NCBI GenBank assembly: GCA_038065395.1 | Contig: JBBTRB010000004.1 | Span: forward strand, 135,178 to 199,177 | Origin: Patescibacteria group bacterium | GTDB lineage: Bacteria > Patescibacteriota > Minisyncoccia > Phycocordibacterales > PALSA-1337 | DNA length: 64,000 bases | Reading direction: 5' to 3' | In this document: positions 1 to 64,000 of the stretch, piece after piece | Position numbering within the stretch: the first letter of the stretch is position 1 | Layout of the letters: every line of letters begins with the position of its first letter | Program-made: the position numbers and the translations under genes | The notes under the pieces: model-generated | Told to the model about the DNA's origin: nothing | Databases searched by the model: none | Seen by the model: the letters and a program-made list of their open reading frames with translations, nothing else

Positions 1-1029
1 ATCACGAGTACCACGACCTGCGCATTCTATGACAGTGACGGAGACGGTTCGAGTGCCACAGCGATCGATACCGGAGACTATTTGAGCTCACTTGCAGTCG
101 GTGTCACAGTACAGCCAGAAGGTATGACCTGGGACAGTACCGGCGATACACTCTATGTGTTAGGAGAAGCAGACTTCTTGGCGAAATACCGTACGAACGC
201 GTACACGACTCGACATACATTCACCTCGGTTGCCAACGGCAGCTATGTCGTCAAAGCAACATCTCTCGATGCTAACAGTGTTACTGCCAACGCTTCCTCC
301 ACCGCCTTTACACTCAGTATCGACAGCTCTGGTCCCTCGGTATCAATGACTGCACCGACCAGTGGCTCCACGGTTTCCGGTTCTTCTGTGACCGTGTCCG
401 CAACGGCATCAGATGATGTTAGTGTTTCGGGTGTTACTTTCAAATACAATACCAATACGGTTATTGGTTCAGAAGATACTTCTAGTCCTTACTCGCTCAG
501 TTGGGACAGTACAGGAGTCAGTGATGGTTCATACTCGATCATTGCAGTTGCTCGTGATGGTGTAGGGAACTATGCCACCTCGTCGAGTGTTACGGTGACA
601 GTTGATAATGATCCAGAAGAGGAGGAAGAAGAGGAAGCCCCTCAACCGACTCGTAGTGGAAGTTCTACTGCGGCGATGAGGGCGGCATTCTTGGCACAGC
701 AGATGATCGCCCAGAATTCGAATACGACACCATCACAGAATACAGCATCCCAAACTATGAACAAGCCTCTCTTCTACGGACTTCGTGATGAGCAGGTCAG
801 GGTTGCTCAGAGGATCCTGAACATGGATCCGGATACTCGAGTTGCCGTCACTGGTCCTGGTTCGCCTGGCAATGAAACAGGTCTCTTCCTCGACAAGACT
901 CGTGCCGCACTCCAAAAGTTCCAGCTCAAGTACGGCATCGTCAGCTCTCCGAATACTCCCGGCTACGGCACTATCGGTCCTGCCACTCGTAAAAAGATGA
1001 ACGAGATCATCGTGATGCTCGGTCTCTAG
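1..1029 (+). CDS. Surface protein, 5'-partial (reading frame open from window start). It has Ser/Thr-rich Ig-like repeats, an acidic E-run and a C-terminal peptidoglycan-binding (PG_binding_1-like) domain
   Basis: ORF is continuous from nt 1 in frame with the M at 82. The C-terminus LRDEQVRVAQRILN...GLFLDKTRAALQKFQLKYGI resembles the PG-binding domain 1 helix pair. Confidence 0.6.
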   Translation: MTSTTTCAFYDSDGDGSSATAIDTGDYLSSLAVGVTVQPEGMTWDSTGDTLYVLGEADFLAKYRTNAYTTRHTFTSVANGSYVVKATSLDANSVTANASSTAFTLSIDSSGPSVSMTAPTSGSTVSGSSVTVSATASDDVSVSGVTFKYNTNTVIGSEDTSSPYSLSWDSTGVSDGSYSIIAVARDGVGNYATSSSVTVTVDNDPEEEEEEEAPQPTRSGSSTAAMRAAFLAQQMIAQNSNTTPSQNTASQTMNKPLFYGLRDEQVRVAQRILNMDPDTRVAVTGPGSPGNETGLFLDKTRAALQKFQLKYGIVSSPNTPGYGTIGPATRKKMNEIIVMLGL

Positions 1030-1100
1030 TCTCTAGAGCCAGCCCACAATCTCTTAGATCGATCAAGAATCCCCGGTATATCCTGGGATTTTTTACATAT

Positions 1101-1267
1101 ATAAATTCCCGGTAGCATATTTCTCCTTCATTGCCTGCGGAACTTGCTTCGTGCAATGGTAACGGAAATGTCTCGAGCCAGGCTGAGCGAGACATTTCCT
1201 AACCATTGCTACTCGCTTCGGACAGGTCCTCGGCCGCTTCAGGAGAAATATGCTACCGGGAATTTAT
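1101..1267. repeat. MITE-like element / long imperfect palindrome. 26-bp perfect terminal inverted repeats (1101..1126, 1242..1267) enclose an inner near-perfect hairpin (1153..1175 / 1188..1209)
   Basis: ataaattcccggtagcatatttctcc and its exact reverse complement ggagaaatatgctaccgggaatttat. Inner arms gcaatggtaacggaaatgtctcg / cgagacatttcctaaccattgc. Confidence 0.6.
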
Positions 1268-1382
1268 CACTTATCCACATACTTTTTGCTATTAAAAAAC
1301 CATAAAGTGGGGTAAAATATCCATCAAGTGGGAAGAAGTGGTATATAGAAAAAAGTAAGATATTACTTCATCTCACGAACAT

Positions 1383-1823
1383 ATGCTCATCGGAGAATAC
1401 AGACACACTATCGATGACAAGAACCGCCTTTCACTTCCTGCCAAGTTCAGACAGGAAATGGGCAAAAAGGTGGTAATCACTCCCGGACTTGATTCATGCC
1501 TCTTCGTTTTTACCACGAAAGAATGGAACAAGATCTCCGAGCACTTGTCAGTGACTGGATCTTCTCTCTTGCAGGCAGATAATCGAAGTCTCAACCGATA
1601 TCTCTTGGGAAGAGCGGTCGAGGTAGAGATAGATGCTTCGGGTCGTATGCTCATTCCAGAACACCTTCGTACGCGTGCACATCTCGAGACGAAAGTCGTC
1701 TTCATCGGTGTCAAAGACCGCGTCGAAATATGGGATGAGACTCGATGGGGTGCCTATGTTGTCGAAGTAGAGGCAAAGGCAGATGCGCTGGCAGAGAAGC
1801 TTGGGCAAGCAGGAATGATTTAA
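1383..1823 (+). CDS. mraZ: Transcriptional regulator MraZ
   Basis: Duplicated MraZ-type motif: DDKNRLSLPAKFR... and a second half, ~145 aa, first gene of the dcw cluster upstream of rsmH. Confidence 0.85.
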   Translation: MLIGEYRHTIDDKNRLSLPAKFRQEMGKKVVITPGLDSCLFVFTTKEWNKISEHLSVTGSSLLQADNRSLNRYLLGRAVEVEIDASGRMLIPEHLRTRAHLETKVVFIGVKDRVEIWDETRWGAYVVEVEAKADALAEKLGQAGMI

Positions 1824-1830
1824 GTAAGTT

Positions 1831-2754
1831 ATGTCACAACCTTCAAACTCAAGCGTCCACGTACCGGTTCTTTTACATGAAGTGATCGAAGGGTTGTCAC
1901 GAGCACATGTTGCTGGTCGCCCGTATGTCTATGTTGACGGGACACTCGGTGGGGCAGGGCATGCACGAGAGTTCGCTGCTTCACGAAAAGGCAATCTCGT
2001 CATCATCGGTTGCGATCGAGATCCTCAGGCTGTTGTACGGGCTCAGAGCACACTTGCAGGGCAGGCCACACAGCTTATCCTCGAACAGGCCAACAGTCGT
2101 GATATCGACAAAGTACTCGATACTCACGGGATACAGCAGGTAGACGGCATACTGCTCGATCTGGGGATCTCCTCTGATGAACTCGACATCTCTGGCAAGG
2201 GATTTTCTTTCCAGAGAGATGAGCCCCTCCTTATGACCATGGGTGATCCTGCAACGTACGCCTTCACCGCAAAGGACATCGTCAATACCTGGGAAGAAGA
2301 GACGATCGCCGATGTGATCTTTGGATATGGAGAAGAACGCTACGCACGTCGTATCGCACGCACGATCGTCAACTATAGGCAGAAGAAACCGATCGAGACT
2401 ACGGCCGAACTGAGCGAGATCATCCGCATGTCAGTCCCTCCTGTCTATCGACGAGGCAAGATCCATCCCGCTACCAGAACCTTTCAGGCATTGCGCATTG
2501 CGGTCAACGATGAGCTCGGTGCATTGAAAGACGTGTTGAAGAGAGGCTTCGAACGACTTGCTCCAGGAGGAATACTCGCGATCATTTCATTCCATAGTCT
2601 CGAAGACCGCATCGTCAAAGATTTTAATAAAGAAAAGTTCGCTGCAGGACAGGCCGCGATACTGACCAAGAAGCCAACAACCGCCACGCCAGAAGAAATA
2701 CAAAAGAACCCACGATCACGAAGCGCAAAATTACGAATATTACAAAAAATATAA
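1831..2754 (+). CDS. rsmH: 16S rRNA (cytosine1402-N4)-methyltransferase RsmH/MraW
   Basis: HVPVLLHEV...YVDGTLGGAGHA and ISFHSLEDRIVK motifs. Position after mraZ. Confidence 0.9.
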   Translation: MSQPSNSSVHVPVLLHEVIEGLSRAHVAGRPYVYVDGTLGGAGHAREFAASRKGNLVIIGCDRDPQAVVRAQSTLAGQATQLILEQANSRDIDKVLDTHGIQQVDGILLDLGISSDELDISGKGFSFQRDEPLLMTMGDPATYAFTAKDIVNTWEEETIADVIFGYGEERYARRIARTIVNYRQKKPIETTAELSEIIRMSVPPVYRRGKIHPATRTFQALRIAVNDELGALKDVLKRGFERLAPGGILAIISFHSLEDRIVKDFNKEKFAAGQAAILTKKPTTATPEEIQKNPRSRSAKLRILQKI

Positions 2755-2763
2755 CTACATAGC

Positions 2764-3087
2764 ATGACTCAGACCATTGCACGCACATATGAACAAAGTG
2801 AAGGATACAGAGTGTATATCACCTACGCCCTTGCCTCACTCTGCGCGTTCGCTATCGTCATGTATATGTTCAACATGTATCGAGTCATTTCATACTCGGT
2901 TGCACTCCAGGGAACAGAAGCAGACACCGTGACTGTCCAGAAATCCGTACAAGAACTCGATATGAAATATATTAGTCTCTCCAACCGTATCACTCCAGAC
3001 CTCGTACATGCTCGAGGTATGAGCGAAGGTACAGTTACGAGTTATATCTCTCGTACACCAACGCTTGGCATGGTATCTTTGAGATGA
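2764..3087 (+). CDS. Small bitopic membrane protein, FtsL-like cell-division protein (positional assignment)
   Basis: 107 aa with a single TM helix then a coiled region. Located between rsmH and ftsI as ftsL usually is. Confidence 0.5.
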   Translation: MTQTIARTYEQSEGYRVYITYALASLCAFAIVMYMFNMYRVISYSVALQGTEADTVTVQKSVQELDMKYISLSNRITPDLVHARGMSEGTVTSYISRTPTLGMVSLR

Positions 3088-3088
3088 T

Positions 3089-4804
3089 ATGGATCCTCAT
3101 CAACGACTCCGAGCGCGTGGCATACTCATAGGCATTATTCTGACCGCATGCATACTCGGTTTTTCGTTGTATTGGATACAGATCGTTCAGGGCGACACCT
3201 ATAGAGCCAAGGCCAACCTTCAATACGAGAAACCGTCAGCCTATGCACTCGATCGAGGCTCTATCTTCTTCAACTCCAAAGACGGCACTCGCGTCTCAGC
3301 AGCTACGGTCACTCAGGGTTTCGTAGTGCATATGGATCCGACCAAAGTGACTGATATCGAAAGTGAATATCAGGCACTCTCGCATTATATCTACGTTGAT
3401 AAGGATGATTTTGTGCGCAAAGCACAAAAGCCAGGAGATCGATATGAAGAGATCGTAGAACGAGCAGATGCTGACAAGGCGATCGCTATAGCAGAACTCG
3501 GACTTCCGGGAATCGGTATATCCAAGAAGAGTTGGCGGTCATATCCGGGCGGTCAGCTGTCCTCGCATGTGTTGGGATTGATCGGTGAGAACGGCGATGG
3601 TTCTATCGAAGGTCGCTACGGTCTCGAGCGTACCTACGAAGAGATACTCAAACGTACCTCACAGAGTGCCAGTACCAATGTGTTCACACAGATATTCACG
3701 GGTCTGCGTGATACGGTGTTCGGCAGTAGTGGTACCAAACAGGGTGACATCGTCACCACTATCGAGCCAACCGTCGAAGGGTATGTCGAAGGAATACTCA
3801 AAAACATCCAAGCAGAATGGAACTCCGACAGGGTAGGAGCTATCGTGATGGAACCTCGTACGGGTAAGATCGTTGCTATGTCTGCATTGCCGACATTCGA
3901 TGCGGGTAACCTCTCGGGTATCAGTGACGTATCGATACTCTCCAACCCACTGGTCGAGCATGTCTATGAGATGGGTTCGATCATGAAGCCATTGACCATG
4001 GCGATCGGTCTCGATACTGGAGCGATCAAGCCAACCTCTACCTACGAAGACACGGGTACGATGACGATCGGTGACAAGAAGATCTCCAACTATGACGGCA
4101 AGGCGCGCGGCACAACCGTGATGCAAGAAGTTTTGAGTCAGTCGCTCAACCTGGGTGCGGCGACGATCGCTCTCAAAGTGGGGAGTGAAGATTTCAAAAA
4201 ATATTTTGATATGTTCGGCTTTGGGACCAAAACCGGTATCGATCAACCTAACGAAGGTACTGGACTCCTTGATAACCTTGACTCGGCGCTCGATATCGAG
4301 ATCGCAACCGCGGCGTACGGCCAAGGCGTAGCAGTCTCTCCTATTGCGATGACACGTGCCTTGGCGGTTCTAGCCAATGGTGGCTACGCAGTCCGACCAC
4401 ATCTCGTCGAACGTATCGAGTATGCCGACGGCAGTACCACAGAAGTCCCTGTAGAAAAAAGTGATCGTATCCTCGGTCAAAAGGCTGTGGAGGATACGAC
4501 CAAGATGTTGGTCAGAGTCGTCGACACTGCTCTCAAGGGTGGAGATATCAAGATGGAACGTTATACGGTTGCCGCAAAGACGGGTACTGCCCAGATCGCT
4601 GATCCTGAAAATGGCGGATACTACACTGACCGATACTTACACTCATTCTTCGGATATTTCCCTGCATACGATCCACAGTTCATCATTTTCCTTTATCATG
4701 TGAACCCAAAGAACGCTCGTTTCGCTTCTGAGACCCTCACCAAACCTTTCCAAGAGATCAGTCGTTTCCTCATCACGTATTACGACATCCCGCCGGATCG
4801 ATGA
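3089..4804 (+). CDS. ftsI: Penicillin-binding protein transpeptidase (FtsI/PBP3-like)
   Basis: N-terminal TM and the transpeptidase triad SIMK (SxxK), SNY (SxN), KTGTA (KTG). dcw context. Confidence 0.85.
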   Translation: MDPHQRLRARGILIGIILTACILGFSLYWIQIVQGDTYRAKANLQYEKPSAYALDRGSIFFNSKDGTRVSAATVTQGFVVHMDPTKVTDIESEYQALSHYIYVDKDDFVRKAQKPGDRYEEIVERADADKAIAIAELGLPGIGISKKSWRSYPGGQLSSHVLGLIGENGDGSIEGRYGLERTYEEILKRTSQSASTNVFTQIFTGLRDTVFGSSGTKQGDIVTTIEPTVEGYVEGILKNIQAEWNSDRVGAIVMEPRTGKIVAMSALPTFDAGNLSGISDVSILSNPLVEHVYEMGSIMKPLTMAIGLDTGAIKPTSTYEDTGTMTIGDKKISNYDGKARGTTVMQEVLSQSLNLGAATIALKVGSEDFKKYFDMFGFGTKTGIDQPNEGTGLLDNLDSALDIEIATAAYGQGVAVSPIAMTRALAVLANGGYAVRPHLVERIEYADGSTTEVPVEKSDRILGQKAVEDTTKMLVRVVDTALKGGDIKMERYTVAAKTGTAQIADPENGGYYTDRYLHSFFGYFPAYDPQFIIFLYHVNPKNARFASETLTKPFQEISRFLITYYDIPPDR

Positions 4805-4828
4805 TTGTGTCATTCTGTTTCTTTTTTG

Positions 4829-4858
4829 TGTCATCCCCGCGAAGGCGGGGATCCAGGA
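4829..4858 (+). repeat. 30-bp GC hairpin repeat, copy 1 (tgtcatccccgcgaaggcggggatccagga), REP-like
   Basis: Exact copy also at 19848..19877. Exact inverted copy at 4988..5017. Variant at 62599..62625. Confidence 0.8.
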
Positions 4859-4987
4859 TCACTCCCAGTATATAGTCGACTTAGGTTATACGAACAATGA
4901 ACATGATAGGTTCGGCATTTACTTACAGGAGTAGTATCTAATGTTTTGTGGTTGTATAGACATTAAATAAGCAGCCACGCCCTTGCT

Positions 4988-5017
4988 CCTGGATCCCCGC
5001 CTTCGCGGGGATGACAA
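4988..5017 (-). repeat. 30-bp GC hairpin repeat, copy 2 (inverted orientation). Together with copy 1 it forms a perfect 30-bp inverted repeat around a 129-bp spacer
   Basis: tcctggatccccgccttcgcggggatgaca is the exact reverse complement of copy 1. Confidence 0.8.
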
Positions 5018-5048
5018 CCTGTGCTATCTTTATAGGTACTTCATTCCC

Positions 5049-6383
5049 ATGTCCCTGCTCAAGTCCATCATCGTCGCAATCCTCCTTCTGGAAGCCCGTC
5101 TTATTCTGAGGAAATACAAGCCTTTTGTCGTAGCGGTGACCGGTAGTGTCGGCAAGACGTCAACTAAGGACGCTATATTTACCGTACTAACCTCTTCGAA
5201 GATCTGTACTGACCAGAAGATGTGTTATGTCCGTAAGAGTGAGAAAAGCATGAACAGCGAGATCGGTCTGCCACTCTCTATCATCGGTGCGCCCAATGCG
5301 TGGCATAGTCTCTCTGGCTGGCTTGCAAATATCTTCAAGGGCCTGTCTCTCATCGTGACCCGTAAAGAGTATCCGGATTGTCTCGTCCTCGAAGTCGGTG
5401 CGGACCACCCTGGAGATATCAAGAAAGTCGCCCCCTGGTTGCGTCCCGATGTAGCCGTCATCACCAAAGTCAGTAGCACGCCTGTACACGTAGAGTTCTT
5501 CACGTCACCCGAGCAGGTCTTCGAAGAAAAGGCATCTCTCGCTCGTGAGGTCAAGGAGGGTGGGGTGGTGGTCTTGTATGGTGATGATGACAAGACGCTG
5601 TCGATACGAGACATGGTCGCAACTGGCAACCGTTCGGTGATCACTTTCGGCATGTCAGGATCCGCCGAGGTGCGAGGTATTGATGAGCAGGTTATCTATG
5701 AAGAAGTAGGCGGAATGAAAAGCCCAGTCGGTTCGCAGTTCACTCTCGATATAAAAGGTTCACAATCACCCATCACGATCGCAAGAGGTCTGGGCCAAGG
5801 ATATATACAGACGCTTCTCGCCGCCGCCGCAGTCGGTGTTGCTCGTGGTATGAGCAGTGCAGATATAGCAAAGGCTCTCAATGCGTATACCGTCACTCCA
5901 GGAAGGATGAATATCATCGCGGGTATTGCCGGTTCGACGATCATTGACGATACCTACAACTCTTCTCCTGATGCTGCACTCTCGGCACTACAGGCACTCG
6001 GACAGATCGAAACTTCCGGGACCAAGATCGCTATCTTAGGTGACATGATGGAACTGGGCAAATACGCTACTGACGAACATCGCAAGATCGGAGTCGCTGC
6101 TGCCGGTATTGTCGGACGACTCGTCACTGTCGGTCAACGCTCTCGCTGGACTACCGAAGAAGCTCTCAAGAACGGTCTCTCTGCTGACAAGGTGTCTTCG
6201 TTCGATACTGCCGAGCAAGCTCTAGAATATATCAAGCCTCTGATCCAGGCAGGAGATGTGATCCTCGTAAAAGGTTCTCAGTCTGTGCGTATGGAGAAAG
6301 TATCTCGGGCACTCTTGCGTGACGCTGACAAGGCAGGGGAACTTCTGGTGAGACAGGAGAAGGAGTGGCTGGAGAAGAGGTAG
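5049..6383 (+). CDS. murF: UDP-N-acetylmuramoyl-tripeptide--D-alanyl-D-alanine ligase MurF
   Basis: Mur ligase P-loop VTGSVGKTSTKD and C-terminal Mur ligase domain. The ORF-table start at 4983 merely translates the repeat (DPRLRGDD). The likely true start is the ATG at 5049 (MSLLKSI...). Confidence 0.85.
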   Translation: MSLLKSIIVAILLLEARLILRKYKPFVVAVTGSVGKTSTKDAIFTVLTSSKICTDQKMCYVRKSEKSMNSEIGLPLSIIGAPNAWHSLSGWLANIFKGLSLIVTRKEYPDCLVLEVGADHPGDIKKVAPWLRPDVAVITKVSSTPVHVEFFTSPEQVFEEKASLAREVKEGGVVVLYGDDDKTLSIRDMVATGNRSVITFGMSGSAEVRGIDEQVIYEEVGGMKSPVGSQFTLDIKGSQSPITIARGLGQGYIQTLLAAAAVGVARGMSSADIAKALNAYTVTPGRMNIIAGIAGSTIIDDTYNSSPDAALSALQALGQIETSGTKIAILGDMMELGKYATDEHRKIGVAAAGIVGRLVTVGQRSRWTTEEALKNGLSADKVSSFDTAEQALEYIKPLIQAGDVILVKGSQSVRMEKVSRALLRDADKAGELLVRQEKEWLEKR

Positions 6384-6441
6384 GTGACATTTCACGACTT
6401 CGAAATAGTGTGTTATATTGCCGAAGTCAAATAGGTTATTT

Positions 6442-6513
6442 GGCCCTATCGTCTAATGGCTAGGACGGAGCCTTCTCAAGGCTTAAATCGGGGTTCGACT
6501 CCCCGTAGGGTCA
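6442..6513 (+). tRNA. tRNA-Glu (anticodon CUC)
   Basis: Manual cloverleaf fold: acceptor GGCCCTA/TAGGGTC, D-arm GTCT..GGAC, anticodon stem GAGCC/GGCTT with loop TTCTCAA, T-arm CGGGG-TTCGACT-CCCCG, discriminator A. No encoded CCA. Confidence 0.8.
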
Positions 6514-6884
6514 CAGGTTTTGAGCGAGCACAGCGAGTGAAAAAGCTGTGACCCTAAGCAAAGCGTCTGCACGCTTTGCGTCGGGGAGTCGAAAAGGTTC
6601 TCCCTTATTTTCGACACTCTGAAGCGTAGCGGAAGAGGGGAGAAAATGGGAAACCTGTACTGAAGCTGTAAGCTTCGACTCCCCGTAGGGTCACAAACAG
6701 ATATGAAACGGTTTTCCAGTGCCTGGAATCCTCGTTTACACTTATATTCCAACGTATCTTCTATGATGGTGAGTTCGGAAAAGATTAACTTGATGATTGC
6801 TTCCTTTTCTGTTGGTTTGGCGAAATCATAATATAAACAAACGTTTTTCAAGAGTTCGGAAAGTTTTACTATATCCTTCGTCAT
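6483..6884 (-). CDS. Hypothetical small protein. Only the N-terminal ~60 codons (6700..6884) lie in unique sequence; the rest of the ORF reads through the att-like repeats and the tRNA
   Basis: ORF only. No recognisable motif. Its 3' part overlaps the tRNA and repeats, so the true extent is doubtful. Confidence 0.2.
   Translation of the reverse strand: MTKDIVKLSELLKNVCLYYDFAKPTEKEAIIKLIFSELTIIEDTLEYKCKRGFQALENRFISVCDPTGSRSLQLQYRFPIFSPLPLRFRVSKIRENLFDSPTQSVQTLCLGSQLFHSLCSLKTCDPTGSRTPI
6494..6700. repeat. Cluster of reiterated tRNA-Glu 3'-end fragments (att-like scars)
   Basis: A direct 22-bp exact copy of the tRNA T-arm/acceptor is at 6674..6695. Inverted partial copies are at 6540..6552 and 6579..6597. 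A further partial direct copy lies at 12954..12965. Confidence 0.65.
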
Positions 6885-7247
6885 GAGGTTTCTCCCCCTT
6901 CTACAATTTAAGTGGCATCCAGCAGATGGCTTGTAGATGCGCCCACCATTTCTGCTAGCAACAAAAAGTCCGCTATTGGACGGACAGGTGTACCACGAGA
7001 AATGGAGACCTATCAGTCCAGCAACGGACTTAAATTTCTTGTGGCACTTTCTCCGTTCAATGAAAGAAGCATGCTACGAGTTTTGGAATCAGAAATTTTA
7101 TAAAACAAAATTGAAAAAATGTACTTGACCCTTTGACAGAGTTACAGATGAGTAAAATACCCCTTAAAATAAGGATATTCTAAAAACTAGAGAAAGGGTC
7201 AAAAAACACAGAATTGGCTGAATCGTAAAAAAACTATTTGACAGTAT

Positions 7248-7628
7248 TTATTTTTGGTACAAACCGCGCACTTTATATGCCATATCTATAGCCGTAGCAC
7301 GCGTCGAGAAATCTGGCTCGGTAAAGGTAACTTTCACCCTGTTTTCACCCCTTTCAACCGTCAGTATTTGCCTTCCTCCTGATACAAAAATGGACTGAAG
7401 GTCTTCATCAGTAAGGAGGACTGGAAAATCCATTGTGGAGAGCTTCTGCGCCTCTAGAAGCTTCGTATGCACAGAAACTATCTTCTCATCAGAGATGAAC
7501 TCTTGGAGGTACTCCCGCCAGAATTTCGTATGCTTTATCTTCTGGGGGTTGCGGGCGTAGCTTTCGCTATATCCCGCCTCGCGCATTGCTTCAGCTAGAG
7601 AGCGCGGTTTGCCACCTTTTGCAACCAT
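7248..7628 (-). CDS. Small HTH protein resembling a phage terminase small subunit (Terminase_2-like). Probable mobile-element remnant
   Basis: N-terminal SLAEAMREAGYSESYARNPQKI resembles the AGYS...A HTH signature of terminase small subunits. ~126 aa. GC noticeably higher than neighbouring island genes. Confidence 0.35.
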   Translation of the reverse strand: MVAKGGKPRSLAEAMREAGYSESYARNPQKIKHTKFWREYLQEFISDEKIVSVHTKLLEAQKLSTMDFPVLLTDEDLQSIFVSGGRQILTVERGENRVKVTFTEPDFSTRATAIDMAYKVRGLYQK

Positions 7629-7745
7629 TTTTTCGATGGTTGCTTTTGCGCGTAGGTTTTCATGGCTTTTTTCATTCTTTCAATTATATCAATAAACCCT
7701 CAACAAAAAGGTATTTTTTTGGTATAATTTGAAAATCACATTTTT

Positions 7746-10700
7746 ATGAATTTTTCACTGAATTCCTATATAAAATACTGTTTAGGCTATCTTAGTCTCA
7801 CAAGACCTACAGGATTCAATAGAGGCACTTCAATAGACATAAAAATCCCTCAAGAATATTTCTCCTTAAGTAAACTTACGAACGGTGATACGGACGGGAG
7901 TTTGAGTGAGATTATCAACTTAGACTATTACTACAATACAGACCCGAAGGATGTTACTGAAGAAAACGAAGAAAAGTATAAAAAGGAAAAGGCACTTGCG
8001 CTACAGCTAGATGAAATATACAGCAAAGCGAAAAATGACACTTTCACAAAAGAAACCATATTGCGTTTCGGACGTTTTGATTTTGAAGTACTCGAAGAGC
8101 CTATAGTTGATACAGACGAAGAAGTTTTAGAAACCAAAAAAGACACACCAGTAGAAGAAGCAAAATTGGTATCAAAACAATTTTACCTTTTTTCATTGCC
8201 AGTAAGAATTGATAAGGAAAAAGACAAAAATAATATCGATAAATACACGATTATTCCAGTTGACTTTGAAGTTCGCCTAAACCTTCCTCCACTGTACGAA
8301 ATTTTTAGAACTTACAAAAAAGAAGATTTGGTGTACGAATTTTTAAACGAATATACCAAACTAGAAAGCGAAGGTGGTTTTTCTATTCCAATCCCTTCTG
8401 AAAAAATATTCTTAGACTTATGGCACATTCTTAAGGCAAAATTACGCCTGACTGAAGCAGTTTTTAATGAAAGTTCATTTACTCTTGATGACCTTCGATT
8501 AACTCTTGCCCCAAGAGCAAACTTCTTCTTGGTTGAAGATTTAACAAAGCTAGCGAAAGAAAAAGAGGAGCTTTTGGAAGGTACTTCGCTCTCGGGTTGG
8601 TTTTCTGAAGAAGGTCTAAACGTAAATTCGGATAGTTGTGAAGAAAAATCTCTATATTTTCCATTCCCATATGATAAGTTTCAAAGCGCAACCACTTCTC
8701 TTCTAGGTAATAAGGCTTCAATAATCCAAGGGCCACCAGGAACGGGAAAATCAGAGACTATTTCAAACATAATTTCTCATCTTGCTGTAAATAAAAACAA
8801 GGTTTTGTTCGTAAGTCAGAAACCCCAAGCTCTACGTGTTGTGAAGGATAAACTGAAAACCCTAGGCGTACCTCTTTTATTTGGATATATCCCGAGCGTT
8901 AAATTTGAGCAATCCCAGGATGAAGAGAGCGACACCATATCGTCGCAACTTGCAGCACTCGATACATATGGAGCTTATAAAGGTGTTGTAAAATCATCTT
9001 CTAATCTGAATAGCTTTACTCAAAATTCAGATGTTGTTTTCGATAAAAGAGATAAAATCATCTCCCTTGAAAGAGAGATATTTAGGCTTGAAGAACAGAA
9101 GCGTAACTACGATTTTCTTGACCAATTACCCTCAATAGATGAAGAGAGAATTATAACCGACCTCACGGAAGATTTATTTAGTGCTTATAAAAATATACTT
9201 CACAAAATATCGGCAAATAAAAATCTTATTGAGAATACCCACGACATATCAAAAAAATATAGTTTTGATAAAGAGCTATTTTGCGATAGTACTTTTTCAG
9301 ATTTACTCAAGACTGTATTGGCAGATGTTAAAAAGACTGGTTTCGATAGGTCATTTAAACTTGGAAGGTATATAAATAATCTTAGTAGAAAAATAAGACT
9401 CAAATCTCATCTAGGACAACTACCAAAAGAAATTTATGAAGAAATAGACAGCATATTAAAAAAGGACTCATCGCGGCATAGCGCAACAAAAGAATTGGAG
9501 CAGCTACTCGGTTTCTGTATTTATTGGGAAGCAATACAAGAAAATGAGAAGTTAGAAATATCTTTACAAGAAATCGAAAGTAACTTAAATCTGTCCAGAG
9601 ATGATTTTTCTACAATTTCTTCTTTTTTGAAAGAAAACTCTTTATCAGTATCGGAGCTTGTTGTTAAGCTTTCCGACCGCGCTCTCTTGAATCACAACCA
9701 GCAAAATTTTAGAGAAGATATTTCAACCCTTAAGAAAGAAGTTACGGGTAAAAATCAAATTACAAGGAAAGATATAGTGGCGCAATACCTATCTTCAATA
9801 ATCGAAGACAATATAAAAAATAATGTCTCACAGGTTAAAATATACAGAAAGCTTCAAGAGTTACAGAAAGCTTTTAAAAAATCAAAGAAAGCTTTCAAAA
9901 CTTTCGATAAGTTGAAAAATGACCCGACCAACTTTGAGACAATATTGAACATTGTTCCTGTCTGGATTATGGATTTAGACGATGCAAGTCGTCTTATTCC
10001 TTTAGTCTCAAACATGTTCGATTATGTCGTATTTGATGAAGCATCACAGTGCAATATTGCGTACACAATACCCTCAATGTATAGAGCGAAAAAGGCTGTA
10101 TTTGTTGGCGACCCAGAACAAATGAGAGACAGTACTGTAATGTTTAAATCGAACCAAGCATTTGACCAGCTCGCGAGCCGTTACAAAGTACCAGAGAGTC
10201 TACAAATAAAACCGACGGGTACAGCAGTGCAGTCTGTTTTGGATATTGCTAAAACAAGATTTGGAATACCCAAGATACTTCAATATCACTACCGTTCTCC
10301 GATGGAGTTGATTGGTTTTAGTAATAAGTATTTTTATGAACCGAAAGGCAAACGGCTTATTGCTTTGAATAACAAATATCTTACTTATAAGGATACAAAT
10401 CGGATAATGGTGCTTCATAATATCGAGTACAGCGGTATTGGAGAGATTGGCGATAATACAAACAATGCAGAGGCAGTGAAAGCACTGGAGCTTTATCTAG
10501 ATATGATTAAAGACCCAAAGTATGAAAATAAGAGTTTTGCCATACTCACGTTTTTTAATGACCAAGCAGAGCTAATCCGAAAGGTTTTTGAAGATAACAG
10601 GATTAAAGAAAGTGATAAATTAAAAATTGCTGTAATAGAAGGTATTCAGGGGGATGAAAAAGATATTGTTATATATTCTTTCGTTATTAGGGATGCCGCA

Positions 10701-11261
10701 CAAAAAAGACAGTATCGCCCTCTGACAGGAGAAACTGGAGATATGCAGGCCGATATTAACGCAGGTAGAGTAAACGTTGCTTTCTCAAGAGCAAAGCTTC
10801 AAGTTCACTGTATTATAAGTATGCCTATAGAAAAAATACCTTCAGGTATATGGATAAAGAAATACCTGGAATATGTGAGAGACAACGGTGAGGTATCTGC
10901 TTCCAGATTAACACTTCAAAAATTCGATAGTTACTTCGAGGAAGAATTCTATCATCTTCTTAAAAAGAAGCTTGGTAAGGGCTACACAATTCAAAACCAA
11001 GTCGAAAGTTGTGGCTTTAAAATTGATTTTGTTGCAACTAACACAAGTACTGGAAGACAGTTAGCAATTGAATGTGATGGGCCGACACACTTTAAAGACC
11101 ACATCGACGAGGCATATGGTATTTATGTTGATAGTGATATTCAGAGACAGAGGGTTTTGGAAAGTGCTGGTTGGACATTCTGTAGAATTGGATATTCCGA
11201 ATGGATTGAGAGCGAGGATAATAAAGAAACTATCGTTAAAAACATCAAACTACTGCTTTAA
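7746..11261 (+). CDS. SF1 (Upf1/DNA2-like) helicase fused to a C-terminal DUF559/Vsr-like (PD-(D/E)xK) endonuclease domain, with a ~330-aa N-terminal region. Hhe-like single-protein defence architecture
   Basis: Walker A IIQGPPGTGKSETI, Walker B/motif II YVVFDEASQC, motif VI RVNVAFSRAKLQVH. C-terminus GFKIDFVA...LAIECDGPTHF...QRQRVLESAGWTFCRIGYSEW matches the DUF559/Vsr-like fold signature. Confidence 0.75.
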   Translation: MNFSLNSYIKYCLGYLSLTRPTGFNRGTSIDIKIPQEYFSLSKLTNGDTDGSLSEIINLDYYYNTDPKDVTEENEEKYKKEKALALQLDEIYSKAKNDTFTKETILRFGRFDFEVLEEPIVDTDEEVLETKKDTPVEEAKLVSKQFYLFSLPVRIDKEKDKNNIDKYTIIPVDFEVRLNLPPLYEIFRTYKKEDLVYEFLNEYTKLESEGGFSIPIPSEKIFLDLWHILKAKLRLTEAVFNESSFTLDDLRLTLAPRANFFLVEDLTKLAKEKEELLEGTSLSGWFSEEGLNVNSDSCEEKSLYFPFPYDKFQSATTSLLGNKASIIQGPPGTGKSETISNIISHLAVNKNKVLFVSQKPQALRVVKDKLKTLGVPLLFGYIPSVKFEQSQDEESDTISSQLAALDTYGAYKGVVKSSSNLNSFTQNSDVVFDKRDKIISLEREIFRLEEQKRNYDFLDQLPSIDEERIITDLTEDLFSAYKNILHKISANKNLIENTHDISKKYSFDKELFCDSTFSDLLKTVLADVKKTGFDRSFKLGRYINNLSRKIRLKSHLGQLPKEIYEEIDSILKKDSSRHSATKELEQLLGFCIYWEAIQENEKLEISLQEIESNLNLSRDDFSTISSFLKENSLSVSELVVKLSDRALLNHNQQNFREDISTLKKEVTGKNQITRKDIVAQYLSSIIEDNIKNNVSQVKIYRKLQELQKAFKKSKKAFKTFDKLKNDPTNFETILNIVPVWIMDLDDASRLIPLVSNMFDYVVFDEASQCNIAYTIPSMYRAKKAVFVGDPEQMRDSTVMFKSNQAFDQLASRYKVPESLQIKPTGTAVQSVLDIAKTRFGIPKILQYHYRSPMELIGFSNKYFYEPKGKRLIALNNKYLTYKDTNRIMVLHNIEYSGIGEIGDNTNNAEAVKALELYLDMIKDPKYENKSFAILTFFNDQAELIRKVFEDNRIKESDKLKIAVIEGIQGDEKDIVIYSFVIRDAAQKRQYRPLTGETGDMQADINAGRVNVAFSRAKLQVHCIISMPIEKIPSGIWIKKYLEYVRDNGEVSASRLTLQKFDSYFEEEFYHLLKKKLGKGYTIQNQVESCGFKIDFVATNTSTGRQLAIECDGPTHFKDHIDEAYGIYVDSDIQRQRVLESAGWTFCRIGYSEWIESEDNKETIVKNIKLLL

Positions 11262-11275
11262 ATAATATCTTATTA

Positions 11276-12871
11276 TTGTATATGCCTCTCTTAACAAAAA
11301 CAGACTTTATTTTGTATCGTGAATGTCCAAATAATGTCTGGTTGAAAAGAAACAAACCAGAGGAGTACTGTAAGTTTGAGATTTCTGAATTTGAAAAATC
11401 ACTTGCTGTAATAGGTAATGATGTAGAAGAGTTGGCTCGAGGGATGTTTCCTTCGGGTTATCTTGTGGAGCGGCGAAGTGCTGGCGCACAAGAATTAACT
11501 CAAAAGTTAATTGCTGAAAAAACTCCTGTGATTTTCCAAGCAGTTTTTGCTACTGATAAATGTCTTGCGGCTACTGATGTTTTGCAATGGAATGATTCAG
11601 CCCAGAAATATGATATTTATGAAATAAAGATGTCATCTACGGAAGAGGATGACGAAGAAGAAGTGGAAGAAGGGAAGCCTAAGAAAGTTAATAAAAAGAA
11701 AGAACTCCAGTATGAATATGACCTCGCCTTTCAGGTAAATATTGCCGAGGCATGTGGTGTTCCACTACATAAAAAATACCTTGTTTGTTTGAACCGAGCA
11801 TATGTAAGGAATGGTGAGCTTGATTTTAGACCGAACCAGCTTTTCATTGTTGAGGATAAAACCGACGCAATCGAACTTATGAAAGACGTCGTTGGAGCGG
11901 AGATGTCTCAATCACAAAACTTCCTAGCGGCCACTGCGATGCCTCCCAGCCCTTGTCCTTGCTATTACAAAGGGCGCAACTCGCATTGTACGGCATTTAC
12001 ATACTTAAACCCGACCGTACCCGCATACAGTGTCCATGACTTGAATAGAATCGGAAATAGTAAGAAGTATCTAAAAGAATTACTCGATGAGGGCATTTTG
12101 GAGATTAGCGCTGTTCCTGTTGATGATAGACTTAAGCCAAAGCCCAAGAAAAGTACAGAGAAACCAAGTAAGCCGAAAAAGTTAAACCAAGTCTTAGTTC
12201 ACAAATCTCAAGAGCCTTTAATTGATATTGATTCGATAAAAAATGAACTTGGCGCACTCGTATTTCCACTTTATTTTCTCGATTATGAGACTTATCCGAC
12301 AGCAATTCCTCCTTATAATGGTTATCGACCATATCAGCAAATTGTCTTTCAGTATTCATTACACATCCTGAAAGATAAAGATTCCGAACCGATTTCTTTG
12401 GAATGTTTAATATTAGACGGTGAACCTTCTGAACGTATAGTTAAAAGCCTGCGTGAACATATTGGTGATACTGGAACTGTAATTTCTTGGTTTAAGACTT
12501 TCGAAAACTCTAGAAATCGTGAGCTGGCAACCCTAATACCGAGCCGTAGAGATTTTCTTCTCGGTCTTATTACTCGAACGTATGATTTGATGGATATAGT
12601 AGATGGTCAGCATTACGTACATCCTGGTTTTGAAGGCAGAGCATCAATTAAAAAAGTTTTGCCTGTTATTGCTCCACATCTATCTTATAAAAAACTATGT
12701 GTCCAGAGTGGTACAGATGCAATTGAAGCGTATAGGCAAATAACTAAAGGAGAGTTAACAGGTGAATTAGCCAAAGAAAAGGAGCTTCAAATGCTTGAAT
12801 ACTGCAAGTTGGATACCTACGCCATGTACGTTTTATGGAACTTCTTCAATAAGTTAGTGGATGAAAGTTAA
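11276..12871 (+). CDS. DUF2779-like protein with an N-terminal Cas4/RecB-like nuclease region and a Cys cluster
   Basis: N-terminus KTDFILYRECPNNVWL, central CPCYYKGRNSHC, C-terminal block YFLDYETYPTAIPPYNGYRPYQQIVFQYSLHIL typical of DUF2779. It starts 15 nt after the helicase stop, so is probably co-transcribed. Confidence 0.55.
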   Translation: MYMPLLTKTDFILYRECPNNVWLKRNKPEEYCKFEISEFEKSLAVIGNDVEELARGMFPSGYLVERRSAGAQELTQKLIAEKTPVIFQAVFATDKCLAATDVLQWNDSAQKYDIYEIKMSSTEEDDEEEVEEGKPKKVNKKKELQYEYDLAFQVNIAEACGVPLHKKYLVCLNRAYVRNGELDFRPNQLFIVEDKTDAIELMKDVVGAEMSQSQNFLAATAMPPSPCPCYYKGRNSHCTAFTYLNPTVPAYSVHDLNRIGNSKKYLKELLDEGILEISAVPVDDRLKPKPKKSTEKPSKPKKLNQVLVHKSQEPLIDIDSIKNELGALVFPLYFLDYETYPTAIPPYNGYRPYQQIVFQYSLHILKDKDSEPISLECLILDGEPSERIVKSLREHIGDTGTVISWFKTFENSRNRELATLIPSRRDFLLGLITRTYDLMDIVDGQHYVHPGFEGRASIKKVLPVIAPHLSYKKLCVQSGTDAIEAYRQITKGELTGELAKEKELQMLEYCKLDTYAMYVLWNFFNKLVDES

Positions 12872-13013
12872 TTTATTACAAGTATGGATTCTAGGCTTTT
12901 AATCGAGAAAGCGATAGAATCTCTATATTTAACAAGTTCGGAAAGCCACCCTATAGGGTCACAAAATTTGAATGAACTTATTTTTTTATAACTAATAAAA
13001 ATTTAAAATACAT

Positions 13014-13535
13014 ATGCTCAAAATAAATTTTTATCCTGAAAGTGATCTGAAAGACTTTGCTGAAGCTGTTACTATTTTTGAAAAAATGTGGCAAGAAGAA
13101 GGGGAACGAATCACTGATACGTGGGAACGGGTTACAGGATTGAAGTTCATTGAAACAGAAATAAATGCAGTTGTTGCTGATCTCAAGAGTTGCTCTCACC
13201 CACTTACGTTGAGGTATAGCAATGAATATGATTTCAAGAAATCTACATTGGTACATGAACTCGGTCATCGCATACTATACAGACGGGAAAGTAGTGCTGG
13301 GAACAAAACGACATTTGAGAGACATAAGTTTTTGTTTCTGGTTTTGTACGATGTTTTCTGTGAACTATATGGTCAAGAGTTTACTTATAAAGTTATAGCT
13401 TGGGATAGTAGTCTAGGAAAAGACAAAGGTAGGTCAATGTATGAAGATGCCTGGCAATGGGCATTACAATATAAGACAAAAGAAGAACGACAAAAAATCT
13501 ACAAGGAAATCTTGTCAGGAGAATATGTTTTCTAA
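13014..13535 (+). CDS. HExxH metallopeptidase-like protein, ImmA/IrrE (COG2856)-like
   Basis: Motif STLVHELGHRILY (HELGH) in a ~173-aa protein. AT-rich. Confidence 0.5.
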   Translation: MLKINFYPESDLKDFAEAVTIFEKMWQEEGERITDTWERVTGLKFIETEINAVVADLKSCSHPLTLRYSNEYDFKKSTLVHELGHRILYRRESSAGNKTTFERHKFLFLVLYDVFCELYGQEFTYKVIAWDSSLGKDKGRSMYEDAWQWALQYKTKEERQKIYKEILSGEYVF

Positions 13536-13594
13536 TTTTCGATCTAGTAACTATAAAGTTCCCAACTCTAACTTTAAGTAGTATACTAGTTGGA

Positions 13595-14215
13595 ATGGAT
13601 TCAAAACCTACTGTACGATATGCATTTATAGATGTTCAGAACACTGAAGGGACAGTCAGTCACCTTCTCGGTTTTGTTATTGATTGGCATAAGCTCTACC
13701 ATTACCTCAAAGAACAATGGAATTGCGAAAAGGTATTTTTCTATTCTGGTATTGACCAAGGTAATGAAGATAAAATCGACGAACATCTTGCTCTAAAGAA
13801 TCTCGGTTATGAGATGTCCATCAAACCGTATAAGATATATAAAAATTCCGACAAAATCATTAAAATCATGTGTTCAAAATGCGCGAATGAAATCGACTAT
13901 AAAATTGAAGGTGGTGTCCGATGGAAATCAAATTGTGATGCGGAGCTTTCTGTTGATGCAACAAATCTGGCAAAATCTGGTGCTGAATTTCTGATCTTTT
14001 CAGGAGACGGAGATTTTGAGTGTGTAATAAGGAATGCCGTAGAAAAGGGGGTGAAGGTATACGTGGTCTCCAGCGCACGGAAAGTAAAGACTGGCTTACG
14101 TTACTCTTCATCGAGATTCTCAACCAAACTACGCGAGCTCATTGCTGAGAAACGTGATCTGGTTATTTTCAAAGATATCAATGACTGGAAGATGAGGATC
14201 AAAAAAGATATTTAG
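13595..14215 (+). CDS. NYN/LabA-like (PIN-fold) nuclease-domain protein with an inserted Cys4 zinc-ribbon
   Basis: N-terminal YAFIDVQNT and FSGDGDF acidic motifs typical of NYN domains. Insert CSKCANEIDYKIEGGVRWKSNCD. Confidence 0.55.
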   Translation: MDSKPTVRYAFIDVQNTEGTVSHLLGFVIDWHKLYHYLKEQWNCEKVFFYSGIDQGNEDKIDEHLALKNLGYEMSIKPYKIYKNSDKIIKIMCSKCANEIDYKIEGGVRWKSNCDAELSVDATNLAKSGAEFLIFSGDGDFECVIRNAVEKGVKVYVVSSARKVKTGLRYSSSRFSTKLRELIAEKRDLVIFKDINDWKMRIKKDI

Positions 14216-14222
14216 ACAAAAG

Positions 14223-14253
14223 GAAAACGCCGTACAGGCCGGCGTTTTCTAAT
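14223..14253 (+). terminator. Rho-independent terminator (perfect 10-bp stem gaaaacgccg/cggcgttttc, 7-nt loop, T-run)
   Basis: Hairpin read directly. Lies 8 nt after the stop of the NYN gene. Confidence 0.8.
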
Positions 14254-14447
14254 GACACCTTTAGTATAGACTACATAAGAGTAAAGTCAATAGATTGTAG
14301 TGCTGCATAGATTGACCAACCCCTTGCCTTTTTCATAAAAATATGTCATTATCATTTTAGACCGCCGAGGCTCGGAAGGATCCGATGGCCAGTACGGCAA
14401 TACAAAAAACAAACAAAACACGCAGTGTTAGCTAGTGTATTCGTTCT

Positions 14448-15638
14448 ATGAAAAATCTATTACAGTCAGTCCTTGTTGGATTGATGTCTTTCGTCCCTTT
14501 GGCACACAGTGGTGACATCATCATAGAGTCACCCAACGGCGGCGAAGTCATCCGACGCAACCAGAACCTCGAAATCTTCTGGTTGAACCCTGTTCCTCTC
14601 GTCAATGCGATCTTTGTTGATCGATATGAAGACGGGGTGGTCGTCGAAACCTCTGAAATACCCCACTACGTCCATCCGAGACCCGAAGAAGGGCGCATGG
14701 GTATCAGTGTTCAGGCGAGTTACTATCTCCATCATCCGGGTACTTACAAAGTCCGGATCATCGGGACGCACAACAGTTTCAACGTCAGTGACGAAAGCGA
14801 TATGACATTCACTGTCATCGACGATGGGGTAGTCATCTGCAATCCGACCGACACAGGCTGGGCTCGTGGCGAAAGTCAGGAGTTCACCGTCAGTTGGAGC
14901 ATGATGCCTACGGGACGTCAGTATCGAGTCTATCTCTTCAACGTCTCAGAATGGGTCGGCGAAGGGTATGGCTTCGTACTCTATGAAGGCACGACGACTA
15001 CCGAGAGCGGGTCATTGACCTTCACCTCGCCGTATCCGTCGACCAACATGTCAGCCTATCCAGCATGGGAACTCAGCACGCCAGTCTCTGGTATGTATCG
15101 AGCATTCGTTCTGGATCTGGCGGACTATGGTCGGACATGGTCGGAGGACGAGATATTCCTCTCGGCCGAAGATGTCTTCATATCAGCAACACCGCGTCCG
15201 GCATTCACGATCAAGGAGGGCACAGACGACTGGTATCTCAAACTCAACGTCGATGCCAGCTTTTCTTCGGCAGATGTTCGCTCGCTCTCGATACCACTCA
15301 ATGTATGGATCGAAGATCCGGACACGGTGCTCGTAGTCACGCTCGAAGATGATAGTGGTCGGAGAGTCTCTCTGCCCAAGATCGTCCGGTTCGCCAGCCT
15401 GTATTCGGAGTTTACTCTGGCAACACTGCCACGAAGGTTCACCTTGGCTCAGGGACAATCCGAAAAACTCTTCGTGGTTGTCAAAGTCTTCCGAGGTGAA
15501 GGGAAGTTCGATATCGGACTCAACACTCTGGGCGAGGGTAGTGCCATCGGCTTCAAACGTCGGCCGCTCTCCTCCCACTATGTACACCAATGGGGGTACG
15601 GCGCTACGATCGTCAGTCGTCGCCCTGTCAGGAAGTAA
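14448..15638 (+). CDS. Secreted hypothetical protein (N-terminal signal peptide)
   Basis: MKNLLQSVLVGLMSFVPLAHS signal-like N-terminus. No recognised domain. Confidence 0.6.
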   Translation: MKNLLQSVLVGLMSFVPLAHSGDIIIESPNGGEVIRRNQNLEIFWLNPVPLVNAIFVDRYEDGVVVETSEIPHYVHPRPEEGRMGISVQASYYLHHPGTYKVRIIGTHNSFNVSDESDMTFTVIDDGVVICNPTDTGWARGESQEFTVSWSMMPTGRQYRVYLFNVSEWVGEGYGFVLYEGTTTTESGSLTFTSPYPSTNMSAYPAWELSTPVSGMYRAFVLDLADYGRTWSEDEIFLSAEDVFISATPRPAFTIKEGTDDWYLKLNVDASFSSADVRSLSIPLNVWIEDPDTVLVVTLEDDSGRRVSLPKIVRFASLYSEFTLATLPRRFTLAQGQSEKLFVVVKVFRGEGKFDIGLNTLGEGSAIGFKRRPLSSHYVHQWGYGATIVSRRPVRK

Positions 15639-15789
15639 CGCTTCGTCTAACACGCACCACATTCTCTTCGGAGGGTGTGGTGCTTTTTCTATACTGTACG
15701 TACATAGAGCTGAGATTGACTCACTGTATACTTTACTATATAAATCTGAGTGGACAGAGAAAACAACCATATTCATAGAAAGGTTTTGC

Positions 15790-16395
15790 ATGACTGTATG
15801 TATACAGCCGATAGTGATCGTAGGTCTCACCGCACTTCATGGAGCAGGCAAAGGTACGATGTCAGAACTTCTGATCTCTCAAGGATTCAGACATTTCTCG
15901 GCTCGCCATGATGTGCTGTGGCCTGAAGTTGATCGGCGCCAGTTACCTCGTGATCGAGATAGTTTGCATCTCATTGCCAATTCGTTTCGGCAAGAACGTG
16001 GCGCGGAGTACGTCACTCGTACGCTCGTCGAAAAAGCTCTGGATTCTGGCACGAATGCGGTAGTCGAGTCGTTCTATACCGTAAGAGAAATCGCTCATGC
16101 AAAAGCAGCAGCGGCGAGACTCAAAGTTACATTCCTCCTGGTGGCTGTCGAGGCTGATCGTGAGATTCGATATGCGCGTATCCAGGCTCGTGCATCTGAA
16201 ACAGATCGAGTTTCGTTCGAAGAATTCTGCGCAAAAGAACAGCGAGAAGTTGCTTCATCTGATCCGGCACAGCACAATCTACATGCATGTCGTGAACTGG
16301 CTGATCTGGTGGTACTGAATAACGGAACAGTTGATCAGTTTCATCGGCACACGAAGGCACGTTTGGAACCGTTCAATATTCATCTGCAGGTGTAA
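15790..16395 (+). CDS. P-loop NTPase, nucleoside/nucleotide-kinase-like
   Basis: Walker A GLTALHGAGKGT near the N-terminus, ~200 aa. The longer ORF from 15349 overlaps the upstream gene out of frame and is probably an artefact. Confidence 0.55.
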   Translation: MTVCIQPIVIVGLTALHGAGKGTMSELLISQGFRHFSARHDVLWPEVDRRQLPRDRDSLHLIANSFRQERGAEYVTRTLVEKALDSGTNAVVESFYTVREIAHAKAAAARLKVTFLLVAVEADREIRYARIQARASETDRVSFEEFCAKEQREVASSDPAQHNLHACRELADLVVLNNGTVDQFHRHTKARLEPFNIHLQV

Positions 16396-16502
16396 GTCGT
16401 ACTACATACACCATTCCGCCCTGGAAACATCCAGGGTGGTTTTTTTATATAAAAAAACACCTCGACATTATCGAGGTGCTGCTACTGGATCGAAGCCACT
16501 TT

Positions 16503-17057
16503 CTACTCTCGCGGAGTACGAAGGATTTTCTCGACCGCTGCGGCAAGATCGTTGACTTTGGATATGTCCGGGATCAGTTCACCTTTTCCGTTATATGGGG
16601 AACGAATGATGACGGGACGACAGCCGACAGTCTTTGCGACTTTATAGTCTCTCCAGTCATCGCTGATGATGAATGATCCAGGGAGATGAATCTTGAATCG
16701 TTGTTGGGCAATGAGTATGAGCCCGGGCAGAGGCTTCTTGCAGGAGCATTCATTGCTGGCGTCGTCCGGACAACAGAAGACTTCTGATAGTCCAAAGTAT
16801 GTTACGAGCACTTCATTCATCCGATCGAGATGTTCTTGTAACAGAGTCTTTTTGCTGATACCGGGTTGGTGGGTGGTAGCAATGAGAAGGAACCCTGCCT
16901 CGATAAGTCGTTCGAGATGAGGTTTGGCCTCCTTGATAACATGGAACTCCTCCATCTTTTTAGGAAGAACCTTACCCAGTCTTGTAGATGCAGGTATAGT
17001 ATTAAGAATACCATCCCGCTCAATGAATACCGCCCTGATGATTGATTGTTTGGCCAC
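16503..17057 (-). CDS. gmhB: D-glycero-D-manno-heptose 1,7-bisphosphate phosphatase / HAD-IIIA hydrolase (GmhB-like)
   Basis: AVFIERDGILN HAD motif I. ~184 aa. Confidence 0.7.
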   Translation of the reverse strand: MAKQSIIRAVFIERDGILNTIPASTRLGKVLPKKMEEFHVIKEAKPHLERLIEAGFLLIATTHQPGISKKTLLQEHLDRMNEVLVTYFGLSEVFCCPDDASNECSCKKPLPGLILIAQQRFKIHLPGSFIISDDWRDYKVAKTVGCRPVIIRSPYNGKGELIPDISKVNDLAAAVEKILRTPRE

Positions 17058-17124
17058 AAAGATCCTTATAGTTGATTGTTACAAAGAGCAAAATTGTCAT
17101 AGCAGAGGATAGCACCTTTGAAAC

Positions 17125-17198
17125 CCCTAGGGTAGGCCTAGGGACGAAAGTGAGCCATGCTAGAAGTATTTCGTACCTTCCTAGGCCTACCCTAGGGA
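17125..17198. promoter_or_regulatory. Perfect 18-bp inverted repeat (ccctagggtaggcctagg ... cctaggcctaccctaggg) with a 38-nt spacer in the divergent gmhB/csp intergenic region. Candidate operator or 5'-UTR structure
   Basis: Read directly. Located ~90 nt upstream of the cold-shock gene start. Confidence 0.5.
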
Positions 17199-17288
17199 AA
17201 TATCGACTGGACTTTGTGGTGGTCTCATGCTATGCTTATTGCACAAAGAAAACACGTCGAGTTTCTTCAAGTATTTTAAAACAACATC

Positions 17289-17486
17289 ATGACAGGCAAA
17301 ATCAAGACTTTGACAGAGAAGGGATTTGGTTTCATTTCTCGCGAAGGCGAGACAAAGGACCTCTTCTTTCATGCCAATGATCTCTCAGGCATCACATTCA
17401 ATGAGCTCCAGGTTGGAGACACAGTGAATTTCGAAGTCGTTCAGGGAGACAAGGGTCCAAGTGCAAAGAGTGTCGTTCGCGCATAA
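17289..17486 (+). CDS. Cold-shock protein (CspA family)
   Basis: MTGKIKTLTEKGFGFISREGETKDLFFH RNP1 motif. 65 aa. Confidence 0.9.
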   Translation: MTGKIKTLTEKGFGFISREGETKDLFFHANDLSGITFNELQVGDTVNFEVVQGDKGPSAKSVVRA

Positions 17487-17502
17487 GCGCTGACTTCAAC
17501 AA

Positions 17503-17535
17503 AACCCCCGTCGCATTCGTGCGGCGGGGGTTTTG
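17503..17535 (+). terminator. Rho-independent terminator after csp (aacccccg...cgggggtttt)
   Basis: GC stem plus T-run read directly. Confidence 0.7.
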
Positions 17536-17611
17536 CGTATAAGAGTGTGTAGTGATGTGTAGCTTCATTACTACAGTTACAAAACCTTATTTTTCTGTTA
17601 GTATTTTCCAC

Positions 17612-19822
17612 ATGAACGAGATCCCTGAGATTTTCCTCAAGCCCTACAACCCGGGCACAACTGAAGATCGCATCTACACACTCTGGGAGAAGAGTGGGTA
17701 TTTCAATCCGGACCTCCTTCCTGCGCGATATGCTGATGCCGAACCTTTCTCTATCGTACTTCCTCCACCCAACGTTACGGGCACACTCCATGCTGGTCAT
17801 GCACTGACGGTGACGATCGAAGACATCATGGTTCGTTATGCTCGTATGCAAGGCAAGAAGACTCTGTGGCTCCCCGGTACCGACCATGCGGCGATCGCTA
17901 CACAGTCCAAGGTTGAAAAAGACATTGAGAAGAAAGAAGGCAAACGTCGCCGGGATTTTACTCGTGAAGAATTCCTCCGTAGAGTAGAAGATTATGCTTC
18001 CGAAAGTCACACCGTGATCACAAAACAGCTCCGGAGTTTCGGCGCATCGGTCGACTGGTCACGCGAAGCATTCACGCTCGATGCTCCACGTACACTCGCC
18101 GTGCGAACCGTGTTCAAGAAAATGTATGACGAGGGACTCATCTATCGCGGCTACCGCGTGATCAACTGGGATCCAAAAGGGCAGACGACTATCTCCGATG
18201 ACGAGATCGTCTACGAAACTCGCAAAACCAAGCTCTACACCTTTGCATATTCCGCAGATATTCCGATCCTGATCTCTACCACGCGTCCCGAAACCAAGCT
18301 CGGTGACACCGCGATCGCCGTGCATCCAGATGACGCTCGTTATGCCGCGTATATTGGCCAGGAATTCACTGCGGTGTTCGCTGGAGAAGCCATCTCCCTG
18401 AAAGTCATCGCCGACCAGTCTGTTGATCCAGCATTTGGCACCGGTGCACTCGGTGTTACTCCGGCACACAGTAGTATCGACTGGGATATGTCACAGCGAC
18501 ATGGCTTGCCACTCAAGCAAGTGATCAATGAGTTCGGCAAGATGACTGTCGGTATGGAAGGTGTCAAAGACAAAAAAGTCGCCGAGGCTCGCGAGGCAGT
18601 AGTGGCATGGCTCAAAGAGCAAGGTCTCATGCACAAGGAGGAAGACATCGAACATAACATCAGTCTAGCCGAACGCACCGGTGGCGTGATCGAACCTCTA
18701 CCCAAGCTCCAGTGGTTCGTGGCAGTGAACAAAGAGTTCACTCGAGATGGTACAACTCACACACTCAAAGAGCTGATGCAGATAGCAGTGTCGTCTGGCG
18801 CGATCTCGATGATCCCGCCGCAGTTCGAGAAGGTGTATTTCCACTGGATCGAGAATCTCCGTGACTGGTGTATCTCTCGACAGATCTGGTATGGGCATAG
18901 AGTGCCGGTGTGGTATAGGAAAAATTTAAATCTTAAAAATGAAATCTCAAAAAAAGAGAATGAGATAGAAACGTATGTGGGAACTGAGGCTCCGACAGGG
19001 GAAGGGTGGACGCAGGACGAGGACACACTCGATACCTGGTTCTCCTCGGGTCTATGGACGTTCTCTACCTTGGGTTGGCCAGATGAAGCCGAGTTCGCCA
19101 AGCATCGCATCTACCATCCGACTGCAATCCTCGAGACTGGTCGCGATATCTTGTTCTTCTGGATCGCTCGCATGATCCTGATGTCGACGTATATTCTCGG
19201 AGAGGTACCTTTCCGACAGGTGTATCTCCACGGACTCGTCCTCGACAACCAAGGTCGCAAGATGAGCAAGTCCCTCGGCAACTTCATCGACCCACTCGAA
19301 GTCATCGCCAAATACGGCGCCGATGCCTATCGTATGGCACTGGTTGTGGGTGTGGGCCCGGGTAGCGACAGCAAGCTCGGTGAAGACAAGATCAAGGCTT
19401 ACAAGCTATTCAGTAACAAACTCTGGAATATCACACGCTTCGTCCTGGAGAATACCTCTGGTCAGTCACATGACGCGTCCTTCACTGCATACTCCGAATC
19501 CGACAAGAAGCTCATCACCGAACGTGACGCCTTGGTCACCGAGATCACTCGTGAGATGAATGAATACAAGTTCTATCTGGTGGCCGAGAAACTCTACCAC
19601 TATGTCTGGAGCAGGTTCGCCGCCGATATCGTCGAAGAGAGCAAGACTATATTCCGAGAGGGTACCGATGCCGACAAAGCCTCTCGTACCCAGTTCCTCA
19701 GAGGCACGCTCAACATCATCCTCAAGGTGCTTCATCCCTTCATGCCGTATATCACCGAAGAGATCTGGCAGGTGACTCATGCTGACGGGTCTGTGCTGAT
19801 GGTGGAGAAGTGGCCTGCGTAG
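17612..19822 (+). CDS. valS: Valyl-tRNA synthetase (compact form)
   Basis: HIGH-region PPPNVTGTLHAGHAL, KMSKS motif, WFSSGLWTFSTLGWP block. Start taken at MNEIPEIF (17612). Confidence 0.85.
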   Translation: MNEIPEIFLKPYNPGTTEDRIYTLWEKSGYFNPDLLPARYADAEPFSIVLPPPNVTGTLHAGHALTVTIEDIMVRYARMQGKKTLWLPGTDHAAIATQSKVEKDIEKKEGKRRRDFTREEFLRRVEDYASESHTVITKQLRSFGASVDWSREAFTLDAPRTLAVRTVFKKMYDEGLIYRGYRVINWDPKGQTTISDDEIVYETRKTKLYTFAYSADIPILISTTRPETKLGDTAIAVHPDDARYAAYIGQEFTAVFAGEAISLKVIADQSVDPAFGTGALGVTPAHSSIDWDMSQRHGLPLKQVINEFGKMTVGMEGVKDKKVAEAREAVVAWLKEQGLMHKEEDIEHNISLAERTGGVIEPLPKLQWFVAVNKEFTRDGTTHTLKELMQIAVSSGAISMIPPQFEKVYFHWIENLRDWCISRQIWYGHRVPVWYRKNLNLKNEISKKENEIETYVGTEAPTGEGWTQDEDTLDTWFSSGLWTFSTLGWPDEAEFAKHRIYHPTAILETGRDILFFWIARMILMSTYILGEVPFRQVYLHGLVLDNQGRKMSKSLGNFIDPLEVIAKYGADAYRMALVVGVGPGSDSKLGEDKIKAYKLFSNKLWNITRFVLENTSGQSHDASFTAYSESDKKLITERDALVTEITREMNEYKFYLVAEKLYHYVWSRFAADIVEESKTIFREGTDADKASRTQFLRGTLNIILKVLHPFMPYITEEIWQVTHADGSVLMVEKWPA

Positions 19823-19847
19823 CTTGTGTCGTTTCTGTATATTCTTG

Positions 19848-19877
19848 TGTCATCCCCGCGAAGGCGGGGATCCAGGA
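19848..19877 (+). repeat. 30-bp GC hairpin repeat, copy 3 (solo), immediately downstream of the valS stop
   Basis: Identical to 4829..4858. Confidence 0.8.
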
Positions 19878-20042
19878 TTATGTCACTGAAGTAGTAAATT
19901 CCTCCAGGTGGCGATAGTAACTTTCTCAGTTTCTACTCATACAGGCTAAAGTGACAAGAAAAGTTGTCACTTTAAGGTATTTGGCTCAAAAATGAAAACT
20001 ATATGGGAATCGACTATTAAATTCCATGCTACTATGTAAGCC

Positions 20043-20906
20043 ATGTCCTGGTTTGCATTCAGCTTGTTTTCGGTGATTTCTCTTGCAATAGCTGAGCTCT
20101 CTCTGCAGAAAATCCTGAATACCTCAAAAGCGCTCACCCCGAGAACTATTGCTTTTCTGGGGTACTTTCTCCAATCTCTATGCATCCTTCCTTTTGTATT
20201 GATATTCTTCAAAGCAGAATTCCTAAGTATTTTCACTGCCGAAACTTTCCCGAGAATCGTAGCTGTTTGCATCTTTAGTTCAATTGCTACGATCTTCTAT
20301 GCAAAAGGGTTTCAGGTTAAAAACATAAGCATATCGAGCATCTTCGGATCTTTCTCGATTGTGGTTTCCACTTGTCTTGGTATCTATTTCTACAGCGAAG
20401 GAACTTCTCTTGTGAAGTTCGCAGGTATCATTGCTATCCTTCTTTCAATTGTTATCTTGAATATCAAAAATGTCTCTCTTGAGAAAAATCATTTCTATGG
20501 TCTTGCCGCTGGATTCTTCTACGGTATCTGTTTTGTCATAGATAAAGGCACCGTGGCAACCATAACTCCTGCCGTATACGTGTTTTGGCTCTTCCTCCTC
20601 AGTGCATTTCTTTGTTTCATGTCGAATCCAAAAGAGGTAGTCGTATCTATACGGAACGAATCATTTCCGACATTTAAGATTATTATTCTTACGAACATTT
20701 GTTTTCTCCTCTATAACCTCCTTACATATACCGCATATACTGCAGGTGGGGAAGTTGGTAAAGTCGACGCCATCAACAGCTCTCAGATCTTTCTGATCAT
20801 ACTTTTTGAGTATTTCATCTTGAAGCATAAGGGTTCGATAGGGAGAAAGTTGCTCGCTGCTACTATCGCTTTCGCAGGAGTGCTTATAATAGGGGTGTAT
20901 CAATAA
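20043..20906 (+). CDS. DMT/EamA-family-like 10-TM transporter
   Basis: 287 aa, two repeated 5-TM halves. AT-rich. Confidence 0.55.
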   Translation: MSWFAFSLFSVISLAIAELSLQKILNTSKALTPRTIAFLGYFLQSLCILPFVLIFFKAEFLSIFTAETFPRIVAVCIFSSIATIFYAKGFQVKNISISSIFGSFSIVVSTCLGIYFYSEGTSLVKFAGIIAILLSIVILNIKNVSLEKNHFYGLAAGFFYGICFVIDKGTVATITPAVYVFWLFLLSAFLCFMSNPKEVVVSIRNESFPTFKIIILTNICFLLYNLLTYTAYTAGGEVGKVDAINSSQIFLIILFEYFILKHKGSIGRKLLAATIAFAGVLIIGVYQ

Positions 20907-20972
20907 TTCGTCACCCCTGCTATCCCCAGTAACGAATGAGAGTCTAGGAAATAAATGAGGTAAAATGAACTC

Positions 20973-22247
20973 ATGAAAAAAATATCTATAGACGCACCTT
21001 TAGTAGCACTCGGTGGACTTATCATCTTGGCAGGAGGCATGCTCATCACGTCTTCGGTCACACAGATCGGTAGCATATATCGCACGATTGCCCAGGAGGC
21101 TCCGGCAGAGAGTCAGCTCGCACAAGTCGGTGGTGGTGGAGGCTTCGGCAATGAAGTCAAGGGTTGGGCATGGTCGTCGAACGTCGGCTGGATCAGTTTC
21201 AACTCTACTGACGCTGGTGCAGGTGGCGGTCCGTACAAAGTCTCGATCTCTACTACAACCGCAAATCCAACTCTCGGTAAGTTCGGTGGATATGCCTGGT
21301 CTCCGAACGTCGGCTGGATCAGTTTCAACTCCGCTGATGTCTCAGGTTGCCCAGAAGTCGGCACTCTCGATGGTTGCAACCCGGCAGTCAGTCTGACCAG
21401 TGGCGCAGTCACTGGCTATGCTCGTGTCCTGTCCATGAAGAATGAGTCTGGCGATGGTTGGGTACAACTTTCAGGTACCAACCACCCAAGTGCTTCGGGA
21501 GACTCGAGTGGTGTTACTTTCAACACAAGTACCAAAGACTTCACTGGCTATGCTTGGGAGCCTACTGCTTTGGGCTGGATACTCGTCGATGCGAAACTAG
21601 ATAGTGTGGCAAGTGTTCAGTCTGGTCTGCAGGTGACCTGTTCGAGTTCTGCTGCTCCTTCGAACACTGTCGCTGCAGGTGCATCCGTCACATTCACTGC
21701 TAATGTCACCGGAGGAACATCACCATATTCATATACCTGGGGTTCATGTGGTACGAATTCGAACACCTGTGCGGTGACATACGGTGCATCTGGTACTGGC
21801 CCATCACTCACGGTGACCGATAGTACTTCACCTACCGCACTTTCAAAATCTCCAAGTCCTTCTTGCCCAGTCATCACCGTCAACACGACCTCATCCGGCA
21901 CCAACCTCTTCATCGGCTCCAACATCTCAACTACCAAGACTTCTCATTCTCTGAGACAAGGCAACATCTTTGCTCTGAGTTGGACTGATGCCCCGACAGA
22001 CTATGATTCTTGTGAACTCACTATCAGTAACGGTGGAAATGGATATTGGACCAATGCGATAGATGCAGTATCTGGTAGTGGGGCACAAGCAGGGAACATT
22101 GCAGGGCTTCTGACGGCCGTGTCTTCAGGCGTGCAACGTGGTAACTACACATTCACTCGTACGTGTCATGATGCCGAAGCACTTCTTCCACCGCAGCCTT
22201 CCACAGCCACCCTCCGTATTGTGGGCGCCTCCGGCGAAGAATTCTAG
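20973..22247 (+). CDS. Secreted/membrane-anchored repeat protein with three GW...ISFNS units
   Basis: N-terminal hydrophobic segment. Repeated KGWAWSSNVGWISFNSTD / GGYAWSPNVGWISFNSAD. 28-bp identical DNA repeats at 21178..21205 and 21304..21331. Confidence 0.6.
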   Translation: MKKISIDAPLVALGGLIILAGGMLITSSVTQIGSIYRTIAQEAPAESQLAQVGGGGGFGNEVKGWAWSSNVGWISFNSTDAGAGGGPYKVSISTTTANPTLGKFGGYAWSPNVGWISFNSADVSGCPEVGTLDGCNPAVSLTSGAVTGYARVLSMKNESGDGWVQLSGTNHPSASGDSSGVTFNTSTKDFTGYAWEPTALGWILVDAKLDSVASVQSGLQVTCSSSAAPSNTVAAGASVTFTANVTGGTSPYSYTWGSCGTNSNTCAVTYGASGTGPSLTVTDSTSPTALSKSPSPSCPVITVNTTSSGTNLFIGSNISTTKTSHSLRQGNIFALSWTDAPTDYDSCELTISNGGNGYWTNAIDAVSGSGAQAGNIAGLLTAVSSGVQRGNYTFTRTCHDAEALLPPQPSTATLRIVGASGEEF

Positions 22248-22367
22248 GGGCTAGTCCAGGATCTTCACCTGCTTCGTTATTTTCTGCGCTCAAACTCTCA
22301 CCATATACGCGATATGGCTCGAGCTTTCGCTTGAAAATGCCTCGCATCTGAAAGATCCTGGATACGC
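22242..22367 (+). repeat. ~120-bp dispersed repeat, copy A
   Basis: Roughly 85% identical by manual alignment to the reverse complement of 53722..53838. Confidence 0.7.
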
Positions 22368-22440
22368 CCTTATGAGATGCTAGCCATTTTCACTAAAAAT
22401 GCTAGAATGAAGGCACGTTCGGATAGACAGAGTAGTTTCT

Positions 22441-23139
22441 ATGAGACTTTTCTATATCACGCCATTCATCTTGCAGGGATTGATCTGGTTGCCCACCCGT
22501 ATGGCTTTGTCTGTCTTCGGGAGACTTGAGATCCGTGGCCTCCACAATCTCAAAAAAGTTCACGAGAATGTCATCTTTGCATCCAACCACACCAGTGAGT
22601 TGGATGTCTTTGTAATCGCTTCGTCTGTGCCATTCTGGTCACATTTCTCTCCACTGTACTTCGCATCGCGTGAGAACAAGTTCTACGACTCTTCCGGCTG
22701 GCGTCGACATCTCTATGGGGGCACGATCTTCAAGCTCTGGGGCGCCCAACCTGTTCATGCTGGTATGCATAACTACGAGAAGTCTCTCTCCAACCATACC
22801 TATCTGCTCAAAGACGGCAAGAGTGTGCTCCTGTTTCCCGAAGGACACATCACGACCGATGGCTCTGTCCAAGACGCACGCGGCGGGGTCGCGTACCTGG
22901 CGACCCATGTTGGCTGTACGGTCATCCCAGTAGGGATCTCGGGTGCGTACAGCATATCTCTATCTGACTTCTTCCTGCGTCGTCGCAAGATCATCGTGCG
23001 GTTCGGTGACCCGATATACCCCGAAGAACTCGACATCGCAGTTCGCCAAGATCACGACACCGAAGGTGCCGAGAACGTCTACAAACGCGAAGCCACCTAC
23101 ATCATGGAGAAGGTCAAGGAGATGTTAGGAATGGGGTAG
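22441..23139 (+). CDS. plsC: 1-acyl-sn-glycerol-3-phosphate acyltransferase (PlsC-like)
   Basis: HxxxxD motif NHTSELD and PEGHIT block. Confidence 0.75.
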   Translation: MRLFYITPFILQGLIWLPTRMALSVFGRLEIRGLHNLKKVHENVIFASNHTSELDVFVIASSVPFWSHFSPLYFASRENKFYDSSGWRRHLYGGTIFKLWGAQPVHAGMHNYEKSLSNHTYLLKDGKSVLLFPEGHITTDGSVQDARGGVAYLATHVGCTVIPVGISGAYSISLSDFFLRRRKIIVRFGDPIYPEELDIAVRQDHDTEGAENVYKREATYIMEKVKEMLGMG

Positions 23140-23151
23140 GGAAAGACAGAT

Positions 23152-24138
23152 CTAATGCCCAACTATCTTTAGCGTAGAACCTTCAGGAGAAACAGTTAGC
23201 CGGACCTTTCCTCCGATAGGGAAGGTGATCATTGGTTCTGTGTGTCCAAAGTCTATATTTGCAAGTACAGGAATGCGATCGAGCTCTTTCTTCGACTTGA
23301 TAACTTTTATGAGATGCTCCATCTCAATTTCACTGGCATTTTCGAATCTTCCAATGACAATACCTCGCACTTTGTTGAAGTTGGGAAGGTGAATGATCGA
23401 CTGTAGATCGCGGTTGAAATTCACAAGCTTGGAATCGCGATCGTCCTCTATGAATAAAATAGAGCCCGAGATATCCGGAAGATATTCTGTTCCCTGGAGA
23501 AGGTTGAAGGTACAGATATTGCCACCGAGGAGAATTCCTTCTGCAGAACCTTCGTTAATAACCAGCCATCCTTCATTTTTGAGCAGTTTCCGTTTTTCCT
23601 GATCGGCAAGCCATCCATCGTTGCTCCATGATTCACTCGGTAGTACGTCGAATTCTCCCTCAGCACATACGCATTTTTTGAAATATTCTAGGGTGTAGTC
23701 AAAATAAAGTTTCTGACCAAAGGTTGAATACAATGGCCCAGAATAGGTAACAAGGCCAGTTTTCGTATAGATGGCATTTTGCAATGCGGTGATGTCGGAA
23801 TAACCTATAAATACCTTGGGATTATTCCGTATGATGTCCCAGTCTATATATCGTAGAAGCTCATTGGAATTAAAACCACCAAAAGCGGCGATGATCCCTT
23901 TTACACTTTTGTCTGAAAATGCCTGATGGAGATCGCTGACTCGAGATTGGATGCTTGAAGAGTCGAATTCGTTCAATTCTCTGGCATGTTGAGTATAGGA
24001 TACCTCAAGACCTATTTCCGTGAATCTTTCATGGGCGATGCGCTCTACTTCTGGTGAAATATTTCCTAGAGAGTCAGAAGGTGCTATCACCATGATCTTA
24101 TCACCTCGTTTTAGTTTTTCTGGAAAAATTGGTTTCAT
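23152..24138 (-). CDS. ldcA: LD-carboxypeptidase (peptidase S66, LdcA/MccF-like)
   Basis: KLKRGDKIMVIAPS N-terminus and overall S66 layout. Confidence 0.7.
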   Translation of the reverse strand: MKPIFPEKLKRGDKIMVIAPSDSLGNISPEVERIAHERFTEIGLEVSYTQHARELNEFDSSSIQSRVSDLHQAFSDKSVKGIIAAFGGFNSNELLRYIDWDIIRNNPKVFIGYSDITALQNAIYTKTGLVTYSGPLYSTFGQKLYFDYTLEYFKKCVCAEGEFDVLPSESWSNDGWLADQEKRKLLKNEGWLVINEGSAEGILLGGNICTFNLLQGTEYLPDISGSILFIEDDRDSKLVNFNRDLQSIIHLPNFNKVRGIVIGRFENASEIEMEHLIKVIKSKKELDRIPVLANIDFGHTEPMITFPIGGKVRLTVSPEGSTLKIVGH

Positions 24139-24162
24139 GTGCGTATAACTATAGCTTTTTTT

Positions 24163-24192
24163 AAATAAAATGCCACCAGGAAAAATCCAGGT
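24163..24192 (-). terminator. Hairpin terminator (tgccaccagg/ccaggtggca) downstream of the 24226..24804 gene
   Basis: 10-bp stem with one mismatch, A/T runs on both sides. Confidence 0.5.
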
Positions 24193-24225
24193 GGCATCAT
24201 GTTGTTTTGAAAGTCTCCTGTGAGG

Positions 24226-24804
24226 CTAGAGGAGAACATGGCATGCGTCGATCAATACCAGATCCTTCGTGAGCCTTTTGACGAGGAGCATGCCGTATTT
24301 GCCGGTGTTCGTCATCATAACAATGACGGATCCTGGCTCGATATTGACCTGTCCCTGACGCTTTGCACATGCGGTGGTGCACATCTCCACCATGTCTTGC
24401 AACCTATCGAGCGAGTGGAATACGTGAAACTCCGCGGCGTTGATCGGAGCAGGGGCGATCCAGGTTTCGCAGAACTGATCTTTTGTGACTGAACCTTCGA
24501 GCAATCCGAGGTTACGTGCTCTTGTCATCGAACAGACCTGCTTGTAATCCGCCGTACCGAGACGGAACAGCAGGTTTGCTTCCTGACCAAGGTCCGCGAT
24601 ATTCGCGACCGCCCGTGCTTTGTTCGATTTGCACTTGGCGAATACGAAGACTGGACGCTCAAGGGTAAACTTCGCGGAATACCCGTAGTACTCTCCGTGA
24701 ACTGCCGGGATGAGTTGTTCGCCAGGAGTTACTCGTGCTTCTTTCGTCCAACCACCACAGAGCGTATAGCCCTGCAGAGCAGTCGCTGCTTCTAATGTTT
24801 TCAT
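24226..24804 (-). CDS. Hypothetical protein
   Basis: ORF with plausible start MKTLEAATALQGY. No recognised motif. Confidence 0.5.
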   Translation of the reverse strand: MKTLEAATALQGYTLCGGWTKEARVTPGEQLIPAVHGEYYGYSAKFTLERPVFVFAKCKSNKARAVANIADLGQEANLLFRLGTADYKQVCSMTRARNLGLLEGSVTKDQFCETWIAPAPINAAEFHVFHSLDRLQDMVEMCTTACAKRQGQVNIEPGSVIVMMTNTGKYGMLLVKRLTKDLVLIDACHVLL

Positions 24805-24960
24805 GTAATGATTCTGTCTAATGTACTGATCAAATCGCCTTATTTTGGAAATAAGTAACAACGATATGATGCTATCTTTAGTATATATCGAATGGATTGC
24901 TTGTCAACCATGTTCCTAGCTATCAAAAGATACAAGTCTTTCATCTGCGACATATAATAA

Positions 24961-25644
24961 TTGGTGGTATCATACGATGACAGGGAATCTTTATATACCA
25001 ATCTACATATGAAAACAGAAAACAACATCTACATGGTCGGTACACCTCAGGAATATTCTGAGGCTCTTTTGAAGCGTGTGTCTGAGGGTCTGAAGGTGGC
25101 TTCGACGACTTTGAAGTATGAAAAGCCGATAGATGTTGCGATCATCGATGCTGAATCATGGGATATCCCTGCGAAGATGTCTATTTTAGCCCATGCTCGC
25201 ATCAACCACATAGAAGCCAAGATCTGTTTTTATCGAGAAGACATACAGATAGATACGGTGATCAATGTCGAACTGCCACTCACTATTCAACATGAATTTT
25301 CACACGTAGTCCGTGCTAATACAGTCGGATACCCCGAGACTCTACTGGACGCATGTATAGACGAAGGGATTGCCTGTTTCGTGGAGTATGGTGCCATGCC
25401 CGAACGATCCATTCCTTATATTCAAGAGATACCAGGGGAGATGGAACTTTTACAAAAAGCTCGTACGCAATTCTCTCAGAGACTCACTTCGAAACTCCAT
25501 AGTGACTGGTTTTATGGTACAGGTGAGATGCCAAACTGGACTGGCTATCGACTCGGTTTTCTAATCGTTCAAAAGTATATGTCTGCAAACAAAATATCCC
25601 TCGACCACCTCGTGAGACTAGACTCAAAGACCGTACTGGCCTAA
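24961..25644 (+). CDS. HExxH-motif protein, putative Zn-dependent peptidase (DUF2268-like)
   Basis: HEFSHVVR motif and C-terminal WTGYRLGFLIVQKYM. The start could instead be the M at 25009. Confidence 0.5.
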   Translation: MVVSYDDRESLYTNLHMKTENNIYMVGTPQEYSEALLKRVSEGLKVASTTLKYEKPIDVAIIDAESWDIPAKMSILAHARINHIEAKICFYREDIQIDTVINVELPLTIQHEFSHVVRANTVGYPETLLDACIDEGIACFVEYGAMPERSIPYIQEIPGEMELLQKARTQFSQRLTSKLHSDWFYGTGEMPNWTGYRLGFLIVQKYMSANKISLDHLVRLDSKTVLA

Positions 25645-26856
25645 CTACACCCCTCTCTCGGTGATCTTGATAAAGTTCTCGATGATGTCTCCCAAGTTCT
25701 TGGCGGATTCGTCAGCGCTGTCGAGGATGGATTTGAGTTCGGGGCCAACAGGGCCGGCAGTGCCTTTGCGGATGGATTCGAGCTCCCATTTGAGTGAAGT
25801 CAGGGGAGTACGGAGGTTGTGTTGAGTCGAGGTGATGAATTCATCCTTGGTCTTGTTGAGCTGTTCAAGCTCGGCTCGAGCACGCTTCTCGACTTCATAC
25901 GCCCTGCGCACATCACGCGTCTGATCGGCGATCCGCTCTTCGAGATGCTCGTTGATCTCTCGTACCCGTCCATAGGCGGTCTTGATCTCCCGTGCCAACT
26001 TCTCGATCTGCTCTCGCTGTCGTATCTCGCTCAACACACTCCGGATCAATACAATGCCGAGTACCACACTGACGACGAAGAGGCTCCCCTGGATCACGAT
26101 ATCCTCTCGTGTCTCTGACAATACCGTGCGGATCAGGATCACGATCCATAACGTGAAGGTGACCAACTCTACCGCGATGACCTTGATGTTAAAGAGATGG
26201 TGGCGGAGGATGGCGAGGGAGATGGCGGATATGAATATGATTGATCCGATAGAGTCTAGGGGTATTAAAGATGTAATTCCTAGTATCGGTAATATAAAAT
26301 TGACAATTCCAACAATAAAACCAAAACCATATAATCCGGAGGCGACATAGCCATATTGCCTTTTTTCAATTCCGCTAGCATCGATAAACGCCTTCGTGAT
26401 TAGGTAGAGTATATAGATACTTATTAATATGAATTGTAACCCAAAAATCGGAAATAAGATTCCGAACGTGCCATCAAATCCTCCTGTAAAACTTCGCTCA
26501 ACGTTGGCAATGATTAAATTTGTAGAGATTGATAAAAAATAAAGTAAAATTGTACTCGACCAGAGGATAGATTTTAATAAACCCCTCATTCCTTTCTTGT
26601 GAATAAAATAATAAACCCAAGTTAGGATGGTAGGAGTTAATATGATCCCTGTGGCATATGCATGTTTGACCCAGAAATTGACAGGTTCAAGCGTGATCAA
26701 CGTATTTGTAATAATCCAGTATGCTGTGACAGCTGAGACTACTGCAAACAACTGATTAATCTTATTTTTCTTGTCATTAAGTAACACGACAACGCCGAGT
26801 GATACCACCAGAATAGACAAGATGTAAATTATCAACGATGTGAAATCCAAATTCAT
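25645..26856 (-). CDS. Membrane sensor with an HisKA (DHp) domain but no HATPase domain. Truncated paralogue of the 28225..29838 histidine kinase
   Basis: Multi-TM N-terminus. H-box FITSTQHNLRTPLTSLK. Ends ~65 aa after the H-box. Junction motif LIRSVLSEIRQREQIEKLA matches LIRSVIKEIAQREKIQKLA of the paralogue. Confidence 0.7.
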   Translation of the reverse strand: MNLDFTSLIIYILSILVVSLGVVVLLNDKKNKINQLFAVVSAVTAYWIITNTLITLEPVNFWVKHAYATGIILTPTILTWVYYFIHKKGMRGLLKSILWSSTILLYFLSISTNLIIANVERSFTGGFDGTFGILFPIFGLQFILISIYILYLITKAFIDASGIEKRQYGYVASGLYGFGFIVGIVNFILPILGITSLIPLDSIGSIIFISAISLAILRHHLFNIKVIAVELVTFTLWIVILIRTVLSETREDIVIQGSLFVVSVVLGIVLIRSVLSEIRQREQIEKLAREIKTAYGRVREINEHLEERIADQTRDVRRAYEVEKRARAELEQLNKTKDEFITSTQHNLRTPLTSLKWELESIRKGTAGPVGPELKSILDSADESAKNLGDIIENFIKITERGV

Positions 26857-26916
26857 CCCAGTACTATACTATTTTTGGTTATACTTGGTAAGTCTTATTT
26901 GTGTTAATATAGTGGG

Positions 26917-27291
26917 ATGACTTTCGGGGAACATTTAATGTTGGATGGATACGAGGGTGACTCGGCATTACTAAATGATAAAGATCTTGTGCTCAAGTGC
27001 CTTAATGAGTTACCTGAGCTTTTAGGTATGAAGAAGCTTTCGAATCCTGAAATCTACTGGGCTGCAGGTAATGGTCAAAAAGACCCTGGGGGATGGAGCG
27101 GCTTTGTTGTAATTGAGGAGAGTCATATAAGTATTCATACTTTCCCTGGAAAAAGGTTTGTCAGTGCTGATGTCTATACTTGTCAGAATGGTTTAAATAC
27201 CACATACATCACGGATTATTTTAAGAAAAACTTCTTATTGAGCGACATTGAATCCAATTTTGTTAAGAGGGGAACTAGATATCCTGACTGA
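26917..27291 (+). CDS. speH: S-adenosylmethionine decarboxylase proenzyme (class 1b, SpeH/SpeD-like)
   Basis: Self-cleavage site context EESHISIHTFPG (ES|HISIHTWPE-type). Confidence 0.8.
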   Translation: MTFGEHLMLDGYEGDSALLNDKDLVLKCLNELPELLGMKKLSNPEIYWAAGNGQKDPGGWSGFVVIEESHISIHTFPGKRFVSADVYTCQNGLNTTYITDYFKKNFLLSDIESNFVKRGTRYPD

Positions 27292-27302
27292 ATCTAAGTT
27301 AT

Positions 27303-28235
27303 ATGGAAAATGTACTTATAAAACTCACTGAATTTAGTAATCAGATCGCTGGAAATTATAATCTCGATTTAGAGGTATTTTTTGTAATATATTTAACCTC
27401 ATTTATTCCTTTCTACCTTGGTTATTTTCTGATGATTTTTGGTAGTACAAGGAAACTGAGATTAAAAGATATATTTTCTTTGAACATAAGAAATAAGTTA
27501 AGGTGGAATGATCAATCAAGTTTAGGCTTACTAATCCATCTCTTTGGCAGGATTATGCCTTATGCCTATATAGTATGGTTTGGAAGAAACTTACCTATAT
27601 TGATGCAAGTCCTGGTTTGGGGATCTATAGTATTAAGTATATTTTTTGCAGTCAGAAAATTTTTTGTTGGAAAGTCTAGACCTCCTCTGGATATCGAGAT
27701 TGTCAAAAAAGAGATTATTGATGATCCGAAAGATAAAGAAAAGTTGTGGGAAATATATAATTCAAATTTTGAACACGTAAATAAGATTAGTCCGTGTAAA
27801 CAGAGTTTTGATCACGAGCATTTTATTGAGACGCTCACAAATCACTCAGTTAAGAAGTATCTAATCCTAAAGAAAGGAGGGGGCTTTTTGGGTATAGGCT
27901 TTATAACTTCTGATTTTAAGAATACGCCCTGGATAAGTGAAGATTATTTCAAAACAAATTTTCAATTTGAATACCAGAATAATCTAATGTTTTATTTCAT
28001 GGGTTTGGCGATTAGTTCAGAATTCCAAGGAAGAAAGTATTCAATACCACTACTTGAGTACATAATAGATGATCTTCCACATGGGGCAGTAATGGGATTT
28101 GATCACTCACGAAATATTAATCCACTCCTACACCACTTTACTAGAGTTGTTCGGCAGGCGAAAATAATGAAACGTATGTATCTAGACAGACAACATTACC
28201 ACGTTGTTACAAGAAAAAACTCTCATGATCTTTAA
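27303..28235 (+). CDS. Membrane protein with a C-terminal GNAT-like acyltransferase domain (tentative)
   Basis: 3-4 N-terminal TM helices. C-terminal GLAISSEFQGRKYSIPLLEY resembles GNAT motif A. AT-rich. Confidence 0.45.
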   Translation: MENVLIKLTEFSNQIAGNYNLDLEVFFVIYLTSFIPFYLGYFLMIFGSTRKLRLKDIFSLNIRNKLRWNDQSSLGLLIHLFGRIMPYAYIVWFGRNLPILMQVLVWGSIVLSIFFAVRKFFVGKSRPPLDIEIVKKEIIDDPKDKEKLWEIYNSNFEHVNKISPCKQSFDHEHFIETLTNHSVKKYLILKKGGGFLGIGFITSDFKNTPWISEDYFKTNFQFEYQNNLMFYFMGLAISSEFQGRKYSIPLLEYIIDDLPHGAVMGFDHSRNINPLLHHFTRVVRQAKIMKRMYLDRQHYHVVTRKNSHDL

Positions 28236-29838
28236 TATATTATCAATAATAACTCTGACTCTAACCCTCCTATTAGGCTTGTATGTCTATTCGAATGACA
28301 GGAAAAATAAAATAAATATAGTATTTAGTTTACTTATATTAAGTGCAACCGCTTGGATATTTACGAATCTGATGACGGATCTTTCCAGAGATCTTTATTA
28401 TATTAAGTTGTGGAGTAAGTTGGTTTTAGTGGGACCAGTTTTTATCGGGTATTTCTTTTATCGACTTTCCCTTATCTTGCCGAAAGAAAAGAAACAGGGG
28501 AAAAAAATAAAGTGGACAATACATTTAGCTGTTTTGGTTCTACTGGTCTTAATACCGACTGATCTGAATGTTAGTAGTGTATATTTTTTGGCAAATGATA
28601 TACCTGCAATTACACCAGGACCACTGTATGTATTTTATCTACTGTATCTCATTGGAATTATCGCTCTTGCGTTTAGGAATTTCTTCGAGAATTACCAAAA
28701 GCTAGATAGCCTTTCAAGATTACAAGTTCAGTATATTTCCCTAGGTTTAGGCATATCAGCATGTTTGGGTAGTGTTACAAATATAGTATTTCCAATACTG
28801 GGAAGTTCCGAATTTGTTAATTTTGGTCCATATTTTATATTGATTTTTATATTTTTCACAACATTCGCTATCATTAAATACAAACTCTTCAACGTCCGTG
28901 TCATCGCCACTGAACTCATCATATTCAGCTTGTGGATATTCATCTTCATTCGCGCACTATTGGAAACAGATCTCAAGGAAAAGGTCATCGAGTATGTATT
29001 ACTCCTTATCACCGTGGTGGTCGGCATATTCCTGATCCGCAGTGTGATCAAGGAGATCGCTCAGCGTGAGAAGATCCAGAAGCTTGCCAATGATCTCCAG
29101 GGTGCCAACGACAAGCTCAAAGAGATGGACCGTCAGAAGTCCGAGTTCGTGTCATTCGCCACACATCAGCTTCGTGCGCCACTGACTGCCATGAAAGGGT
29201 ATGCGTCATTGCTCCTGGAAGGCGAGATGGGTGTCATACCTCCCGAGGGCAAGACGGCGATCGGGCGTATCTTCGAGTCGACCAATACGTTGGCGGCGAT
29301 CGTTGATGACTATCTCAATGTCACGCGTATCGAGCTCGGTAGTATCCGCTATACCTTCGACACGATCGACCTCAAGGATCTCATAGAGAACGTGATCGCC
29401 GAACTCAAGCCGAACATCGACAAGGCCACGCAGGTCAAGTTCAGCGTAGCGATCGACAAGCCGACTTCGCACTATCGTGTCACTGCTGACAAAGACAAAC
29501 TCAAACAGGTGATCGCCAACCTGGTCGACAACTCGGTCAAGTACACTCCTCAGGGAACCGTCAAGGTGTCACTGAGCCAAGATCTGACCACCCGTAACTT
29601 TGTATTCAAGATCCAAGATACTGGTATCGGTATATCTGCCGAGATCCTTCCGAAACTCTTCCAGAAATGGTCTCGTGCCAATAACGCCAACAAGACCAAC
29701 ATCAAAGGTACGGGACTGGGCCTCTATGTCGCCAAAGAGATCATCACTGCTCATCATGGCACTATCCGTGTAGAGTCTCCAGGCGAAGGCAAGGGAAGTA
29801 CGTTCACGGTGGAACTTGTACCGGTTGAGAAGGTATAA
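28225..29838 (+). CDS. Sensor histidine kinase (multi-TM sensor, HisKA, HATPase_c)
   Basis: H-box FVSFATHQLRAPLTAMKGY. N/G-boxes DNSVKYT, GTGLGLYVAKEIITAHHGTIRV. The ORF table begins at 28204; 28225 (MIFNIL) is an alternative start. Confidence 0.85.
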   Translation: MIFNILSIITLTLTLLLGLYVYSNDRKNKINIVFSLLILSATAWIFTNLMTDLSRDLYYIKLWSKLVLVGPVFIGYFFYRLSLILPKEKKQGKKIKWTIHLAVLVLLVLIPTDLNVSSVYFLANDIPAITPGPLYVFYLLYLIGIIALAFRNFFENYQKLDSLSRLQVQYISLGLGISACLGSVTNIVFPILGSSEFVNFGPYFILIFIFFTTFAIIKYKLFNVRVIATELIIFSLWIFIFIRALLETDLKEKVIEYVLLLITVVVGIFLIRSVIKEIAQREKIQKLANDLQGANDKLKEMDRQKSEFVSFATHQLRAPLTAMKGYASLLLEGEMGVIPPEGKTAIGRIFESTNTLAAIVDDYLNVTRIELGSIRYTFDTIDLKDLIENVIAELKPNIDKATQVKFSVAIDKPTSHYRVTADKDKLKQVIANLVDNSVKYTPQGTVKVSLSQDLTTRNFVFKIQDTGIGISAEILPKLFQKWSRANNANKTNIKGTGLGLYVAKEIITAHHGTIRVESPGEGKGSTFTVELVPVEKV

Positions 29839-29842
29839 AAAC

Positions 29843-29871
29843 AACCCCATCACGTCAAGCGCGATGGGGTT
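29843..29871 (+). terminator. Hairpin terminator after the histidine kinase (aaccccatc...gatggggtt)
   Basis: Read directly. Confidence 0.6.
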
Positions 29872-29886
29872 GGGAGTTCATCTCCT

Positions 29887-30204
29887 TTAGGGGGAGTGAG
29901 ACTCAGAAGGGACTGCTTTCAGGGTAAAATCCGTATTTCCATCATCCATAACCCTGACAGGAATCTGACGTCCCGAGAGGAGGCCGGGGAACAGTACCGT
30001 AGTGCCCCCGAGAGACATCTCGAGTTGGGTGTCGGTAGTACATCGGCACCCAATGAGTCTCCCTTGGTCGAAGCTCTTCATGAGAAGGGCTATTCCATCT
30101 TGGATGGAGAGGTCTTCATCCACGACTTGGTGTGCAACTCGGGAGAACATGAGTGCGTGGAGTGATGTTTTGACCACTCGACCGTGCGAGGTATTCATTT
30201 TCAT
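29887..30204 (-). CDS. Hypothetical protein (~105 aa)
   Basis: ORF with start MKMNTSHGRVV. No recognised motif. It does not look like a receiver domain. Confidence 0.4.
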   Translation of the reverse strand: MKMNTSHGRVVKTSLHALMFSRVAHQVVDEDLSIQDGIALLMKSFDQGRLIGCRCTTDTQLEMSLGGTTVLFPGLLSGRQIPVRVMDDGNTDFTLKAVPSESHSP

Positions 30205-31142
30205 AATTCTAGGGCTATAAGGTTGGTTTTGGTTACCTGAAAGTGACAAAGATCATTCAGCTCACATTATATCACGTATAACAGTATAGTCAACCCCTCC
30301 GTAATACAGCGCCCACATAGCCCTATCCGTAGGGCCATTGACACAAAAGAACATACCTGTATACTACTCATAGTTAGCGCTAATCAAGATATGCGCTAGA
30401 CCACAGCCACGGTGATGTACATGGTGGGTATCTGTGGGAATTAGTTCATTATAACGTGAAAGGATAGGTATGAATAAGAGTATTAAAAGTGCAACGAGAT
30501 CCTATTGGTGGCTCTCAGCCCTTCTGGGTATGGATAGTGATGATAACGGTTCCCGCAGTTACGAGGATCAACAAAGGGACAAGGAAGACCAGGAGACGCA
30601 GAATGAGAAAGATGATCGTTCTTGGAACTGTAACGGAGATGATTGACTGCATAAGGATGACCTAACACGTCATCCTTTATTTTGTCATAATTCCTCACCC
30701 CATTTTTCCCAAGAAGCATAAAACTGATTGACAACAAAGAGGCAGGGAAGCAAGATTGCGCCTATAGTAGCCCATAGTATAAGACTGAGAATATGAAGTA
30801 TTTTCATATAAAAAGTATTTTGATAAACCCGAACATTTGTAAGATATAAAGATCTATGATTTGTATCGCCAATAACATCGGTATTGCCACAAGAAACTGT
30901 AACAAAGCATGATTCTGTTTTTCTTTAAGATCTTTATCCATATTATTGACCCTCTGCCTTCTTTGCGATACCCATCACAAAATCTCTTATAGCACCAATC
31001 ACCTTATCGACAAGGGTTGATCTTGACCTCTTTTGTTCTTGTGATTTTGTAGCTTCTTTGTTCATAAAAATTGTATATCTATAGTTACCATGATAACATA
31101 ATAAATAGGAAATCATAGTATGCATCAATATACTTAACAATT

Positions 31143-31669
31143 ATGAAAAATGGCAAATACATCCAAAGACTCAAAGTCCTCAATTTGCTCACAGGCAAGG
31201 GCCGTATGCTCGATCTGGGTTGTGGAGATGGCTACGACTCTCTTATTTTCAAAGAGATGGGCTATATCGTCGATGGGGTAGATCGACGCGACTATACGAT
31301 ACCTGAGATCAATTTCACCCGATCAGATATCCGTGATTTTGTGATTGCAAAAGACGCATATTCACTCATTTTCTGTATCATACTCTTCCATTTATACAAG
31401 AAAAAACAGAGGTCAAAGACATGCTCATAAGGATGGCTAACGGATTGGTCTCTGGTGGCGTCATGTACTACACACTCTTTGGTCACAAGGACGCATGGGC
31501 GAACGATCCTACCATGTCGTTTTATGACTTCGCTGAGGCAGACGAGATGGCGCAGGCTCTACCAGGTATCAAGATCATCGAGAATCTCAACGTAGAAGGA
31601 GATGGTCTAACTATGAAAGGTACACCCAAACACTTCGAGATACATCATTTCATAGGGATCAAGGAGTAA
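31143..31669 (+). pseudogene. Class I SAM-dependent methyltransferase interrupted by a -1 frameshift in an A6 run near 31401..31406
   Basis: Motif I LDLGCGDGYDS in frame 1 ends at ...ILFHLYKKK. The downstream frame continues ...TEVKDMLIRMANGLVSGGVMYYTLFG (LkpGG-like post-motif). Adding one A restores a single ~175-aa ORF. Confidence 0.65.
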
Positions 31670-31672
31670 CCA

Positions 31673-32146
31673 CTACCCCTTCAACACCTCATCCACCACC
31701 GCCTTTATATCAGCACCATCGGCTTTGCCGGCGAGTTCCTTGATCAGCATGCCGACGATCTTGCCTGAGCCTTTTGCGTCTACTGTGGTGCCTTGGGCCT
31801 TGAGAGTGTCGATACGGGTACGGACGATAGTGTGGATCTCGGCACGGGACATGAGGGTAGGGAGGAATGACTCGAGGATGCCGAGCTCGGCCTTCTCCTT
31901 TGAGGCAAGGTCGGGACGATTGCCTTTTTCGAATTGTTCGATCGAGTCTTTGCGTTGTTTGGCACTACGTTTGATCAGGGAGAGCACCACTGCGTCAGGG
32001 AGGTATTCGCCGACGGGGGTAGCCTTGCCACTCAAGATCTCATTGGAAAAGAGAGAGGTCAGTCCACGGAGCACTTCGAGTCTGAGGGTGTCTTTGGCAC
32101 GGAGAGACTCTTTGATCTGTTCTTTGATGGTTTGGTGAAGGTTCAT
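31673..32146 (-). CDS. GatB/YqeY-domain protein
   Basis: IKRSAKQRKDSIEQFEKGNRPDLASKEKAELGILESFLP matches the YqeY signature. Confidence 0.8.
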   Translation of the reverse strand: MNLHQTIKEQIKESLRAKDTLRLEVLRGLTSLFSNEILSGKATPVGEYLPDAVVLSLIKRSAKQRKDSIEQFEKGNRPDLASKEKAELGILESFLPTLMSRAEIHTIVRTRIDTLKAQGTTVDAKGSGKIVGMLIKELAGKADGADIKAVVDEVLKG

Positions 32147-32287
32147 AACACTAGTCTACAAGGAAAGAGGGCGATAGGGAAGTTCCCTAATCGCTAACTA
32201 TGGTATACACTGTGCGCTGAAACTTAGTACAACGATACTTCATTCCGAGGTGTCGTTTTTGACAACAACATACTGAAAGATAAGAAA

Positions 32288-35002
32288 ATGAAACATAAGT
32301 TCGTAATGAATGCGGTGTTGGCGGTTGTAATGGCTATGAGTGTTGGTTTGGTCGGTACATTCGGTCAGTTGGTCGAAGGTGGGGAATTAACGGCAGGAGA
32401 AACCCTTGAAAAGATCGTCTCGAATGCACATAAGATCCCTCTGGAATTGTTCCCACCGGGGTATTTGGAGATGTTGCACAACTCAGGTGGCAAATCTCCT
32501 TATCATGACACATCTTTGTCCAAACGAGGTTCGTCTGTCCGTGCTTCGCAGAGCATGCTGTCGAGTTCGCCTTCATTGGACGGTGTCAAATACGTACTCA
32601 CTGATCTGGGTACACTGGGAAGTACTATGGTCGATGTGAAAGCTATTAACAATAAGGGGCAGATTGTGGGCATATCGCAACTATCTGATGGTATAAGTCA
32701 TCGTGCCTTCTTATATGAAGATGGCTACATGAGAGACTTGGGCACATTGGGTGGGAGTTACAGTGCAGCATTCGGTATTAATAATCAGGGAAAGGTCGTG
32801 GGTCATACAGTTACGTCACTGAATCAAGGTGTACCATTCATCTATCACAATAACGTTATGTCTGCTCTCGAAGGATTTGCGAGTCCAGAGAGACATGATG
32901 CTACCGCAATGGATATAAACAATAATGGCGATATTGTCGGATATTATTTCGACCAGGTCGAAAACCACCACATGTTCATCTATAACGATGGACAGATTAC
33001 AGAAACATACGAGTTCATGCAACCTTATGCTATTAACAATAGCAGATACGTTGTAGGGACAAGTGATGGGTATCCTTGTATATACAGAGATGGGGAACTG
33101 GAGATTATCAGCTCTGAGAGCGGATACGCATACGATGTTAATGATGCTGGGATCACTGTAGGTTTCTTGAGGATCAATCCCATCTTACACGAGGCGTTTG
33201 TGTATGAAAATGGATCAATGCTCTATATACCAGCGATCGGCAGTTTTACCCGCACAAAAGCATATGCGATCAATAATCATTCCCATGTAGTAGGTTCGTC
33301 TGGATCCAAGGCGTTCATCTATGCACAAGGACAAACGATAGACCTCAATACTCGTATTATCGGTGCGGGTACCAACTGGATTCTTGCCGAGGCCTACAGC
33401 ATCAACGATCTAGGACAGATCGTAGGTGAAGGAGTAAATCCTTCAGGTGAGAGTCGTGCGTTTCTGTTGAACCCTATCGACCCTCAATTCATCCCCACGA
33501 TGACAAACATGCCCCCTAGTATCGACTATGGTGCACCGTTCGTTCGGGAAACAGGTAAGAGTAATCTTATCTTCGTCACTCATGGAGCGATTCCTGCATG
33601 GGAGGATCCGGAAGATACGGAAGCGTGGCTAGATACCATGACAAGTGCAGTTACTCAATATCTCACAACCAATCATCTAACAAATTGGCAGGTTGTTGGA
33701 TATAAGTGGGTGGAGAAGGCGACATTCCAAGTCATTCCTGGAAGGAGGTTTGGACCTGGATACTCATTGCAAAACGCATATGATGAAGGAGAAATTCTCG
33801 GTAGAATGGTCTCAACTCAAGGCTGGTCTCACATTCACCTGATCGCGTACAGCGCAGGTGCAGGAATAAGTCAGTCAATGACAGAGCAGATCAGGCTGAC
33901 CAGTTCTGTACCGATCCACTCCACATTTCTCGACCCATTTTTAGGGTCTGACTATGAGGGCAAGAAAAGATATGGTAAAGGTGCTGATTGGTCTGATCAC
34001 TACTTTACTTATGACAAGGGAACGGGAGGCAACTTCTATGAAGTGACACAGGGTATATTACCTCACGCATACAACATCGACGTAACACACCTCGACACCA
34101 ACAAAAAGCCTAGTGGCTGGGTCATCTCAACGCCAGATGGTTCGGTTGTTGAATGTATGAAAGTCAAATCATCACATCGCTGGCCAGTTAACTTCTACGT
34201 CAACTCACTATCACCGAGTACTCATACTAACTACAATGGTTTTGGGTTTTCGTTGAGTAAAGAGGGAGGGAATTGGAACTACGCTCTGGCCAACTACGTG
34301 ACTAACAACAACCCGGCACATCAATTGGGTGGAAATAACCCGATATGTCAGGCAGAGTTAACTGCTCTAGGTGAACCAACATATGTGAATCCCGCGATGA
34401 ATGTCTCAGGAACTATCGCATATGTCAGTCCAACAGGGACAATCCAGAAGAGTAATAACTGGTTTGTAGCAACACCCGGTTCACCGGCATGGTTTGCACC
34501 ACTTCTGAACCTTACGAATGAAGTCAATTTTGTATCCTTCGATGCCAGGTATTCTGGTGTCCAAGGGTCACGAAATATCCTCACGGTCTATTGGGATACG
34601 AACATCATCGGTCAGATCGACGAGAAAGTCGTTAGTTCAGAATCTCGTCAATATACATTCGTCTTTCCAAGAACAGAAGGAAGCATACTTCATATGCTAG
34701 GTTTTCGAGTTGATCCATACACCAATGTTCACTCGAGCATTACGGTGAGCAACATTGTCACCGGTCTCTACGGTCCCAGTCAGCCATTTACACTGAGTTC
34801 TACAACCAACACAAGTGGAGGACTCAAAGTATGGCAATTGACTGGACAAGCAGGTTTCGAGTATGAGGTAGAGGTATCTACCAATCTTCTGGATTGGGAA
34901 CATCTCTCCACTCTCATCAACACCAACGGCTCAGTTAGTTTCATCGATCGTGGTTCAACAAACCATGCTTATCGATTCTACAGAGCATTTGTTCCTTATT
35001 GA
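32288..35002 (+). CDS. Large secreted protein: signal peptide, HAF-family extracellular repeats, a lipase/esterase-like alpha/beta-hydrolase segment, and a beta-rich C-terminal domain shared with the next large gene
   Basis: Repeats DLGTLGGSYSAAFGINNQGKVVG-type. LIFVTHGAIPAW and IAYSAGAG (GxSxG-like). C-terminal NFVSFDARYSG...LTVYWDTNIIGQIDEKVV. Confidence 0.6.
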   Translation: MKHKFVMNAVLAVVMAMSVGLVGTFGQLVEGGELTAGETLEKIVSNAHKIPLELFPPGYLEMLHNSGGKSPYHDTSLSKRGSSVRASQSMLSSSPSLDGVKYVLTDLGTLGSTMVDVKAINNKGQIVGISQLSDGISHRAFLYEDGYMRDLGTLGGSYSAAFGINNQGKVVGHTVTSLNQGVPFIYHNNVMSALEGFASPERHDATAMDINNNGDIVGYYFDQVENHHMFIYNDGQITETYEFMQPYAINNSRYVVGTSDGYPCIYRDGELEIISSESGYAYDVNDAGITVGFLRINPILHEAFVYENGSMLYIPAIGSFTRTKAYAINNHSHVVGSSGSKAFIYAQGQTIDLNTRIIGAGTNWILAEAYSINDLGQIVGEGVNPSGESRAFLLNPIDPQFIPTMTNMPPSIDYGAPFVRETGKSNLIFVTHGAIPAWEDPEDTEAWLDTMTSAVTQYLTTNHLTNWQVVGYKWVEKATFQVIPGRRFGPGYSLQNAYDEGEILGRMVSTQGWSHIHLIAYSAGAGISQSMTEQIRLTSSVPIHSTFLDPFLGSDYEGKKRYGKGADWSDHYFTYDKGTGGNFYEVTQGILPHAYNIDVTHLDTNKKPSGWVISTPDGSVVECMKVKSSHRWPVNFYVNSLSPSTHTNYNGFGFSLSKEGGNWNYALANYVTNNNPAHQLGGNNPICQAELTALGEPTYVNPAMNVSGTIAYVSPTGTIQKSNNWFVATPGSPAWFAPLLNLTNEVNFVSFDARYSGVQGSRNILTVYWDTNIIGQIDEKVVSSESRQYTFVFPRTEGSILHMLGFRVDPYTNVHSSITVSNIVTGLYGPSQPFTLSSTTNTSGGLKVWQLTGQAGFEYEVEVSTNLLDWEHLSTLINTNGSVSFIDRGSTNHAYRFYRAFVPY

Positions 35003-35059
35003 GATAGTTCTTTAGGCACAGGGTCTCATCAGTTACATGGTGAGGCTCTTTTTAATACT

Positions 35060-35476
35060 TTAGTAATCTCCCAAAATCATAACCATATACAAAAACCAAG
35101 AATACCAACCTATTCCAGCGGTTCCGATTATCCCTAGAATAATTCCCGCGGGTAGATTTTCTCTAATACTTTTTTTGAGTGAAATAAATACGCCTAAAAT
35201 TAAAAGTACAAATAATACCAGAATTGTGATTATGGTAAAGATGATATGCAGATCGGGATAAGTTTTCAATAGACAAGATTCCGGAATCTTAAAAATGCAG
35301 TATGATTCGAGTTGTCCTATTAGGAATGACCAGAGTCCTGCTGCTGTGTATAGATAAATTGACCAAAGAGTATTTTTATATTTTTTCATCTTCGTATTAT
35401 AACGTGCGAAGATATTAAGCACCAAAACCACGTGTGGATAATCATAGTATCCAGTATCTGATATAATAATCAGCAT
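35060..35476 (-). CDS. Small polytopic membrane protein
   Basis: 138 aa, 3-4 hydrophobic helices. Confidence 0.45.
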   Translation of the reverse strand: MLIIISDTGYYDYPHVVLVLNIFARYNTKMKKYKNTLWSIYLYTAAGLWSFLIGQLESYCIFKIPESCLLKTYPDLHIIFTIITILVLFVLLILGVFISLKKSIRENLPAGIILGIIGTAGIGWYSWFLYMVMILGDY

Positions 35477-37112
35477 GAATGATCTATCTGGAGAGAATAT
35501 ACAGGCATATACGGAAGTAGAGAATGTTCAAAGTTCTCAACATACGATGAGGCGTCAATTCATCACATATACTGGATTGTTAGCGATACTTCTCGGGGCT
35601 TTTAAAATATATTTCGATTCAAACGTATTAATAACAGGTCTACTATATGTATATCGCGGTATCCCAAATCCTCCTCAGCCAGGGTTCGCAGTCACCATAA
35701 TTGTGTATGTTGTATGTTTGGTATATATCATATTAGGTAAACGAATCATCGATCAAAAAGATAAAAATGTTCGAACTTTTATTCGTATACTGACGTTTAT
35801 TTCGATCATTCTGACCATATATGAAACTCTTAGACCAAATTTATTCGCAGCATTTATTGCTGCACTTGTTCCGTTTCTGGTCTGTGCGGACATACTTATA
35901 GGAAAGATATTGAAATCCGAGGAATTCAAAAAGAGTCTATATACACCCAATTATTATTTTAATATACCTACTACACTCATATATACAGGCATCACCATCT
36001 TACTGGTTATAGGTGCTTCGTTCCTGGAAAGAAAGATCTATCCTCCGGTAATCTGGGTGACATATCAGGATATGGATCATGGATTTCAAATTTCGTATCC
36101 TTCATGGTTGCGGTCTGTCAATTCGGCTGAACATAGGAATGGAACAAGAGAATATCTTATGCCTGAGGCATTCAACAGAATTATTGAGATCGCTGATGTT
36201 ATATCAACCACTACGAAACCTTATTTTAGAGGGTATATGAATATTACATCATCACTTTGGAGTCCTGAGAGTTCAGAGGATATGGTTGAAAAGTTGAAAA
36301 TGTCTATTGCCCAAAGGAGTTCATCGCCCCAAGCATCTACAACACCTGCCGTATATGAAGAGATTACTTTGGGAAATCAGAAATTTTATTCATTATTATA
36401 TTTGCCAACTGCCAAAAGAGAAAATTATACACGACAGATATACGTTTTTGTTCCGGCATATGACCTTTTCGGGATACATCAACCATCTAGAGTGCTTCTC
36501 TTGGAGTATACTCCAGCCAATTATCCAATCTTCCAGGAAATCTCCTCAACATTAAAAATGATCCCGATAGTTCCTACTGATGAAGGGTTATGGAATAGTA
36601 TCAGTGAACATACAGATATCTCATGGTGTGATCATATGGACAATGAAGAAATGAGATATGCTTGTCGTGTGCAAATACGCGGATATCCTATTGTAGAAAA
36701 ATATCCTTTAAATTTGGACATGATTCTTGGTCAAGATGGAACGGTTGAAATTATAGGCACATCCACTCTCAAGATTTCAACTTCAAAGCTTGACTCTAAT
36801 GCAACACAATTGGGATCTTGGATAATGTTTGCAACCACCACTGGCGAAGGGTTGTGGGCAATTAATTTTGACGCTACATTTGAAAATAGTGAGAAAGCGG
36901 AGAGTTTACTTTCTATGTATTGGGGTGACGAGAAGATCGGAAGTATCGACGGAAGAATGGTGTCCATGTCAGGCGATCTAGGTCCTTGGTTCTTCGCCTC
37001 GACTACTAAAAATAATAGTCTATATCCATTCGGTTTTCGTCTGGATTCATTTGTATCTGCGGGTACCACCTCCGTAATCATAAAGAACATCAGAGCAGAA
37101 TCTTTCCGATAG
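35475..37112 (+). CDS. Membrane protein (multi-TM N-terminus) with an extracytoplasmic C-terminal domain paralogous to the C-terminus of the 32288..35002 protein
   Basis: WAINFDATFENSEKAESLLSMYWGDEKIGSIDGRMVSMS aligns with VNFVSFDARYSGVQGSRNILTVYWDTNIIGQIDEKVVSS. FGFRLDSF aligns with LGFRVDPY. Confidence 0.6.
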   Translation: MNDLSGENIQAYTEVENVQSSQHTMRRQFITYTGLLAILLGAFKIYFDSNVLITGLLYVYRGIPNPPQPGFAVTIIVYVVCLVYIILGKRIIDQKDKNVRTFIRILTFISIILTIYETLRPNLFAAFIAALVPFLVCADILIGKILKSEEFKKSLYTPNYYFNIPTTLIYTGITILLVIGASFLERKIYPPVIWVTYQDMDHGFQISYPSWLRSVNSAEHRNGTREYLMPEAFNRIIEIADVISTTTKPYFRGYMNITSSLWSPESSEDMVEKLKMSIAQRSSSPQASTTPAVYEEITLGNQKFYSLLYLPTAKRENYTRQIYVFVPAYDLFGIHQPSRVLLLEYTPANYPIFQEISSTLKMIPIVPTDEGLWNSISEHTDISWCDHMDNEEMRYACRVQIRGYPIVEKYPLNLDMILGQDGTVEIIGTSTLKISTSKLDSNATQLGSWIMFATTTGEGLWAINFDATFENSEKAESLLSMYWGDEKIGSIDGRMVSMSGDLGPWFFASTTKNNSLYPFGFRLDSFVSAGTTSVIIKNIRAESFR

Positions 37113-37134
37113 TAAGACGTCTTGTAGGAGTACA

Positions 37135-37326
37135 CTAAAATCTCCACCCTAGGCACTTAATTTCCAGTGCAACGGGTTAGTTACCATTAAGGTACGAATT
37201 GCCAGGACGATCCCACAGCTGGACCAGGTGACCATCTCAAACCATCTTGGCTTTATTGAATGATCCCTGCGACTTACGCTCTGAGACCCTTTAATATATC
37301 TCTGGATTTCTAAGGTGGAGATTTTA
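37135..37326. ncRNA. Candidate structured noncoding element (~190 nt) closed by a 13-14 bp inverted repeat (ctaaaatctccacc / ggtggagattttaa). Identity unknown
   Basis: Intergenic between convergently ending and starting + strand genes. No ORF. The long closing stem was read directly. Confidence 0.35.
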
Positions 37327-37396
37327 ATGAACTCCGTTTAATTATACAGGCGGTCACATGTTTTACAAGTCGAGTCTAAACAAGTAGACTTATCAT

Positions 37397-38515
37397 ATGC
37401 AAAACCCTCTGATCATAGGCCTCATCATCGCACTTCTGATAGTCGTCGTACTGGTCATACTTCTCCTACGACGCAAGGATGGCTCTACGGTTGCGGGAGA
37501 GGGCACAGACGCTATGAAGCTGGTTCTGGAACAGATGAATGCCAATATGCACGAATTGTCACGGACGCTCGATCGCAAGGTGGGGGATCTGACCAAGACC
37601 GTTGATGCCAAGATCGGAGATTCGTCACGTTCGATGCAGGAGTCCGTACGAGTACAGCTCTCCGAGTCCTCCAAGCTGATCAAAGAAGTCACAGCAGGAC
37701 TGACCAAGCTCGATGAGACCAACAAGCAAGTGGTGTCTTTCGCCGATCAGCTACAAAATCTCCAGGATATCCTCAAGAATCCCAAACAGCGTGGAGTGCT
37801 GGGAGAATACTATCTCGAAACACTTCTGAAAAACGTCTTACCTCCAGGGGGGTACCAGATGCAATATCAGCTCGGCAAAGACGAGAGTGGCAAAGACTTG
37901 ATCCCCGACGCAGTCGTCTTTGTGAAAGAAAAGATCATTCCAGTGGACTCCAAGTTCTCTCTGGAGAATTACAACAAATACATCGAGGCACGAGAACCTG
38001 CTGACAAAGAACGCTTCGAGAAACTCTTTGTCTCGGATCTCAAGAACCGCATCGTCGAAACATCCAAATACATCCAGCCATCCAAGAACACCATGGACTT
38101 TGCTTTCATGTTCATCCCGCATGAGGCTATCTACTACGACCTTCTGATCGGCAAAGTCGGTGGAGCAGGCGAAGACAGTGACAACCTCATCCAGCGTGCC
38201 GCTGGCAAGTACAAAGTGATCATCGTGTCACCGACATCATTCCTGGCATATCTACAGACAGTACTCCAAGGTCTCAAGGCTCTGCAGATCGAAGAAACTG
38301 CCAAAGACATCGTCAAACGTGTCGACGAGCTCGGTACGCATCTCAAGAAATACGAGGAGTATCACAGCAAGCTCGGTGTGTCACTCTCGACGGTGGTCAA
38401 CCATTACAATAGTTCTGGCAAAGAACTCAAGAAAGTAGACAAAGACGTCCTGCGTATCACCGGCTCTGCACCGGGTATCGAGATACCGATGATCGAACGA
38501 CCGGAAGGGGAGTAA
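37397..38515 (+). CDS. rmuC: DNA recombination protein RmuC
   Basis: N-terminal TM, coiled coil, then NPKQRGVLGEYYLETLLKNVLP and PDAVVFVKEKIIPVDSKF blocks typical of RmuC. Confidence 0.8.
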   Translation: MQNPLIIGLIIALLIVVVLVILLLRRKDGSTVAGEGTDAMKLVLEQMNANMHELSRTLDRKVGDLTKTVDAKIGDSSRSMQESVRVQLSESSKLIKEVTAGLTKLDETNKQVVSFADQLQNLQDILKNPKQRGVLGEYYLETLLKNVLPPGGYQMQYQLGKDESGKDLIPDAVVFVKEKIIPVDSKFSLENYNKYIEAREPADKERFEKLFVSDLKNRIVETSKYIQPSKNTMDFAFMFIPHEAIYYDLLIGKVGGAGEDSDNLIQRAAGKYKVIIVSPTSFLAYLQTVLQGLKALQIEETAKDIVKRVDELGTHLKKYEEYHSKLGVSLSTVVNHYNSSGKELKKVDKDVLRITGSAPGIEIPMIERPEGE

Positions 38516-38594
38516 ATAATGGACTAGCTCCAAGAAAAATCCCGTCCGGAGCATAGGCTCGGGACGGGGTGTTGGGAGTGGGGTCAGTTCAAGA

Positions 38595-38954
38595 TTAATT
38601 CCTCCGGAGCTCTTCGACATGAAGATCGGGAAGGAACGGGCACCAGCAATTGATGATATGCAAGGCGTCGTCGTGGCTCATCTCAAGAAGTTCTTCTTGG
38701 AGGATGAGAATGAATGTCACTGCTTCGCCCTCAAGAGTACCTCGGAAGGTGAATTGGAATGAATCCATCTCCCGGTAAATGACCGCAACTTTGTTGATAT
38801 GTCCACGAAGATCGATCCGAGGACTGAAGACTTCTCCTGTCAGGCGACCTTCCATTTCTCGATGGCAGGTGTAGAGGAGTCTCAAGATTTCACGACCGAC
38901 CGGAGTTTTCAATGCGTGTACAGAAACAGTTCGAAACAAGGCTTCAGTTTTCAT
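38595..38954 (-). CDS. Hypothetical protein (~120 aa)
   Basis: ORF from MKTEALFRTV. No recognised motif. The longer ORF start at 39155 overlaps rplU. Confidence 0.4.
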   Translation of the reverse strand: MKTEALFRTVSVHALKTPVGREILRLLYTCHREMEGRLTGEVFSPRIDLRGHINKVAVIYREMDSFQFTFRGTLEGEAVTFILILQEELLEMSHDDALHIINCWCPFLPDLHVEELRRN

Positions 38955-39119
38955 TGATCCTTTTGGTTGACTGTGAGAGGAACTTCTGGTCTTGTATAAT
39001 ACCACCTTATCATTATTTTGTAAAGCCCTTTGTTGAAAAAGGGGGATAATGAGCCAAAAACAGCTCGGAAGCCTGCAAAGTATTGCAAAATATAACAAAC
39101 CGTGTAGAATATGAGATCT

Positions 39120-39437
39120 ATGGAATTTGCAGTTATCCAAACAGGCGGCAAGCAATACAATGTCTCAAAAGGTGACGTTATCACCATTGAGAAGCTTATT
39201 GGCGAATACAAAGAGGGTGACAAGATCACCTTCGACCAGGTCCTCCTCGTAGATAACGGCACAGACACTACTATCGGCACTCCTCATATCGCAAAGGCAC
39301 AGGTTACGGGTACCATCACACAGATCGGCCGTTCTCCGAAGGTTGAGGTAGTCAAATACAAACAAAAGAGTCGCTATCACAAGCGCAACACTCATCGTCA
39401 GCCATTCTTCAAGGTCAAAATAGACGCGATCAAGTAG
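39120..39437 (+). CDS. rplU: 50S ribosomal protein L21
   Basis: MEFAVIQTGGKQYNVSKGDVITIEKL. Confidence 0.9.
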   Translation: MEFAVIQTGGKQYNVSKGDVITIEKLIGEYKEGDKITFDQVLLVDNGTDTTIGTPHIAKAQVTGTITQIGRSPKVEVVKYKQKSRYHKRNTHRQPFFKVKIDAIK

Positions 39438-39438
39438 C

Positions 39439-39467
39439 AAAATCCCTCAGATATCTGAGGGATTTTT
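39439..39467 (+). terminator. Rho-independent terminator (aaaatccctcaga tatc tgagggatttt)
   Basis: Perfect 13-bp stem plus T-run directly after rplU. Confidence 0.85.
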
Positions 39468-39478
39468 CGTGCTATTTT

Positions 39479-40090
39479 CTACTGTCGATTCCTCAAAGCG
39501 TTCTTGATCGTTTCTCGGTCGACGTATTCGAGTTCGGCACCAGTTGAGAGACCTCGGCCGAGGACGGTGATGCGTACCGAGCCACCTGCAACGATCTTGA
39601 GTAGGGCGTCTTTGACGATAGTGGCAGTATGCTCACCATCGGGGGTGGTGTTGAGCGAAAGGATGATCTCTTGGATACCCGGAGATGACGAGACTCTTTC
39701 GAGTAGAGATTTGAGGCGGATCCTCTTGTCAGGTTCCTTGTCCATGAGGGGCACTGCACCGCCAAGGATAAAATAGAGACCTTGATAGGCACCACTCTTC
39801 TCTATAGTCTCAAAGTCCGAATCTCGGGCCACGATCATCAAGATAGTGTGGTCACGGTTACGATCGGAACAGAGAGAACAGATGCCTCCTCCCGCCTTCT
39901 TCTCGAAGAACAGCCGATGACAGGAGGGGCACTCGGAGGTTGCTTTGCGGACTTCATCTACAAGCGTCGTGAACTCCTTGATGAAAGAAGGGGACTTGTT
40001 GAGCAGATAGTATACGAACCGTCGAGCTTGGCGGGGACCAATGCCGGGGAAGTGTGAGAATATCTCTTCGAGTCTATGCAGGGAGTCCAT
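39479..40090 (-). CDS. recR: Recombination protein RecR
   Basis: FPGIGPRQARRF HhH, CxxC...CxxC zinc finger, Toprim. Confidence 0.9.
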   Translation of the reverse strand: MDSLHRLEEIFSHFPGIGPRQARRFVYYLLNKSPSFIKEFTTLVDEVRKATSECPSCHRLFFEKKAGGGICSLCSDRNRDHTILMIVARDSDFETIEKSGAYQGLYFILGGAVPLMDKEPDKRIRLKSLLERVSSSPGIQEIILSLNTTPDGEHTATIVKDALLKIVAGGSVRITVLGRGLSTGAELEYVDRETIKNALRNRQ

Positions 40091-40092
40091 GG

Positions 40093-41475
40093 CTACATCT
40101 TATCAAAATCTCCAAAATCCGCCTTATCGATACTGAGGAAGGTGGTTTTCTTGGTGTCGAAGTGGAGTTTGGCGATACCGGTCGGGCCGTTGCGGTGCTT
40201 TTCGATAAGGATCTCGGCTTCTTCTTTGCGGCCACCTTGGTCGGCATCGGACTCACGATGGATGAACATCACCACGTCGGCGTCTTGCTCGATCGAACCT
40301 GAGTCGCGGAGGTCAGAGAGGCGAGGTTTGCCGCCACGTTGCTCGACGGCACGAGAGAGCTGTGACAGTGCAAGGACGGGCACGTCGAGCTCGCGAGCCA
40401 GGTTCTTGAGCGAGCGGGAGATCTCAGTGACTTGTTGGACGATGTTGTCGTTGTTACGGTTGGCGTTGGTCGGGAGCATGAGCTGGAGATAGTCGACTAC
40501 GATGAGGCCGAGACCCTTCTCGTTTTTGAGACGACGAGCGACTGCACGCATCTTGAGGATATTGTTACCTGGCTGGTCATCGATGAAGATCGGCGCTTCG
40601 GACAGGCGGCCGATGGCTTCACCGATTGCCTTGAAGTCATCTTGTGCCGAGAGGTTGTGACCAGTTCGGATCTTCCAGGCATCCACCTGAGACTCTGCAG
40701 AGAGCATACGGTCTACCAGCTGTTGTGAGCTCATTTCGAGTGAAAAGATAGCGACAGGGACTTTGTGGTTGATGGCGGATTTGCGGGCAATATCGAGGGC
40801 AAGAGAGGTCTTTCCCATCGAAGGTCGGGCGGCCAGGATGATCAGGTCGGACTTTTGGAAGCCGGCGAGCTTGTTATCGATCTCGGGGAAGCCACTCGGT
40901 ACACCACGGAGCTCGTCGCGCGTCTTGTGGAGATGATCGAGTCTCTCCCAGGCTTCGGACAGGGTGTCTTTGAGGGCGATGAACTTGTGGGAGCCAGACT
41001 TGTTGGTGACGCGATAGAGAGCTTTCTCGGCACGTTCGAGGATGTCGTGGAGCTCGAGCTCTTCCTCGTAGCCGAGGCTGTTGATCTGCTCTGCCGAGCG
41101 TAGGAGTTCGCGGAGGACATGCTTCTTCTCGACAATATCTGCGTAGTGTTCGGCGTTGGTCGAAGAAGGGACGATGTTGATGAGCTCGGAGAGATAGGCC
41201 ATGCCGCCAGCTTGGTCGAGGAGATTCTTCTCTTTGAGGCGAGACGAGAGGGAGAGTATGTCGATCGGGGAGCTCTTGCTATGGAGTTCGAACAACGCCG
41301 CCCAAATGATGCGGTGCTGGTTCGAATAGAACGACTGTTCGCCGATAATGTCGGTGATATCATGCATGACCTCGCTGCGGATCATAATAGAACCGAGAAG
41401 GGCCTTTTCGGCCTCGGCATTTTGTGGAGGGATTTTGAGATCCTTAGCTTTGATATAAGGGGATACCTGGCTCAT
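40093..41475 (-). CDS. dnaB: Replicative DNA helicase DnaB
   Basis: IPPQNAEAEKALLGSIM N-terminus. Walker A ILAARPSMGKTSLAL. RecA-fold motifs. Confidence 0.9.
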   Translation of the reverse strand: MSQVSPYIKAKDLKIPPQNAEAEKALLGSIMIRSEVMHDITDIIGEQSFYSNQHRIIWAALFELHSKSSPIDILSLSSRLKEKNLLDQAGGMAYLSELINIVPSSTNAEHYADIVEKKHVLRELLRSAEQINSLGYEEELELHDILERAEKALYRVTNKSGSHKFIALKDTLSEAWERLDHLHKTRDELRGVPSGFPEIDNKLAGFQKSDLIILAARPSMGKTSLALDIARKSAINHKVPVAIFSLEMSSQQLVDRMLSAESQVDAWKIRTGHNLSAQDDFKAIGEAIGRLSEAPIFIDDQPGNNILKMRAVARRLKNEKGLGLIVVDYLQLMLPTNANRNNDNIVQQVTEISRSLKNLARELDVPVLALSQLSRAVEQRGGKPRLSDLRDSGSIEQDADVVMFIHRESDADQGGRKEEAEILIEKHRNGPTGIAKLHFDTKKTTFLSIDKADFGDFDKM

Positions 41476-41642
41476 GGCGACATTGTATCACGCTGGGCTA
41501 TTCGAACCGCAAGCAGTTCAGGGGAATCCTTGGGGGACAAGATGGGGACATGAAATCCTGGAGGAACTTTTAAAATTCATACGGACTTTAACCTGTTTTC
41601 ATACCTTTTTGAGACTAAATTCATACAGATTTTATCTCTCCC

Positions 41643-41942
41643 TTGTACAGTAGGTTTATTATCCATAACACATACACATATATGTCACTTGAACACACAG
41701 ATATAGAGGTGATCGAAAAGCTTATTTACAAAAATGGCGACGATATCGCCGTGTCGATCTCGCGGAGCTTCGAACGGCTGGAGGAACGCATCGATGCTGC
41801 AGAGTCACGGATATATTCCAGGGTTTCTGATGTCGAAGACAAGATAGAGTCATTGCGACAGGATGTCTCTGACGAGTTGATCGAAGTCAAGAACGAGGTG
41901 CGAGATTTTGTTCGTTTGCGCGAGAGGGTGGAATATAATTGA
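41643..41942 (+). CDS. Hypothetical coiled-coil protein
   Basis: ORF only. Charged heptad-like sequence. Confidence 0.4.
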   Translation: MYSRFIIHNTYTYMSLEHTDIEVIEKLIYKNGDDIAVSISRSFERLEERIDAAESRIYSRVSDVEDKIESLRQDVSDELIEVKNEVRDFVRLRERVEYN

Positions 41943-41944
41943 TG

Positions 41945-43297
41945 TTACGCCACGATCTTGAACCCAGTTTCGGTATCGAGGAGTGTATAACCTCGAGCTT
42001 CAATCTCAGAGCGCAGAGCGTCGGCTTTGACCCAGTCTTTGTTGGCACGGGCTTCTTGGCGGGCATCAGCGAGAGCCTGGATCTCAGGGGGGATAGGGGA
42101 GGTGTCATCTTCGACGGTAGGGATGGTGGCGAGACTGAACCCGAACACGCGGTCAAAGTCGAGTAACGTCGCGCGTTTGTCTGCATCAGAGACCGAAGCG
42201 TCCTTGATCAGTTCCCACATCAATGCAACCGCCTGGGCAGTGTCGATGTCGTCGTTGATATATGCGAGGAATCGCTCACGATATGAGGTATTGATCGCTC
42301 CACCTTGAGGATAGTTGCCTGCAGTATGGAGAAGTCTCAAAAGGGCATTTTGTGCGCCACGGATGGCTTCAAAAGAGAAGTTGACCGGTGAGCGATAGTG
42401 CGCAGTCAGGAGCCAGTATCGATAGGTCAGAGGTGAGATCATCTCTCGTTGCAGATCTTCGAGCTTGGTGGTGTTGCCTTTGGACTTGGCCATCTTTTCG
42501 TCGTGGATCGTCATGAAGCCACCGTGTACCCAATATCGGACAAACTGCTTGCCCGTTGCCGACTCGGACTGAGCGATCTCGTTGGTATGGTGAGGGAATA
42601 CGAGGTCAGAACCGCCAGTATGGATGTCGATCGTTGCTCCGAGTGCCTCCATGGCCATGGCCGAACATTCGATATGCCAACCAGGGCGGCCTGCACCGAA
42701 CGGAGCATCCCAAGAAACATCTCCATCAGCTGGTGTGTGGAACTTCCAAAGGGCGAAGTCACGTGGACTGTCCTTGTCGTATTCATCGTTGGTGATGCGT
42801 TCCTTGGATATGGCAGAAGGGTCGATATGCGCGAGCGCGCCGTAGTCTTTGACCTTGGCAACACTCATATAGACACCGTCGTCGGCTTTGTATGCTACAC
42901 CTTTCTCCAGGAGCGTAGTGATGAGTGCGATCATCGAACCGATATGCTCGGTCGCTCGTACGACAGAGTGAGGAGTCAATATATTGAGAGACTCGAGTCC
43001 GTCGAGGAAGAGTTTCTCGTATTTCCGAGTAAGCTCAGTGAGTGGGAGGTGTTCTTCGCTGCTCTTGCGGATGGTTTTGTCGTCGACATCGGTGATATTC
43101 ATCACGTGGTTGACCTGGTAATCATTGTACTCGAAGACTCGACGGAGCAGGTCGTTGAGCACAAAAGAGCGATAGTTGCCGATATGAGGAGTGTCATAGA
43201 CTGTCGGACCGCAACTATACATGGTGACTGTGCCAGGGGTGAGCGGGGTGAATGTTTCCGTGGAGCGGGAAAGGGTATTGTGGAGCCGAATATCCAT
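41945..43297 (-). CDS. cysS: Cysteinyl-tRNA synthetase
   Basis: HIGH region CGPTVYDTPHIGNYRSFV. KMAKSKGN. Confidence 0.9.
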   Translation of the reverse strand: MDIRLHNTLSRSTETFTPLTPGTVTMYSCGPTVYDTPHIGNYRSFVLNDLLRRVFEYNDYQVNHVMNITDVDDKTIRKSSEEHLPLTELTRKYEKLFLDGLESLNILTPHSVVRATEHIGSMIALITTLLEKGVAYKADDGVYMSVAKVKDYGALAHIDPSAISKERITNDEYDKDSPRDFALWKFHTPADGDVSWDAPFGAGRPGWHIECSAMAMEALGATIDIHTGGSDLVFPHHTNEIAQSESATGKQFVRYWVHGGFMTIHDEKMAKSKGNTTKLEDLQREMISPLTYRYWLLTAHYRSPVNFSFEAIRGAQNALLRLLHTAGNYPQGGAINTSYRERFLAYINDDIDTAQAVALMWELIKDASVSDADKRATLLDFDRVFGFSLATIPTVEDDTSPIPPEIQALADARQEARANKDWVKADALRSEIEARGYTLLDTETGFKIVA

Positions 43298-43358
43298 ATG
43301 GAGACATTATATGGATATTTCTTGGATTTCACAATGATGTATGAGATAATATTATTCT

Positions 43359-44567
43359 ATGAAATTTTCGTCTCAGAAGTATGCCATCACCCATGTAAGT
43401 GTGATCGTGGTCATCTTCACTTTCTTCCTCGGAGCATATGTGGGCAAACATGCCACACCCCAAGGGTCCACCGACTCGAGTTTCACCAATACCGAAGTCG
43501 TAGATCGTGCACAGTTCGACCCATTCTGGAAAGCCTGGAACATTCTCGAGGAGAGATACGTCGAGGCGGCCAGTACCACTGCCGAAGCTCGAGTCTGGGG
43601 ATCGATCAAGGGTCTGGCTTCTTCATACAACGATCCGTATACCGTATTCTTCCCACCGGTTGAGTCCAAGTCCTTCCAAGAAGAAATCTCCGGCAATTTC
43701 GAAGGAGTCGGCATGGAGATCGGCATCAAAGATGGCCAGCTCCGTGTCGTTGCACCACTCAAGAACAGTCCCGCCGAGAAGGCTGGCGTGAGAACGGGTG
43801 ACATCATCGTCAAGATTGGCGAGACCTTCACCACAGACATGAGTGTCGATGCCGCCGTCAAACTCATCCGCGGTACCCAGGGCACACAGGTTACCATCAC
43901 CTTCCTCCCTCAGGGTGGTACCAAGACCGTCGACCGCACTATCACTCGATCGGTCATCAATATCCCCACCATCGAGACCAGCACCAAACCAGGCGGCATA
44001 TTCGTCATCAAGCTCTTTAGTTTCTCGGCTCAGTCAGCGTCTCTCTTCCGTGGAGCACTGCGCGAGTTCGCAGAGTCAGGTAACCACAAGCTCATTCTCG
44101 ATCTTCGTGGCAACCCCGGTGGATATCTCGACGCGGCCTGGGACATGGCGTCCTGGTTCCTCCCAGCAGGCAAGGTAGTGATCATCGAGGATTTTGGCAA
44201 GAATGCCGACCAAAAGCTCTATCGCAGTAAGGGCTACAATGTCTTTACAGACAAGCTAAAGATGGTTATCCTGGTTGACGGTGGTTCTGCATCAGCGTCA
44301 GAGATCCTGTCAGGGGCTCTCCAGGAACATGGAGTCGCCAAGCTCGTCGGTACAGAGACATTCGGCAAGGGTTCGGTACAGGAGCTCGTGAATATCACCT
44401 CCAACACGTCGCTCAAGGTCACGATCGCTCGCTGGATGACTCCGAACGGCCACAACCTCTCCAAAGAAGGCCTCAAGCCTGACTATGAGGTCAAAGTAAC
44501 CGAAAAAGACATCGCAGCTCTCAGGGATGCGCAGATGGAGAAGGCAATAGAGGTGTTGAATAATTAA
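43359..44567 (+). CDS. ctpA: Carboxyl-terminal processing protease (S41) with PDZ domain
   Basis: PDZ GDIIVKIGE. S41 core GNPGGYL...SASASEILSGAL. Confidence 0.8.
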   Translation: MKFSSQKYAITHVSVIVVIFTFFLGAYVGKHATPQGSTDSSFTNTEVVDRAQFDPFWKAWNILEERYVEAASTTAEARVWGSIKGLASSYNDPYTVFFPPVESKSFQEEISGNFEGVGMEIGIKDGQLRVVAPLKNSPAEKAGVRTGDIIVKIGETFTTDMSVDAAVKLIRGTQGTQVTITFLPQGGTKTVDRTITRSVINIPTIETSTKPGGIFVIKLFSFSAQSASLFRGALREFAESGNHKLILDLRGNPGGYLDAAWDMASWFLPAGKVVIIEDFGKNADQKLYRSKGYNVFTDKLKMVILVDGGSASASEILSGALQEHGVAKLVGTETFGKGSVQELVNITSNTSLKVTIARWMTPNGHNLSKEGLKPDYEVKVTEKDIAALRDAQMEKAIEVLNN

Positions 44568-44590
44568 TCCTTAATACTCAGAATACACAT

Positions 44591-45037
44591 ATGAAAGTCA
44601 TCCTTTTGAAAGACGTTCCGAAACTCGGCAGACGCTTCGATATCAAAGAAGTCAGTAGTGGTCATGCGCTCAACTTCCTCATCCCACGCGGGCTTGTGGC
44701 TGCGGGCACACCCGATGCTCTCAAGAAATACGAGATAGAAAAGCACAAGATGTCAGCAGAGAAGAAGATCCACGAAGACCTCCTCCTCAAGAACCTCAAG
44801 GAGATCGAACAGGTTACTCTACGAGTTTCTGGTAAGGCCAATGACAAAGGACACCTATTCGCTGGTCTCCATCGCGAAGAGATCGCCGCAGAGCTCGCCA
44901 GTCAGTCTCGTGTCCAAGTCGACCCTTCATTCATCATGCTCGATCATCCGATCAAAGAGGTTGGTGAACATAAGATCACTGTCAGTGGAGGAGGGAAGAC
45001 CGCTGTCTTTACTCTGATAGTTGAGGCGAAGAAATAA
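44591..45037 (+). CDS. rplI: 50S ribosomal protein L9
   Basis: MKVILLKDVPKLGRRFDIKEV. Confidence 0.9.
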   Translation: MKVILLKDVPKLGRRFDIKEVSSGHALNFLIPRGLVAAGTPDALKKYEIEKHKMSAEKKIHEDLLLKNLKEIEQVTLRVSGKANDKGHLFAGLHREEIAAELASQSRVQVDPSFIMLDHPIKEVGEHKITVSGGGKTAVFTLIVEAKK

Positions 45038-45077
45038 GAAGGCAGGGTAACTAGAGAAAAGTAACTGGTAACAAGAA

Positions 45078-45108
45078 AAAGCCCCTGGTTTTTGCCAAGG
45101 GTTTTTCT
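45078..45108. terminator. Bidirectional terminator between convergent rplI and rpmA (A-run, GC hairpin, T-run), nested in a larger 20-bp inverted repeat (45055..45130)
   Basis: aaaaagcccctggtttttgccaagggttttt read directly. Confidence 0.6.
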
Positions 45109-45152
45109 ACTTTCTAGTTACGAGTTACTTTTCTCCTATTACACTCCTTCAC

Positions 45153-45425
45153 TTACACAACATGCACGATGTTTTTTCTGAGGATGCGGTCGTTGAAACC
45201 AGTCTTGCGCTTTGTGGTGAAGCTGATAACGCCATCCTTGAGAGCAAAGAGGGTATAGTCCTTACCAACACCGACGTTCTTGCCTGGGAGGCAGGTTGTG
45301 CCACGCTGACGGAGGATGATCTGTCCGGTAAGGGCCTTTTGACCGTGGTTGAGCTTGACCCCAAGGTATTTGGGATTGGAATCTCTACCGTTTTTTGTTG
45401 TACCCGCGGCTTTCTTTGTTGCCAT
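45153..45425 (-). CDS. rpmA: 50S ribosomal protein L27
   Basis: [24 protein letters not shown]. Confidence 0.9.
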
Positions 45426-45672
45426 AGTAGTGGGGAATAGTATAGCACAGGCTTATAAATATGCAATTCTTTTGTTTAAGTCATATCTCTAGACCACTAA
45501 AAGTTGCATAAGTAAAAAATGGCTTAGAATAAGGGCATTTTACACTATAAATATGGCTCAACAGAGCCATTTTACGGCACATACCCCTTGACTTCCTGGA
45601 CGATAAATGCTAGACTTATGTGTACAAGTGAGCTCGAGTGACTTCATGGTCATAAGAGCTCGCTTTTAAATT

Positions 45673-46140
45673 ATGATTGAACTTACAACAGGTATCGCAT
45701 TCTTGATGTCGTCTTTGTATGGAGCAGGAAATATAAACGCTCAGGCATACATTGTTCCGGCAGATGTTACACCAGAAGATGAGATAGTCACGGAAGTAAC
45801 GGATGGTTCATTTATAGATCCTAAAGAAGTTGAAGCATATCTTCGTAAGGAGTATGCCGATAACCCGATCCTCGTTGACATTGCTCGATGTGAATCCACT
45901 CTCCGTCAGTTCCATAAAGATGGTACGGTTGTCCGTGGACGTGTCGATAATGCCGATGTCGGTGTTATGCAGATCAACCTCAGATATCATGGCGAGACTG
46001 CAGAGAAGATGAATATCGACCTTATGACCCTCCAGGGTAATACAGAGTTCGGTCAGTATCTCTTTGACAAGTTCGGTACCAAGCCTTGGTCAGCATCAGA
46101 GAAGTGTTGGTCAATGTCTTCAGAACTTGCTCGCAAGTAA
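45673..46140 (+). CDS. Secreted protein with a transglycosylase-like (Rpf/SLT-like) domain
   Basis: ARCESTLRQF...ADVGVMQIN resembles the CES...G(L/V)MQIN transglycosylase-like signature. Confidence 0.5.
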   Translation: MIELTTGIAFLMSSLYGAGNINAQAYIVPADVTPEDEIVTEVTDGSFIDPKEVEAYLRKEYADNPILVDIARCESTLRQFHKDGTVVRGRVDNADVGVMQINLRYHGETAEKMNIDLMTLQGNTEFGQYLFDKFGTKPWSASEKCWSMSSELARK

Positions 46141-46559
46141 CATCTCCTTTTCTCGAACCAAAAAGCCTCTCGTATATCGGGAGACTTTTTGCGTATATAA
46201 AAAAGACCCACCTCCCCGAAAAAACTCAAAAATCGGGGGAGGGGCTGAAATCTAAGATTTTGAAAATTTTCCAGTATGTAAGACCAGTAGGGCAAGAATA
46301 TATTTTCCAGATCTTATCTGTTCAGATCCGTGCCTGACAGGGAGGAGGTGGAAAAATCTAGATTAGTCGATGCGATGGCTGTATTCGTTGAAAACAGATG
46401 ATGTCGCACAATATATCTTTTCGGTAGGTAGTCTATAAGTATAAGCATTGAACAATTAAACCATTTAACTATTCCGTTACGTAGGCTTAATTTCTAGTCC
46501 AGAAAATACGATAGTTGAGATCTGATGGTTAAATAGTTCAATGGTTGAATCGAGGATCT

Positions 46560-46844
46560 CTAGTTCCCTCCATTCACCGTTTTGTTCTTGAGAGCCTCTA
46601 TGGCAGGATTCCAGATAAGGTCGAGGAAGATCTCCTTCCAGACATACATGAAAGGCTTCTCTAGGTAGTTGTTCCAGATATCACTGACGAGTTGGAGTGC
46701 ATAGTGGAAGTTGTCCTGAGTGGTCGGTTCATCTGCAAGATCACGCAAGTTGAGTCCGAAGTAGCTGATGATCAGTAATGCAATCACGATAAGAATAATC
46801 GTACGGATAAAACCTCCCTGGGTGTGTTTTTTGAGAATAGTCAT
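46560..46844 (-). CDS. Small membrane protein (hypothetical)
   Basis: Single TM helix. 94 aa. Confidence 0.4.
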   Translation of the reverse strand: MTILKKHTQGGFIRTIILIVIALLIISYFGLNLRDLADEPTTQDNFHYALQLVSDIWNNYLEKPFMYVWKEIFLDLIWNPAIEALKNKTVNGGN

Positions 46845-46918
46845 ACTCTTATTTTACTCTAGAGTGGACGATAAGGTATCCCCAGAATCCTGAAATGTGC
46901 AGCAGGGGGGTCTCTCCC

Positions 46919-48217
46919 CTATTTTGAAAGATATGACAGGGGATTGAGGTAGGCTTTGAAGTCTGCCAGTGGTATGGGAACTCCTTTGCAATTGATGCTG
47001 GAATCGAATGCTTTGATCTGAACTCCTTCGGTTGCATATACTCCAAAGTGAAGATGCGGACCTGTCGAATATCCGGTGTTGCCACTGTATCCGATGATCT
47101 GACCGGTAACGACCTCTTCCCCTTTTTGTACGCTGTGAAGGGAAAGGTGGGCATAGAGAGTCGAGAGGCCGTTGGGGTGTTTTATCATGATCCATTTGCC
47201 ATATGACTGACAGGTGGCAACTGCATCGGTATTCCCTACGCCGACCACGGTGCCGGACAAAGAGGCTCGGATAGGTGTACCGATGGATGCGCGTAGGTCG
47301 ATGCCGGTATGTCCGAAGCCTTTGTATATCTGGGCATTGGCAGTGGCAAAGTCGGTATTACCGAAGTACTGAGTGACGTATACGTTATCGACTGGCCAGA
47401 GCAATACACCAGAGCCTGTGCCGGGCAGCTTGGCGGCATCGACCGCAAGACGTAGTTGGGATTCATAATTGAGAATCTCTTTTTCGAACGCATCTTTCAA
47501 GGCCTTCCTCTGAGCAAGGAGTCGTTGATATTCGGTTTCGGACTGTTTGGTGGTCTTGAGAAGTGTGCTCTTCTCGGCAGAAGTCGCAAGGACAACTTTG
47601 CGTTGATCTTTGAGTTGGTCATTGAGTTCGATAAGCTCAGCCTTGGCCTTCTCGGTAGACTTTTTGCTCACCTCGAGATCGACTTTGACTTGTTCCAGTT
47701 CACGGATACGATCTACGAGGTTCTTCTGGAGCAAGGCGAGTTGCTCGGTCGTCTCCCACATCTTGGAGAGTGAGGCGGTTGCAAGCAGGAGCTCGGGCAG
47801 AGAATTATCACCGAACTTATTCATAGTTACCAGAGAGCTGCTGATAATGCGTCTGTCGTCCACGATCGTGTTCTCTTTGCTCCTGATTTCGGTCGAGAGA
47901 CCTTGTATCTCGGAGTTCTTGGCGGCGATCTTCTTTTCGGTAAGTGAGATGTCGGCGGCGAGTTTCTTTTGCGTTAGGTCGAGAGATTTGATCGTTGCAG
48001 ATAGCGTACTGGCCTGCCCGGCGAAGATATCGATCTGTTTTTGGAATTCAGCGATTTCCTTCTCCAGGTTTTTGATATCTTGGGTGCGCTGGTCAATTTT
48101 GCCCTGCAATTCATCGGCTGACTGAGCATTGACGACCATTGATACGGCAAAACATGACACTAGAGTCATGCAGAGTACGAGACCGATATGTGTACGTTGC
48201 CGTGATGAGAACATCAT
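46919..48217 (-). CDS. M23 family peptidoglycan DD-metalloendopeptidase with N-terminal coiled coil (EnvC-like)
   Basis: GIDLRASIGTPIRASLSGTVV and HLHFGVY (HxH) M23 motifs. Long coiled-coil N-terminal half. Confidence 0.8.
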   Translation of the reverse strand: MMFSSRQRTHIGLVLCMTLVSCFAVSMVVNAQSADELQGKIDQRTQDIKNLEKEIAEFQKQIDIFAGQASTLSATIKSLDLTQKKLAADISLTEKKIAAKNSEIQGLSTEIRSKENTIVDDRRIISSSLVTMNKFGDNSLPELLLATASLSKMWETTEQLALLQKNLVDRIRELEQVKVDLEVSKKSTEKAKAELIELNDQLKDQRKVVLATSAEKSTLLKTTKQSETEYQRLLAQRKALKDAFEKEILNYESQLRLAVDAAKLPGTGSGVLLWPVDNVYVTQYFGNTDFATANAQIYKGFGHTGIDLRASIGTPIRASLSGTVVGVGNTDAVATCQSYGKWIMIKHPNGLSTLYAHLSLHSVQKGEEVVTGQIIGYSGNTGYSTGPHLHFGVYATEGVQIKAFDSSINCKGVPIPLADFKAYLNPLSYLSK

Positions 48218-48225
48218 CGTAAGGG

Positions 48226-49608
48226 TTAGGAGAGCTTGGCGATGGCTTGTTCGATGCGGGAGAGAGTCTCTGTCTTGCCGATAGCGGAAGCTGATACGAA
48301 TGGGTCAGGGGACTTTTCTTTGCCGGTAACTGCTACGCGCAGTGGCCAGAGAACGTCCCCCTTCCCTTTTTCTTCGGCATACGACCAGAGTGCCGTCTTG
48401 ATACTATCTGGAGTGAACGTTTCGTCGGACAAAGCTGCAAGCAATCCTCGTACCTGGGCCAAGTGTGTCTGCGATGCGACCGGATCAGGATTTTTCTTCC
48501 AAAGCAGAAGGTCTCTCGGATAGTCAGGCAGAGATCGGACGAAGCTGAGCTCGTCTGCAATAGTACCGCCCGAATCCGCACCGAACAATAGTGGAATATC
48601 AGAAAAAGTAGTTATCTTGTCTCGAAGAAGAGGTATGAGTCTTTTGAATACCGTCGTTTCCGGTTTTATCCAATCTGGGAGGAACGACTTTGCATGCGTA
48701 GCAAAATCCTCATCAGAGAGTTTCTTGATGTATTCTTTGTTGAACCAGTTGAGCTTCTCAATATTGAACACGGCGCCGCTTTTGTTGATCTTGGAAATAT
48801 CGAATGCAGGGATGAGATCTTGTAGAGAAAATATCTCTTGCTCGGTGCCTGGATTCCAGCCCAGAAGCGCCAAGAAGTTGAGGACTGCTTCGGGAAGGTA
48901 TCCTTTGTCACGGTATTCGGTCACTGCCACGGCACCATGTCTGCCAGAGAGTTTGGACTTGTCAGGTGCGAGGATCAGTGGTACATGAGCATAGAGAGGA
49001 CGTGTAGCCCCTATCCCCTCTTGGATCAGGATCTGACGTGGCGTGTTGGATATACCATCTTCGCCACGGATGATATGGGTAACCTTCATCTCATGGTCAT
49101 CGACGACGACAGTGAGGTGATAGAGAGGTTCGTCGACAGATCGGGCGATGACGAAGTCTCCAAGGTCAGTAGTATCGAAAGTGATGTCTCCGCGGATAAG
49201 GTCAATGAAGGTGATCTTTTTGTTGGGATTTTTGAAGCGGATCACTTCGGCACGTCTCGATATTTCTTTTGAATCTTGCTTGTTGTTCCCGGTCTCCTCC
49301 CTCTCATCCTCCTTGGAAACGTATGCAAAACCCCCGTCGAGCAACTTCTGAATATACGTCTTGTAGAGTTCTGTTCTCTCTGACTGTCGGAACGGGCCAC
49401 TGTCATATGTTATGCCAAGCCACGCCAAAGACTCGATGATGTTGGCTTCGTACTCGGGTTTGGAGCGCTCTTTGTCGGTATCTTCTATGCGGAATACCAT
49501 AGTACCACCAGCCTTCTTGGCAAAGAGATAGTTGAAAAGGGCCGTACGTGCACGACCGACATGGAGATATCCAGTAGGACTTGGGGGAAATCGGGTAATT
49601 ACAGACAT
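48226..49608 (-). CDS. gltX: Glutamyl-tRNA synthetase
   Basis: VITRFPPSPTGYLHVGRARTALFNYLFAKK. Class I core. Confidence 0.85.
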   Translation of the reverse strand: MSVITRFPPSPTGYLHVGRARTALFNYLFAKKAGGTMVFRIEDTDKERSKPEYEANIIESLAWLGITYDSGPFRQSERTELYKTYIQKLLDGGFAYVSKEDEREETGNNKQDSKEISRRAEVIRFKNPNKKITFIDLIRGDITFDTTDLGDFVIARSVDEPLYHLTVVVDDHEMKVTHIIRGEDGISNTPRQILIQEGIGATRPLYAHVPLILAPDKSKLSGRHGAVAVTEYRDKGYLPEAVLNFLALLGWNPGTEQEIFSLQDLIPAFDISKINKSGAVFNIEKLNWFNKEYIKKLSDEDFATHAKSFLPDWIKPETTVFKRLIPLLRDKITTFSDIPLLFGADSGGTIADELSFVRSLPDYPRDLLLWKKNPDPVASQTHLAQVRGLLAALSDETFTPDSIKTALWSYAEEKGKGDVLWPLRVAVTGKEKSPDPFVSASAIGKTETLSRIEQAIAKLS

Positions 49609-49765
49609 GGAGGCTATTATAGCAGAAAATGCGAACAGCATTTATTTTATTGTAAGTCATTGACAATTACTCATAAGTATGCGATACTTAAATTAGTTAA
49701 AACTAACCTTTACAACGTCCATTACACCCTTCGGGTAGGTTGGGACATGCACAATTGAAACAGGT

Positions 49766-50134
49766 ATGAAGCTTAAACAAATACTGATTACAGTTGCCGT
49801 TATAATATTTTCAATGGCCATAACTGCTGGGGTAATGCTTGGGGTGAAGGTTTATTCCAGATCTCCACAAGAAAAGGCACTGGCGATGGTCGAAAGTATC
49901 GTAAAAGAACTTCAGGCCACCCAAAAGGGTGACTTGATTGAGCTCAAGAGTGGCAATGTTTATGCAATCATTAGCTGCGGGTCGACCATCGGGACTTTCC
50001 ATACAGGCAAAGAGTCTTATGTTTCCTTTGAACTCAGGGAATTCACTCGATGGGTTAAACGAGTTGTGCCAAGCACCTGTACGGCCGAGTACTCCGCACT
50101 ATCGAAAAAGTTTATTACCCAAGTCGTCAAGTAA
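49766..50134 (+). CDS. Hypothetical membrane-anchored protein
   Basis: N-terminal TM helix. No motif. Confidence 0.45.
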   Translation: MKLKQILITVAVIIFSMAITAGVMLGVKVYSRSPQEKALAMVESIVKELQATQKGDLIELKSGNVYAIISCGSTIGTFHTGKESYVSFELREFTRWVKRVVPSTCTAEYSALSKKFITQVVK

Positions 50135-50155
50135 CTTGAGGCACCAGCCTCTCAA

Positions 50156-50186
50156 GTCACAACCTAACCAGTTGTGACTTTTTTAT
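50156..50186 (+). terminator. Rho-independent terminator (gtcacaac...gttgtgac + T6)
   Basis: Read directly, 22 nt after the 49766..50134 stop. Confidence 0.75.
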
Positions 50187-50188
50187 AC

Positions 50189-50219
50189 AGAAAAACGCAC
50201 CGTAGCGATGCGTTTTTCT
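50189..50219 (-). terminator. Rho-independent terminator for the convergent minus-strand gene (aaaaacgca...tgcgttttt)
   Basis: Read directly. Confidence 0.7.
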
Positions 50220-50263
50220 AGTTACTTTTTACCAGTCACTATTTTCTCGTTCTCTTGCGATTC

Positions 50264-50764
50264 TTATCCCTTGATCTCGTTGCCTACAGAAGCGAGTGCG
50301 CGGAAGATCTTCATGATGATGTTGCCGTTGGCGTCCTTGAGAGGAACGTCCTTGGTGGCACTGAAGACTTTGTCGCCATCGTCTGAGTGGAGCATAGCGT
50401 AGTATGTTCCGCCTTCGACAGTGGCAGTTGTCAGAGTGACACGGCCTGGGTTGATACCCTTGTCAAAATAGGTCTGACCGATAATAGCTCCTGGTTGACC
50501 AGCATTGTCTGCATGTATAACAACCCATCCACCCTTCTCGAACTGAACAGAAGAGAGATATACGAGGTTGCCTGGATACTGATCTGACATAACAACACGA
50601 TTGACACCAGCAGTAGCTGTTGTGGTGGTAGGAGTTGTAGTCGTATCTGTGGTATCCGTACCTTTGTCTTTGCTAAAAACCATGATCCCGATGACGATAA
50701 GTACGATGATCACGATGACTGTGACCACCCATTGCCATGCTTTTACACCAGTTGAAGGTTCCAT
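50264..50764 (-). CDS. Hypothetical membrane-anchored protein with a Thr/Asp-rich linker
   Basis: N-terminal TM, TDTTDTTTTPTTTT linker, globular C-terminus. Confidence 0.5.
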   Translation of the reverse strand: MEPSTGVKAWQWVVTVIVIIVLIVIGIMVFSKDKGTDTTDTTTTPTTTTATAGVNRVVMSDQYPGNLVYLSSVQFEKGGWVVIHADNAGQPGAIIGQTYFDKGINPGRVTLTTATVEGGTYYAMLHSDDGDKVFSATKDVPLKDANGNIIMKIFRALASVGNEIKG

Positions 50765-50831
50765 ATAGGTAAATATGTTACTTAAATACTACTAAATTCG
50801 ACTTTTTATATTAGACCTCTATTATATCATA

Positions 50832-51968
50832 CTATTTCTCATGTTCCAGTGCTGTGTCCAGGAGTGCGTCCGCTATCAAGGCACTGCTGTCGATACGGGC
50901 AAAGGCCTTGGCTTGCTCGCGCATGGTCTTTTGGAGGACTTCATTGTCATGGATACGGTCGATCTCTCCTATGATGATATGAGCACTGAGGTTGTTTTCC
51001 TGGACAATACTGGCTGCACCGGTACGAGCATAGGAGAAGGCGTTGTCGGTCTGGTCATGACTGACTGAATGTGGCAAAGGAATGATGATGGACGGTACTC
51101 CCCAGGCGGCGATCTCGAATAGTGTCGAGCCTGCACGAGAGACGATCACGAGCGCTACACCGGCTGCCATGCGAAGGTTGAGGTCATTGAGATAATCCAT
51201 CGGATGATAGCGATATGAGTACGGATGATCTTTGAGGAGTACAGCGCTGGTCGCTTGGATCTCTTCGAGATTGGCTCGGCCAGTCTGGTGGATGACCTGG
51301 TAGCGGTTGAGAAGCTCAGGCAATGCCTGGAGGATCACATCGTTGATGGTCTGTGAGCCTTGTGATCCACCGAGGATGACTACAACAGGTGTATGTTGTT
51401 CGAGCTTGAGGATCTCGAGTGCCCCATTGGACAATGCGGGGATGATGTCAGATCTTACTGGGTTGCCTGTATGGGCGATCTTGTCAGGAGAGGTCTTGGT
51501 AAAGTATTTTGCCGCATCTGGGTACGAGATGGCGATCTTACGAGCAAACTTCGAGGCCCAGAGGTTGACTCTGCCAGGTCGGGAGTCTGACTCATGGATG
51601 ATCACTGGTATACGGAGGATGCGAGCAGCCAAGAGTGGAGGGAAACTAGCATAGCCACCTTTGCCAAAGACAATATCAGGATACAAAGAGTACATCTTGA
51701 TCACTGCCATGATACAGCCCACAAAAGTCTTGAAAAGGTCGGTGACATTGAGCAGTGAGAAATATCGACGGATCTTGCCTGCCGGGACCGCGATAAACTC
51801 GATGTCGTTCTCGAAAAGTGCTCGAGGGTTGTACTTGCTCGGCGCCATATAGTGGAGCGTAGGAGCGAGGATCCTGCGTTCTTTGGCGCGGGTATGGACA
51901 GCCTGAGCGACTGCGATGATCGGGTAAAAGTGTCCCCCCGAACCGCCACCCGTAAAGAGGATTTTCAT
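50832..51968 (-). CDS. murG: Undecaprenyldiphospho-muramoylpentapeptide beta-N-acetylglucosaminyltransferase MurG
   Basis: MKILFTGGGSGGHFYP N-terminus. GT28 layout. Confidence 0.9.
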   Translation of the reverse strand: MKILFTGGGSGGHFYPIIAVAQAVHTRAKERRILAPTLHYMAPSKYNPRALFENDIEFIAVPAGKIRRYFSLLNVTDLFKTFVGCIMAVIKMYSLYPDIVFGKGGYASFPPLLAARILRIPVIIHESDSRPGRVNLWASKFARKIAISYPDAAKYFTKTSPDKIAHTGNPVRSDIIPALSNGALEILKLEQHTPVVVILGGSQGSQTINDVILQALPELLNRYQVIHQTGRANLEEIQATSAVLLKDHPYSYRYHPMDYLNDLNLRMAAGVALVIVSRAGSTLFEIAAWGVPSIIIPLPHSVSHDQTDNAFSYARTGAASIVQENNLSAHIIIGEIDRIHDNEVLQKTMREQAKAFARIDSSALIADALLDTALEHEK

Positions 51969-52019
51969 AGTGAGTCCATTTTACACTGATAAAGACAAAT
52001 AAAAAAGCCCTGATACGGA

Positions 52020-53123
52020 TCAACTCTTCTTCCCATACTTCGAAATATTCGCAACGATACCGGTGGCCATAAGGGCGATGATGAGAGCGGTTCCCCCGTG
52101 ACTGACAAAAAGGAGTGGCACGCCAAAGAGCGGTACGAGACCGAGCATGGCAGCCATGTTGAGGAAGGATTCGGTGGTGATGAGTACGGCGATACCGATA
52201 GCCACCAATGATCCGAAAATATCTGGCGCATGGATACCGATACGGAAGATGCTGGCCGCAAGCAGTACATAGAGAGAGAGGAGCAATATACTGCCGATAA
52301 AACCGAATTCTTCGGCCGCGACCGCAAAGATAGAGTCACCGATCGGCTCGGGCAGATAGCCGAACTTCTGAACACTCTGACCGAAGCCCTTCCCTGCGAA
52401 GCCTCCCGAACCAATAGCGATCAGTGACTGGTTGATCTGGTATCCGGCACCTTGTACATCTGCTCCTCGGTTGAAGAATACTTGAACACGCTTGTAGGCG
52501 TAAGGTCTGACATAGATGACTCCGACGACGAGTACAGCCATGAGTCCTAGTGCGATCGCGATGTGTCGGAGTGGTAGCCCTGCAATGATCAGCATGACAA
52601 TACCCGTGAACCCGATGATCACGAGAGTGTCAGTGTCAGACTGGACCAAGAGGAGGGTGCTCAATACTGCCATGATCGCAAGGTATGGTACAAGTCCGTG
52701 TTTGAATGTCTTGATCTTGTCTTTGGCAAAGCGTACCCAAGCCGCAAGATAGATGATAAAAGCGATCTTGAGGAATTCTGATGGTTGGAAAGAGATGAAC
52801 CCAAGGTCGATCCATCGAGATGCACCACCGTGATGGAGCGCCAAACTCGGGATGAATATCAGTAAGTTTATGGCGATAGCACCGAGTAGGATAAAGAAGG
52901 CTGTGGTATGGAAATACTGGTACTTGATGCGTGAGAGGCAGAAAAATGCCACGATGCCGATACATAGACTCACCGATTGTTTGAGAGCGATCGCAGTGAA
53001 GTTGGATTCGGTATCGATCAGGAGTCCCAATGATGCAGAAAGGAATATTACAAATCCAGACAGTGTCAATGTGGCGAGCGTGATCAGGAAAAAGCGATCT
53101 ATGTGGAGACGGTGAGCATGCAT
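52020..53123 (-). CDS. ftsW: SEDS-family peptidoglycan glycosyltransferase (FtsW/RodA). FtsW by context with murG
   Basis: 10-TM SEDS protein immediately upstream of murG. Confidence 0.75.
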   Translation of the reverse strand: MHAHRLHIDRFFLITLATLTLSGFVIFLSASLGLLIDTESNFTAIALKQSVSLCIGIVAFFCLSRIKYQYFHTTAFFILLGAIAINLLIFIPSLALHHGGASRWIDLGFISFQPSEFLKIAFIIYLAAWVRFAKDKIKTFKHGLVPYLAIMAVLSTLLLVQSDTDTLVIIGFTGIVMLIIAGLPLRHIAIALGLMAVLVVGVIYVRPYAYKRVQVFFNRGADVQGAGYQINQSLIAIGSGGFAGKGFGQSVQKFGYLPEPIGDSIFAVAAEEFGFIGSILLLSLYVLLAASIFRIGIHAPDIFGSLVAIGIAVLITTESFLNMAAMLGLVPLFGVPLLFVSHGGTALIIALMATGIVANISKYGKKS

Positions 53124-53710
53124 CAGTCTATTGTAGCATCTGGAGACTGACTTGGAGGGAGGGGTGTTGCTGTGGATTGTTTGAAAGCTTCTATATCCTT
53201 CCTGACAGTGTCGTATTCGGGAAGTTCGGCAATAGAAGAAAGGCCGAGATGCGACAGAAGCTCGATGCTCGACCGGTACATGTAGCTACGTGCATCGGTA
53301 GGATTTTCGATACGTTCGACCAGTCCTCGAACAAGGAGGTTACGGATGATGAACTGCGAGTTGACCCCACGGATATAGTCGATATCAGCACGAGAGATCG
53401 GACCTTGGTATAGGATAATTGAGAGAGTTTCTAGTCCTGCTTTACCGAGGTCTCGGACGAGTTCCTCTTTTGTAAGTTGTTCGATCAGAGAACTGAATTC
53501 CTTTGCAGTACCAAGAGTTACTTCTGTGTCGGTTTGTACCAGTGTAATACCTCTATTTTGAAGGCTACTGACAAGAGTTTCTATACCCTTCCGGATCGAA
53601 GGTTCATCTGTAGAAAGGAGAGCCGAGAGCTTCTTGATCGTGACTGGTTCGGCTTTCCAAAAAAGGATGGCCTCGATCTGTTGAGGGAGATTCATGTCTA
53701 CAGTATACAC
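53123..53710 (-). CDS. scpB: Segregation and condensation protein B
   Basis: QQIEAILFWKAEPVTIKKLSALL and winged-helix pair. Adjacent to scpA. Confidence 0.8.
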   Translation of the reverse strand: MYTVDMNLPQQIEAILFWKAEPVTIKKLSALLSTDEPSIRKGIETLVSSLQNRGITLVQTDTEVTLGTAKEFSSLIEQLTKEELVRDLGKAGLETLSIILYQGPISRADIDYIRGVNSQFIIRNLLVRGLVERIENPTDARSYMYRSSIELLSHLGLSSIAELPEYDTVRKDIEAFKQSTATPLPPSQSPDATID

Positions 53711-53721
53711 AATCCTTTAGA

Positions 53722-53838
53722 GCGTATCCACGATCTCCATATGGCAGGCTTATTCAAGCGAAAACTCGAGGCATATCGAGTATATGGTGAGAGTTTGAGC
53801 GCAGAGAATAACGAAGCGGATGGAGATTGTGGACTAGC
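53722..53838 (-). repeat. ~120-bp dispersed repeat, copy B (inverted relative to copy A at 22242..22367)
   Basis: Manual alignment, ~85% identity. Both copies contain a conserved 33-codon ORF (MAGLFKRKLEAYRVYGESLSAENNEADGDCGLA versus MRGIFKRKLEPYRVYGESLSAENNEAGEDPGLA). Confidence 0.7.
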
Positions 53839-53840
53839 TT

Positions 53841-54059
53841 TTATGCAATCTGAAGCTGATTTTCGGTGCGTGATATCCTATGTTCGTGGTCTGGGAGTTC
53901 GACGTCATGGTGCTTGAGGAGCAAGTCGATTTTCTTGAATTCTAGACGAGTTTCTGCTCTGAATTCAGCAAGGTCTCGTGCGGATTCTTTGAAGCCCTTG
54001 TTAACCATAAGTGCAAGGTCATCTAATGTAATAGGATTTTGATTGGATGAAGTATTCAT
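53841..54059 (-). CDS. Hypothetical small protein (72 aa)
   Basis: ORF only. Confidence 0.35.
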   Translation of the reverse strand: MNTSSNQNPITLDDLALMVNKGFKESARDLAEFRAETRLEFKKIDLLLKHHDVELPDHEHRISRTENQLQIA

Positions 54060-54162
54060 GAGTATATATTGTTAGAGAATAAAATGGCAGGTGTTAGATA
54101 ATTATAATTGACACATATTCCTCGTCCAGATCACAGTTAATCAAAAGTATAGTGTAATAATG

Positions 54163-54885
54163 CTAGTAGCGAGGCACTCCCACCTCTTTGGTCTCCATAT
54201 GGATATCGTCGAAATGTTTTTCCTGGCTGACGTGGACGATCCCCTCTTTGACGAGTTCGAGCATAGCGAGAAAGGAGACGATGATGTTGACTCTCTCGTG
54301 GCGATGTTCCTTGGTGAATTCTTTGAAGCTCATACGCAAGTGACTGGTGATGCGGCTGGTCAGGGTGTCGACCATCTCTTCGAGACTGATCACTTTGCTC
54401 ACCAAGACCTTGGGTAGCATCTCTTTTTTTGGGAGTTTGTTGATCAGGTCTTTGATCAGGAAAAGTGCTTTTTCGAGAGTAAAGTCCGGTTCTGGGGCAA
54501 ATACGGGTGTTACCGGACGAGTGTTTGACTGTGGGAAAATCACTTGAGAGCCGAACAGTGTTGATACATGGACACTCGCCTCTTTGATCCTTTTGTACAT
54601 CTTGAGGCGAGTTTCGAGATTGACGATGTCACCCTTTTCTTCTTCGGTGAGACTCAGTGTCGGCAGGAGAGACTTGGACTTGATCAGGAGGAGAGTGGAT
54701 GCGATCAGGATAAAATGTGCCGACTCCCCCATCGGCATATGTTCGAACTGTCGAATATGCTCGATGAAATCATCGGTGACTTTGGCCAATGAAACGTCAT
54801 TGATAAAAAGTTTGCGCTTCTCAATGAGATCGAGTAGAAGGTCGAGCGGCCCTTCGAATGAAGTGGTTTTTATGGTGAAGGTCAT
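54163..54885 (-). CDS. scpA: Segregation and condensation protein A
   Basis: TSFEGPLDLLLDLIEKRKL N-terminus. Confidence 0.85.
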   Translation of the reverse strand: MTFTIKTTSFEGPLDLLLDLIEKRKLFINDVSLAKVTDDFIEHIRQFEHMPMGESAHFILIASTLLLIKSKSLLPTLSLTEEEKGDIVNLETRLKMYKRIKEASVHVSTLFGSQVIFPQSNTRPVTPVFAPEPDFTLEKALFLIKDLINKLPKKEMLPKVLVSKVISLEEMVDTLTSRITSHLRMSFKEFTKEHRHERVNIIVSFLAMLELVKEGIVHVSQEKHFDDIHMETKEVGVPRY

Positions 54886-55835
54886 AGTACCCCGATCGCC
54901 TTCTTAACTTGTATGAGTTTGGCTTGAGCGCGTTCGTTGGCTTTGACAGCACCTTGTGCGAGGACACGTTCGACCAGACCACTCTCTTTGGCAAGCTCGG
55001 CACGTTTTTCCCGGAGAGGCGCGACAAATGCATCGATGTCTTCGATCAAAGTTTCTTTGAGGATTTTGTACTTGCCCTTGTTGGTCTCGTAGAGAGGTTT
55101 GAGATCGGCTTCAGACTTGAAGAGTTTGTGGATCGAATAGACATTGGTCGGGATATCAGAACCTGAGTCGGTGACAATGCCCATCACGGCTTTCTCGATC
55201 TCTTCTCGCGAAGCAAAAAGCGGAATGGTGTTATTGTAACTCTTGGACATCTTGCGGCCGTCTGTGCCAGGGACAGTGGCAAGTGTTTCTAAAATGACTG
55301 GTTCAGGTAACTTGAAGACTTCTCCAAAAGTGTTGTTGAATTTCTGTGCGATATCACGAGCGTATTCGATGTGCTGCTTCTGGTCTTGTCCAACAGGAAC
55401 AGTGTCAGTGTTGTACAGGAGAATATCTGCAGCCATCAAAACAGGATAATTGAACGTGCCAACATTGATCTCTTTGCTCTTTGCCTCGGCGTCTTTGAAA
55501 GCGTGGGCGCGCTCGAGATACGGAACGGTTACAAGTGTGTCGAAAATCCAAGTCAGCTCCGTGTGTGCAGAGATGTCGGATTGTTTGAAAATGGTGACTT
55601 TCTGAGGATCGAGACCAAGTGCCAAATAATCAAGTGCGAGTTCGTAGGTTACTTCTCTCATCGTTTTTGCATCTTGAATGAGGTTGAGAGCATGATAGTC
55701 AGCAATCATAATAAAACATTCGAAAGAATCGACGAGTGCTGAATGATCTACGAACTGTTTCATCGCCCCAAAATAGTTGCCGATATGTGCGCGGCCAGTA
55801 GGTTTGACCCCTGAGAGAAGTATCTTTTTGGACAT
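54882..55835 (-). CDS. trpS: Tryptophanyl-tRNA synthetase
   Basis: LSGVKPTGRAHIGNYFGA (HIGH-like) and KMSKS. Confidence 0.9.
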   Translation of the reverse strand: MSKKILLSGVKPTGRAHIGNYFGAMKQFVDHSALVDSFECFIMIADYHALNLIQDAKTMREVTYELALDYLALGLDPQKVTIFKQSDISAHTELTWIFDTLVTVPYLERAHAFKDAEAKSKEINVGTFNYPVLMAADILLYNTDTVPVGQDQKQHIEYARDIAQKFNNTFGEVFKLPEPVILETLATVPGTDGRKMSKSYNNTIPLFASREEIEKAVMGIVTDSGSDIPTNVYSIHKLFKSEADLKPLYETNKGKYKILKETLIEDIDAFVAPLREKRAELAKESGLVERVLAQGAVKANERAQAKLIQVKKAIGVL

Positions 55836-55921
55836 AATGGATCAATAGTATCAAAAAAAGAGATAAAAAACACCCCGACCAGGAATGGCGGGGTGAGTAG
55901 GAGGAGTCAAAATGTGCCAAC

Positions 55922-56428
55922 TCAAGATTCCTTGAAAAGGAAGACCGCAAGTTCTTGAGACGAGAATTCTCTCCCATTCCATCTTATACCGATAGGATCC
56001 CGTCGTCCTTTGCGATCAAGTTCCACGATCCCATGTTGGGCAAGTTTGAGCACGTGATGTGCCCAAGGCAGCATGACGTGTAAATTCGGTCTTTTGAATG
56101 GACATTGCCGGACTGATGTTCCATCCACGCACGTACGACTAGGGTGACCGTTTGCATCGTCGTGTGTGATCCAATGAAAATCAAGGTAATGAAGCGGAGA
56201 GATGAAATGAGATAGGTCAAACGTCTCGTATCGCGGAATAAAATTGAGAGGAATTCCTGAGAGTCCATTTTCCGCGAGAAGCCTGCCGACTGCCTGATCG
56301 AGCTCTTTCATTGAAACCCAGTCAAGCCTTCTGAGTTTCTGCCGGTTTACTTTTCCGGGTATGGGGAATCTCTTGCATGCGGGCATTGTCAGAGCAGGAG
56401 TCAGACCGTCATATACTATAGTTCTCAT
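55922..56428 (-). CDS. Hypothetical protein with Cys/His-rich segments
   Basis: ORF from MRTIVYDGL. No secure motif. Confidence 0.4.
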   Translation of the reverse strand: MRTIVYDGLTPALTMPACKRFPIPGKVNRQKLRRLDWVSMKELDQAVGRLLAENGLSGIPLNFIPRYETFDLSHFISPLHYLDFHWITHDDANGHPSRTCVDGTSVRQCPFKRPNLHVMLPWAHHVLKLAQHGIVELDRKGRRDPIGIRWNGREFSSQELAVFLFKES

Positions 56429-56551
56429 ATCGACCTTTTGATTGTTGAGGATTACGATAGATGCACACAGCACGCGCTGCTACCAAGCATCTATTTCCAA
56501 CAAAAAGACTACTCCTGTATCTGGCTGAATGCAAGTGGCCCCTGTGTCAGT

Positions 56552-57451
56552 CTATACCCCCTCTTTCTTGAGCTCCTCGATAACCTCTCTGGCCTTCTTG
56601 GAAAGTTTCTTGGGCATAGTTACATGGGTCACGATCAGGATATCACCGCGTTTGCCACCAGTGCCGAATATACTCCCTGTCTGTTCGTAGGGTACGCCTT
56701 TGCCTTTGACACGAAGGATCTCGCCATGGGTTGTACCTGCTGGGATCTTGAGTTCGATGGTGCCGTCGAGCGTCTCGAGCGAGATGGTGTCACCGGTGAG
56801 TGCCGAGGTGAGCTTGACGGGAAGCTCCATCACCAGGTTGATGCCTTCTTTGCGGAATACTGCATGCTCCTTGACCCAGACACGGACGACGAGGTCGCCT
56901 TTGCCGCCTTCGCCGGCCTCACCACGCCCAGGTACACGTAGACCCTGACCACTCTCTATGCCCGCAGGGATTTTTATGGAAAGCTTATCTTTTTCTATGG
57001 AAATGTCCTTCTCTACACCGAAGATGGACTCCTTGAATGAGATCTCGACGTCGACAGTGATGTTCCTGCCTTTGCGCGGGCGACGTCCCCCACCGAAGAA
57101 TTCCCCGAAGATGTCACCGAGGTCGAACTCGACCCCACCTTGGTTGAACTGAAATCCACCATTCTGGAATTGTGAAAAGTCAAAACCGCCGAAGCCCTGG
57201 CCACCGTTGAAGCCGCCTTGACCTGGGTTGAATCCAGTGCCAGATGAGCCGAATGTATCATATTGTTTGCGTTTGTTGTCGTCTGACAATGTCGAATACG
57301 CTTCACTGGCTTCTTTGAACTTCTTCTCGGCCTCGACATTGCCTTTGTTCTTGTCGGGATGATGTTCGTGCGCGAGCTTACGGAACGCTTTCTTGATGTC
57401 ATCTTTGGAAGCGGTCTTGTCTACGCCGAGGATTTTGTAGTAATCTTTCAT
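56552..57451 (-). CDS. DnaJ-family co-chaperone lacking the CxxCxGxG zinc-finger region (type II, CbpA-like)
   Basis: J-domain [37 protein letters not shown]-rich linker, C-terminal substrate-binding domains. No Cys repeats. Confidence 0.8.
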
Positions 57452-57526
57452 TTGACGATTTGTATTTAGTATGCTACTTTATATATAGTATTTTTGCAAC
57501 AATTCAATAACAAGAAAGGTACGATT

Positions 57527-58000
57527 ATGGAACGAGTAAAGTTTATCGAGATGGTGAGAAATAAAGTGGTCGGGCTGACGAATGAATTGATGCCTCTTGC
57601 TGAAGGAGCGCTACATTCGAACGAACAGCTCGTTGTTACCGTCTCGGTAGTCATGGTTCCTAATTTGGTCGTGGTTGCTCAAGATTCAATTGGATCAGAA
57701 CATGACAGGATCTTGAACATGACGTTTCGAGCATTTGTTAATCAGAAACTGAAAGGCGATAGACGAATCGGGGGCATCCCATTCTTTCACGGTCATTTGA
57801 ATGGTAATCCGAGTGACCCACATTACGGAGGAGCTCCTGCTGATTTCAAAAACTATTCAACTTTTGGAGACATTCCCATGAGAGTCCTGATTAATCGTGA
57901 TGAGTTCGACTTACTTCGTATTCGAGGTGTCTCTACAAAAGCTTTAAAAGCGTTGAAAGAGATTCTTGGGGGGTACGGTCTTTCAATTAAGAAACAGTGA
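57527..58000 (+). CDS. Small protein with an RNA-polymerase alpha-CTD-like helix-hairpin-helix C-terminus
   Basis: DEFDLLRIRGVSTKALKALKEILGGYGLSI resembles the alpha-CTD [27 protein letters not shown]. Confidence 0.45.
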   Translation: MERVKFIEMVRNKVVGLTNELMPLAEGALHSNEQLVVTVSVVMVPNLVVVAQDSIGSEHDRILNMTFRAFVNQKLKGDRRIGGIPFFHGHLNGNPSDPHYGGAPADFKNYSTFGDIPMRVLINRDEFDLLRIRGVSTKALKALKEILGGYGLSIKKQ

Positions 58001-58104
58001 CTCCCTCAGACCCCCGCTTGTTCCCCCGATCCGCTATTGCGATCAGAGGAACTACGGAGGTCTTTTTCTTTGCCTCACTGAAGCTTTTGGCGAAGGCGGG
58101 TTAA

Positions 58105-60027
58105 CTACTTCTTCTCCTTAAACTCTGCATCCTTCACATCTCCCTCTGCCTCCTTACTTTCACCACCTGGCTGTGCGCCTGGAGGAGGAGTTTGCTGAGC
58201 ATTTTTTGCTAGATGCTCGCCGATCTTCGAAATCTCCGATGAGAGAGCTTCGGTGGCAGCTTTGATAGCCGCGATATCTGAACCATCTTTGGTGGTTTTC
58301 AACGTTGCAATCTTCCCTTCGATCGAAGTGGCAAGCTCTGCAGGGATCTTTTCTTTGTTTTCCTTGAGAGCCTTTTCGGACATATAGAGCACTTGCTCGG
58401 CGGTGTTCTTGACCTCGATTGCGTCGCGCTTGGCCTTGTCTTCTGTTTCGTGAGCAGCGGCTTCTTGCTTCATCTTCTCAACTTCATCTTTGGAAAGTCC
58501 AGAAGAAGCAGTGATCTTGATCGAGTTGGCCTTGCCGGTTGCTTTGTCTTTTGCAGTTACATTGAGGATACCGTTGGCATCGACGTCGAACGAGACTTCG
58601 ATCTGTGGCATGCCACGAGGAGAAGGTGGGATACCATCGAGGATGAATCTTCCGAGGGACTTGTTGTCACCTGCCATGGCACGCTCACCTTGAGTGATAT
58701 GGATCTCTACCGACGGCTGGTTGTCAGCGGCAGTTGAGAATACTTGAGACTTCTGAGTAGGGACGGTTGTGTTCTTCTCGATGAGCTTGGTAGCTACTCC
58801 GCCCATGGTTTCGATACCGAGTGACAGTGGGATCACGTCGAGCAAGAGAACGTCTTTGACTTCCCCGCCCAAGATACCTCCCTGGATCGCCGCGCCCACC
58901 GCAACCACCTCGTCGGGATTCACACCCATGTGAGGATCTTTTCCGAAGAATGTCTTGACTGCATTTTGGAGTGCCGGCATGCGTGTCTGACCACCGACCA
59001 AGATGACTTCGTTAATCTCTCCTACTTTGAATGGTGACGCTTCGACTGCACGCTTGGTAATAGCCATCGCACGGTCGACGAACTCCTGGGTCATAACTTC
59101 CAGTTGTGCGCGTGTGAGGGTGACGAGGAGGTGCTTCGGCCCATCGGTACCTGAGGTGATGAATGGGATGTTGATCTCTGTCTGAGCGGCGGTTGAGAGT
59201 TCGATCTTGGCTTTTTCTGCAGCTTCATCCAGACGTTGGAGAGCGAGCGCGTCTCTCTTGAGGTCGATGCCATTTTCTTTTGCGAAGGTATCTGCAAGCC
59301 AGTTGACGATCTTGGCATCGATATCACGGCCACCAAGATGTGAGTCACCGTCGGTAGACTTTACTTCGATAACATCATCACCGACTTCGAGGACTGAGAT
59401 ATCGAATGTTCCTCCACCGAAGTCGAAGACTGCGATTTTCTCGTCCTTCTTTTTGTTAAATCCGTATGCAAGTGCCGCAGCTGTTGGTTCGTTGATGATG
59501 CGCTTTACATCGAGACCAGCGATCTGACCTGCGTCTTTGGTTGCTTGGCGTTGTGAGTCGTTGAAGTAAGCAGGAACAGTGATCACTGCTTCGGTGACCT
59601 TTTCCCCGAGGCGAGCTTCGGCGTCGGCTTTGATCTTCTGAAGGATCATGGCTGAGATTTCTTCTGGACGGAGCCACTTGTCACCTTGCCCTGAGCCTGT
59701 CGAAGGGGCTGCCATCTTTACTTCGATGCCACCGTTGGCGGCTTTGCGAACTTCGAATGGAACGTTCTTGATATCTTTCTGAACATCAGCTTCGTCGAAT
59801 GTGTGACCGATGAAGCGTTTGATCTGAGAGATGGTGTTCTTTGGGTTGGTAACAGCCTGACGTTTTGCCAGGAGTCCGACGAGTCGTTCGCCTGTCTTGG
59901 ACTGTGCGACGATCGAAGGAGTGGTGCGTTGACCTTCTGCGTTTTCGAGAACTCTCGGAGAGCCGGCTTCCATAACGGCGACGGCTGAGAAGGTTGTTCC
60001 GAGGTCTATTCCGATGATTTTGGACAT
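58105..60027 (-). CDS. dnaK: Chaperone DnaK (Hsp70)
   Basis: [29 protein letters not shown], full length 640 aa. Confidence 0.95.
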
Positions 60028-60179
60028 AGTGTTTAGGTGTAATTAGTAAGTGGTAACTAGCAATGAATATTTGACAGTAGCTACTATAAGTGATATACTG
60101 CTATTTAGTTTCGAACCTTACAACATGCTCATTTGACCAAGCAAACGCTTGGAGGTTAGAGCAAGGAGAAAATTTACAA

Positions 60180-60556
60180 TGAAGGACGGAGAGAAAGCAA
60201 ATATCGCAGTTAATGGTGAAGAATTGACCGTCTGGTTTGATTCCTATTTGGGTCAGCCAGTTCGTCCAGGAGCTAAATGCTTCCATTGCGGAAAACCAGC
60301 CACTCAATTGGATATTATCGAGGTCGAACGAATTGATTGGAATGGCGTCGACCTTCCATTGAAGAAACCTTTTGCCAAAACGGTCATCAGGAAATTGAAT
60401 CCACTCCTCATGCATCGAGTTGCGTATTGCGATTCCTCGCATTGCGAAGAGACGTTAGCAAAACGTTCGTACGAGCTGCAACGAGTAGAGAAAATATTCA
60501 CTACTCGATCATTCAAAAGCCCTTACGATCCGGAACAAGAAGAACTGAGGAGTTAA
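60180..60556 (+). CDS. Hypothetical protein with a CxxC...C..C zinc-ribbon-like pattern
   Basis: RBS aggaga 9 nt upstream of the ATG at 60180. KCFHCGK ... YCDSSHCEE. Confidence 0.45.
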
Positions 60557-60731
60557 ATCCTCCCACGAGTGACCGTCCAGAAATGGCCGGTCACTTTCTT
60601 TTTACTCAATTTTTTAATGAACAAAGTGTAATGGTTCACGATTTTCTCAATATTCCCCAAAGTGACAACTTCTTCGTCACTTTACTCTATTTGGTAATAT
60701 CCTGGATTCCCATTTTCATGGGAATGACATG

Positions 60732-61085
60732 CTAAAAAGACGGAGCGCGGGTAGGTTGACTATGTATAATAAATTCTATAGTTGAAAATGGAGAGACTAT
60801 CGGAGTGACGGAAGAGATGTATTCGGTGACGGTGTCATTTTTTGGACATGAGAAAGGCAGGAGGAACTGGTCGGATACGTGTCCTGAACTTGTTGAATGA
60901 TTGCGTGTAGCGAGTGGTTGTGCAGAAACAAGCTGACCTTTGAGTTTTCCTTCAACGAGAGACACCAAGAACACCAGACGGAACTGTCGGCCGGTCTGGT
61001 CGGTGAAGATTTGCTCTATGAATTGTGGTTTATAAGGAGTAAGCATTGAGAGTTTTATATTAAGGCAAAAAAGGCCGGGGGTCAA
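60732..61085 (-). CDS. Hypothetical protein
   Basis: ORF only. Confidence 0.35.
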   Translation of the reverse strand: MTPGLFCLNIKLSMLTPYKPQFIEQIFTDQTGRQFRLVFLVSLVEGKLKGQLVSAQPLATRNHSTSSGHVSDQFLLPFSCPKNDTVTEYISSVTPIVSPFSTIEFIIHSQPTRAPSF

Positions 61086-61180
61086 GAGGCGTAGATTTTA
61101 TCGTTTCTTGAGACTAAATTCATCAGGAATTTATCTCGGGTTGCTAAAGTTTCTGGGCGGAAGATCATATCTTCCGCCGT

Positions 61181-61251
61181 GGACCAGTTCGCTGGTGCGA
61201 AAATCTTGGCTCGTCACCTAAGATTCGGGGGTTCGATTCCCCTCTGGTCCA
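61181..61251 (+). tRNA. tRNA-like element with a non-canonical fold (possible tRNA pseudogene or degenerate tRNA)
   Basis: 7-9 bp acceptor (g)tGGACCAG/CTGGTCCa(c). T-arm GGGGG-TTCGATT-CCCCT. 4-bp D-stem with a 4-nt loop. Anticodon stem is over-long and bulged with loop CTCGTCA, so anticodon assignment is unsafe. Preceded by the palindromic minihelix ggcggaagatcatatcttccgcc (61157..61179). Confidence 0.35.
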
Positions 61252-61465
61252 CAAACTTGACTTTTTATAATTAAGTAAACTATAATTATCAAGTCGATAT
61301 ATTCGACTGGTGGAACCGGTATGGGAAATCACCCTGACTGGCCCGTAAATTCTTACCTCGTGTAAGGATTTACATGACGACACAAAGTCCCTTCGGGGGC
61401 TTTTGTGTTTGTGTGTTGACAGGCTCGGTTAATGGGGGTAGTTTTGGGATAGACAACCAACAACG

Positions 61466-61921
61466 GTGGGTTATATACCTGCCACAACCAAAGGAATCGG
61501 CATGTTCACGGTCATTCATACTACGTACGGTCCGTCATTTCAAGAGAATCTGATCCTCGATAGCGTCAGATCTAACATCAACTGCATTTTCAGAGAGATC
61601 AACAATATCACCTTCGAACTGAGTCGAGCGTCTCTGGGTATAGCTGTTCGCCCGACAGAAGGTTCAGGTCGTTCCGCGTCTCTCGATGAATTGACGAGTT
61701 ATGGCGAATTGGCACAAGGGTTGGTCTCCGTATGCAAAAATGCCACGGAGCTGAATATTGAAATTCATTACAGTCAAGACGATCGACAGGTGACTCTTCA
61801 TGCATGCACCTTTCGTGACAGGGATATTCTCTTTGAACTGAACTGCTTTGGCAAAAAGGACGACCCTCGTATTCCTTACCAGTTCTACTACCTAGATCAC
61901 AAGTATCATTCTTCGCGATAA
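61466..61921 (+). CDS. Hypothetical protein
   Basis: ORF only. Confidence 0.4.
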   Translation: MGYIPATTKGIGMFTVIHTTYGPSFQENLILDSVRSNINCIFREINNITFELSRASLGIAVRPTEGSGRSASLDELTSYGELAQGLVSVCKNATELNIEIHYSQDDRQVTLHACTFRDRDILFELNCFGKKDDPRIPYQFYYLDHKYHSSR

Positions 61922-61927
61922 ACCCGT

Positions 61928-61962
61928 CCCCTCCACGCACATCTTGCCTGGAGGGGATTTTT
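61928..61962. terminator. Rho-independent terminator between the convergent 61466..61921 gene and grpE (cccctcca...tggagggg + T5)
   Basis: Read directly. Confidence 0.75.
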
Positions 61963-61969
61963 ATATAAA

Positions 61970-62545
61970 CTATTTCTTCCACTCCCCTACCTTCACCTTC
62001 GGCACCTTAATCTCTTTGCCATTGAGTGAATAGCCTTTTTGTAGGACTGCAACGACGGTGTGATCTTGCTTCTCATCCGTCACGGGTTCGTATGAGACAG
62101 CTTCATGTTTTGCATGGTCGAATGGTTGGCCGATCGGGTTGAGTTCTTGGAGACCATTCTCAGTCAATGCTTTTTGCAGTTGAGAATAGATATACTCTAC
62201 TCCTGTGCGCCAGTTCTTGTCTACTTTCTCCCAAGCATCCTTGTTCCCCATCGCCATATCGAAACTCTCCAAAACCGGCAACAGATCTTCGATCAGACGT
62301 TCGTTGGCGAACTTCATAAAGTTCCTGTTCTCCTCCTCGTCACGCTTGCGAGCGTTGACCATGTCGGCCTTGGCGCGTTGCCAGCCTGTCAGGTACTCGG
62401 TCTTCTCTGCTTCGGCTTTCTTGAGCTTTTCGCGGAGTTTCTTGATGGTTTCGGTCATGTTCTCTTCGGCCACGACCGAGTCATCCAATGTGTCGTCGGA
62501 TTCGATAGTAATGTCGTCTTGAGTTTTGAGTTCGTCTTCTTGCAT
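61970..62545 (-). CDS. grpE: Nucleotide exchange factor GrpE
   Basis: Coiled-coil N-terminus. C-terminal GrpE fold block EAVSYEPV...VVAVLQKGYSLNGKEIKVPKVKV. Confidence 0.85.
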   Translation of the reverse strand: MQEDELKTQDDITIESDDTLDDSVVAEENMTETIKKLREKLKKAEAEKTEYLTGWQRAKADMVNARKRDEEENRNFMKFANERLIEDLLPVLESFDMAMGNKDAWEKVDKNWRTGVEYIYSQLQKALTENGLQELNPIGQPFDHAKHEAVSYEPVTDEKQDHTVVAVLQKGYSLNGKEIKVPKVKVGEWKK

Positions 62546-62598
62546 GTGGTTTATTCTAATCTAAAAAGTAAAGATAGCAAATCATACATCTACAACGC

Positions 62599-62625
62599 AG
62601 ATCCCCGCCTGCGCGGGGATGACGT
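62599..62625 (-). repeat. GC hairpin repeat, copy 4 (variant: atccccgcctgcgcggggatgac)
   Basis: One-mismatch relative to the reverse-complement consensus. Intergenic between grpE and rpsI. Confidence 0.7.
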
Positions 62626-62666
62626 GAAATGTGATTTTCCAATTACTAATCTCCAATCTCCTGCGA

Positions 62667-63074
62667 TTAACGCTTACTCCACTGTGGACTCTTGCGAGCT
62701 TTCTTGAAACCGAACTTGCGGCGTTCTTTGGCACGAGGGTCGCGTTTGAGGAAGCCGAGCTTCTTGAGACCGCCACGGAGCTGTACATCGTAGACGAGGA
62801 GGGCGCGGGCGATGCCGAGACGCATGGCTTCGGCCTGACCAGAGACACCACCACCACTGACCTTGACGGTAACATGGAACTTCTCAGCGGCTTTGCCTTG
62901 AGTCATCGAAGCGATCGCGGTAGCCTGCATTTCTGGAACTGGGAAATAGGTTTCGAGCTTCTTGCCATTGACCTCATAGCCTGCCTTGGCATTCGGGAAA
63001 AGACGAACACGAGCGATCGCGGTCTTGCGGCGTCCGACAGCTTCAAAGTATTTGGTTGGGGATTTCGTAGTCAT
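62667..63074 (-). CDS. rpsI: 30S ribosomal protein S9
   Basis: C-terminus RKFGFKKARKSPQWSKR. Confidence 0.9.
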   Translation of the reverse strand: MTTKSPTKYFEAVGRRKTAIARVRLFPNAKAGYEVNGKKLETYFPVPEMQATAIASMTQGKAAEKFHVTVKVSGGGVSGQAEAMRLGIARALLVYDVQLRGGLKKLGFLKRDPRAKERRKFGFKKARKSPQWSKR

Positions 63075-63080
63075 GTGTTT

Positions 63081-63437
63081 TTATTCCTTGATAACGAGGT
63101 TCTGGATACGAATATCACGCAGCTTGTTCTTGGGGAGCATGCGATAGACGGCGCGGCGGAAGACCTCGGTCATACCACGGCGTTCCATGAGCTCGCCGAG
63201 TGTCTCACTCTTGAGACCACCGCGAAAACCGGTGTAGGTAACATAGACATCACCTGTCTTCTTGCGAGCAGTGATGTCTGCACGAGAAGCGTTGGTGATC
63301 TCGACGATACCCGGGAGAACCTTGTTCTTGGCGAATGCGACAGAGTTCTTGCCCATCAGAGCCGCTGCTGCCTGACTTGCAATGCGACCGATCTTTTTGC
63401 CTTGTGCGTCAATGGTGTGTTTCATATATTTATACAA
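63081..63437 (-). CDS. rplM: 50S ribosomal protein L13 (short form)
   Basis: Overall L13 pattern ...KIGRIASQAAAALMGK...TGDVYVTYTGFRGGLK...AVYRMLPKNKL. Immediately upstream of rpsI. Confidence 0.8.
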   Translation of the reverse strand: MYKYMKHTIDAQGKKIGRIASQAAAALMGKNSVAFAKNKVLPGIVEITNASRADITARKKTGDVYVTYTGFRGGLKSETLGELMERRGMTEVFRRAVYRMLPKNKLRDIRIQNLVIKE

Positions 63438-63780
63438 ATTCGATCAAAGCCATCGGACTGCCGTCGAGGTCGCGGTTGCCGAGACGGATAATACGGATAT
63501 AACCTCCCTTGCGTTCGGTGTATTTCGGAGCAACGACATCGAAGAGCTTCTTGGTTTCGGTGACACCCTGGAGACGAGAGTTGATAGTGCGTCGTGAAGC
63601 GACGGTGTTAATCTTGGCCTTGGTGACAAGCTTCTCTACGTATGGACGGAGCTCTTTGGCCTTGGCGACAGTCGTGCGGATGCGTGAATCACGGATGAGG
63701 TTGCGTGCCAAAGAACGCATCAGAGCATGTCTCTGTGTCTTTTCTCTTCCGAATTTGCGTGTGGAGTTGCCGTGTCTCAT
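63430..63780 (-). CDS. rplQ: 50S ribosomal protein L17
   Basis: MRHGNSTRKFGREKTQRHALMRSLARNLI...AKAKELRPYVEKLVTKAK. Confidence 0.9.
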   Translation of the reverse strand: MRHGNSTRKFGREKTQRHALMRSLARNLIRDSRIRTTVAKAKELRPYVEKLVTKAKINTVASRRTINSRLQGVTETKKLFDVVAPKYTERKGGYIRIIRLGNRDLDGSPMALIEFV

Positions 63781-63784
63781 GGGA

Positions 63785-64000
63785 TTATTGTTTCAAGGTG
63801 ATACCGTGCTGAGCAAGGAGCTTCTTGATCTCTTGTACGCCCTTGGCGCCAAGACCGTCGATGTCCATGATGTCAGACTCTTTCTTACGAGCGAGACCTC
63901 CCATGGTTCGGACGTTGGCATTGGCGAGAGCCTTTGCAGTACGTGACGAGATGCCGAGAGTATCGATACGAGTCTTGAGGAGCTCGGTGTCGATGTCCTT
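63785..64000 (-). CDS. rpoA: DNA-directed RNA polymerase alpha subunit, C-terminal domain (3' end of gene; gene continues beyond the window)
   Basis: The minus strand reads ...DIDTELLKTRIDTLGISSRTAKALANANVRTMGGLARKKESDIMDIDGLGAKGVQEIKKLLAQHGITLKQ*. Typical rpoA-rplQ order. Confidence 0.8.
   Translation of the reverse strand, partial: KDIDTELLKTRIDTLGISSRTAKALANANVRTMGGLARKKESDIMDIDGLGAKGVQEIKKLLAQHGITLKQ

What the first reader, a model, noticed from the sequence alone, without database searches (positions are those of the whole stretch)
1101..1267. 166-bp MITE-like element with 26-bp perfect terminal inverted repeats and a nested internal hairpin, upstream of mraZ
ataaattcccggtagcatatttctcc (1101..1126) is mirrored exactly at 1242..1267. 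Inside this, a second near-perfect 22-bp inverted repeat (1153..1175 / 1188..1209) forms a nested hairpin.

The element occupies most of the intergenic region between the surface-protein gene and mraZ, so it would sit in or near the mraZ/dcw promoter. It could be a non-autonomous transposable element, a structured sRNA, or a large regulatory cruciform.
Basis: seen in the sequence. Interest (0 to 1): 0.55.

Follow-up and report, generated by a model that had tools for sequence, protein, structure and literature searches.

The report
Orphan palindromic insert upstream of mraZ
A real 167-bp DNA palindrome with transposon-like ends lies just upstream of the cell-division operon's control region in a groundwater Patescibacteria genome, but only one copy could be found and it looks like a tolerated passenger rather than a regulator.

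Summary
Positions 1101-1127 and 1241-1267 form a perfect 27-bp inverted repeat around a 113-bp core. The core holds a nested hairpin (1153-1209). The 167 bp fold as one rod on either strand (about -89 kcal/mol, z = -10.9).

The sequence is identical in a 62x-coverage ENA contig, so it is not an assembly error.

It lies between the intrinsic terminator of a lineage-specific surface-protein gene (1068-1094) and a conserved dcw control module: a TTATCCACA box at 1271-1279, MraZ boxes at 1305-1341, then mraZ. Relatives place the terminator directly against this box, so the palindrome is extra DNA. Similarity to relatives starts at 1268.

Its anatomy matches a MITE: 27-bp terminal repeats, a 113-bp non-coding core and AT/TA flanks. 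A distant relative carries an unrelated 111-bp element at the same box, with 33-bp terminal repeats and an 8-bp target-site duplication.

I found no second copy in 74.7 kb of this genome or in any collection searched, and no transposase. Pairing is almost purely Watson-Crick, there is no promoter or terminator of its own, and Rfam gives no match. These points argue against an RNA gene.

Verdict: an orphan MITE-like foldback insertion, probably a passenger. Interest is low.

The parts
1..1029 (+). 3' end of the upstream surface-protein gene (Big_7 and a weak PG_binding_1 hit; the full gene is 968 aa in L085, with fn3, SdiA-regulated and Big_7 domains)
   Evidence: No close ortholog exists in the protein database (best hit 64% identity over 29% of the query). 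Relatives have lysS or greA at this position instead.
1068..1094 (+). Intrinsic terminator of the upstream gene: stem AATCCCCGG / CCTGGGATT, loop TATAT, then six T (1089-1094)
   Evidence: The terminator scan gives stem 1072-1087 plus a T tail; sequence read.
1101..1127 (.). Left arm of the perfect 27-bp inverted repeat (a putative terminal inverted repeat)
1128..1240 (.). 113-bp core, only partly self-complementary, 55% GC against 31-42% in the flanking spacers
1153..1209 (.). Nested hairpin: 8-bp and 12-bp perfect segments separated by small bulges, with loop AGCCAGGCTGAG
1241..1267 (.). Right arm of the perfect 27-bp inverted repeat
1271..1279 (+). TTATCCACA box (identical to the DnaA-box consensus, from my own knowledge). 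It is the first conserved element of the mraZ upstream module and begins 3 nt after the palindrome.
   Evidence: Present with at most one mismatch upstream of mraZ in 44 of the 45 related loci surveyed, plus the window. Only two exact copies occur in the 64-kb window. Similarity to relatives starts at 1268.
1305..1341 (+). Three AAGTGG repeats (1305, 1326, 1336), read as MraZ boxes, overlapping a conserved TAAAAT at 1313-1318 (inferred -10 element)
   Evidence: The motif matches the Mollicutes MraZ site AAAGTG[T/G] cited in PMC8475190.
1383..1823 (+). mraZ, first gene of the mraZ-rsmH-ftsL-PBP-murF block

Best explanation
The element is a single-copy, non-coding foldback insertion of the MITE type, an 'orphan MITE'. 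It consists of a 113-bp core between perfect 27-bp terminal inverted repeats, flanked by an AT/TA dinucleotide.

It sits in the short spacer that normally separates an upstream gene's intrinsic terminator from the conserved control module of the dcw operon. That module is the TTATCCACA box, the MraZ boxes and the -10 element. Removing 1101-1267 would leave the terminator T-run 9-11 nt from the box, depending on whether one flanking AT stays. That is the layout seen in relatives.

Inferred: it arrived by transposition, or together with the lineage-specific surface-protein gene. It is tolerated because it leaves the control module intact.

Inferred: the perfection of the arms is a DNA-level property. 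It reflects either transposase-binding ends or templated conversion between the arms, and not selection on an RNA.

Inferred and untested: its most likely consequence is passive. Any read-through past the terminator would fold into a 27-bp perfect duplex within a roughly -89 kcal/mol rod. That is a substrate of the kind RNase III cleaves in Correia elements. Cleavage there would uncouple mraZ from upstream transcription.
For: - The repeat and the fold are far beyond chance.
- L085 (62x coverage) is 100% identical to window 1-6754.
- The geometry matches described prokaryotic MITEs: under 500 bp, terminal repeats of about 4-30 bp, stable stem-loop transcripts. One example, QMITE2, has 23-29-bp terminal repeats and a 113-145-bp core (PMC10969869).
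- No frame of the element matches any predicted protein.
- A canonical terminator lies upstream at 1068-1094.
- The conserved module starts at 1271, and similarity to relatives starts at 1268.
- In most of 45 related loci the terminator T-run lies 1-20 nt from the box, with no long hairpin between.
- The closest relatives (MraZ 95% identical; L011, L012, L020) have a 134-141-nt spacer without the element.
- The core is 55% GC against 31-42% in the flanking spacers.
- Precedent at the same site: L038 carries an unrelated 111-bp element with 33-bp perfect terminal repeats, flanked by a perfect 8-bp direct repeat TACTTATC. It is inserted into the same box, and L036 shows an empty-site-like sequence.
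- Pairing is 61 Watson-Crick and 2 G-U pairs on the + strand and 62 and 0 on the - strand.
Against: - No second copy was found. There is one copy in 74.7 kb of this genome: the window, plus 2.2 kb to the left and 8.5 kb to the right.
- GTDB representative genomes gave none with a 22-mer.
- Metagenome contigs gave only one chance 20-mer, inside an unrelated gene.
- IMG/VR, plasmids and phages gave none.
- 0.9 Mb of relatives' loci gave none.
- The only possible target-site duplication is the self-complementary dinucleotide AT or TA. It cannot be told apart from an extension of the inverted repeat.
- No transposase or recombinase was found among 42 window ORFs.
- The upstream gene differs from that of all relatives. 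The left junction therefore has no orthologous comparison, and the element could have arrived by rearrangement rather than by its own transposition.
- The element is quasi-palindromic right to its centre, which transposition does not require.
Confidence: 0.45

Rival explanations
1. The element is a locally generated quasi-palindrome, made and kept perfect by intramolecular template switching or gene conversion, and sitting at a rearrangement junction. No transposase is involved. Its perfect 27-bp and 12-bp segments would be recent templated corrections of an older, decaying palindrome.
For: - The element is self-complementary through its centre, but patchily. It has 27 perfect bp, then a poorly matched 25/31-nt stretch, then perfect 8-bp and 12-bp segments, and a near-palindromic apex AGCCAGGCT. 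Uniform decay would not give this pattern.
- Such conversion is seen directly in relatives. In L013 a cluster of changes makes the left arm the exact complement of the right arm, compared with L014. In L018 the interior is flipped.
- Template switching as a source of perfect stems is documented in PMC8794818.
- The element sits exactly at the synteny break. lysS and greA, which lie upstream of mraZ in most relatives surveyed, are absent from the window.
- Its terminal repeat resembles the adjacent terminator arm (AATCCCCGGTA against AATTCCCGGTA).
- All long inverted-repeat elements seen in these genomes are unique in sequence.
Against: - About 170 bp of extra, relatively GC-rich DNA must still have come from somewhere. 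No source sequence was found in the window or in relatives.
- The resemblance to the terminator arm is weak: I estimate about 0.15 such matches expected by chance.
- The L038 case shows that true transposition with a target-site duplication happens at this very site.
Confidence: 0.25
2. The element is a divergent ortholog of the 154-159-nt hairpin that relatives carry between lysS and mraZ. It would be a structure-conserved, sequence-labile module of the region upstream of the dcw operon, working as a DNA cruciform, an insulator or a small RNA.
For: - The geometry is very similar: arms of 36-44 nt with 79-81 nt between them in the window, L013, L014 and L018.
- There are shared motifs at matching positions: A[T/C]ATTTCTCC..CATT[G/C]CC in the left arm and CCA(A)GGCT in the apical loop.
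- A covariance model built from the relatives' hairpin aligns end to end with window 1099-1269. It scores 36.1 bits on the + strand and 20.2 on the - strand.
Against: - Unrelated long hairpins score nearly as well with the same model: L038 31.7 bits, L032 29.8, L026 21.3. The score is therefore mostly generic.
- BLAST, MAFFT and a pairwise alignment with shuffles show no significant sequence similarity.
- The closest relatives lack any such hairpin.
- In relatives the hairpin lies about 370 nt further from the box, with a small gene in between.
- Long hairpins are not significantly enriched at this spacer: 3 of about 40 lineages against about 3.4% per spacer overall, p about 0.15 by my own binomial estimate.
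Confidence: 0.12
3. The element is a gene or processing signal for a structured small RNA: a rod-like RNA resembling 6S, or a precursor cut at the 27-bp stem.
For: The fold is very stable and the size is typical of rod-like small RNAs.
Against: - No Rfam family matches at the gathering threshold or at E up to 10.
- No promoter-like site lies inside the element or just upstream beyond the chance expectation. No T-run follows the stem: the nearest is 16 nt downstream.
- Pairing is almost purely Watson-Crick and both strands fold equally well.
- No homologs exist to test for covariation.
Confidence: 0.08
4. The element is an invertible switch (inverton): the 27-bp repeats are recombination sites and the 113-bp core flips to change expression of a neighbouring gene.
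For: - The size and repeat length resemble known invertons (from my own knowledge).
- A surface-protein gene lies next to it.
- In the relatives' hairpin the interior is inverted between L014 and L018.
- Correia elements can invert (PMC10969869).
Against: - No promoter-like site lies in the core.
- The core is itself quasi-palindromic, so flipping would change little.
- No recombinase was found in the window.
- L085 and the window show the same orientation.
Confidence: 0.05
5. The element is an assembly artefact, a fold-back chimera.
For: - The source is a metagenome-assembled genome.
- A Logan contig stops exactly at 1127, the inner base of the left arm.
Against: - L085 (249.6 kb, 62x coverage) carries the identical sequence across both junctions. 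Four similar places were not shown.
- The flanks are not mirror images of each other.
- The core is unique and not palindromic enough to be a fold-back.
Confidence: 0.03

Closest known systems
Prokaryotic MITEs in general (for example QMITE2 of Coxiella burnetii)
   Same: The element has the same layout: short, non-coding, with long terminal inverted repeats around a core of about 113 bp. It sits in an AT-rich intergenic spacer and its transcript would form a very stable stem-loop (PMC10969869).
   Different: Only one copy could be found, there is no clear target-site duplication, no partner IS was identified, and there is no sequence similarity to anything.
Correia repeat-enclosed elements (CREE/NEMIS) of Neisseria
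   Same: Both have terminal inverted repeats and sit close to promoters and terminators. In Correia elements, RNase III cleaves transcripts at the terminal repeats, and the elements can invert (PMC10969869; PMC2649163). From my own knowledge, not from these papers: Correia elements are about 100-160 bp with 26-bp terminal repeats and a TA at each end.
   Different: Correia elements occur in more than 100 copies per genome. They carry promoters and an IHF site. Here there is one copy, no promoter-like site, a different phylum and an unrelated sequence.
ERIC/IRU imperfect palindromes of Enterobacteria
   Same: Both are palindromic along the whole length rather than only at the ends (the ERIC structure is from my own knowledge).
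   Different: ERIC elements are a conserved multi-copy family (30-700 copies; PMC10969869). This element is a singleton.
The 111-bp element in relative L038 (9773-9883)
   Same: It lies at the same genomic position, against the TTATCCACA box upstream of mraZ. It has a long perfect stem (33 bp) around a short core.
   Different: It has an unambiguous 8-bp target-site duplication (TACTTATC). Its sequence and length are unrelated.
Hairpins created by template switching or quasi-palindrome correction
   Same: The stem segments are perfect and purely Watson-Crick, with degenerate stretches between them. Clustered arm-to-arm conversions are seen in relatives (PMC8794818).
   Different: The documented events are usually short and do not by themselves add about 170 bp of new DNA.
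Invertons (fimS-type or Bacteroides promoter switches)
   Same: An inverted-repeat-flanked segment of 100-200 bp next to a surface-protein gene (the comparison with known invertons is from my own knowledge).
   Different: No internal promoter and no nearby recombinase were found, and both orientations were not observed.

Membership tests
MITE (definition in PMC10969869) | Total length under 500 bp and no coding capacity | tested here: met
   The element is 167 bp. A six-frame translation has no match at E <= 1 among 5.8 billion protein clusters.
MITE (definition in PMC10969869) | Terminal inverted repeats of about 4-30 bp | tested here: met
   27 bp, perfect, at 1101-1127 / 1241-1267.
MITE (definition in PMC10969869) | Flanking direct repeats (target-site duplication) | tested here: inconclusive
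   Only AT or TA is possible at each end. Being self-complementary, it cannot be told from an extension of the inverted repeat.
MITE (definition in PMC10969869) | Several copies per genome, or other evidence of mobility | tested here: inconclusive
   There is one copy in 74.7 kb, which is about 10% of a genome of roughly 0.76 Mb. None was found in the genome, metagenome, viral, plasmid or phage collections. The rest of the genome could not be read. The only indirect sign of mobility is the element's absence from the relatives' site.
MITE (definition in PMC10969869) | A related autonomous IS or transposase able to mobilise it | tested here: not met
   The terminal repeat occurs only at the element itself in the window. 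Pfam scans of 42 window ORFs show no transposase. This could not be tested for the whole genome.
MITE (definition in PMC10969869) | Insertion into an AT-rich intergenic region, with a stable stem-loop transcript | tested here: met
   The flanking spacers are 31-42% GC. The fold is about -89 kcal/mol with z = -10.9.
Correia element (CREE) | The conserved Correia terminal-repeat and core sequence | not tested
   No Correia reference sequence was available in the tools. From memory the Correia terminal repeat (TATAGTGGATTAA...) is unrelated to ATAAATTCCCGG....
Known structured RNA family (Rfam 15, including 6S and SRP) | A match to a covariance model | tested here: not met
   The only hit at the gathering threshold in the window is a tRNA at 6442-6513. 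At E <= 10, region 1000-1400 gives only two eukaryotic snoRNA chance hits.
Independent sRNA gene | Its own promoter and terminator, with strand-specific pairing (G-U pairs) | tested here: not met
   One weak promoter-like site straddles the left end, which equals the chance expectation. No T-run follows the stem. There are 2 G-U pairs among 63 pairs on the + strand and none on the - strand.
Intrinsic terminator | A GC-rich stem directly followed by a U-tract | tested here: not met
   The scan finds a terminator only at 1072-1094, upstream of the element. After 1267 the nearest T5 run starts at 1283.
Inverton | A promoter inside the invertible segment | tested here: not met
   No promoter-like site lies in 1128-1240.
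Inverton | Both orientations present in the population, and a site-specific recombinase | not testable with these tools
L085 and the window show one orientation. No recombinase was found in the window.
The relatives' lysS-mraZ hairpin (L013/L014/L018) | Sequence and structure similarity above that of unrelated hairpins | tested here: inconclusive
   The covariance model R1 scores the element at 36.1 bits, but unrelated hairpins score 21-32 bits. No significant primary-sequence similarity was found.

The most novel reading that the evidence does not exclude
Paceibacterota keep a fast-evolving but structure-conserved long hairpin upstream of the dcw promoter. The window's palindrome and the relatives' 154-159-nt hairpin would be homologs. 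The hairpin would work together with the conserved DnaA-box-like TTATCCACA and the MraZ operator. It might act as a cruciform or insulator, or as a flip-capable element, linking replication status to transcription of the division operon.
Probability: 0.1. Interest if true: 0.55.

Novelty: new member of a known kind. Interest (0 to 1): 0.2.

Why it matters
On its own the element matters little. It is a single, probably neutral foldback insertion in an uncultivated groundwater Patescibacteria genome.

Its main use is as a marker. It shows exactly where the dispensable spacer ends and where the conserved control module of the dcw operon begins. That module is the TTATCCACA box, the MraZ boxes and the -10 element.

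With the L038 case, which has a clear target-site duplication, it shows that small palindromic mobile elements do insert in compact genomes of this group.

The side observation may be more interesting than the palindrome. A DnaA-box consensus lies upstream of the MraZ operator in nearly all Patescibacteria loci surveyed. This suggests a testable link between replication initiation and transcription of the division genes.

Tried and rejected
**Searches for other copies.**
- BLAST of the element against the window found only itself.
- A 22-mer scan of GTDB representative genomes found nothing.
- A 20-mer scan of metagenome contigs gave nine hits. All lie in one unrelated coding gene and match for exactly 20 bases, so this is a single chance event.
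- IMG/VR, plasmids and phages gave nothing.
- BLAST against 0.9 Mb of relatives' loci gave nothing.
- Searching the element's six-frame translation, to catch spurious ORFs on other copies, gave nothing.

**Comparison of the left flank.** A protein search with the upstream gene found no ortholog, so the left junction could not be compared.

**Homology with the relatives' hairpin.** MAFFT failed to align them. A pairwise alignment with shuffles gave z near 0. The covariance model hit looked promising at 36 bits. It was deflated by controls scoring up to 32 bits.

**Known RNA families.** Rfam found nothing for the element or for the relatives' hairpin.

**Replication origin idea**, prompted by the DnaA-box-like motif.
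- There is only one box at this site.
- The GC skew is flat here.
- In a complete relative chromosome, mraZ lies 162 kb into the record.
- Rejected as an origin; kept as a promoter-associated box.

**Special association of hairpins with the mraZ spacer.** Not significant (my own estimate).

**Retron, DGR, integron attC, bridge RNA or omega RNA.** Rejected because no partner gene lies nearby.

**Literature.** No paper was found on inverted repeats in Patescibacteria intergenic regions or on a DnaA box upstream of mraZ.

Full report
**1.

None of 100 shuffles gave two matches. The perfect repeat is 27 bp (1101-1127 / 1241-1267). It continues imperfectly to 44 nt at 82% complementarity, with 79 nt between the arms.

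The nested repeat is a perfect 12-bp stem (1164-1175 / 1188-1199). It is extended by an 8-bp segment (1153-1160 / 1202-1209) across small bulges.

The 167 nt fold as one rod: -88.7 kcal/mol on the + strand and -90.3 on the - strand. The z-score is about -10.9, and 0 of 200 shuffles fold as well.

L085, an ENA contig of 249.6 kb at 62x coverage, is 100% identical to window 1-6754. Four similar places were not shown. An assembly artefact is therefore very unlikely.

**2. Organism and neighbourhood.**

The MraZ protein belongs to a Patescibacteria (Parcubacteria/Paceibacterota) genome assembled from metagenomes. Its longest contig is 0.76 Mb. The samples come from the Hainich H41 groundwater well.

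- Downstream lie mraZ (1383-1823), rsmH, an ftsL-like ORF, a PBP and murF.
- Upstream lies the 3' end of a 968-aa surface protein with fn3, SdiA-regulated and Big_7 domains. It has no close ortholog anywhere.
- A canonical intrinsic terminator for that gene lies at 1068-1094.

**3. What relatives show.**

I collected mraZ loci from about 45 related genomes. Nearly all share one upstream module:

- a box TTATCCACA, or a one-mismatch variant, sometimes doubled 11 nt apart;
- about 30 nt further on, a series of AAGTGG repeats overlapping a TAAAAT/TATAAT hexamer.

The repeats match the MraZ-box motif described for Mollicutes, AAAGTG[T/G] (PMC8475190). In the window the box is at 1271-1279 and the repeats are at 1305, 1326 and 1336. 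The box equals the DnaA-box consensus; that statement rests on my own knowledge.

In most loci the T-run of the upstream gene's terminator ends 1-20 nt before the box. In the window, the terminator is followed by 6 nt, then the 167-bp palindrome, then 3 nt, then the box. Removing 1101-1267 would leave the T-run 9-11 nt from the box, which is the usual layout.

Similarity to relatives begins at 1268. The closest relatives (MraZ 95% identical; L011, L012, L020) have lysS upstream and a 134-141-nt spacer without the element. lysS and greA are not in the window at all. The element therefore also marks a break in gene order.

**4. A transposon-type insertion at the same spot in a relative.**

L038 has an unrelated 111-bp element (9773-9883) with 33-bp perfect terminal repeats. 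It is flanked by a perfect 8-bp direct repeat, TACTTATC, which duplicates part of the box region. L036 shows an empty-site-like sequence. Small palindromic mobile elements do therefore insert here.

L026 has a 197-bp hairpin and L021 a 36-nt palindrome against the same box.

Long inverted repeats are not significantly enriched at this spacer. About 3 of 40 lineages have one here, against about 3.4% of spacers overall, p about 0.15 (my own estimate). Five such repeats occur in the window alone, all different in sequence.

**5. Is it a MITE?**

The anatomy fits the published description: under 500 bp, terminal repeats of about 4-30 bp, AT-rich intergenic targets and stable stem-loop transcripts. 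QMITE2, for example, has 23-29-bp terminal repeats and a 113-145-bp core (PMC10969869).

- The element is non-coding.
- Its core is 55% GC against 31-42% in the flanking spacers.

Mobility is not shown.

- The only candidate target-site duplication is AT or TA, which is self-complementary and so ambiguous.
- There is one copy in the 74.7 kb of this genome that I could read.
- There are no matches in GTDB representatives, metagenome contigs (nine hits, all one unrelated gene), IMG/VR, plasmids or phages, or 0.9 Mb of relatives' loci.
- No transposase or recombinase was found among 42 window ORFs.

About 90% of the genome remains unseen, so copy number is unresolved. Single-copy carriage is known for some MITEs: MITEAba12 ranges from 1 to 22 copies per genome.

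**6. Is it an RNA?**

- Rfam gives nothing.
- No promoter-like site lies inside or just before the element beyond chance, and no T-run follows the stem.
- Pairing is 61 Watson-Crick plus 2 G-U pairs on the + strand and 62 plus 0 on the - strand. The symmetry is therefore a property of the DNA. An RNA under selection would normally carry more wobble pairs and fold better on one strand.

**7. The relatives' hairpin.**

L013, L014 (with L015 and L016) and L018 carry a 154-159-nt hairpin just after lysS, about 370 nt upstream of the box. Its geometry is very like the window's element, with 36-39-nt arms and 80-81 nt between them.

Within that family, L018's interior is inverted relative to L014. 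In L013 a cluster of changes has made the left arm the exact complement of the right arm. These are DNA-level events: recombination between the arms and templated conversion. Template switching is known to create and maintain perfect stems (PMC8794818).

A covariance model of this hairpin aligns end to end with the window's element at 36.1 bits. Unrelated hairpins reach 21-32 bits, and no primary-sequence similarity is significant. Homology is therefore not shown. I give it about 0.1.

**8. Most likely mechanism.**

Shown:
- The element is extra, non-coding, DNA-symmetric sequence between a terminator and an intact, conserved promoter/operator module.

Inferred:
- It is a foldback insertion of mobile-element type, or it arrived with the lineage-specific upstream gene. 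It persists because it does not disturb the module.
- If the terminator leaks, the transcript would form a 27-bp perfect duplex. RNase III cleaves Correia elements at such duplexes. That would separate mraZ expression from upstream transcription. This is untested.

The main rival, at 0.25, is a locally generated quasi-palindrome kept perfect by templated conversion at a rearrangement junction.

**9. Unexplained.**

The Logan contig from ERR3858120 spans exactly window 1127-4855. Its right end falls in a 31-nt dispersed repeat, which is expected. Its left end falls on the innermost base of the 27-bp arm. The arm is shorter than what I understand, from memory, to be Logan's k-mer of 31, so the repeat alone should not break the graph. 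A minor variant, or fold-back reads at the base of the stem, could explain the break. I could not test either.

**10. Verdict.**

The feature is real and ordinary in kind: a new, so far single-copy member of the class of small palindromic MITE-like elements. It has no evidence of function. Interest is 0.2.

Noticed in passing
window 1271-1279; upstream of mraZ in L011-L061: TTATCCACA, which equals the DnaA-box consensus, lies about 30 nt upstream of the MraZ-box repeats. It is present in 44 of the 45 related loci surveyed, plus the window, with at most one mismatch, and is sometimes doubled with 11-nt spacing. Only two exact copies occur in the 64-kb window (1271 on +, 35433 on -). I found no paper describing this.
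   Followed up: partly
L038 9765-9891: A 111-bp element with 33-bp perfect terminal repeats is flanked by a perfect 8-bp direct repeat, TACTTATC. It is inserted into the TTATCCACA box region upstream of mraZ. It is a clear transposon-type insertion in a Patescibacteria genome.
   Followed up: partly
window 4829-5016 (also 19848-19878 and 62600-62623): A 188-bp inverted-repeat element fills the PBP-murF spacer. Its 31-33-nt arms (TGTCATCCCCGCGAAGGCGGGGATCCAGGAT, each with its own small hairpin) also occur at 19848-19878, with a weaker 24-nt match at 62600-62623. It is a small dispersed palindromic repeat. It also creates a spurious N-terminal extension of the murF ORF.
   Followed up: partly
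window 37127-37335, 17125-17197 and 45054-45135: Three further long inverted repeats of unrelated sequence: 209 bp upstream of rmuC, 73 bp between divergent genes, and 82 bp enclosing a terminator after rplI. Long, unique, almost purely Watson-Crick hairpins occur about once per 15-35 kb in these genomes.
   Followed up: partly
L013 2463-2616, L014 2355-2509, L018 2421-2579: A 154-159-nt hairpin lies just after lysS in relatives. The interior is flipped in L018 relative to L014. In L013 the left arm has been converted to an exact complement of the right arm. The 3' side contains a T-loop-like GGGACTCGAATCCC. No Rfam family matches it.
   Followed up: partly
L033 7412-7694 and L038 7587-7869: A 21-27-bp inverted repeat (TGTATACTACCACTATACTAC...) flanks a segment of about 283 bp. 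The segment holds a promoter-like site and a tRNA gene, and it is conserved between two genomes.
   Followed up: no
window 7746-14215: A low-GC island (34-38% against 46%) encodes a 1171-aa SF1 helicase fused to a REase_MTES_1575/DUF559 nuclease, a DUF2779 protein and a NYN-domain protein. It may be a defence or mobile island.
   Followed up: no
window 1127 and 4855 (L001/L086): The Logan contig ERR3858120_312026 spans exactly 1127-4855. Its left end coincides with the innermost base of the 27-bp arm. The arm is shorter than what I understand, from memory, to be Logan's k-mer of 31, so the break is not explained by the repeat alone.
   Followed up: partly
window 1383-6383 and 50832-53123: The dcw genes are split. 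mraZ-rsmH-ftsL-PBP-murF lie at 1.4-6.4 kb on the + strand. murG and ftsW lie at 50.8-53.1 kb on the - strand, next to scpB and scpA.
   Followed up: no
window 1068-1078 against 1104-1114: The left arm of the upstream terminator (AATCCCCGGTA) resembles the start of the element's terminal repeat (AATTCCCGGTA) at 10 of 11 positions. It could be chance (I estimate about 0.15 expected), a preferred target, or a trace of local origin.
   Followed up: partly

What the first reader, a model, noticed from the sequence alone, without database searches (positions are those of the whole stretch)
4824..5022. Dispersed 30-bp GC hairpin repeat (4 copies) resembling a type I-E CRISPR repeat in form; one inverted pair flanks a 129-bp spacer between ftsI and murF
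tgtcatccccgcgaaggcggggatccagga occurs identically at 4829..4858 and 19848..19877. Its exact reverse complement is at 4988..5017, and a one-mismatch variant is at 62599..62625.

The core ccccgcg-gaag-gcgggga is a stable stem-loop. Its overall shape (GTGTT-CCCCGCG-NNNN-GCGGGGA-T...) is strikingly like type I-E CRISPR repeats. However, the copies are solitary or inverted rather than arrayed.

All copies sit just outside gene ends (after ftsI, before murF, after valS, after rpsI), like REP/BIME elements. The inverted pair plus its 129-bp AT-rich interior could be a MITE or a small transcript.

Translating the repeat gives DPRLRGDD, which spuriously extends the murF ORF and creates the ORF at 62105..62707.
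Basis: seen in the sequence. Interest (0 to 1): 0.6.

Follow-up and report, generated by a model that had tools for sequence, protein, structure and literature searches.

The report
Known REP hairpin repeat, new host
The repeated GC hairpin belongs to a long-described family of small palindromic "REP" repeats (the CGTC-tagged type, the same kind as the Neisseria dRS3 repeat), here scattered behind housekeeping genes of a tiny groundwater Patescibacteria genome; it is not a CRISPR remnant and is ordinary apart from its host.

Summary
A loop variant lies at 62595-62624 (-). None is expected by chance.

Every feature matches the CGTC-1 family of repetitive extragenic palindromes (Di Nocera 2013): a TGTC/CGTC tag, an 8-bp stem starting with AT, a 4-nt loop and a CCA tail. 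Neisseria dRS3 and Rickettsia RPE-6 belong to the same family. The same 24-mer occurs in at least 120 genome stretches from more than 10 phyla.

The inverted pair is a tags-outward ("HH") dimer enclosing a 128-bp AT-rich unit, built like a Neisseria NIME unit or a MITE. A second, 87% identical copy of the whole composite sits at an unrelated locus in the same aquifer metagenome. Two relatives have empty ftsI-murF spacers.

The similarity to type I-E CRISPR repeats is real (an 18-nt identical core), but the window has no array and no cas gene. No RAYT or other transposase was found nearby, so the copying enzyme is still unknown.

Verdict: a new member of a known kind, in a host phylum (CPR) that the 2013 survey does not list.

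The parts
4805..4828 (+). T-rich left extension of the repeat unit. It carries a partial direct repeat of the tag region: TTGTGTCAT at 4805 and again at 4826, a 21-nt period. It starts right after the ftsI stop codon (4802-4804).
   Evidence: sequence. family D2: 55 nt shared at 84% with 19824-19878; the extension is kept in the second composite copy, L195.
4829..4858 (+). REP copy 1 (CGTC-1 type): tag TGTC, stem ATCCCCGC/GCGGGGAT, loop GAAG, tail CCAGGA. It is the left arm of the tags-outward (HH) dimer.
4859..4986 (.). 128-bp AT-rich interior between the two REPs, comparable to an RS unit of a Neisseria NIME. No ORF, no promoter-like site and no Rfam family.
   Evidence: It is 81% identical to the interior of L195. 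The whole unit can fold as one long hairpin, -99.8 kcal/mol, z = -8.
4987..5016 (-). REP copy 2, an exact inverted copy and the right arm of the dimer. It lies 32 nt upstream of the real murF start (ATG 5049) and creates the spurious TTG-4983 extension of murF.
19824..19847 (+). T-rich left extension with the same 21-nt partial direct repeat (TTGTGTCGT at 19824, TTGTGTCAT at 19845). It starts 1 nt after the valS stop codon (19820-19822).
   Evidence: (D2).
19848..19877 (+). REP copy 3, a singleton with the exact 30-mer, 25 nt after the valS stop and in the valS orientation.
60700..60729 (-). REP copy 4, a variant singleton: TGTC-ATTCCCAT-GAAA-ATGGGAAT-CCAGGA, with the same tag and tail and a compensated stem. 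It lies 2 nt after the stop of ORF 60732-61085 (-). That ORF has no Pfam hit, so its coding status is unverified.
   Evidence: (D3).
62595..62624 (-). REP copy 5, a singleton: CGTC-ATCCCCGC-GCAG-GCGGGGAT-CTGCGT. It lies 42 nt after the rpsI stop, in the rpsI orientation, and 49 nt upstream of grpE.
19949..19972 (+). Second palindrome AAGTGAC-N10-GTCACTT, 72 nt downstream of REP copy 3. It may be a second module of the element or an unrelated operator; which is uncertain.
   Evidence: 2 matches in the window against 0 expected.
60660..60682 (-). Second palindrome AAGTGAC-N9-GTCACTT, 17 nt downstream of the tail of REP copy 4, with flanks similar to those at 19949. Same uncertainty as that site.

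Best explanation
These are copies of a repetitive extragenic palindrome (REP) of the CGTC-tagged superfamily, family CGTC-1. That is the same family as the Neisseria dRS3 repeat and Rickettsia RPE-6. The host is a Patescibacteria (CPR) bacterium.

The unit is a 30-nt single-strand hairpin: tag (C/T)GTC, an 8-bp stem beginning with AT, a 4-nt loop and a tail CCA. In this genome it is copied together with a T-rich stretch of about 20 nt on its tag side. It occurs as singletons just 3' of genes. It also occurs once as a tags-outward (HH) homodimer enclosing a 128-bp AT-rich unit. That composite is itself a multicopy unit, built like a MITE or a Neisseria NIME.

Shown here: family membership, non-random dispersal, presence/absence at orthologous sites, and a second copy of the composite elsewhere.

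Inferred: it is non-autonomous selfish DNA copied in trans through its single-stranded hairpin form. My estimates for the copying agent:
- about 0.4: a HUH/Y1 (RAYT-like) enzyme;
- about 0.3: another recombinase or an unknown factor;
- about 0.3: the copies are no longer mobile.

Also inferred: because four of the five copies lie in the sense orientation behind a gene, they are probably transcribed into the 3' ends of the ftsI, valS and rpsI messages. There a stable hairpin without a U-tract would act as a 3'-end protector or partial read-through barrier. It would not be a canonical terminator.
For: Match to the family definition:
- The anatomy matches the published CGTC-1 definition feature by feature (definition; sequence).
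- dRS3 is ATTCCC-N8-GGGAAT, and the commonest 21-mer of the Neisseria REP is ATTCCCGCGCAGGCGGGAATC. This differs from copy 5 only by one compensated pair.

Spread of the same sequence:
- The 24-mer GTCATCCCCGCGNNGGCGGGGATC occurs in at least 120 genome stretches. They include Alpha-, Beta- and Gammaproteobacteria, Fibrobacter, Planctomycetota, Chloroflexota, Bacteroidota, Rhodothermota, Gemmatimonadota, Omnitrophota, Elusimicrobia, Cloacimonadota and two CPR MAGs.
- Across 147 instances, the base before GTC is C in 69% and T in 24%. The tail is CCA in 80%. The loops are GAAG, GCAG, GGAG or GTAG. 47% have a tags-outward partner.
- 216 perfect hairpins of this form were found against 0 in shuffles, with covarying stems.
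- The exact 30-mer is in at least 115 metagenome stretches. 75 of 115 have an HH partner, and one spacer class measures 123-139 nt, like the window's.

Evidence of mobility:
- Three identical 30-mers lie in 64 kb, and copies 1 and 3 share 55 nt.
- L195 carries the whole composite at 86.8% identity, behind an unrelated ORF.
- The orthologous ftsI-murF spacers in relatives are empty: 24 nt in L125 (FtsI 84% identical) and 55 nt in L128 (68%). L124 (86%) holds only a collapsed palindrome with the same termini. No CGTC hairpin was found in about 59 kb of relatives, against 5 in the 64-kb window.

Evidence of transcription elsewhere:
- The same hairpin is part of the RACE- and Northern-verified Francisella sRNA FtrB.
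Against: - No RAYT homologue was found. phmmer with E. coli RayT against all six-frame ORFs of the window and about 300 hairpin-centred loci (about 2 Mb) gave a best E-value of 0.33.
- No protein family recurs next to the hairpins.
- No transposase, integrase or Y1 domain appears among about 60 window ORFs.
- Di Nocera 2013 also found no transposase gene flanked by CGTC repeats. This conflicts with the RAYT link proposed for Neisseria.
- No target-site duplication could be defined.
- Sense-orientation bias in the wider sample is weak: 28 against 15 in unidirectional contexts, using crude ORF calls.
- The genome-wide copy number in the host is unknown, because only this window and short flanks could be read.
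- The dimer spacer (140 nt between stems) is longer than the usual 20-100 nt.
Confidence: 0.85

Rival explanations
1. The copies are primarily a host-selected RNA element rather than selfish DNA. In this reading the hairpin is kept because, in the mRNA, it ends or protects the ftsI, valS and rpsI transcripts. Alternatively, because its 3' tail reads N-CCA after a 7-8-bp stem, it could mimic a tRNA acceptor minihelix and be a processing site.
For: - Four of five copies lie 2-42 nt after a stop codon in the sense orientation.
- The tail CCA is kept in 80% of 147 instances across phyla.
- Di Nocera 2013 reports that CGTC-1 repeats cluster within 20 bp of 3' gene ends and are plausibly transcribed.
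- The hairpin is part of a verified sRNA in Francisella.
Against: - Relatives with 68-84% identical FtsI have short ftsI-murF spacers with no hairpin, so the operon works without it.
- No U-tract follows any copy, and the terminator scan does not call them. The same genome does use canonical hairpin-plus-T-run terminators, for example at 1069-1097 and 39442-39471.
- Orientation bias in the broader sample is weak, 28:15.
- Deletion of FtrB gave no phenotype.
- The second arm of the dimer is antisense.
Confidence: 0.25
2. The copies are solitary or degenerate type I-E CRISPR repeats: remnants of an array, or stand-alone repeat units that interact with Cas6e or Cascade.
For: An 18-nt core is identical to a genuine I-E repeat, and some I-E repeats start with a similar GTC/GTG. 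The hairpin has the same stem and loop length as I-E repeats; this last point rests on my own knowledge of the E. coli repeat GTGTTCCCCGCGCCAGCGGGGATAAACCG.
Against: - There is no direct-repeat array anywhere in the window.
- The only pair is inverted, with a 128-bp interior that is itself a repeated unit.
- The scanned ORFs include no Cas domain.
- The flanks follow the REP consensus (tag CGTC, tail CCA), not the I-E 3' handle.
- The same sequence is dispersed singly or as inverted dimers in hundreds of loci across phyla.
- A shared 6-7-bp GC stem between two of many hairpin families can arise by chance.
Confidence: 0.03
3. The hairpins are mainly recombination or integration target sites. 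In Neisseria, dRS3 is the target where filamentous prophages integrate through a phage-encoded transposase/recombinase. In this reading their spread reflects that recombinase rather than transposition of the hairpin itself.
For: - The literature reports that dRS3 is the integration site of Nf prophages, and a site-specific recombinase acting on dRS3 in NIME arrays has been postulated.
- The composite dRS3-RS-dRS3 architecture is reproduced here.
- The 24-mer occurs in 64 stretches of viral contigs.
- A second window repeat family ends in TCCAGGATC, the same sequence as the REP tail.
Against: - No recombinase, integrase or phage gene lies next to any of the five copies, nor anywhere else in the window.
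- No recurrent neighbouring protein appears in about 300 loci.
- The viral-contig hits were not examined and may be host DNA in prophage-like calls.
Confidence: 0.1
4. The copies are an assembly or chimera artefact, that is, a repeat introduced at contig joins.
For: One short contig (L122) ends exactly inside the first hairpin.
Against: - The pair is internal and identical in two further independent assemblies of replicate samples (L121, L123).
- All five copies are embedded between intact Patescibacteria housekeeping genes.
- The family also occurs in isolate and complete genomes.
Confidence: 0.01

Closest known systems
CGTC-tagged REPs, family CGTC-1 (Di Nocera, De Gregorio & Rocco 2013, PMC3733652)
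   Same: The tag is CGTC or TGTC. The stem is 8 bp with A and T in the first two positions. The loop is 4 nt and the tail is CCA. Tags-outward (HH) homodimers predominate. The position is close to 3' gene ends, and no adjacent transposase is found.
   Different: The host is a Patescibacteria (CPR) genome. The 2013 survey listed Proteobacteria, Chlorobi, Bacteroidetes, Spirochaetes and Thermotogae. The dimer spacer is 128-140 nt rather than the usual 20-100. A T-rich left extension with a 21-nt partial direct repeat is copied along with the hairpin. I did not find that feature in the sections of the paper I read.
Neisseria dRS3 repeats and NIMEs (neisserial intergenic mosaic elements)
   Same: The 20-bp palindrome ATCCCC-N8-GGGGAT corresponds to ATTCCC-N8-GGGAAT. 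Two of them, inverted, flank a lower-GC repeat unit of 50-150 bp. Di Nocera classifies dRS3 as CGTC-1.
   Different: Here there is a single dRS3-RS-dRS3 unit plus singletons, not long arrays. The stem differs by one compensated pair. NIMEs were described as specific to Neisseria. No surface-antigen genes are involved.
REPIN-RAYT systems (Bertels & Rainey)
   Same: Inverted REP doublets can fold into one long hairpin. The Neisseria REPIN seed ATTCCCGCGCAGGCGGGAATC is the same hairpin family and was linked to a Group 2 RAYT.
   Different: No RAYT was found in the window or in about 2 Mb of hairpin-centred loci. The two arms lie about 139 nt apart, beyond the 130-bp REPIN criterion. Genome-wide copy number is unknown.
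Type I-E CRISPR repeats
   Same: The hairpin core is nearly identical. CCCCGCGCAGGCGGGGAT occurs both in copy 5 and in the Corynebacterium ulceribovis I-E repeat, and repeat length (28-30 nt) is similar.
   Different: The copies are dispersed or inverted rather than arrayed. There are no approximately 32-nt unique spacers, no cas genes and no I-E 3' handle. The flanks follow the REP tag and tail consensus.
Francisella sRNA FtrB (Rfam RF02748)
   Same: The model consensus contains GUCAUUCCCGCGUAGGCGGGAAUC, which is the same tagged hairpin. This shows that the module can be part of an expressed RNA.
   Different: Only the hairpin module aligns. Scores are 24.5 and 22.9 bits against a gathering score of 66, so these are not FtrB homologues.
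MITEs such as Neisseria Correia elements, and E. coli REP/BIME
   Same: These are small non-coding intergenic repeats with terminal inverted repeats. The size is 188 nt, the unit is multicopy, and it can create spurious ORF extensions.
   Different: No target-site duplication and no parent IS with matching ends could be identified. The terminal repeats are themselves independent REP hairpins.

Membership tests
CGTC-1 REP (Di Nocera 2013) | Unpaired terminal tetranucleotide CGTC (TGTC or CCTC allowed) at one end | tested here: met
   The tag is TGTC in copies 1-4 and CGTC in copy 5.
CGTC-1 REP (Di Nocera 2013) | 8-bp stem whose first two positions are complementary A and T | tested here: met
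   The stems are ATCCCCGC/GCGGGGAT in four copies and ATTCCCAT/ATGGGAAT in one. All are perfect.
CGTC-1 REP (Di Nocera 2013) | 4-nt loop (families 2-4 have 5 nt) | tested here: met
   The loops are GAAG in three copies, GCAG in one and GAAA in one.
CGTC-1 REP (Di Nocera 2013) | Short unpaired tail, mostly CCA | tested here: met
   The tail is CCA(GGA) in four of five copies and CTG in copy 5. It is CCA in 80% of 147 instances elsewhere.
CGTC-1 REP (Di Nocera 2013) | Many dispersed, mainly extragenic copies per genome, near 3' gene ends | tested here: inconclusive
   There are five extragenic copies in 64 kb, four of them 2-42 nt after a stop codon. The rest of the host genome could not be read, so the copy number is unknown.
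REPIN-RAYT system | Two REPs in inverted orientation within 130 bp | tested here: not met
   The 21-nt seeds at 4833-4853 and 4992-5012 lie about 139 nt apart. The pair still folds as one hairpin.
REPIN-RAYT system | A cognate RAYT (Y1/HUH transposase) gene, itself flanked by the REP | tested here: not met
   No Y1_Tnp hit appears among about 60 window ORFs. phmmer with E. coli RayT gave a best E-value of 0.33 over the window and about 2 Mb of loci. The whole host genome was not testable.
Neisseria NIME | 20-bp dRS3 inverted repeats (6-bp ends, 8 central bases) flanking a lower-GC RS unit of about 50-150 bp | tested here: met
   ATCCCC-N8-GGGGAT flanks a 128-bp AT-rich unit on both sides. The RS-like unit recurs in L195.
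Neisseria NIME | Long arrays of several dRS3 separated by different RS units | tested here: not met
   The window has a single unit, and the other three copies are singletons.
CRISPR array (type I-E) | Direct repeats of 28-29 nt regularly interspaced by unique spacers of about 32 nt | tested here: not met
   The repeat and tandem-repeat scans found no such array. The one pair is inverted and 128 bp apart.
CRISPR array (type I-E) | Associated cas genes (cas3, cse1/2, cas7, cas5, cas6e, cas1, cas2) | tested here: not met
   No Cas domain appears in the Pfam scans of window ORFs. The rest of the genome was not testable.
MITE | Terminal inverted repeats, 70-300 bp, non-coding, multicopy | tested here: met
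   The terminal repeats are 30-33 nt and the unit is 188 nt (pair I3). A second copy is 86.8% identical over 204 nt in a different context.
MITE | Target-site duplication, and a parent IS with the same ends | tested here: inconclusive
   The flanks show no direct duplication. The empty sites in relatives are too diverged to define the junction. No parent IS was found in the loci searched.
Intrinsic terminator | GC-rich hairpin immediately followed by a T/U run | tested here: not met
   The tails are CCAGGAT or CTGCGTT. The scan calls no terminator at the REP hairpins.
FtrB sRNA (RF02748) | Score at or above the Rfam gathering threshold (66 bits) | tested here: not met
   The scores are 24.5 and 22.9 bits, and only the hairpin module aligns.

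The most novel reading that the evidence does not exclude
Exact 24-30-mers of this hairpin are conserved across more than 10 phyla. They have also expanded recently in a roughly 1-Mb CPR genome where no RAYT is in sight. Together these could mean that CGTC REPs are copied or maintained by something other than a dedicated REP transposase. Candidates are a widely shared host nucleic-acid enzyme or a promiscuously transferred recombinase. The near-identity of the hairpin to type I-E CRISPR repeats could then reflect common descent, or recognition by related hairpin-binding proteins, rather than chance.
Probability: 0.08. Interest if true: 0.7.

Novelty: new member of a known kind. Interest (0 to 1): 0.3.

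Why it matters
Practically, the repeat explains two mis-annotations: the spurious N-terminal extension of murF, and the shadow ORF 62105-62707. It also explains why assemblies break at this point (L122).

Biologically, it extends a named REP family into the Candidate Phyla Radiation, whose genomes are very small. What copies CGTC-tagged REPs has been an open question since 2013: the survey found no dedicated transposase, while a RAYT link was proposed for Neisseria.

This lineage offers a tractable comparison. One small genome has apparently recent copies, and sister lineages have empty sites and no hairpins in the regions seen. Only a short list of genes can differ between them.

The element itself is otherwise ordinary.

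Tried and rejected
- **Literature search by encoded peptides.** Searching for the peptides the repeat encodes (IPAFAGMT, VIPAKAGIQ, PRLRGDD and others) found nothing. Searching for the DNA strings gave the lead.
- **RAYT search.** E. coli RayT was run by phmmer at maximum sensitivity against all six-frame ORFs of the window and all fetched loci. No hit was found.
- **Recurrent neighbouring genes.** All-against-all BLASTP of ORFs of at least 100 aa around the hairpins showed only low-complexity frames and unrelated housekeeping families.
- **Orientation relative to genes.** In 120 genome loci the count was 28 sense to 15 antisense. The crude ORF calls in GC-rich DNA placed 56 hairpins "inside" ORFs, so I treat this as inconclusive.
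- **Viral contigs.** There were 64 hits, several on 15-20-kb contigs with 5-7 copies. I did not follow them up. They may be prophage- or GTA-like host regions.
- **Window interior against all loci.** BLASTN matched only L195.
- **Rfam.** Nothing reached gathering thresholds, and only sub-threshold FtrB hits appeared at permissive thresholds.
- **Promoter and terminator scan of 4600-5200.** Nothing was found inside the element.
- **Second palindrome.** A MAFFT alignment of the three REP-downstream regions did not align it convincingly.
Full report
**1. The observation.** The 30-mer TGTCATCCCCGCGAAGGCGGGGATCCAGGA is exact at 4829-4858 (+) and 19848-19877 (+). The core with one loop substitution (GCAG for GAAG) is at 62602-62618 (-). 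The full unit there is 62595-62624, and it reads CGTC-ATCCCCGC-GCAG-GCGGGGAT-CTGCGT. Shuffles of the window give 0.00 expected matches for the 30-mer and 0.12 for the core.

It has the same tag and tail and three compensated stem pairs. All five fold as an 8-bp stem with a tetraloop, at -10.2 to -19.5 kcal/mol.

Pfam confirms the flanking genes:
- ftsI, 3089-4804;
- murF, whose real start is ATG 5049, giving 444 aa as in the relative L124;
- valS, 17552-19822;
- rpsI, 62667-63074 (-), followed by grpE.

The peptide DPRLRGDD is encoded in the spurious murF extension and in the shadow ORF 62105-62707.

The pair is present and identical inside contigs of two further independent assemblies. A third contig breaks inside the first hairpin, which is typical of repeats. 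It is not an artefact.

**2. What it is.** The hits come from very different bacteria:
- many Sphingomonadales and other Alpha-, Beta- and Gammaproteobacteria;
- Fibrobacter, Planctomycetota, Chloroflexota, Bacteroidota, Rhodothermota and Gemmatimonadota;
- Omnitrophota, Elusimicrobia and Cloacimonadota;
- two CPR MAGs (Moraniibacteriota and Wolfebacteria).

A full-text search for the DNA string led to two bodies of literature. Di Nocera et al. 2013 define "CGTC-tagged" REPs. These have an unpaired CGTC at one end (often TGTC), an 8- or 9-bp stem whose first two positions are A and T, a 4- or 5-nt loop, and a short tail that is mostly CCA. Family CGTC-1 has the 8-bp stem and the 4-nt loop. It includes the Neisseria dRS3 repeat and Rickettsia RPE-6. 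Every one of these features is met by the window copies.

In Neisseria, dRS3 (ATTCCC-N8-GGGAAT) flanks 50-150-bp lower-GC "RS" units to form NIMEs. Bertels and Rainey describe the commonest Neisseria REP 21-mer as ATTCCCGCGCAGGCGGGAATC. It has 241 copies, forms REPINs and is linked to a Group 2 RAYT.

**3. Family statistics from the fetched loci.** In 147 instances from the genome scan:
- the base before GTC is C in 69% and T in 24%;
- the tail is CCA in 80%;
- the loops are GAAG (50%), GCAG (31%), GGAG (12%) and GTAG (6%);
- 47% have an inverted partner with the tags outward, Di Nocera's "HH" type, with spacers of mostly 12-101 nt;
- only 7 have a tags-inward partner.

Perfect hairpins of the form GTC-AT-N6-N4-N6'-AT number 216 in these loci, against 0 in 20 shuffles. 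The stems are ATCCCCGC (154, the ascertained one), ATTCCCGC (49), ATGCCCGC (5) and several single compensated variants. The non-ascertained stems keep the CCA tail in 49 of 62 cases.

75 of 115 have an HH partner. The median spacer is 36 nt, and a second class measures 123-139 nt, which includes the spacing seen in the window.

**4. The host and the evidence for mobility.** The window's FtsI is 100% identical to an NCBI protein of a "Patescibacteria group bacterium" MAG, found on contigs up to 761,713 nt. The nearest relatives are labelled Paceibacterota, Parcubacteria or Minisyncoccia. Record names point to samples called Hain_H41_02um.

Orthologous ftsI-murF spacers were fetched from relatives:

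| Source | FtsI identity | ftsI-murF spacer |
|---|---|---|
| Window | 100% | 244 nt, containing the element |
| L124 | 86% | compact palindrome with the same termini (TGTGTCGTCCCCG...CGGGGATGACA) |
| L125 | 84% | 24 nt, empty |
| L128 | 68% | 55 nt, empty |
| L126/L127 | 72% | an unrelated long palindrome after ftsI (in L126 the next gene is not murF) |

None of these roughly 59 kb holds a CGTC hairpin, against five in the 64-kb window.

Inside the window, copies 1 and 3 share 55 nt at 84% identity, starting at the stop codon of the upstream gene. A 1.6-kb contig from the same aquifer, L195, carries a second copy of the entire composite: 204 nt at 86.8% identity, with the interior 81% identical. 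It lies behind an unrelated 181-aa ORF and near a gatC-like gene. Homology starts in the T-rich stretch left of the tag and stops sharply after GATGACAA.

So the inverted pair plus its interior is a multicopy unit, MITE-like or NIME-like. It can fold as one long hairpin with a 30-bp perfect base, at -99.8 kcal/mol and z = -8.

**5. How it probably works.** Shown here: a structured, tagged hairpin, dispersed, polymorphic between relatives, and duplicated with its flanks. The rest is inferred.

The hairpin-plus-tag design is that of elements handled as single-stranded DNA by HUH/Y1 enzymes (RAYTs, IS200/IS605). That is the mechanism proposed for GTAG REPs and, by Bertels and Rainey, for the Neisseria version.

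Against it, I found no RAYT homologue in the window or in about 2 Mb of hairpin-centred loci. I also found no protein family recurring next to the hairpins, and no transposase, integrase or Cas domain in about 60 window ORFs. Di Nocera likewise found none. A RAYT is normally single-copy, so this is weak evidence. The complete host genome is needed.

My estimates are about 0.4 for a trans-acting HUH-type enzyme, 0.3 for another recombinase or factor, and 0.3 for copies that are no longer mobile.

For the host, four of the five copies lie 2-42 nt behind a stop codon in the sense orientation. They have no U-tract, and the terminator scan does not call them. The genome does have canonical hairpin-plus-T-run terminators elsewhere. 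The likeliest effect is therefore a 3'-end protecting hairpin or a partial read-through barrier between ftsI and murF, not a canonical terminator.

The module can be expressed. The Rfam model of the RACE- and Northern-verified Francisella sRNA FtrB contains GUCAUUCCCGCGUAGGCGGGAAUC. The window matches it only below threshold, at 24.5 against 66 bits. In the broader sample the sense bias is weak: 28 to 15, with crude gene calls.

**6. The CRISPR idea.** The resemblance is real. Published type I-E repeats include GTGTTCCCCGCGCAGGCGGGGATGAGCC (Corynebacterium ulceribovis) and GTCGTCCCCGCGCAGGCGGGGGTAATCCG (Propionibacterium acidipropionici). The first shares 18 consecutive bases with copy 5.

The defining CRISPR features are nonetheless absent. 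There are no arrays and no cas genes. The only pair is inverted around a repeated 128-bp unit. The flanks obey the REP tag and tail consensus.

With many REP families and many CRISPR repeat families in existence, one shared 6-7-bp GC stem is not improbable by chance. I could not test common descent.

**7. Novelty and verdict.** This is an already named repeat family in a host group not listed by the 2013 survey. The paper library also holds no relevant paper pairing "repetitive extragenic" with Patescibacteria; the single hit was an unrelated plant-microbe study. I rate it a new member of a known kind, of low to moderate interest.

The open points are the following:
- what copies CGTC REPs;
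- why exact 24-30-mers persist across phyla;
- the partial direct repeat of the tag and left arm 13-23 nt upstream. This is seen in 21% of instances against 1% in a control window. It appears in both sense-strand copies 1 and 3 of the window with a 21-nt period, and sometimes as identical tandem units. It may be a footprint of the copying mechanism.

Noticed in passing
window 4805-4828 and 19824-19847; also L003, L012, L025, L050, L074, L200, L280, L287: A partial direct repeat of the REP tag plus left arm lies 13-23 nt (mode 21) upstream of the full hairpin. It is sometimes present as 2-3 identical tandem units of the form [GTCATCCCCGC + 7-10 pyrimidine-rich nt]. It occurs in 31 of 147 instances against 2 of 147 in a control window. 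It may be a footprint of the copying enzyme or of hairpin-induced slippage. I did not find it described in the sections of Di Nocera 2013 that I read.
   Followed up: partly
window 22250-22375 (+) and 53738-53860 (-): A second repeat family of about 125 nt, 83-86% identical between the two copies. Each copy lies just outside a gene end. It folds into one long hairpin (-47.9 kcal/mol, z = -4.8). Its termini, GTCCAGGATCTTCA...TGAAAGATCCTGGAT, share TCCAGGATC with the tail of the REP copies. No Rfam match.
   Followed up: partly
window 19949-19972 and 60660-60682: The palindrome AAGTGAC-N9/10-GTCACTT occurs twice against 0 expected. Each copy lies downstream of a singleton REP, with similar flanks (TAAAGTGAC...GTCACTTTRRGG). 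It could be a second module of the element, or an operator upstream of the EamA-family gene and of the dnaK region.
   Followed up: partly
window 7746-14215: A low-GC island (34-38% against about 47-50%) next to tRNA-Glu (6442-6514). It encodes a 1171-aa SF1 helicase (AAA_11/AAA_12) fused to a DUF559/MTES_1575 restriction-endonuclease-like domain, a DUF2779 protein, an unknown 173-aa protein and a NYN-domain protein. It looks like an acquired nuclease or defence island.
   Followed up: no
window 41597-41638 and 61096-61137: A 42-nt direct repeat (79% identical) upstream of dnaB and of ORF 60732-61085, both on the minus strand. It may be a shared promoter or leader motif.
   Followed up: no
L126 11717-11806 and L127 3873-3962: In a relative whose FtsI is 72% identical, the 3' end of ftsI carries a different long perfect palindrome: AAACCCCGGCATACATGCAAAAAGTGAAA...TTTCACTTTTTGCATGTATGCCGGGGTTT. 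L124 has a collapsed REP-like palindrome at the same site. The ftsI 3' end appears to be a hot spot for palindromic insertions in this lineage.
   Followed up: no
L226, L267, L248, L210, L199, L252, L219, L302, L245 (metagenome contigs, 32-40% GC): A conserved heterodimer of about 80 nt recurs in many unrelated low-GC contigs: the exact 30-mer, then a spacer close to AAAATTAAGATAGCCA, then CTGGATTCCCGCCTTCGCGGGAATGACA. It is a compact REPIN-like form of the same family with a conserved spacer.
   Followed up: no
viral contigs L136/L139/L160, L144/L151, L158, L163/L174, L191: Several IMG/VR contigs of 15-20 kb carry 5-7 copies of the 24-mer. They may be prophage- or GTA-like regions of REP-rich hosts rather than free phages.
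   Followed up: no
L006 (Rhodopseudomonas pentothenatexigens) and L109: The hairpin also occurs in tandem arrays. L006 has six copies with a period of about 310 nt on one strand. L109 has full hairpins repeated with a 36-nt period.
   Followed up: no

What the first reader, a model, noticed from the sequence alone, without database searches (positions are those of the whole stretch)
6442..14253. AT-rich island at the tRNA-Glu locus carrying a cluster of predicted nucleases and a helicase: candidate anti-phage / anti-MGE defence island
Directly downstream of the dcw genes and tRNA-Glu(CUC), the composition switches visibly from roughly half-GC coding sequence to strongly AT-rich sequence for about 7.5 kb. 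It returns abruptly after a perfect terminator at 14223..14253.

The segment is bracketed by copies of the tRNA 3' end (22-bp exact direct repeat at 6674..6695; 12-bp core tagggtcacaaa again at 12954..12965). This is the classic footprint of site-specific integration into a tRNA gene.

The cargo is unusual for a small genome:
- an ~1170-aa SF1 helicase fused to a DUF559/Vsr-like endonuclease;
- a DUF2779/Cas4-like protein;
- an ImmA/IrrE-type HExxH protein;
- a NYN/PIN-like nuclease with a zinc ribbon;
- a terminase-small-subunit-like remnant.
No integrase is present, so the island is probably old or fixed.

Taken together this looks like a horizontally acquired defence island, and some of the gene pairings do not correspond to a named system I know.
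Basis: partly seen in the sequence, partly recalled or inferred. Interest (0 to 1): 0.85.

Follow-up and report, generated by a model that had tools for sequence, protein, structure and literature searches.

The report
Decayed integrative element carrying helicase-nuclease
The AT-rich stretch behind tRNA-Glu is the immobilised wreck of a serine-recombinase mobile element in a groundwater CPR bacterium; it still carries an intact helicase-nuclease plus dual-nuclease gene pair that is probably, but not provably, an anti-phage or anti-plasmid module.

Summary
GC falls from about 0.50 to 0.37 (GC3 0.31-0.38 against 0.50-0.61) between about 6.9 and 14.25 kb, downstream of murF and tRNA-Glu(CUC).

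None of about 158 related loci carries the helicase, DUF2779 or HExxH genes here. The murF/tRNA-Glu to csd gap varies from 0.26 to 9.2 kb in relatives, so this is an integration hotspot.

Bases 6672-6884(-) encode the last 71 residues of a ~570-aa large serine recombinase. Full-length homologues overlap tRNA-Glu in relatives.

- **Element E1 (6696-12953):** it lies between tail copy 6674-6697 and a degenerate attR at 12942-12965. It ends in an intact operon: a 1171-aa Upf1-like helicase with a Vsr-like nuclease, then a Cas4-like/DEDDy nuclease (DUF2779).
- **The helicase:** it is distantly related to Hhe, ProA and PDC-S37, far below the two curated NCBIfam cut-offs (Hhe, ProA). Its N-terminal domain is specific to its own family.
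- **Recurrence:** the gene recurs in unrelated serine-recombinase elements, four times with a Cas4-like partner.
- **HExxH and NYN:** they lie outside E1 and are not a conserved pair.
- **The 22-bp repeat:** it brackets only a ~160-nt element, which is conserved, covarying and matched to the tRNA. It has no Rfam family and is the most novel item here.

The parts
6442..6514 (+). tRNA-Glu(CUC), the host integration target
   Evidence: ARAGORN. Rfam tRNA 59.7 bits. The murF to tRNA-Glu order is conserved in most related loci.
6516..6673 (+). Conserved structured tRNA-trailer element. It holds a terminator-like hairpin, an inverted copy of the tRNA tail (6547-6556 and 6582-6593) split by a covarying 9-bp hairpin (6558-6580), a core domain and a UGUAA-loop hairpin.
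   Evidence: Inverted repeats I5, I17 and I18. Alignment across 10-18 loci. MFE -81.3 kcal/mol, z -6.3. Covariation in 25-28 pairs, 0/500 shuffles. No Rfam family.
6674..6697 (+). Second copy of the tRNA 3' end (tail2). It is the end of the trailer element and serves as attL of the serine-recombinase element.
   Evidence: Exact 22-bp repeat. The recombinase remnant reads into it exactly as full-length recombinases read into the tRNA in L033, L005 and L080.
6672..6884 (-). Remnant of a large serine recombinase gene: the last 71 codons of about 570. The mechanical ORF runs on to 6483 through the trailer and into the tRNA.
   Evidence: 49-62% identity to residues ~490-562 of the 563-574-aa recombinases of L033, L080 and L005, E 1e-20 to 1e-27. 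No further remnant lies upstream of 6884.
7248..7628 (-). 126-aa protein of a small family found in serine-recombinase elements. It has a REAGYSESYARNPQK helix-turn-helix-like motif and is shortened at both ends relative to ~181-aa homologues.
   Evidence: 20 homologues, none with a Pfam domain. Alignment. A homologue lies inside a 5.8-kb recombinase element in L177. No phage match.
7700..7728 (+). Promoter-like site upstream of the helicase operon (TCAACA, 17-nt spacer, TG-TATAAT)
   Evidence: Consensus scan, 10/12 matches with an extended -10. This is a consensus match only.
7746..11261 (+). 1171-aa Upf1-like SF1 helicase fused to a C-terminal Vsr/MTES_1575 (DUF559) endonuclease. It has a family-specific N-terminal domain (1-310) and a ~300-aa helical insertion.
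   Evidence: Pfam AAA_11, AAA_12, MTES_1575. PADLOC and NCBIfam. PDB relatives IGHMBP2, Sen1 and Upf1. Walker A, DEASQ and ECDGP motifs are invariant in 19 homologues. The N-domain is restricted to this family.
11276..12871 (+). 531-aa DUF2779 protein: an N-terminal Cas4-like PD-(D/E)xK nuclease with four Cys, plus a C-terminal DEDDy 3'-5' exonuclease. It starts 14 nt after the helicase stop.
   Evidence: Pfam DUF2779 8.5e-35 and NCBIfam UU173 family. Homologous partner genes follow the helicase in L084, L092 and L093. Domain interpretation from PMC13621843 and PMC3985635.
12942..12965 (+). Candidate attR of element E1: a degenerate tRNA-tail copy, 17/24 matches with the last 12 exact
   Evidence: In L084 an analogous degenerate tRNA-Gln tail lies directly after DUF2779.
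13014..13535 (+). 173-aa HELGH zinc metallopeptidase-like protein of a small orphan CPR family. It lies outside E1.
13595..14215 (+). 206-aa NYN-domain (LabA-like) predicted ribonuclease
   Evidence: Pfam NYN 3.2e-14. PADLOC NYN 1.3e-8, partial. An NYN gene also sits in the same hotspot in L015, beside a resolvase and a Rep gene.
14223..14249 (.). GC-rich palindromic hairpin (10-bp stem) that marks the distal edge of the AT-rich DNA
   Evidence: sequence. (terminator-like scan, scored on the minus strand). GC returns to host level just beyond it.

Best explanation
**What it is (confidence about 0.85).** The AT-rich DNA is foreign material that accreted at a tRNA-seeded integration hotspot of a Paceibacteria-like CPR bacterium from Hainich groundwater.

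Its main part, E1 (6696-12953), is a decayed integrative element of the large-serine-recombinase type.
- It inserted at a copy of the tRNA-Glu 3' end, with attL at 6674-6697 and a degenerate attR at 12942-12965.
- It later lost about 87% of its recombinase gene and most of its backbone, so it is now immobile.

**What survives intact.** At the attR-proximal end there is a two-gene operon:
1. a Upf1-like SF1 helicase with a C-terminal Vsr-like endonuclease;
2. a Cas4-like PD-(D/E)xK plus DEDDy exonuclease (DUF2779).

**Inferred function (confidence about 0.5).** This is a nucleic-acid-degrading defence or inter-element competition module of the Hhe/ProA/PDC-S37 kind. The proposed steps are:
- the family-specific N-terminal and helical-insert domains sense an invader-specific cue or DNA structure;
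- the ATP-driven 5'-3' helicase translocates on the DNA;
- the Vsr-like domain nicks or cuts it;
- the dual nuclease resects the resulting ends.

**The rest.** The distal 1.3 kb (12966-14253) carries an orphan HExxH metallopeptidase-like gene and an NYN ribonuclease gene. It is a separate accreted piece, not a partner system.

**Shown:** composition, absence from relatives, recombinase remnant, att-like repeats, domain content and motif conservation, recurrence in other recombinase elements.

**Inferred:** the defence role and the order of biochemical events.
For: **Composition and absence from relatives**
- GC and GC3 break sharply at the island edges.
- The helicase, DUF2779 and HExxH genes are absent from 79 + 79 related murF/tRNA-Glu loci. 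Flanking synteny (mraZ-rsmH-ftsL-pbp-murF-tRNA ... csd-aaRS) is kept and the gap varies from 0.26 to 9.2 kb.

**Recombinase and att sites**
- 6672-6884(-) matches the C-terminus of full-length recombinases that overlap tRNA-Glu in L033, L005 and L080.
- Truncated recombinase fragments at the same site occur in L015, L077, L097 and L099.
- The attR 12-mer has a chance expectation of 0.01.
- The architecture tRNA / recombinase ... helicase-DUF2779 / degenerate tail is repeated at tRNA-Gln in L084.

**Helicase contexts**
- Homologues at 46-81% identity lie about 3-5 kb from mutually unrelated recombinases (22-37% identity) in L082, L084, L090 and L091/92.
- A Cas4-like gene follows within 7-52 nt in L084, L092 and L093, and within 14 nt in the window.
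- Other neighbours are a methyltransferase gene followed by a ResIII helicase gene (restriction-modification-like) in L093 and an OLD-like TOPRIM ATPase in L178.

**Homology to defence proteins and intactness**
- PADLOC PDC-S37 1e-67, Hhe 8e-36, MkoA/MkoC about 1e-24. NCBIfam ProA 2.8e-70 and Hhe 9.6e-44.
- The catalytic motifs are invariant across 19 homologues and the gene is full length.
- Published work describes Hhe as a single-gene helicase-nuclease defence that becomes toxic when phage trigger genes are expressed (10.1101/2024.10.10.617714).
Against: - No experimental data exist for any member of this CPR family.
- Scores are far below the curated family cut-offs: ProA 237 against 1500 bits, Hhe 149 against 2000 bits. 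Only about 40% of the PDC-S37 profile is covered. The Hhe-defining DUF4011 domain is not detected.
- DUF2779, HExxH and the 126-aa ORF have no PADLOC hit.
- A DUF2779 homologue is quasi-essential in the minimal Mycoplasma cell (PMC13621843). That hints at a housekeeping role for this nuclease type.
- The helicase consistently sits inside recombinase elements, which is equally compatible with a function for the element itself.
- attR is degenerate (17/24), and no strain-level empty site was found. The best relative has 66% MurF identity.
- No attR was found for the distal 1.3 kb.
Confidence: 0.62

Rival explanations
1. The helicase-nuclease and the Cas4-like/DEDDy nuclease are maintenance genes of the mobile element itself. 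They might process rolling-circle or excised circular intermediates, or resolve ends. They would persist here only as a relic.
For: - Five of ten contexts (the window, by its remnant, plus L082, L084, L090 and L091/92) place the helicase in the same orientation, 3-5 kb from a serine recombinase.
- In the window and L084 the pair sits directly against attR.
- L084 carries a weak Rep_trans-like gene, E 9e-4.
- The family is essentially absent from IMG/VR viral contigs.
Against: - The backbones around the helicase are unrelated to one another. The recombinases share 22-37% identity and the other genes are not homologous.
- Sister elements at the same tRNA-Glu site (L033, L005, L080) lack the helicase altogether.
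- The helicase also occurs without any recombinase, next to a methyltransferase/ResIII pair or an OLD-like gene.
- Here the operon stays fully intact while the element's backbone has decayed, which suggests selection on the host side.
Confidence: 0.2
2. The pair is a domesticated DNA-repair or end-resection machine, analogous to AddAB or Dna2. It would compensate for the reduced repair repertoire of a CPR genome.
For: - A helicase plus a PD-(D/E)xK nuclease with a Cas4-type Cys cluster echoes AddAB and Dna2 (own knowledge).
- DUF2779 is quasi-essential in JCVI-syn3.0.
- In L086 the helicase sits among housekeeping genes, with recA and recX about 4.5 kb away.
Against: - The distribution is sporadic. 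The genes are absent from about 158 related loci.
- Composition is AT-rich even in L086.
- The genes lie in mobile-element remnants.
- The closest HMMs are defence families, not repair families.
Confidence: 0.1
3. One reading: a single ~7.5-kb island, delimited by the tRNA and the terminator, delivered by a classic tRNA-targeting tyrosine integrase that is now completely lost. All five cargo genes would form one defence island.
For: - AT-richness is uniform from 6.9 to 14.25 kb: 0.368 for E1 and 0.363 for the distal piece.
- tRNA tail repeats are present.
- An NYN gene also occurs in the same hotspot in L015.
Against: - The integrase remnant is a serine recombinase.
- An att-like site lies inside the island at 12942-12965.
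- No tail copy is found near 14253.
- HExxH homologues sit in host contexts without NYN.
- Four of the five intact genes have no defence-family support.
Confidence: 0.08

Closest known systems
Hhe (single-gene helicase + Vsr-like endonuclease anti-phage protein; NCBIfam NF042953, PADLOC Hhe)
   Same: - AAA_11/AAA_12 Upf1-like SF1 helicase core followed by a C-terminal DUF559/MTES_1575 PD-(D/E)xK endonuclease.
- Carried in variable, mobile-element-associated regions.
   Different: - 1171 aa against about 1800-1900 aa.
- No DUF4011 domain detected.
- HMM score 149 bits against a cut-off of 2000.
- Its own N-terminal domain occurs only in 1150-1450-aa proteins.
- Often paired with a Cas4-like nuclease, whereas Hhe is described as a single gene.
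ProA (NCBIfam NF058533) and PADLOC candidate PDC-S37
   Same: These are the best-scoring profiles (2.8e-70 and 1e-67). They align over the helicase C-terminal half plus the nuclease.
   Different: - Only residues about 470-1161 align, covering roughly 40% of each profile.
- 237 bits against a cut-off of 1500.
- I found no literature on either in the held library, so their mechanisms cannot be compared.
Tycheposon-type, tRNA-seeded additive genomic islands (Prochlorococcus; 10.1101/2020.12.28.424599)
   Same: - Elements integrate at the 3' end of a specific tRNA.
- Successive integrations push older ones distally.
- Fragmented integrases and partial tRNAs are left behind, and degenerate cargo accumulates.
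- This matches the window and the variable murF to csd gap.
   Different: - Here the recombinases are large serine recombinases whose 3' ends overlap the tRNA, not the tyrosine recombinases of most tycheposons.
- The host is a CPR bacterium.
- The elements are small (about 6-10 kb) and have no recognisable capsid or packaging genes.
Solo Cas4 / DUF2779 (UU173, MMSYN1_0389) nucleases
   Same: The same two-domain fusion of a Cas4-like PD-(D/E)xK nuclease and a DEDDy exonuclease.
   Different: - Here all four Cas4-type Cys are present (C17, CxC-x8-C near 244-255), unlike the Mycoplasma protein.
- The gene is operonic with a helicase-nuclease on a mobile element rather than a stand-alone chromosomal gene.
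AddAB, Dna2, Nhi-type helicase-nuclease machines
   Same: They combine an SF1 helicase with PD-(D/E)xK nuclease(s), one with a Cas4-like Fe-S cysteine pattern. The expected chemistry is likely similar: unwinding coupled to strand cleavage and resection (own knowledge).
   Different: - No sequence-level membership. The PDB relatives are IGHMBP2, Sen1 and Upf1.
- Different domain order.
- No Chi-recognition or repair context.

Membership tests
Hhe anti-phage protein | Whole-protein match to the curated equivalog HMM NF042953 (cut-off 2000 bits) | tested here: not met
   149.2 bits, E 9.6e-44. The best stretch covers only residues 943-1166.
Hhe anti-phage protein | N-terminal DUF4011 domain | tested here: not met
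   No DUF4011 hit at E <= 0.1 in Pfam. The N-terminal 310 aa match only 55 cluster representatives, all from this 1150-1450-aa family or its fragments.
Hhe anti-phage protein | SF1 (AAA_11/AAA_12) helicase core plus C-terminal Vsr/DUF559-type endonuclease in one polypeptide | tested here: met
   AAA_11 7.5e-17, AAA_12 2.6e-19, MTES_1575 2.6e-17, DUF559 3e-5. The catalytic motifs are invariant.
Hhe anti-phage protein | Experimentally shown protection against phage | not testable with these tools
   No experimental data exist for any CPR homologue.
ProA anti-phage protein (NF058533) | Whole-protein score >= 1500 bits | tested here: not met
   237.2 bits. Residues 470-1161 align to profile positions 1024-1697 of 1903.
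PADLOC PDC-S37 candidate system | Near full-length match to PDLC05009 | tested here: inconclusive
   E 1e-67, but only profile positions 739-1331 of 1550 are covered.
Site-specific integrative element at a tRNA gene | Recombinase gene adjacent to the tRNA-proximal att site | tested here: met
   A remnant only: 71 C-terminal codons of a large serine recombinase abut tail copy 6674-6697.
Site-specific integrative element at a tRNA gene | Direct repeats of the tRNA 3' end at both ends of the inserted DNA | tested here: met
   attL 6674-6697 is exact. attR 12942-12965 matches 17/24 with 12 exact bases, chance expectation 0.01. This holds for E1 only. No repeat was found for 12966-14253.
Site-specific integrative element at a tRNA gene | Empty site in related genomes | tested here: met
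   About 158 related loci lack the helicase, DUF2779 and HExxH genes. In L035 and L023 only 260-572 bp separate murF/tRNA-Glu from csd. These relatives are distant (MurF <= 66% identity). No strain-level empty site was found.
Site-specific integrative element at a tRNA gene | Present-day mobility (excision, circular form) | not testable with these tools
   This needs read-level data. The truncated recombinase predicts immobility.
Defence island | Clustering of several recognised defence genes or systems | tested here: not met
   Only the helicase (and weakly, partially, the NYN protein) hits PADLOC models. No complete named system is present.
ImmA/IrrE (Peptidase_M78) metallopeptidase | Match to PF06114, and pairing with an Xre-type HTH repressor | tested here: inconclusive
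Phage terminase small subunit | Match to TerS profiles or to phage genes | tested here: not met
   No Pfam, PHROG or NCBIfam hit. No tblastn hit in 50,697 phage records. None of the homologues has a Pfam domain.
DUF2779 / Cas4-like-DEDD nuclease | PF11074 above the gathering score, plus N-terminal PD-(D/E)xK motifs | tested here: met
   120.2 bits against 23.3. C17, D101 and K118 are conserved among helicase-linked homologues. The L092 homologue is annotated PDDEXK_1 + DUF2779 + RNase_H_2.

The most novel reading that the evidence does not exclude
It may be one end of a previously undescribed class of structured module matched to its tRNA.

**Architecture.** The module is about 130-180 nt long and consists of a terminator-like hairpin, an anti-tail, a covarying hairpin, a core and a tail copy.

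**Distribution.** It follows tRNA-Glu in at least 15 distinct sequences from different species. It follows tRNA-Ser in one further locus, with shared core motifs.

**Key property.** The tail and anti-tail always match the 3' 20-22 nt of the neighbouring tRNA.

**Possible roles.**
- A tRNA-trailer RNA that toggles pairing with the tRNA 3' half.
- A 'landing pad' that supplies a second attB, so that serine-recombinase elements insert without touching the tRNA. This is the arrangement seen in the window, L003 and L075.
- A miniature element mobilised in trans.

Separately, the helicase plus Cas4-like/DEDDy operon may be an unnamed two-gene defence system specific to CPR bacteria.
Probability: 0.3. 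Interest if true: 0.75.

Novelty: new variant of a known kind. Interest (0 to 1): 0.5.

Why it matters
CPR (Patescibacteria) genomes are tiny and are often said to be poor in classical defence systems and mobile elements. This locus bears on three points.

1. **A recurrent integration hotspot.** The murF-adjacent tRNA-Glu site is used by small serine-recombinase elements whose genes overlap the tRNA. This gives a concrete model of how such genomes acquire and then fix foreign genes.

2. **A compact, testable helicase-nuclease family.** The family is about 1170 aa and specific to CPR. It has a private N-terminal domain and a recurrent Cas4-like/DEDDy partner. If it proves to be a defence system, it extends the Hhe/ProA group to a two-gene form and to a phylum-level lineage with almost no experimentally tested immunity.

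3. **An unexplained structured element.** The tRNA-matched trailer element has unusually strong covariation. It could reveal a new link between tRNA 3' ends, transcript processing and site-specific recombination.

If none of this holds, the locus remains an ordinary decayed genomic island.

Tried and rejected
**Searches that gave nothing**
- Literature searches for ProA and PDC-S37 returned nothing usable.
- p396 has no relatives in JGI metagenomes.
- A second MurF scan found no relative closer than 66% identity, so no strain-level empty site was obtained.
- The helicase is absent from IMG/VR: none by single-protein search, and one 27%-identity relative by profile.

**Structure work that failed or was uninformative**
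- The full-length AF2 model of the helicase was poor (pLDDT 62.9, pTM 0.35). The Foldseek PDB search on it gave no significant match, only coiled-coil noise. The N-domain fold therefore remains unknown.
- The afdb50 library was unavailable.
- A PDB sequence-profile search with the HExxH family gave only chance hits.

**Ideas considered and rejected**
- *The 133-aa ORF 6483-6884 is a real gene.* Rejected. Only its first 71 codons are recombinase-like. The rest is a read-through of the trailer element and the tRNA antisense strand.
- *HExxH and NYN form a two-gene system.* Rejected. The neighbours differ in L095 and L096.
- *The 160-bp segment is an integration scar or a deleted element.* Judged unlikely. 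It is conserved, covaries, and has a tRNA-Ser counterpart.
- *The trailer element belongs to a known RNA family.* No Rfam hit beyond the tRNA itself.

Full report
**1. Source and observation**

The window is part of a 249-kb contig from a 0.1-µm-filtered Hainich groundwater metagenome (ENA ERZ1292619). NCBI labels the same proteins 'Patescibacteria group bacterium'. The nearest genomes are Paceibacteria-like MAGs labelled Taylorbacteria, Paceibacterota and so on, at no more than 61-66% MurF identity.

The compositional observation is correct.
- 500-nt windows fall from GC 0.50-0.54 to 0.31-0.41 between about 6750 and 14300, and recover by 14500.
- Island GC is 0.368 against 0.472 for the rest of the window.
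- GC3 of the four large island genes is 0.31-0.38, against 0.50-0.61 in pbp, murF, p396 and the aminoacyl-tRNA synthetase.

The sequence landmarks are also real.
- tRNA-Glu(CTC) is at 6442-6514.
- The 22-bp exact repeat is at 6494-6515 and 6674-6695.
- The 12-mer TAGGGTCACAAA recurs at 12954, with two hits against 0.01 expected.
- A 10-bp GC-rich hairpin lies at 14223-14249.

**2. The locus is an integration hotspot and the island is absent from relatives**

In 79 species-representative genomes and 79 metagenome loci the order mraZ-rsmH-ftsL-pbp-murF-tRNA-Glu is conserved. It is followed, after a variable gap, by csd and a class I aminoacyl-tRNA synthetase.
- The gap is 260 bp in L035, 572 bp in L023 and up to 9.2 kb in L078. 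In the window it is 10.9 kb.
- None of these loci contains a homologue of the helicase, DUF2779, HExxH, the 126-aa ORF or p396. Only L015 has a distant NYN gene.

Horizontal acquisition is therefore well supported, although only against distant relatives.

**3. There is an integrase remnant, and it is a serine recombinase**

The first 71 codons of the mechanical ORF 6483-6884(-) are 49-62% identical to residues ~490-562 of 563-574-aa proteins in L033, L005 and L080 (E 1e-20 to 1e-27).
- Those proteins start with the resolvase catalytic motif. They match the Resolvase/Recombinase/Zn_ribbon_recom proteins of other loci at 22-30% identity.
- Their 3' ends overlap tRNA-Glu on the opposite strand. 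In the window, the fragment overlaps the second tail copy in the same way.
- No further recombinase remnant lies upstream of 6884.
- C-terminal stumps of the same recombinase lie next to tRNA-Glu in L015, L097 and L099, and a further stump lies about 8 kb downstream of it in L077.
- Other recombinase lineages sit at the same site in L062, L067, L103 and L124.

This is the pattern of repeated integration and decay described for tRNA-seeded additive islands such as the tycheposon islands (10.1101/2020.12.28.424599). The difference is that the recombinases here are serine, not tyrosine, enzymes.

**4. Boundaries**

Tail copy 6674-6697 serves as attL.

The sequence at 12942-12965 matches the tail at 17 of 24 positions, with the last 12 exact. 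The divergent left half and exact right half are what a P-B' hybrid site would look like.

L084 gives independent support.
- A 72%-identical helicase lies in an element that begins with tRNA-Gln overlapped by a 543-aa serine recombinase.
- That element ends with helicase-DUF2779, followed at once by a degenerate tRNA-Gln tail (GAGGTTC...CCCCAGCA) and host-composition genes.

I therefore delimit element E1 as 6696-12953.

The remaining AT-rich 1.3 kb (12966-14253) carries HExxH and NYN. It has no detectable terminal repeat and is best read as an older or separate accreted piece.

**5. Cargo**

*Helicase-nuclease (7746-11261)*
- Pfam finds AAA_11, AAA_12 and MTES_1575/DUF559.
- The nearest solved relatives are the Upf1-like SF1B helicases IGHMBP2, Sen1 and Upf1.
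- The best profiles are PADLOC PDC-S37 (1e-67), Hhe (8e-36) and MkoA/MkoC, and NCBIfam ProA (2.8e-70) and Hhe (9.6e-44).
- All of these are partial. The two NCBIfam matches fall far below their curated cut-offs: 237 against 1500 bits and 149 against 2000 bits.
- More than 800 homologues exist, nearly all 1150-1280 aa and, where a source names them, all from CPR lineages, at 46-85% identity.
- Walker A (GPPGTGKS), DEASQ, motif VI and the ECDGP nuclease motif are invariant.
- The N-terminal 310 residues occur only in this family: 55 cluster representatives among 1.84 billion proteins. They are not DUF4011.
- The structure model was too poor to classify this domain. It does predict an all-helical insertion of about 300 residues between Walker A and Walker B.

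*DUF2779 protein (11276-12871)*
- It starts 14 nt after the helicase stop.
- It is a fusion of a Cas4-like PD-(D/E)xK nuclease, with four Cys, and a DEDDy exonuclease (PMC3985635 and PMC13621843).

*HExxH protein (13014-13535)*
- It belongs to a 35-member orphan family.
- Only 4 of 32 homologues give weak Peptidase_M78 hits.
- Its homologues sit beside gyrA or near a restriction-modification operon, not beside NYN genes.

*NYN protein (13595-14215)*
- It is a bona fide NYN-domain protein.
- An NYN gene also occurs in the L015 hotspot, together with a resolvase and a Rep gene.

*126-aa ORF (7248-7628-)*
- It is a shortened member of a small family of ~181-aa proteins.
- A homologue lies in another small recombinase element, L177.
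- Nothing links it to terminases.

**6. Genomic contexts of the helicase**

Ten places were examined.

| Locus | Helicase identity | Context |
|---|---|---|
| window | 100% | recombinase stump, helicase, DUF2779 |
| L082 | 81% | 597-aa recombinase |
| L084 | 72% | tRNA-Gln, 543-aa recombinase, DUF2779 downstream |
| L088 | 81% | tyrosine-integrase fragment |
| L090 | 68% | 567-aa recombinase, primase-like gene, UDG, SDH_protease |
| L091/92 | 46% | 540-aa recombinase, HTH_17, PDDEXK_1/DUF2779/RNase_H_2 gene downstream |
| L093 | 47% | methyltransferase + ResIII (restriction-modification-like), SDH_protease, PDDEXK_1 gene downstream |
| L086 | 47-48% | AT-rich patch among housekeeping genes |
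| L178 | 46% | prophage-like genes upstream, OLD-like TOPRIM ATPase downstream |

- The recombinases and backbones are mutually unrelated (22-37% identity; other genes not homologous).
- The elements at tRNA-Glu in L033, L005 and L080 lack the helicase.
- The helicase therefore behaves as exchangeable cargo, with or without a Cas4-like nuclease, rather than as backbone.
- It keeps company with defence-type genes and is virtually absent from viral contigs.

**7. Mechanism**

The most likely function is a nucleic-acid-targeting defence or inter-element competition module that works like Hhe-type helicase-nucleases.

Hhe is described as a single-gene helicase-nuclease system that becomes toxic when particular phage genes are expressed (10.1101/2024.10.10.617714).

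By inference, the private N-terminal and helical-insert domains would sense an invader cue. ATP-driven 5'-3' translocation would then be coupled to Vsr-like cleavage, and the Cas4-like/DEDDy partner would resect both strand polarities.

None of these steps is shown for this family.

The rivals are a function for the element itself and a domesticated repair machine. They are disfavoured by the cargo-like distribution and by the sporadic, AT-rich occurrence, but they are not excluded.

**8. The 22-bp repeat belongs to something else**

The repeat brackets 158 bp, not the island.

*Distribution and architecture*
- The arrangement 'tRNA, 127-174 nt, copy of the last ~20 nt' is found behind tRNA-Glu in 18 of the fetched loci (15 distinct sequences). 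It is found once behind tRNA-Ser, out of 176 tRNAs examined.
- Every copy has a terminator-like hairpin, then an inverted copy of the tail ('anti-tail').
- In most copies the anti-tail is split by a 9-bp hairpin with a YUGC loop. A core of one of two or three types and a hairpin whose 3' strand runs into the tail copy then follow.

*Covariation*
- The three tail-derived segments covary with each species' own tRNA, for example GAGTC/GACTC, GATTCCCT/AGGGAATC and CCCGG/CCGGG.
- On the RNAalifold structures, 96% and 93% of cells pair, against 28-46% when partners are slid.
- 25 and 28 pairs show double compensatory changes, against 3-11 in the slid controls. No shuffle out of 500 reaches these values.
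- The window copy folds at -81.3 kcal/mol, z = -6.3.
- One caveat applies: the structures were derived from the same alignments.

*The tRNA-Ser copy*
- In L023 the tail and anti-tail are switched to the tRNA-Ser sequence.
- It shares the core motifs CGAAAGACGGA, GAGTCGGGG and GTGACCGA with some tRNA-Glu copies.

*Status*
- Rfam has no matching family.
- Foreign DNA abuts the second tail rather than the tRNA in the window and in L075, where a 3.7-kb insert with HTH and KilA-N genes ends in a third tail. In L003 an unclassified 187-aa ORF abuts the second tail in the same way.
- I cannot say whether this is an RNA, a DNA recombination module or a miniature element. It is the most unusual feature in the finding's coordinates.

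**9. Verdict**

The island as such is a new variant of known things. It is a decayed tRNA-targeting integrative element with a distant, shorter, two-gene relative of Hhe-type defence proteins.

The label 'defence island' is only partly justified. Interest is moderate for the island and higher for the trailer element.

Noticed in passing
window 6516-6697; also L003, L016, L022, L026, L030, L034, L036, L075, L078, L108, L150, L151, L156, L157, L160 (behind tRNA-Glu) and L023 7619-7792 (behind tRNA-Ser): A conserved ~130-180-nt structured element follows the tRNA. It consists of a terminator-like hairpin, an inverted copy of the tRNA tail, a covarying hairpin, a core and a direct tail copy. The tail and anti-tail always match the adjacent tRNA. 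Covariation is strong, and no Rfam family matches.
   Followed up: partly
window 61181-61254: A tRNA-like sequence (acceptor-like stem GTGGACCAG/CTGGTCCAC, T-arm GGGGTTCGATTCCCC) that ARAGORN does not call. Rfam gives a weak tmRNA match (21 bits, E 1.5e-6, below the gathering score) and a faint permuted-tmRNA match just downstream.
   Followed up: partly
window ~26000-28500, ~35000-36500 and ~20000-20750: Further low-GC patches (0.33-0.40) occur in the same window. The first carries a HisKA-only protein, an AdoMet decarboxylase-like gene and an unknown 310-aa ORF. The second carries unknown 138-aa and 545-aa ORFs. These may be additional acquired segments.
   Followed up: partly
window 14448-15638 (+): A 396-aa ORF of host-like composition (GC3 0.60) lies immediately distal to the island. 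It has no Pfam or NCBIfam hit and no relative in 158 related loci or in JGI metagenomes. It is an orphan gene inside the variable murF to csd gap.
   Followed up: partly
L033 11350-17548, L005 11414-16939, L080 10631-14663: Apparently intact ~5-6-kb serine-recombinase elements lie at tRNA-Glu in relatives. Each has a recombinase whose 3' end overlaps the tRNA by 20-60 nt. L033 and L005 also share a ~200-aa ORF, a ~455-aa protein (also present in L090) and a ~400-aa protein; the L080 backbone differs (a ~470-aa ORF with no homology to these). None has a Pfam annotation.
   Followed up: partly
L088 12761-13630, L090 11523-12464, L093 6492-7427: An SDH_protease/NfeD-like (ClpP-fold) serine protease gene recurs within about 1 kb of the helicase in three of the ten contexts. 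It may be an alternative partner or a co-travelling cargo gene.
   Followed up: no
L178 13103-14713 and L093 2622-6490: Helicase homologues lie about 1.5 kb from an OLD-like TOPRIM/AAA_15 ATPase (L178) and from an N6_N4 methyltransferase gene followed by a ResIII helicase gene, a restriction-modification-like pair (L093). These are defence-type neighbours.
   Followed up: no
window 6483-6884 (-): The reading frame of the recombinase stump stays open for a further 62 codons. It runs through the trailer element and into the antisense strand of the tRNA, which produces a spurious 133-aa ORF that gene callers annotate.
   Followed up: yes
L088/L089 18453-19522: A diversity-generating retroelement signature (a bAvd gene plus an RVT_1 reverse transcriptase gene) lies about 7 kb downstream of a helicase homologue.
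   Followed up: no
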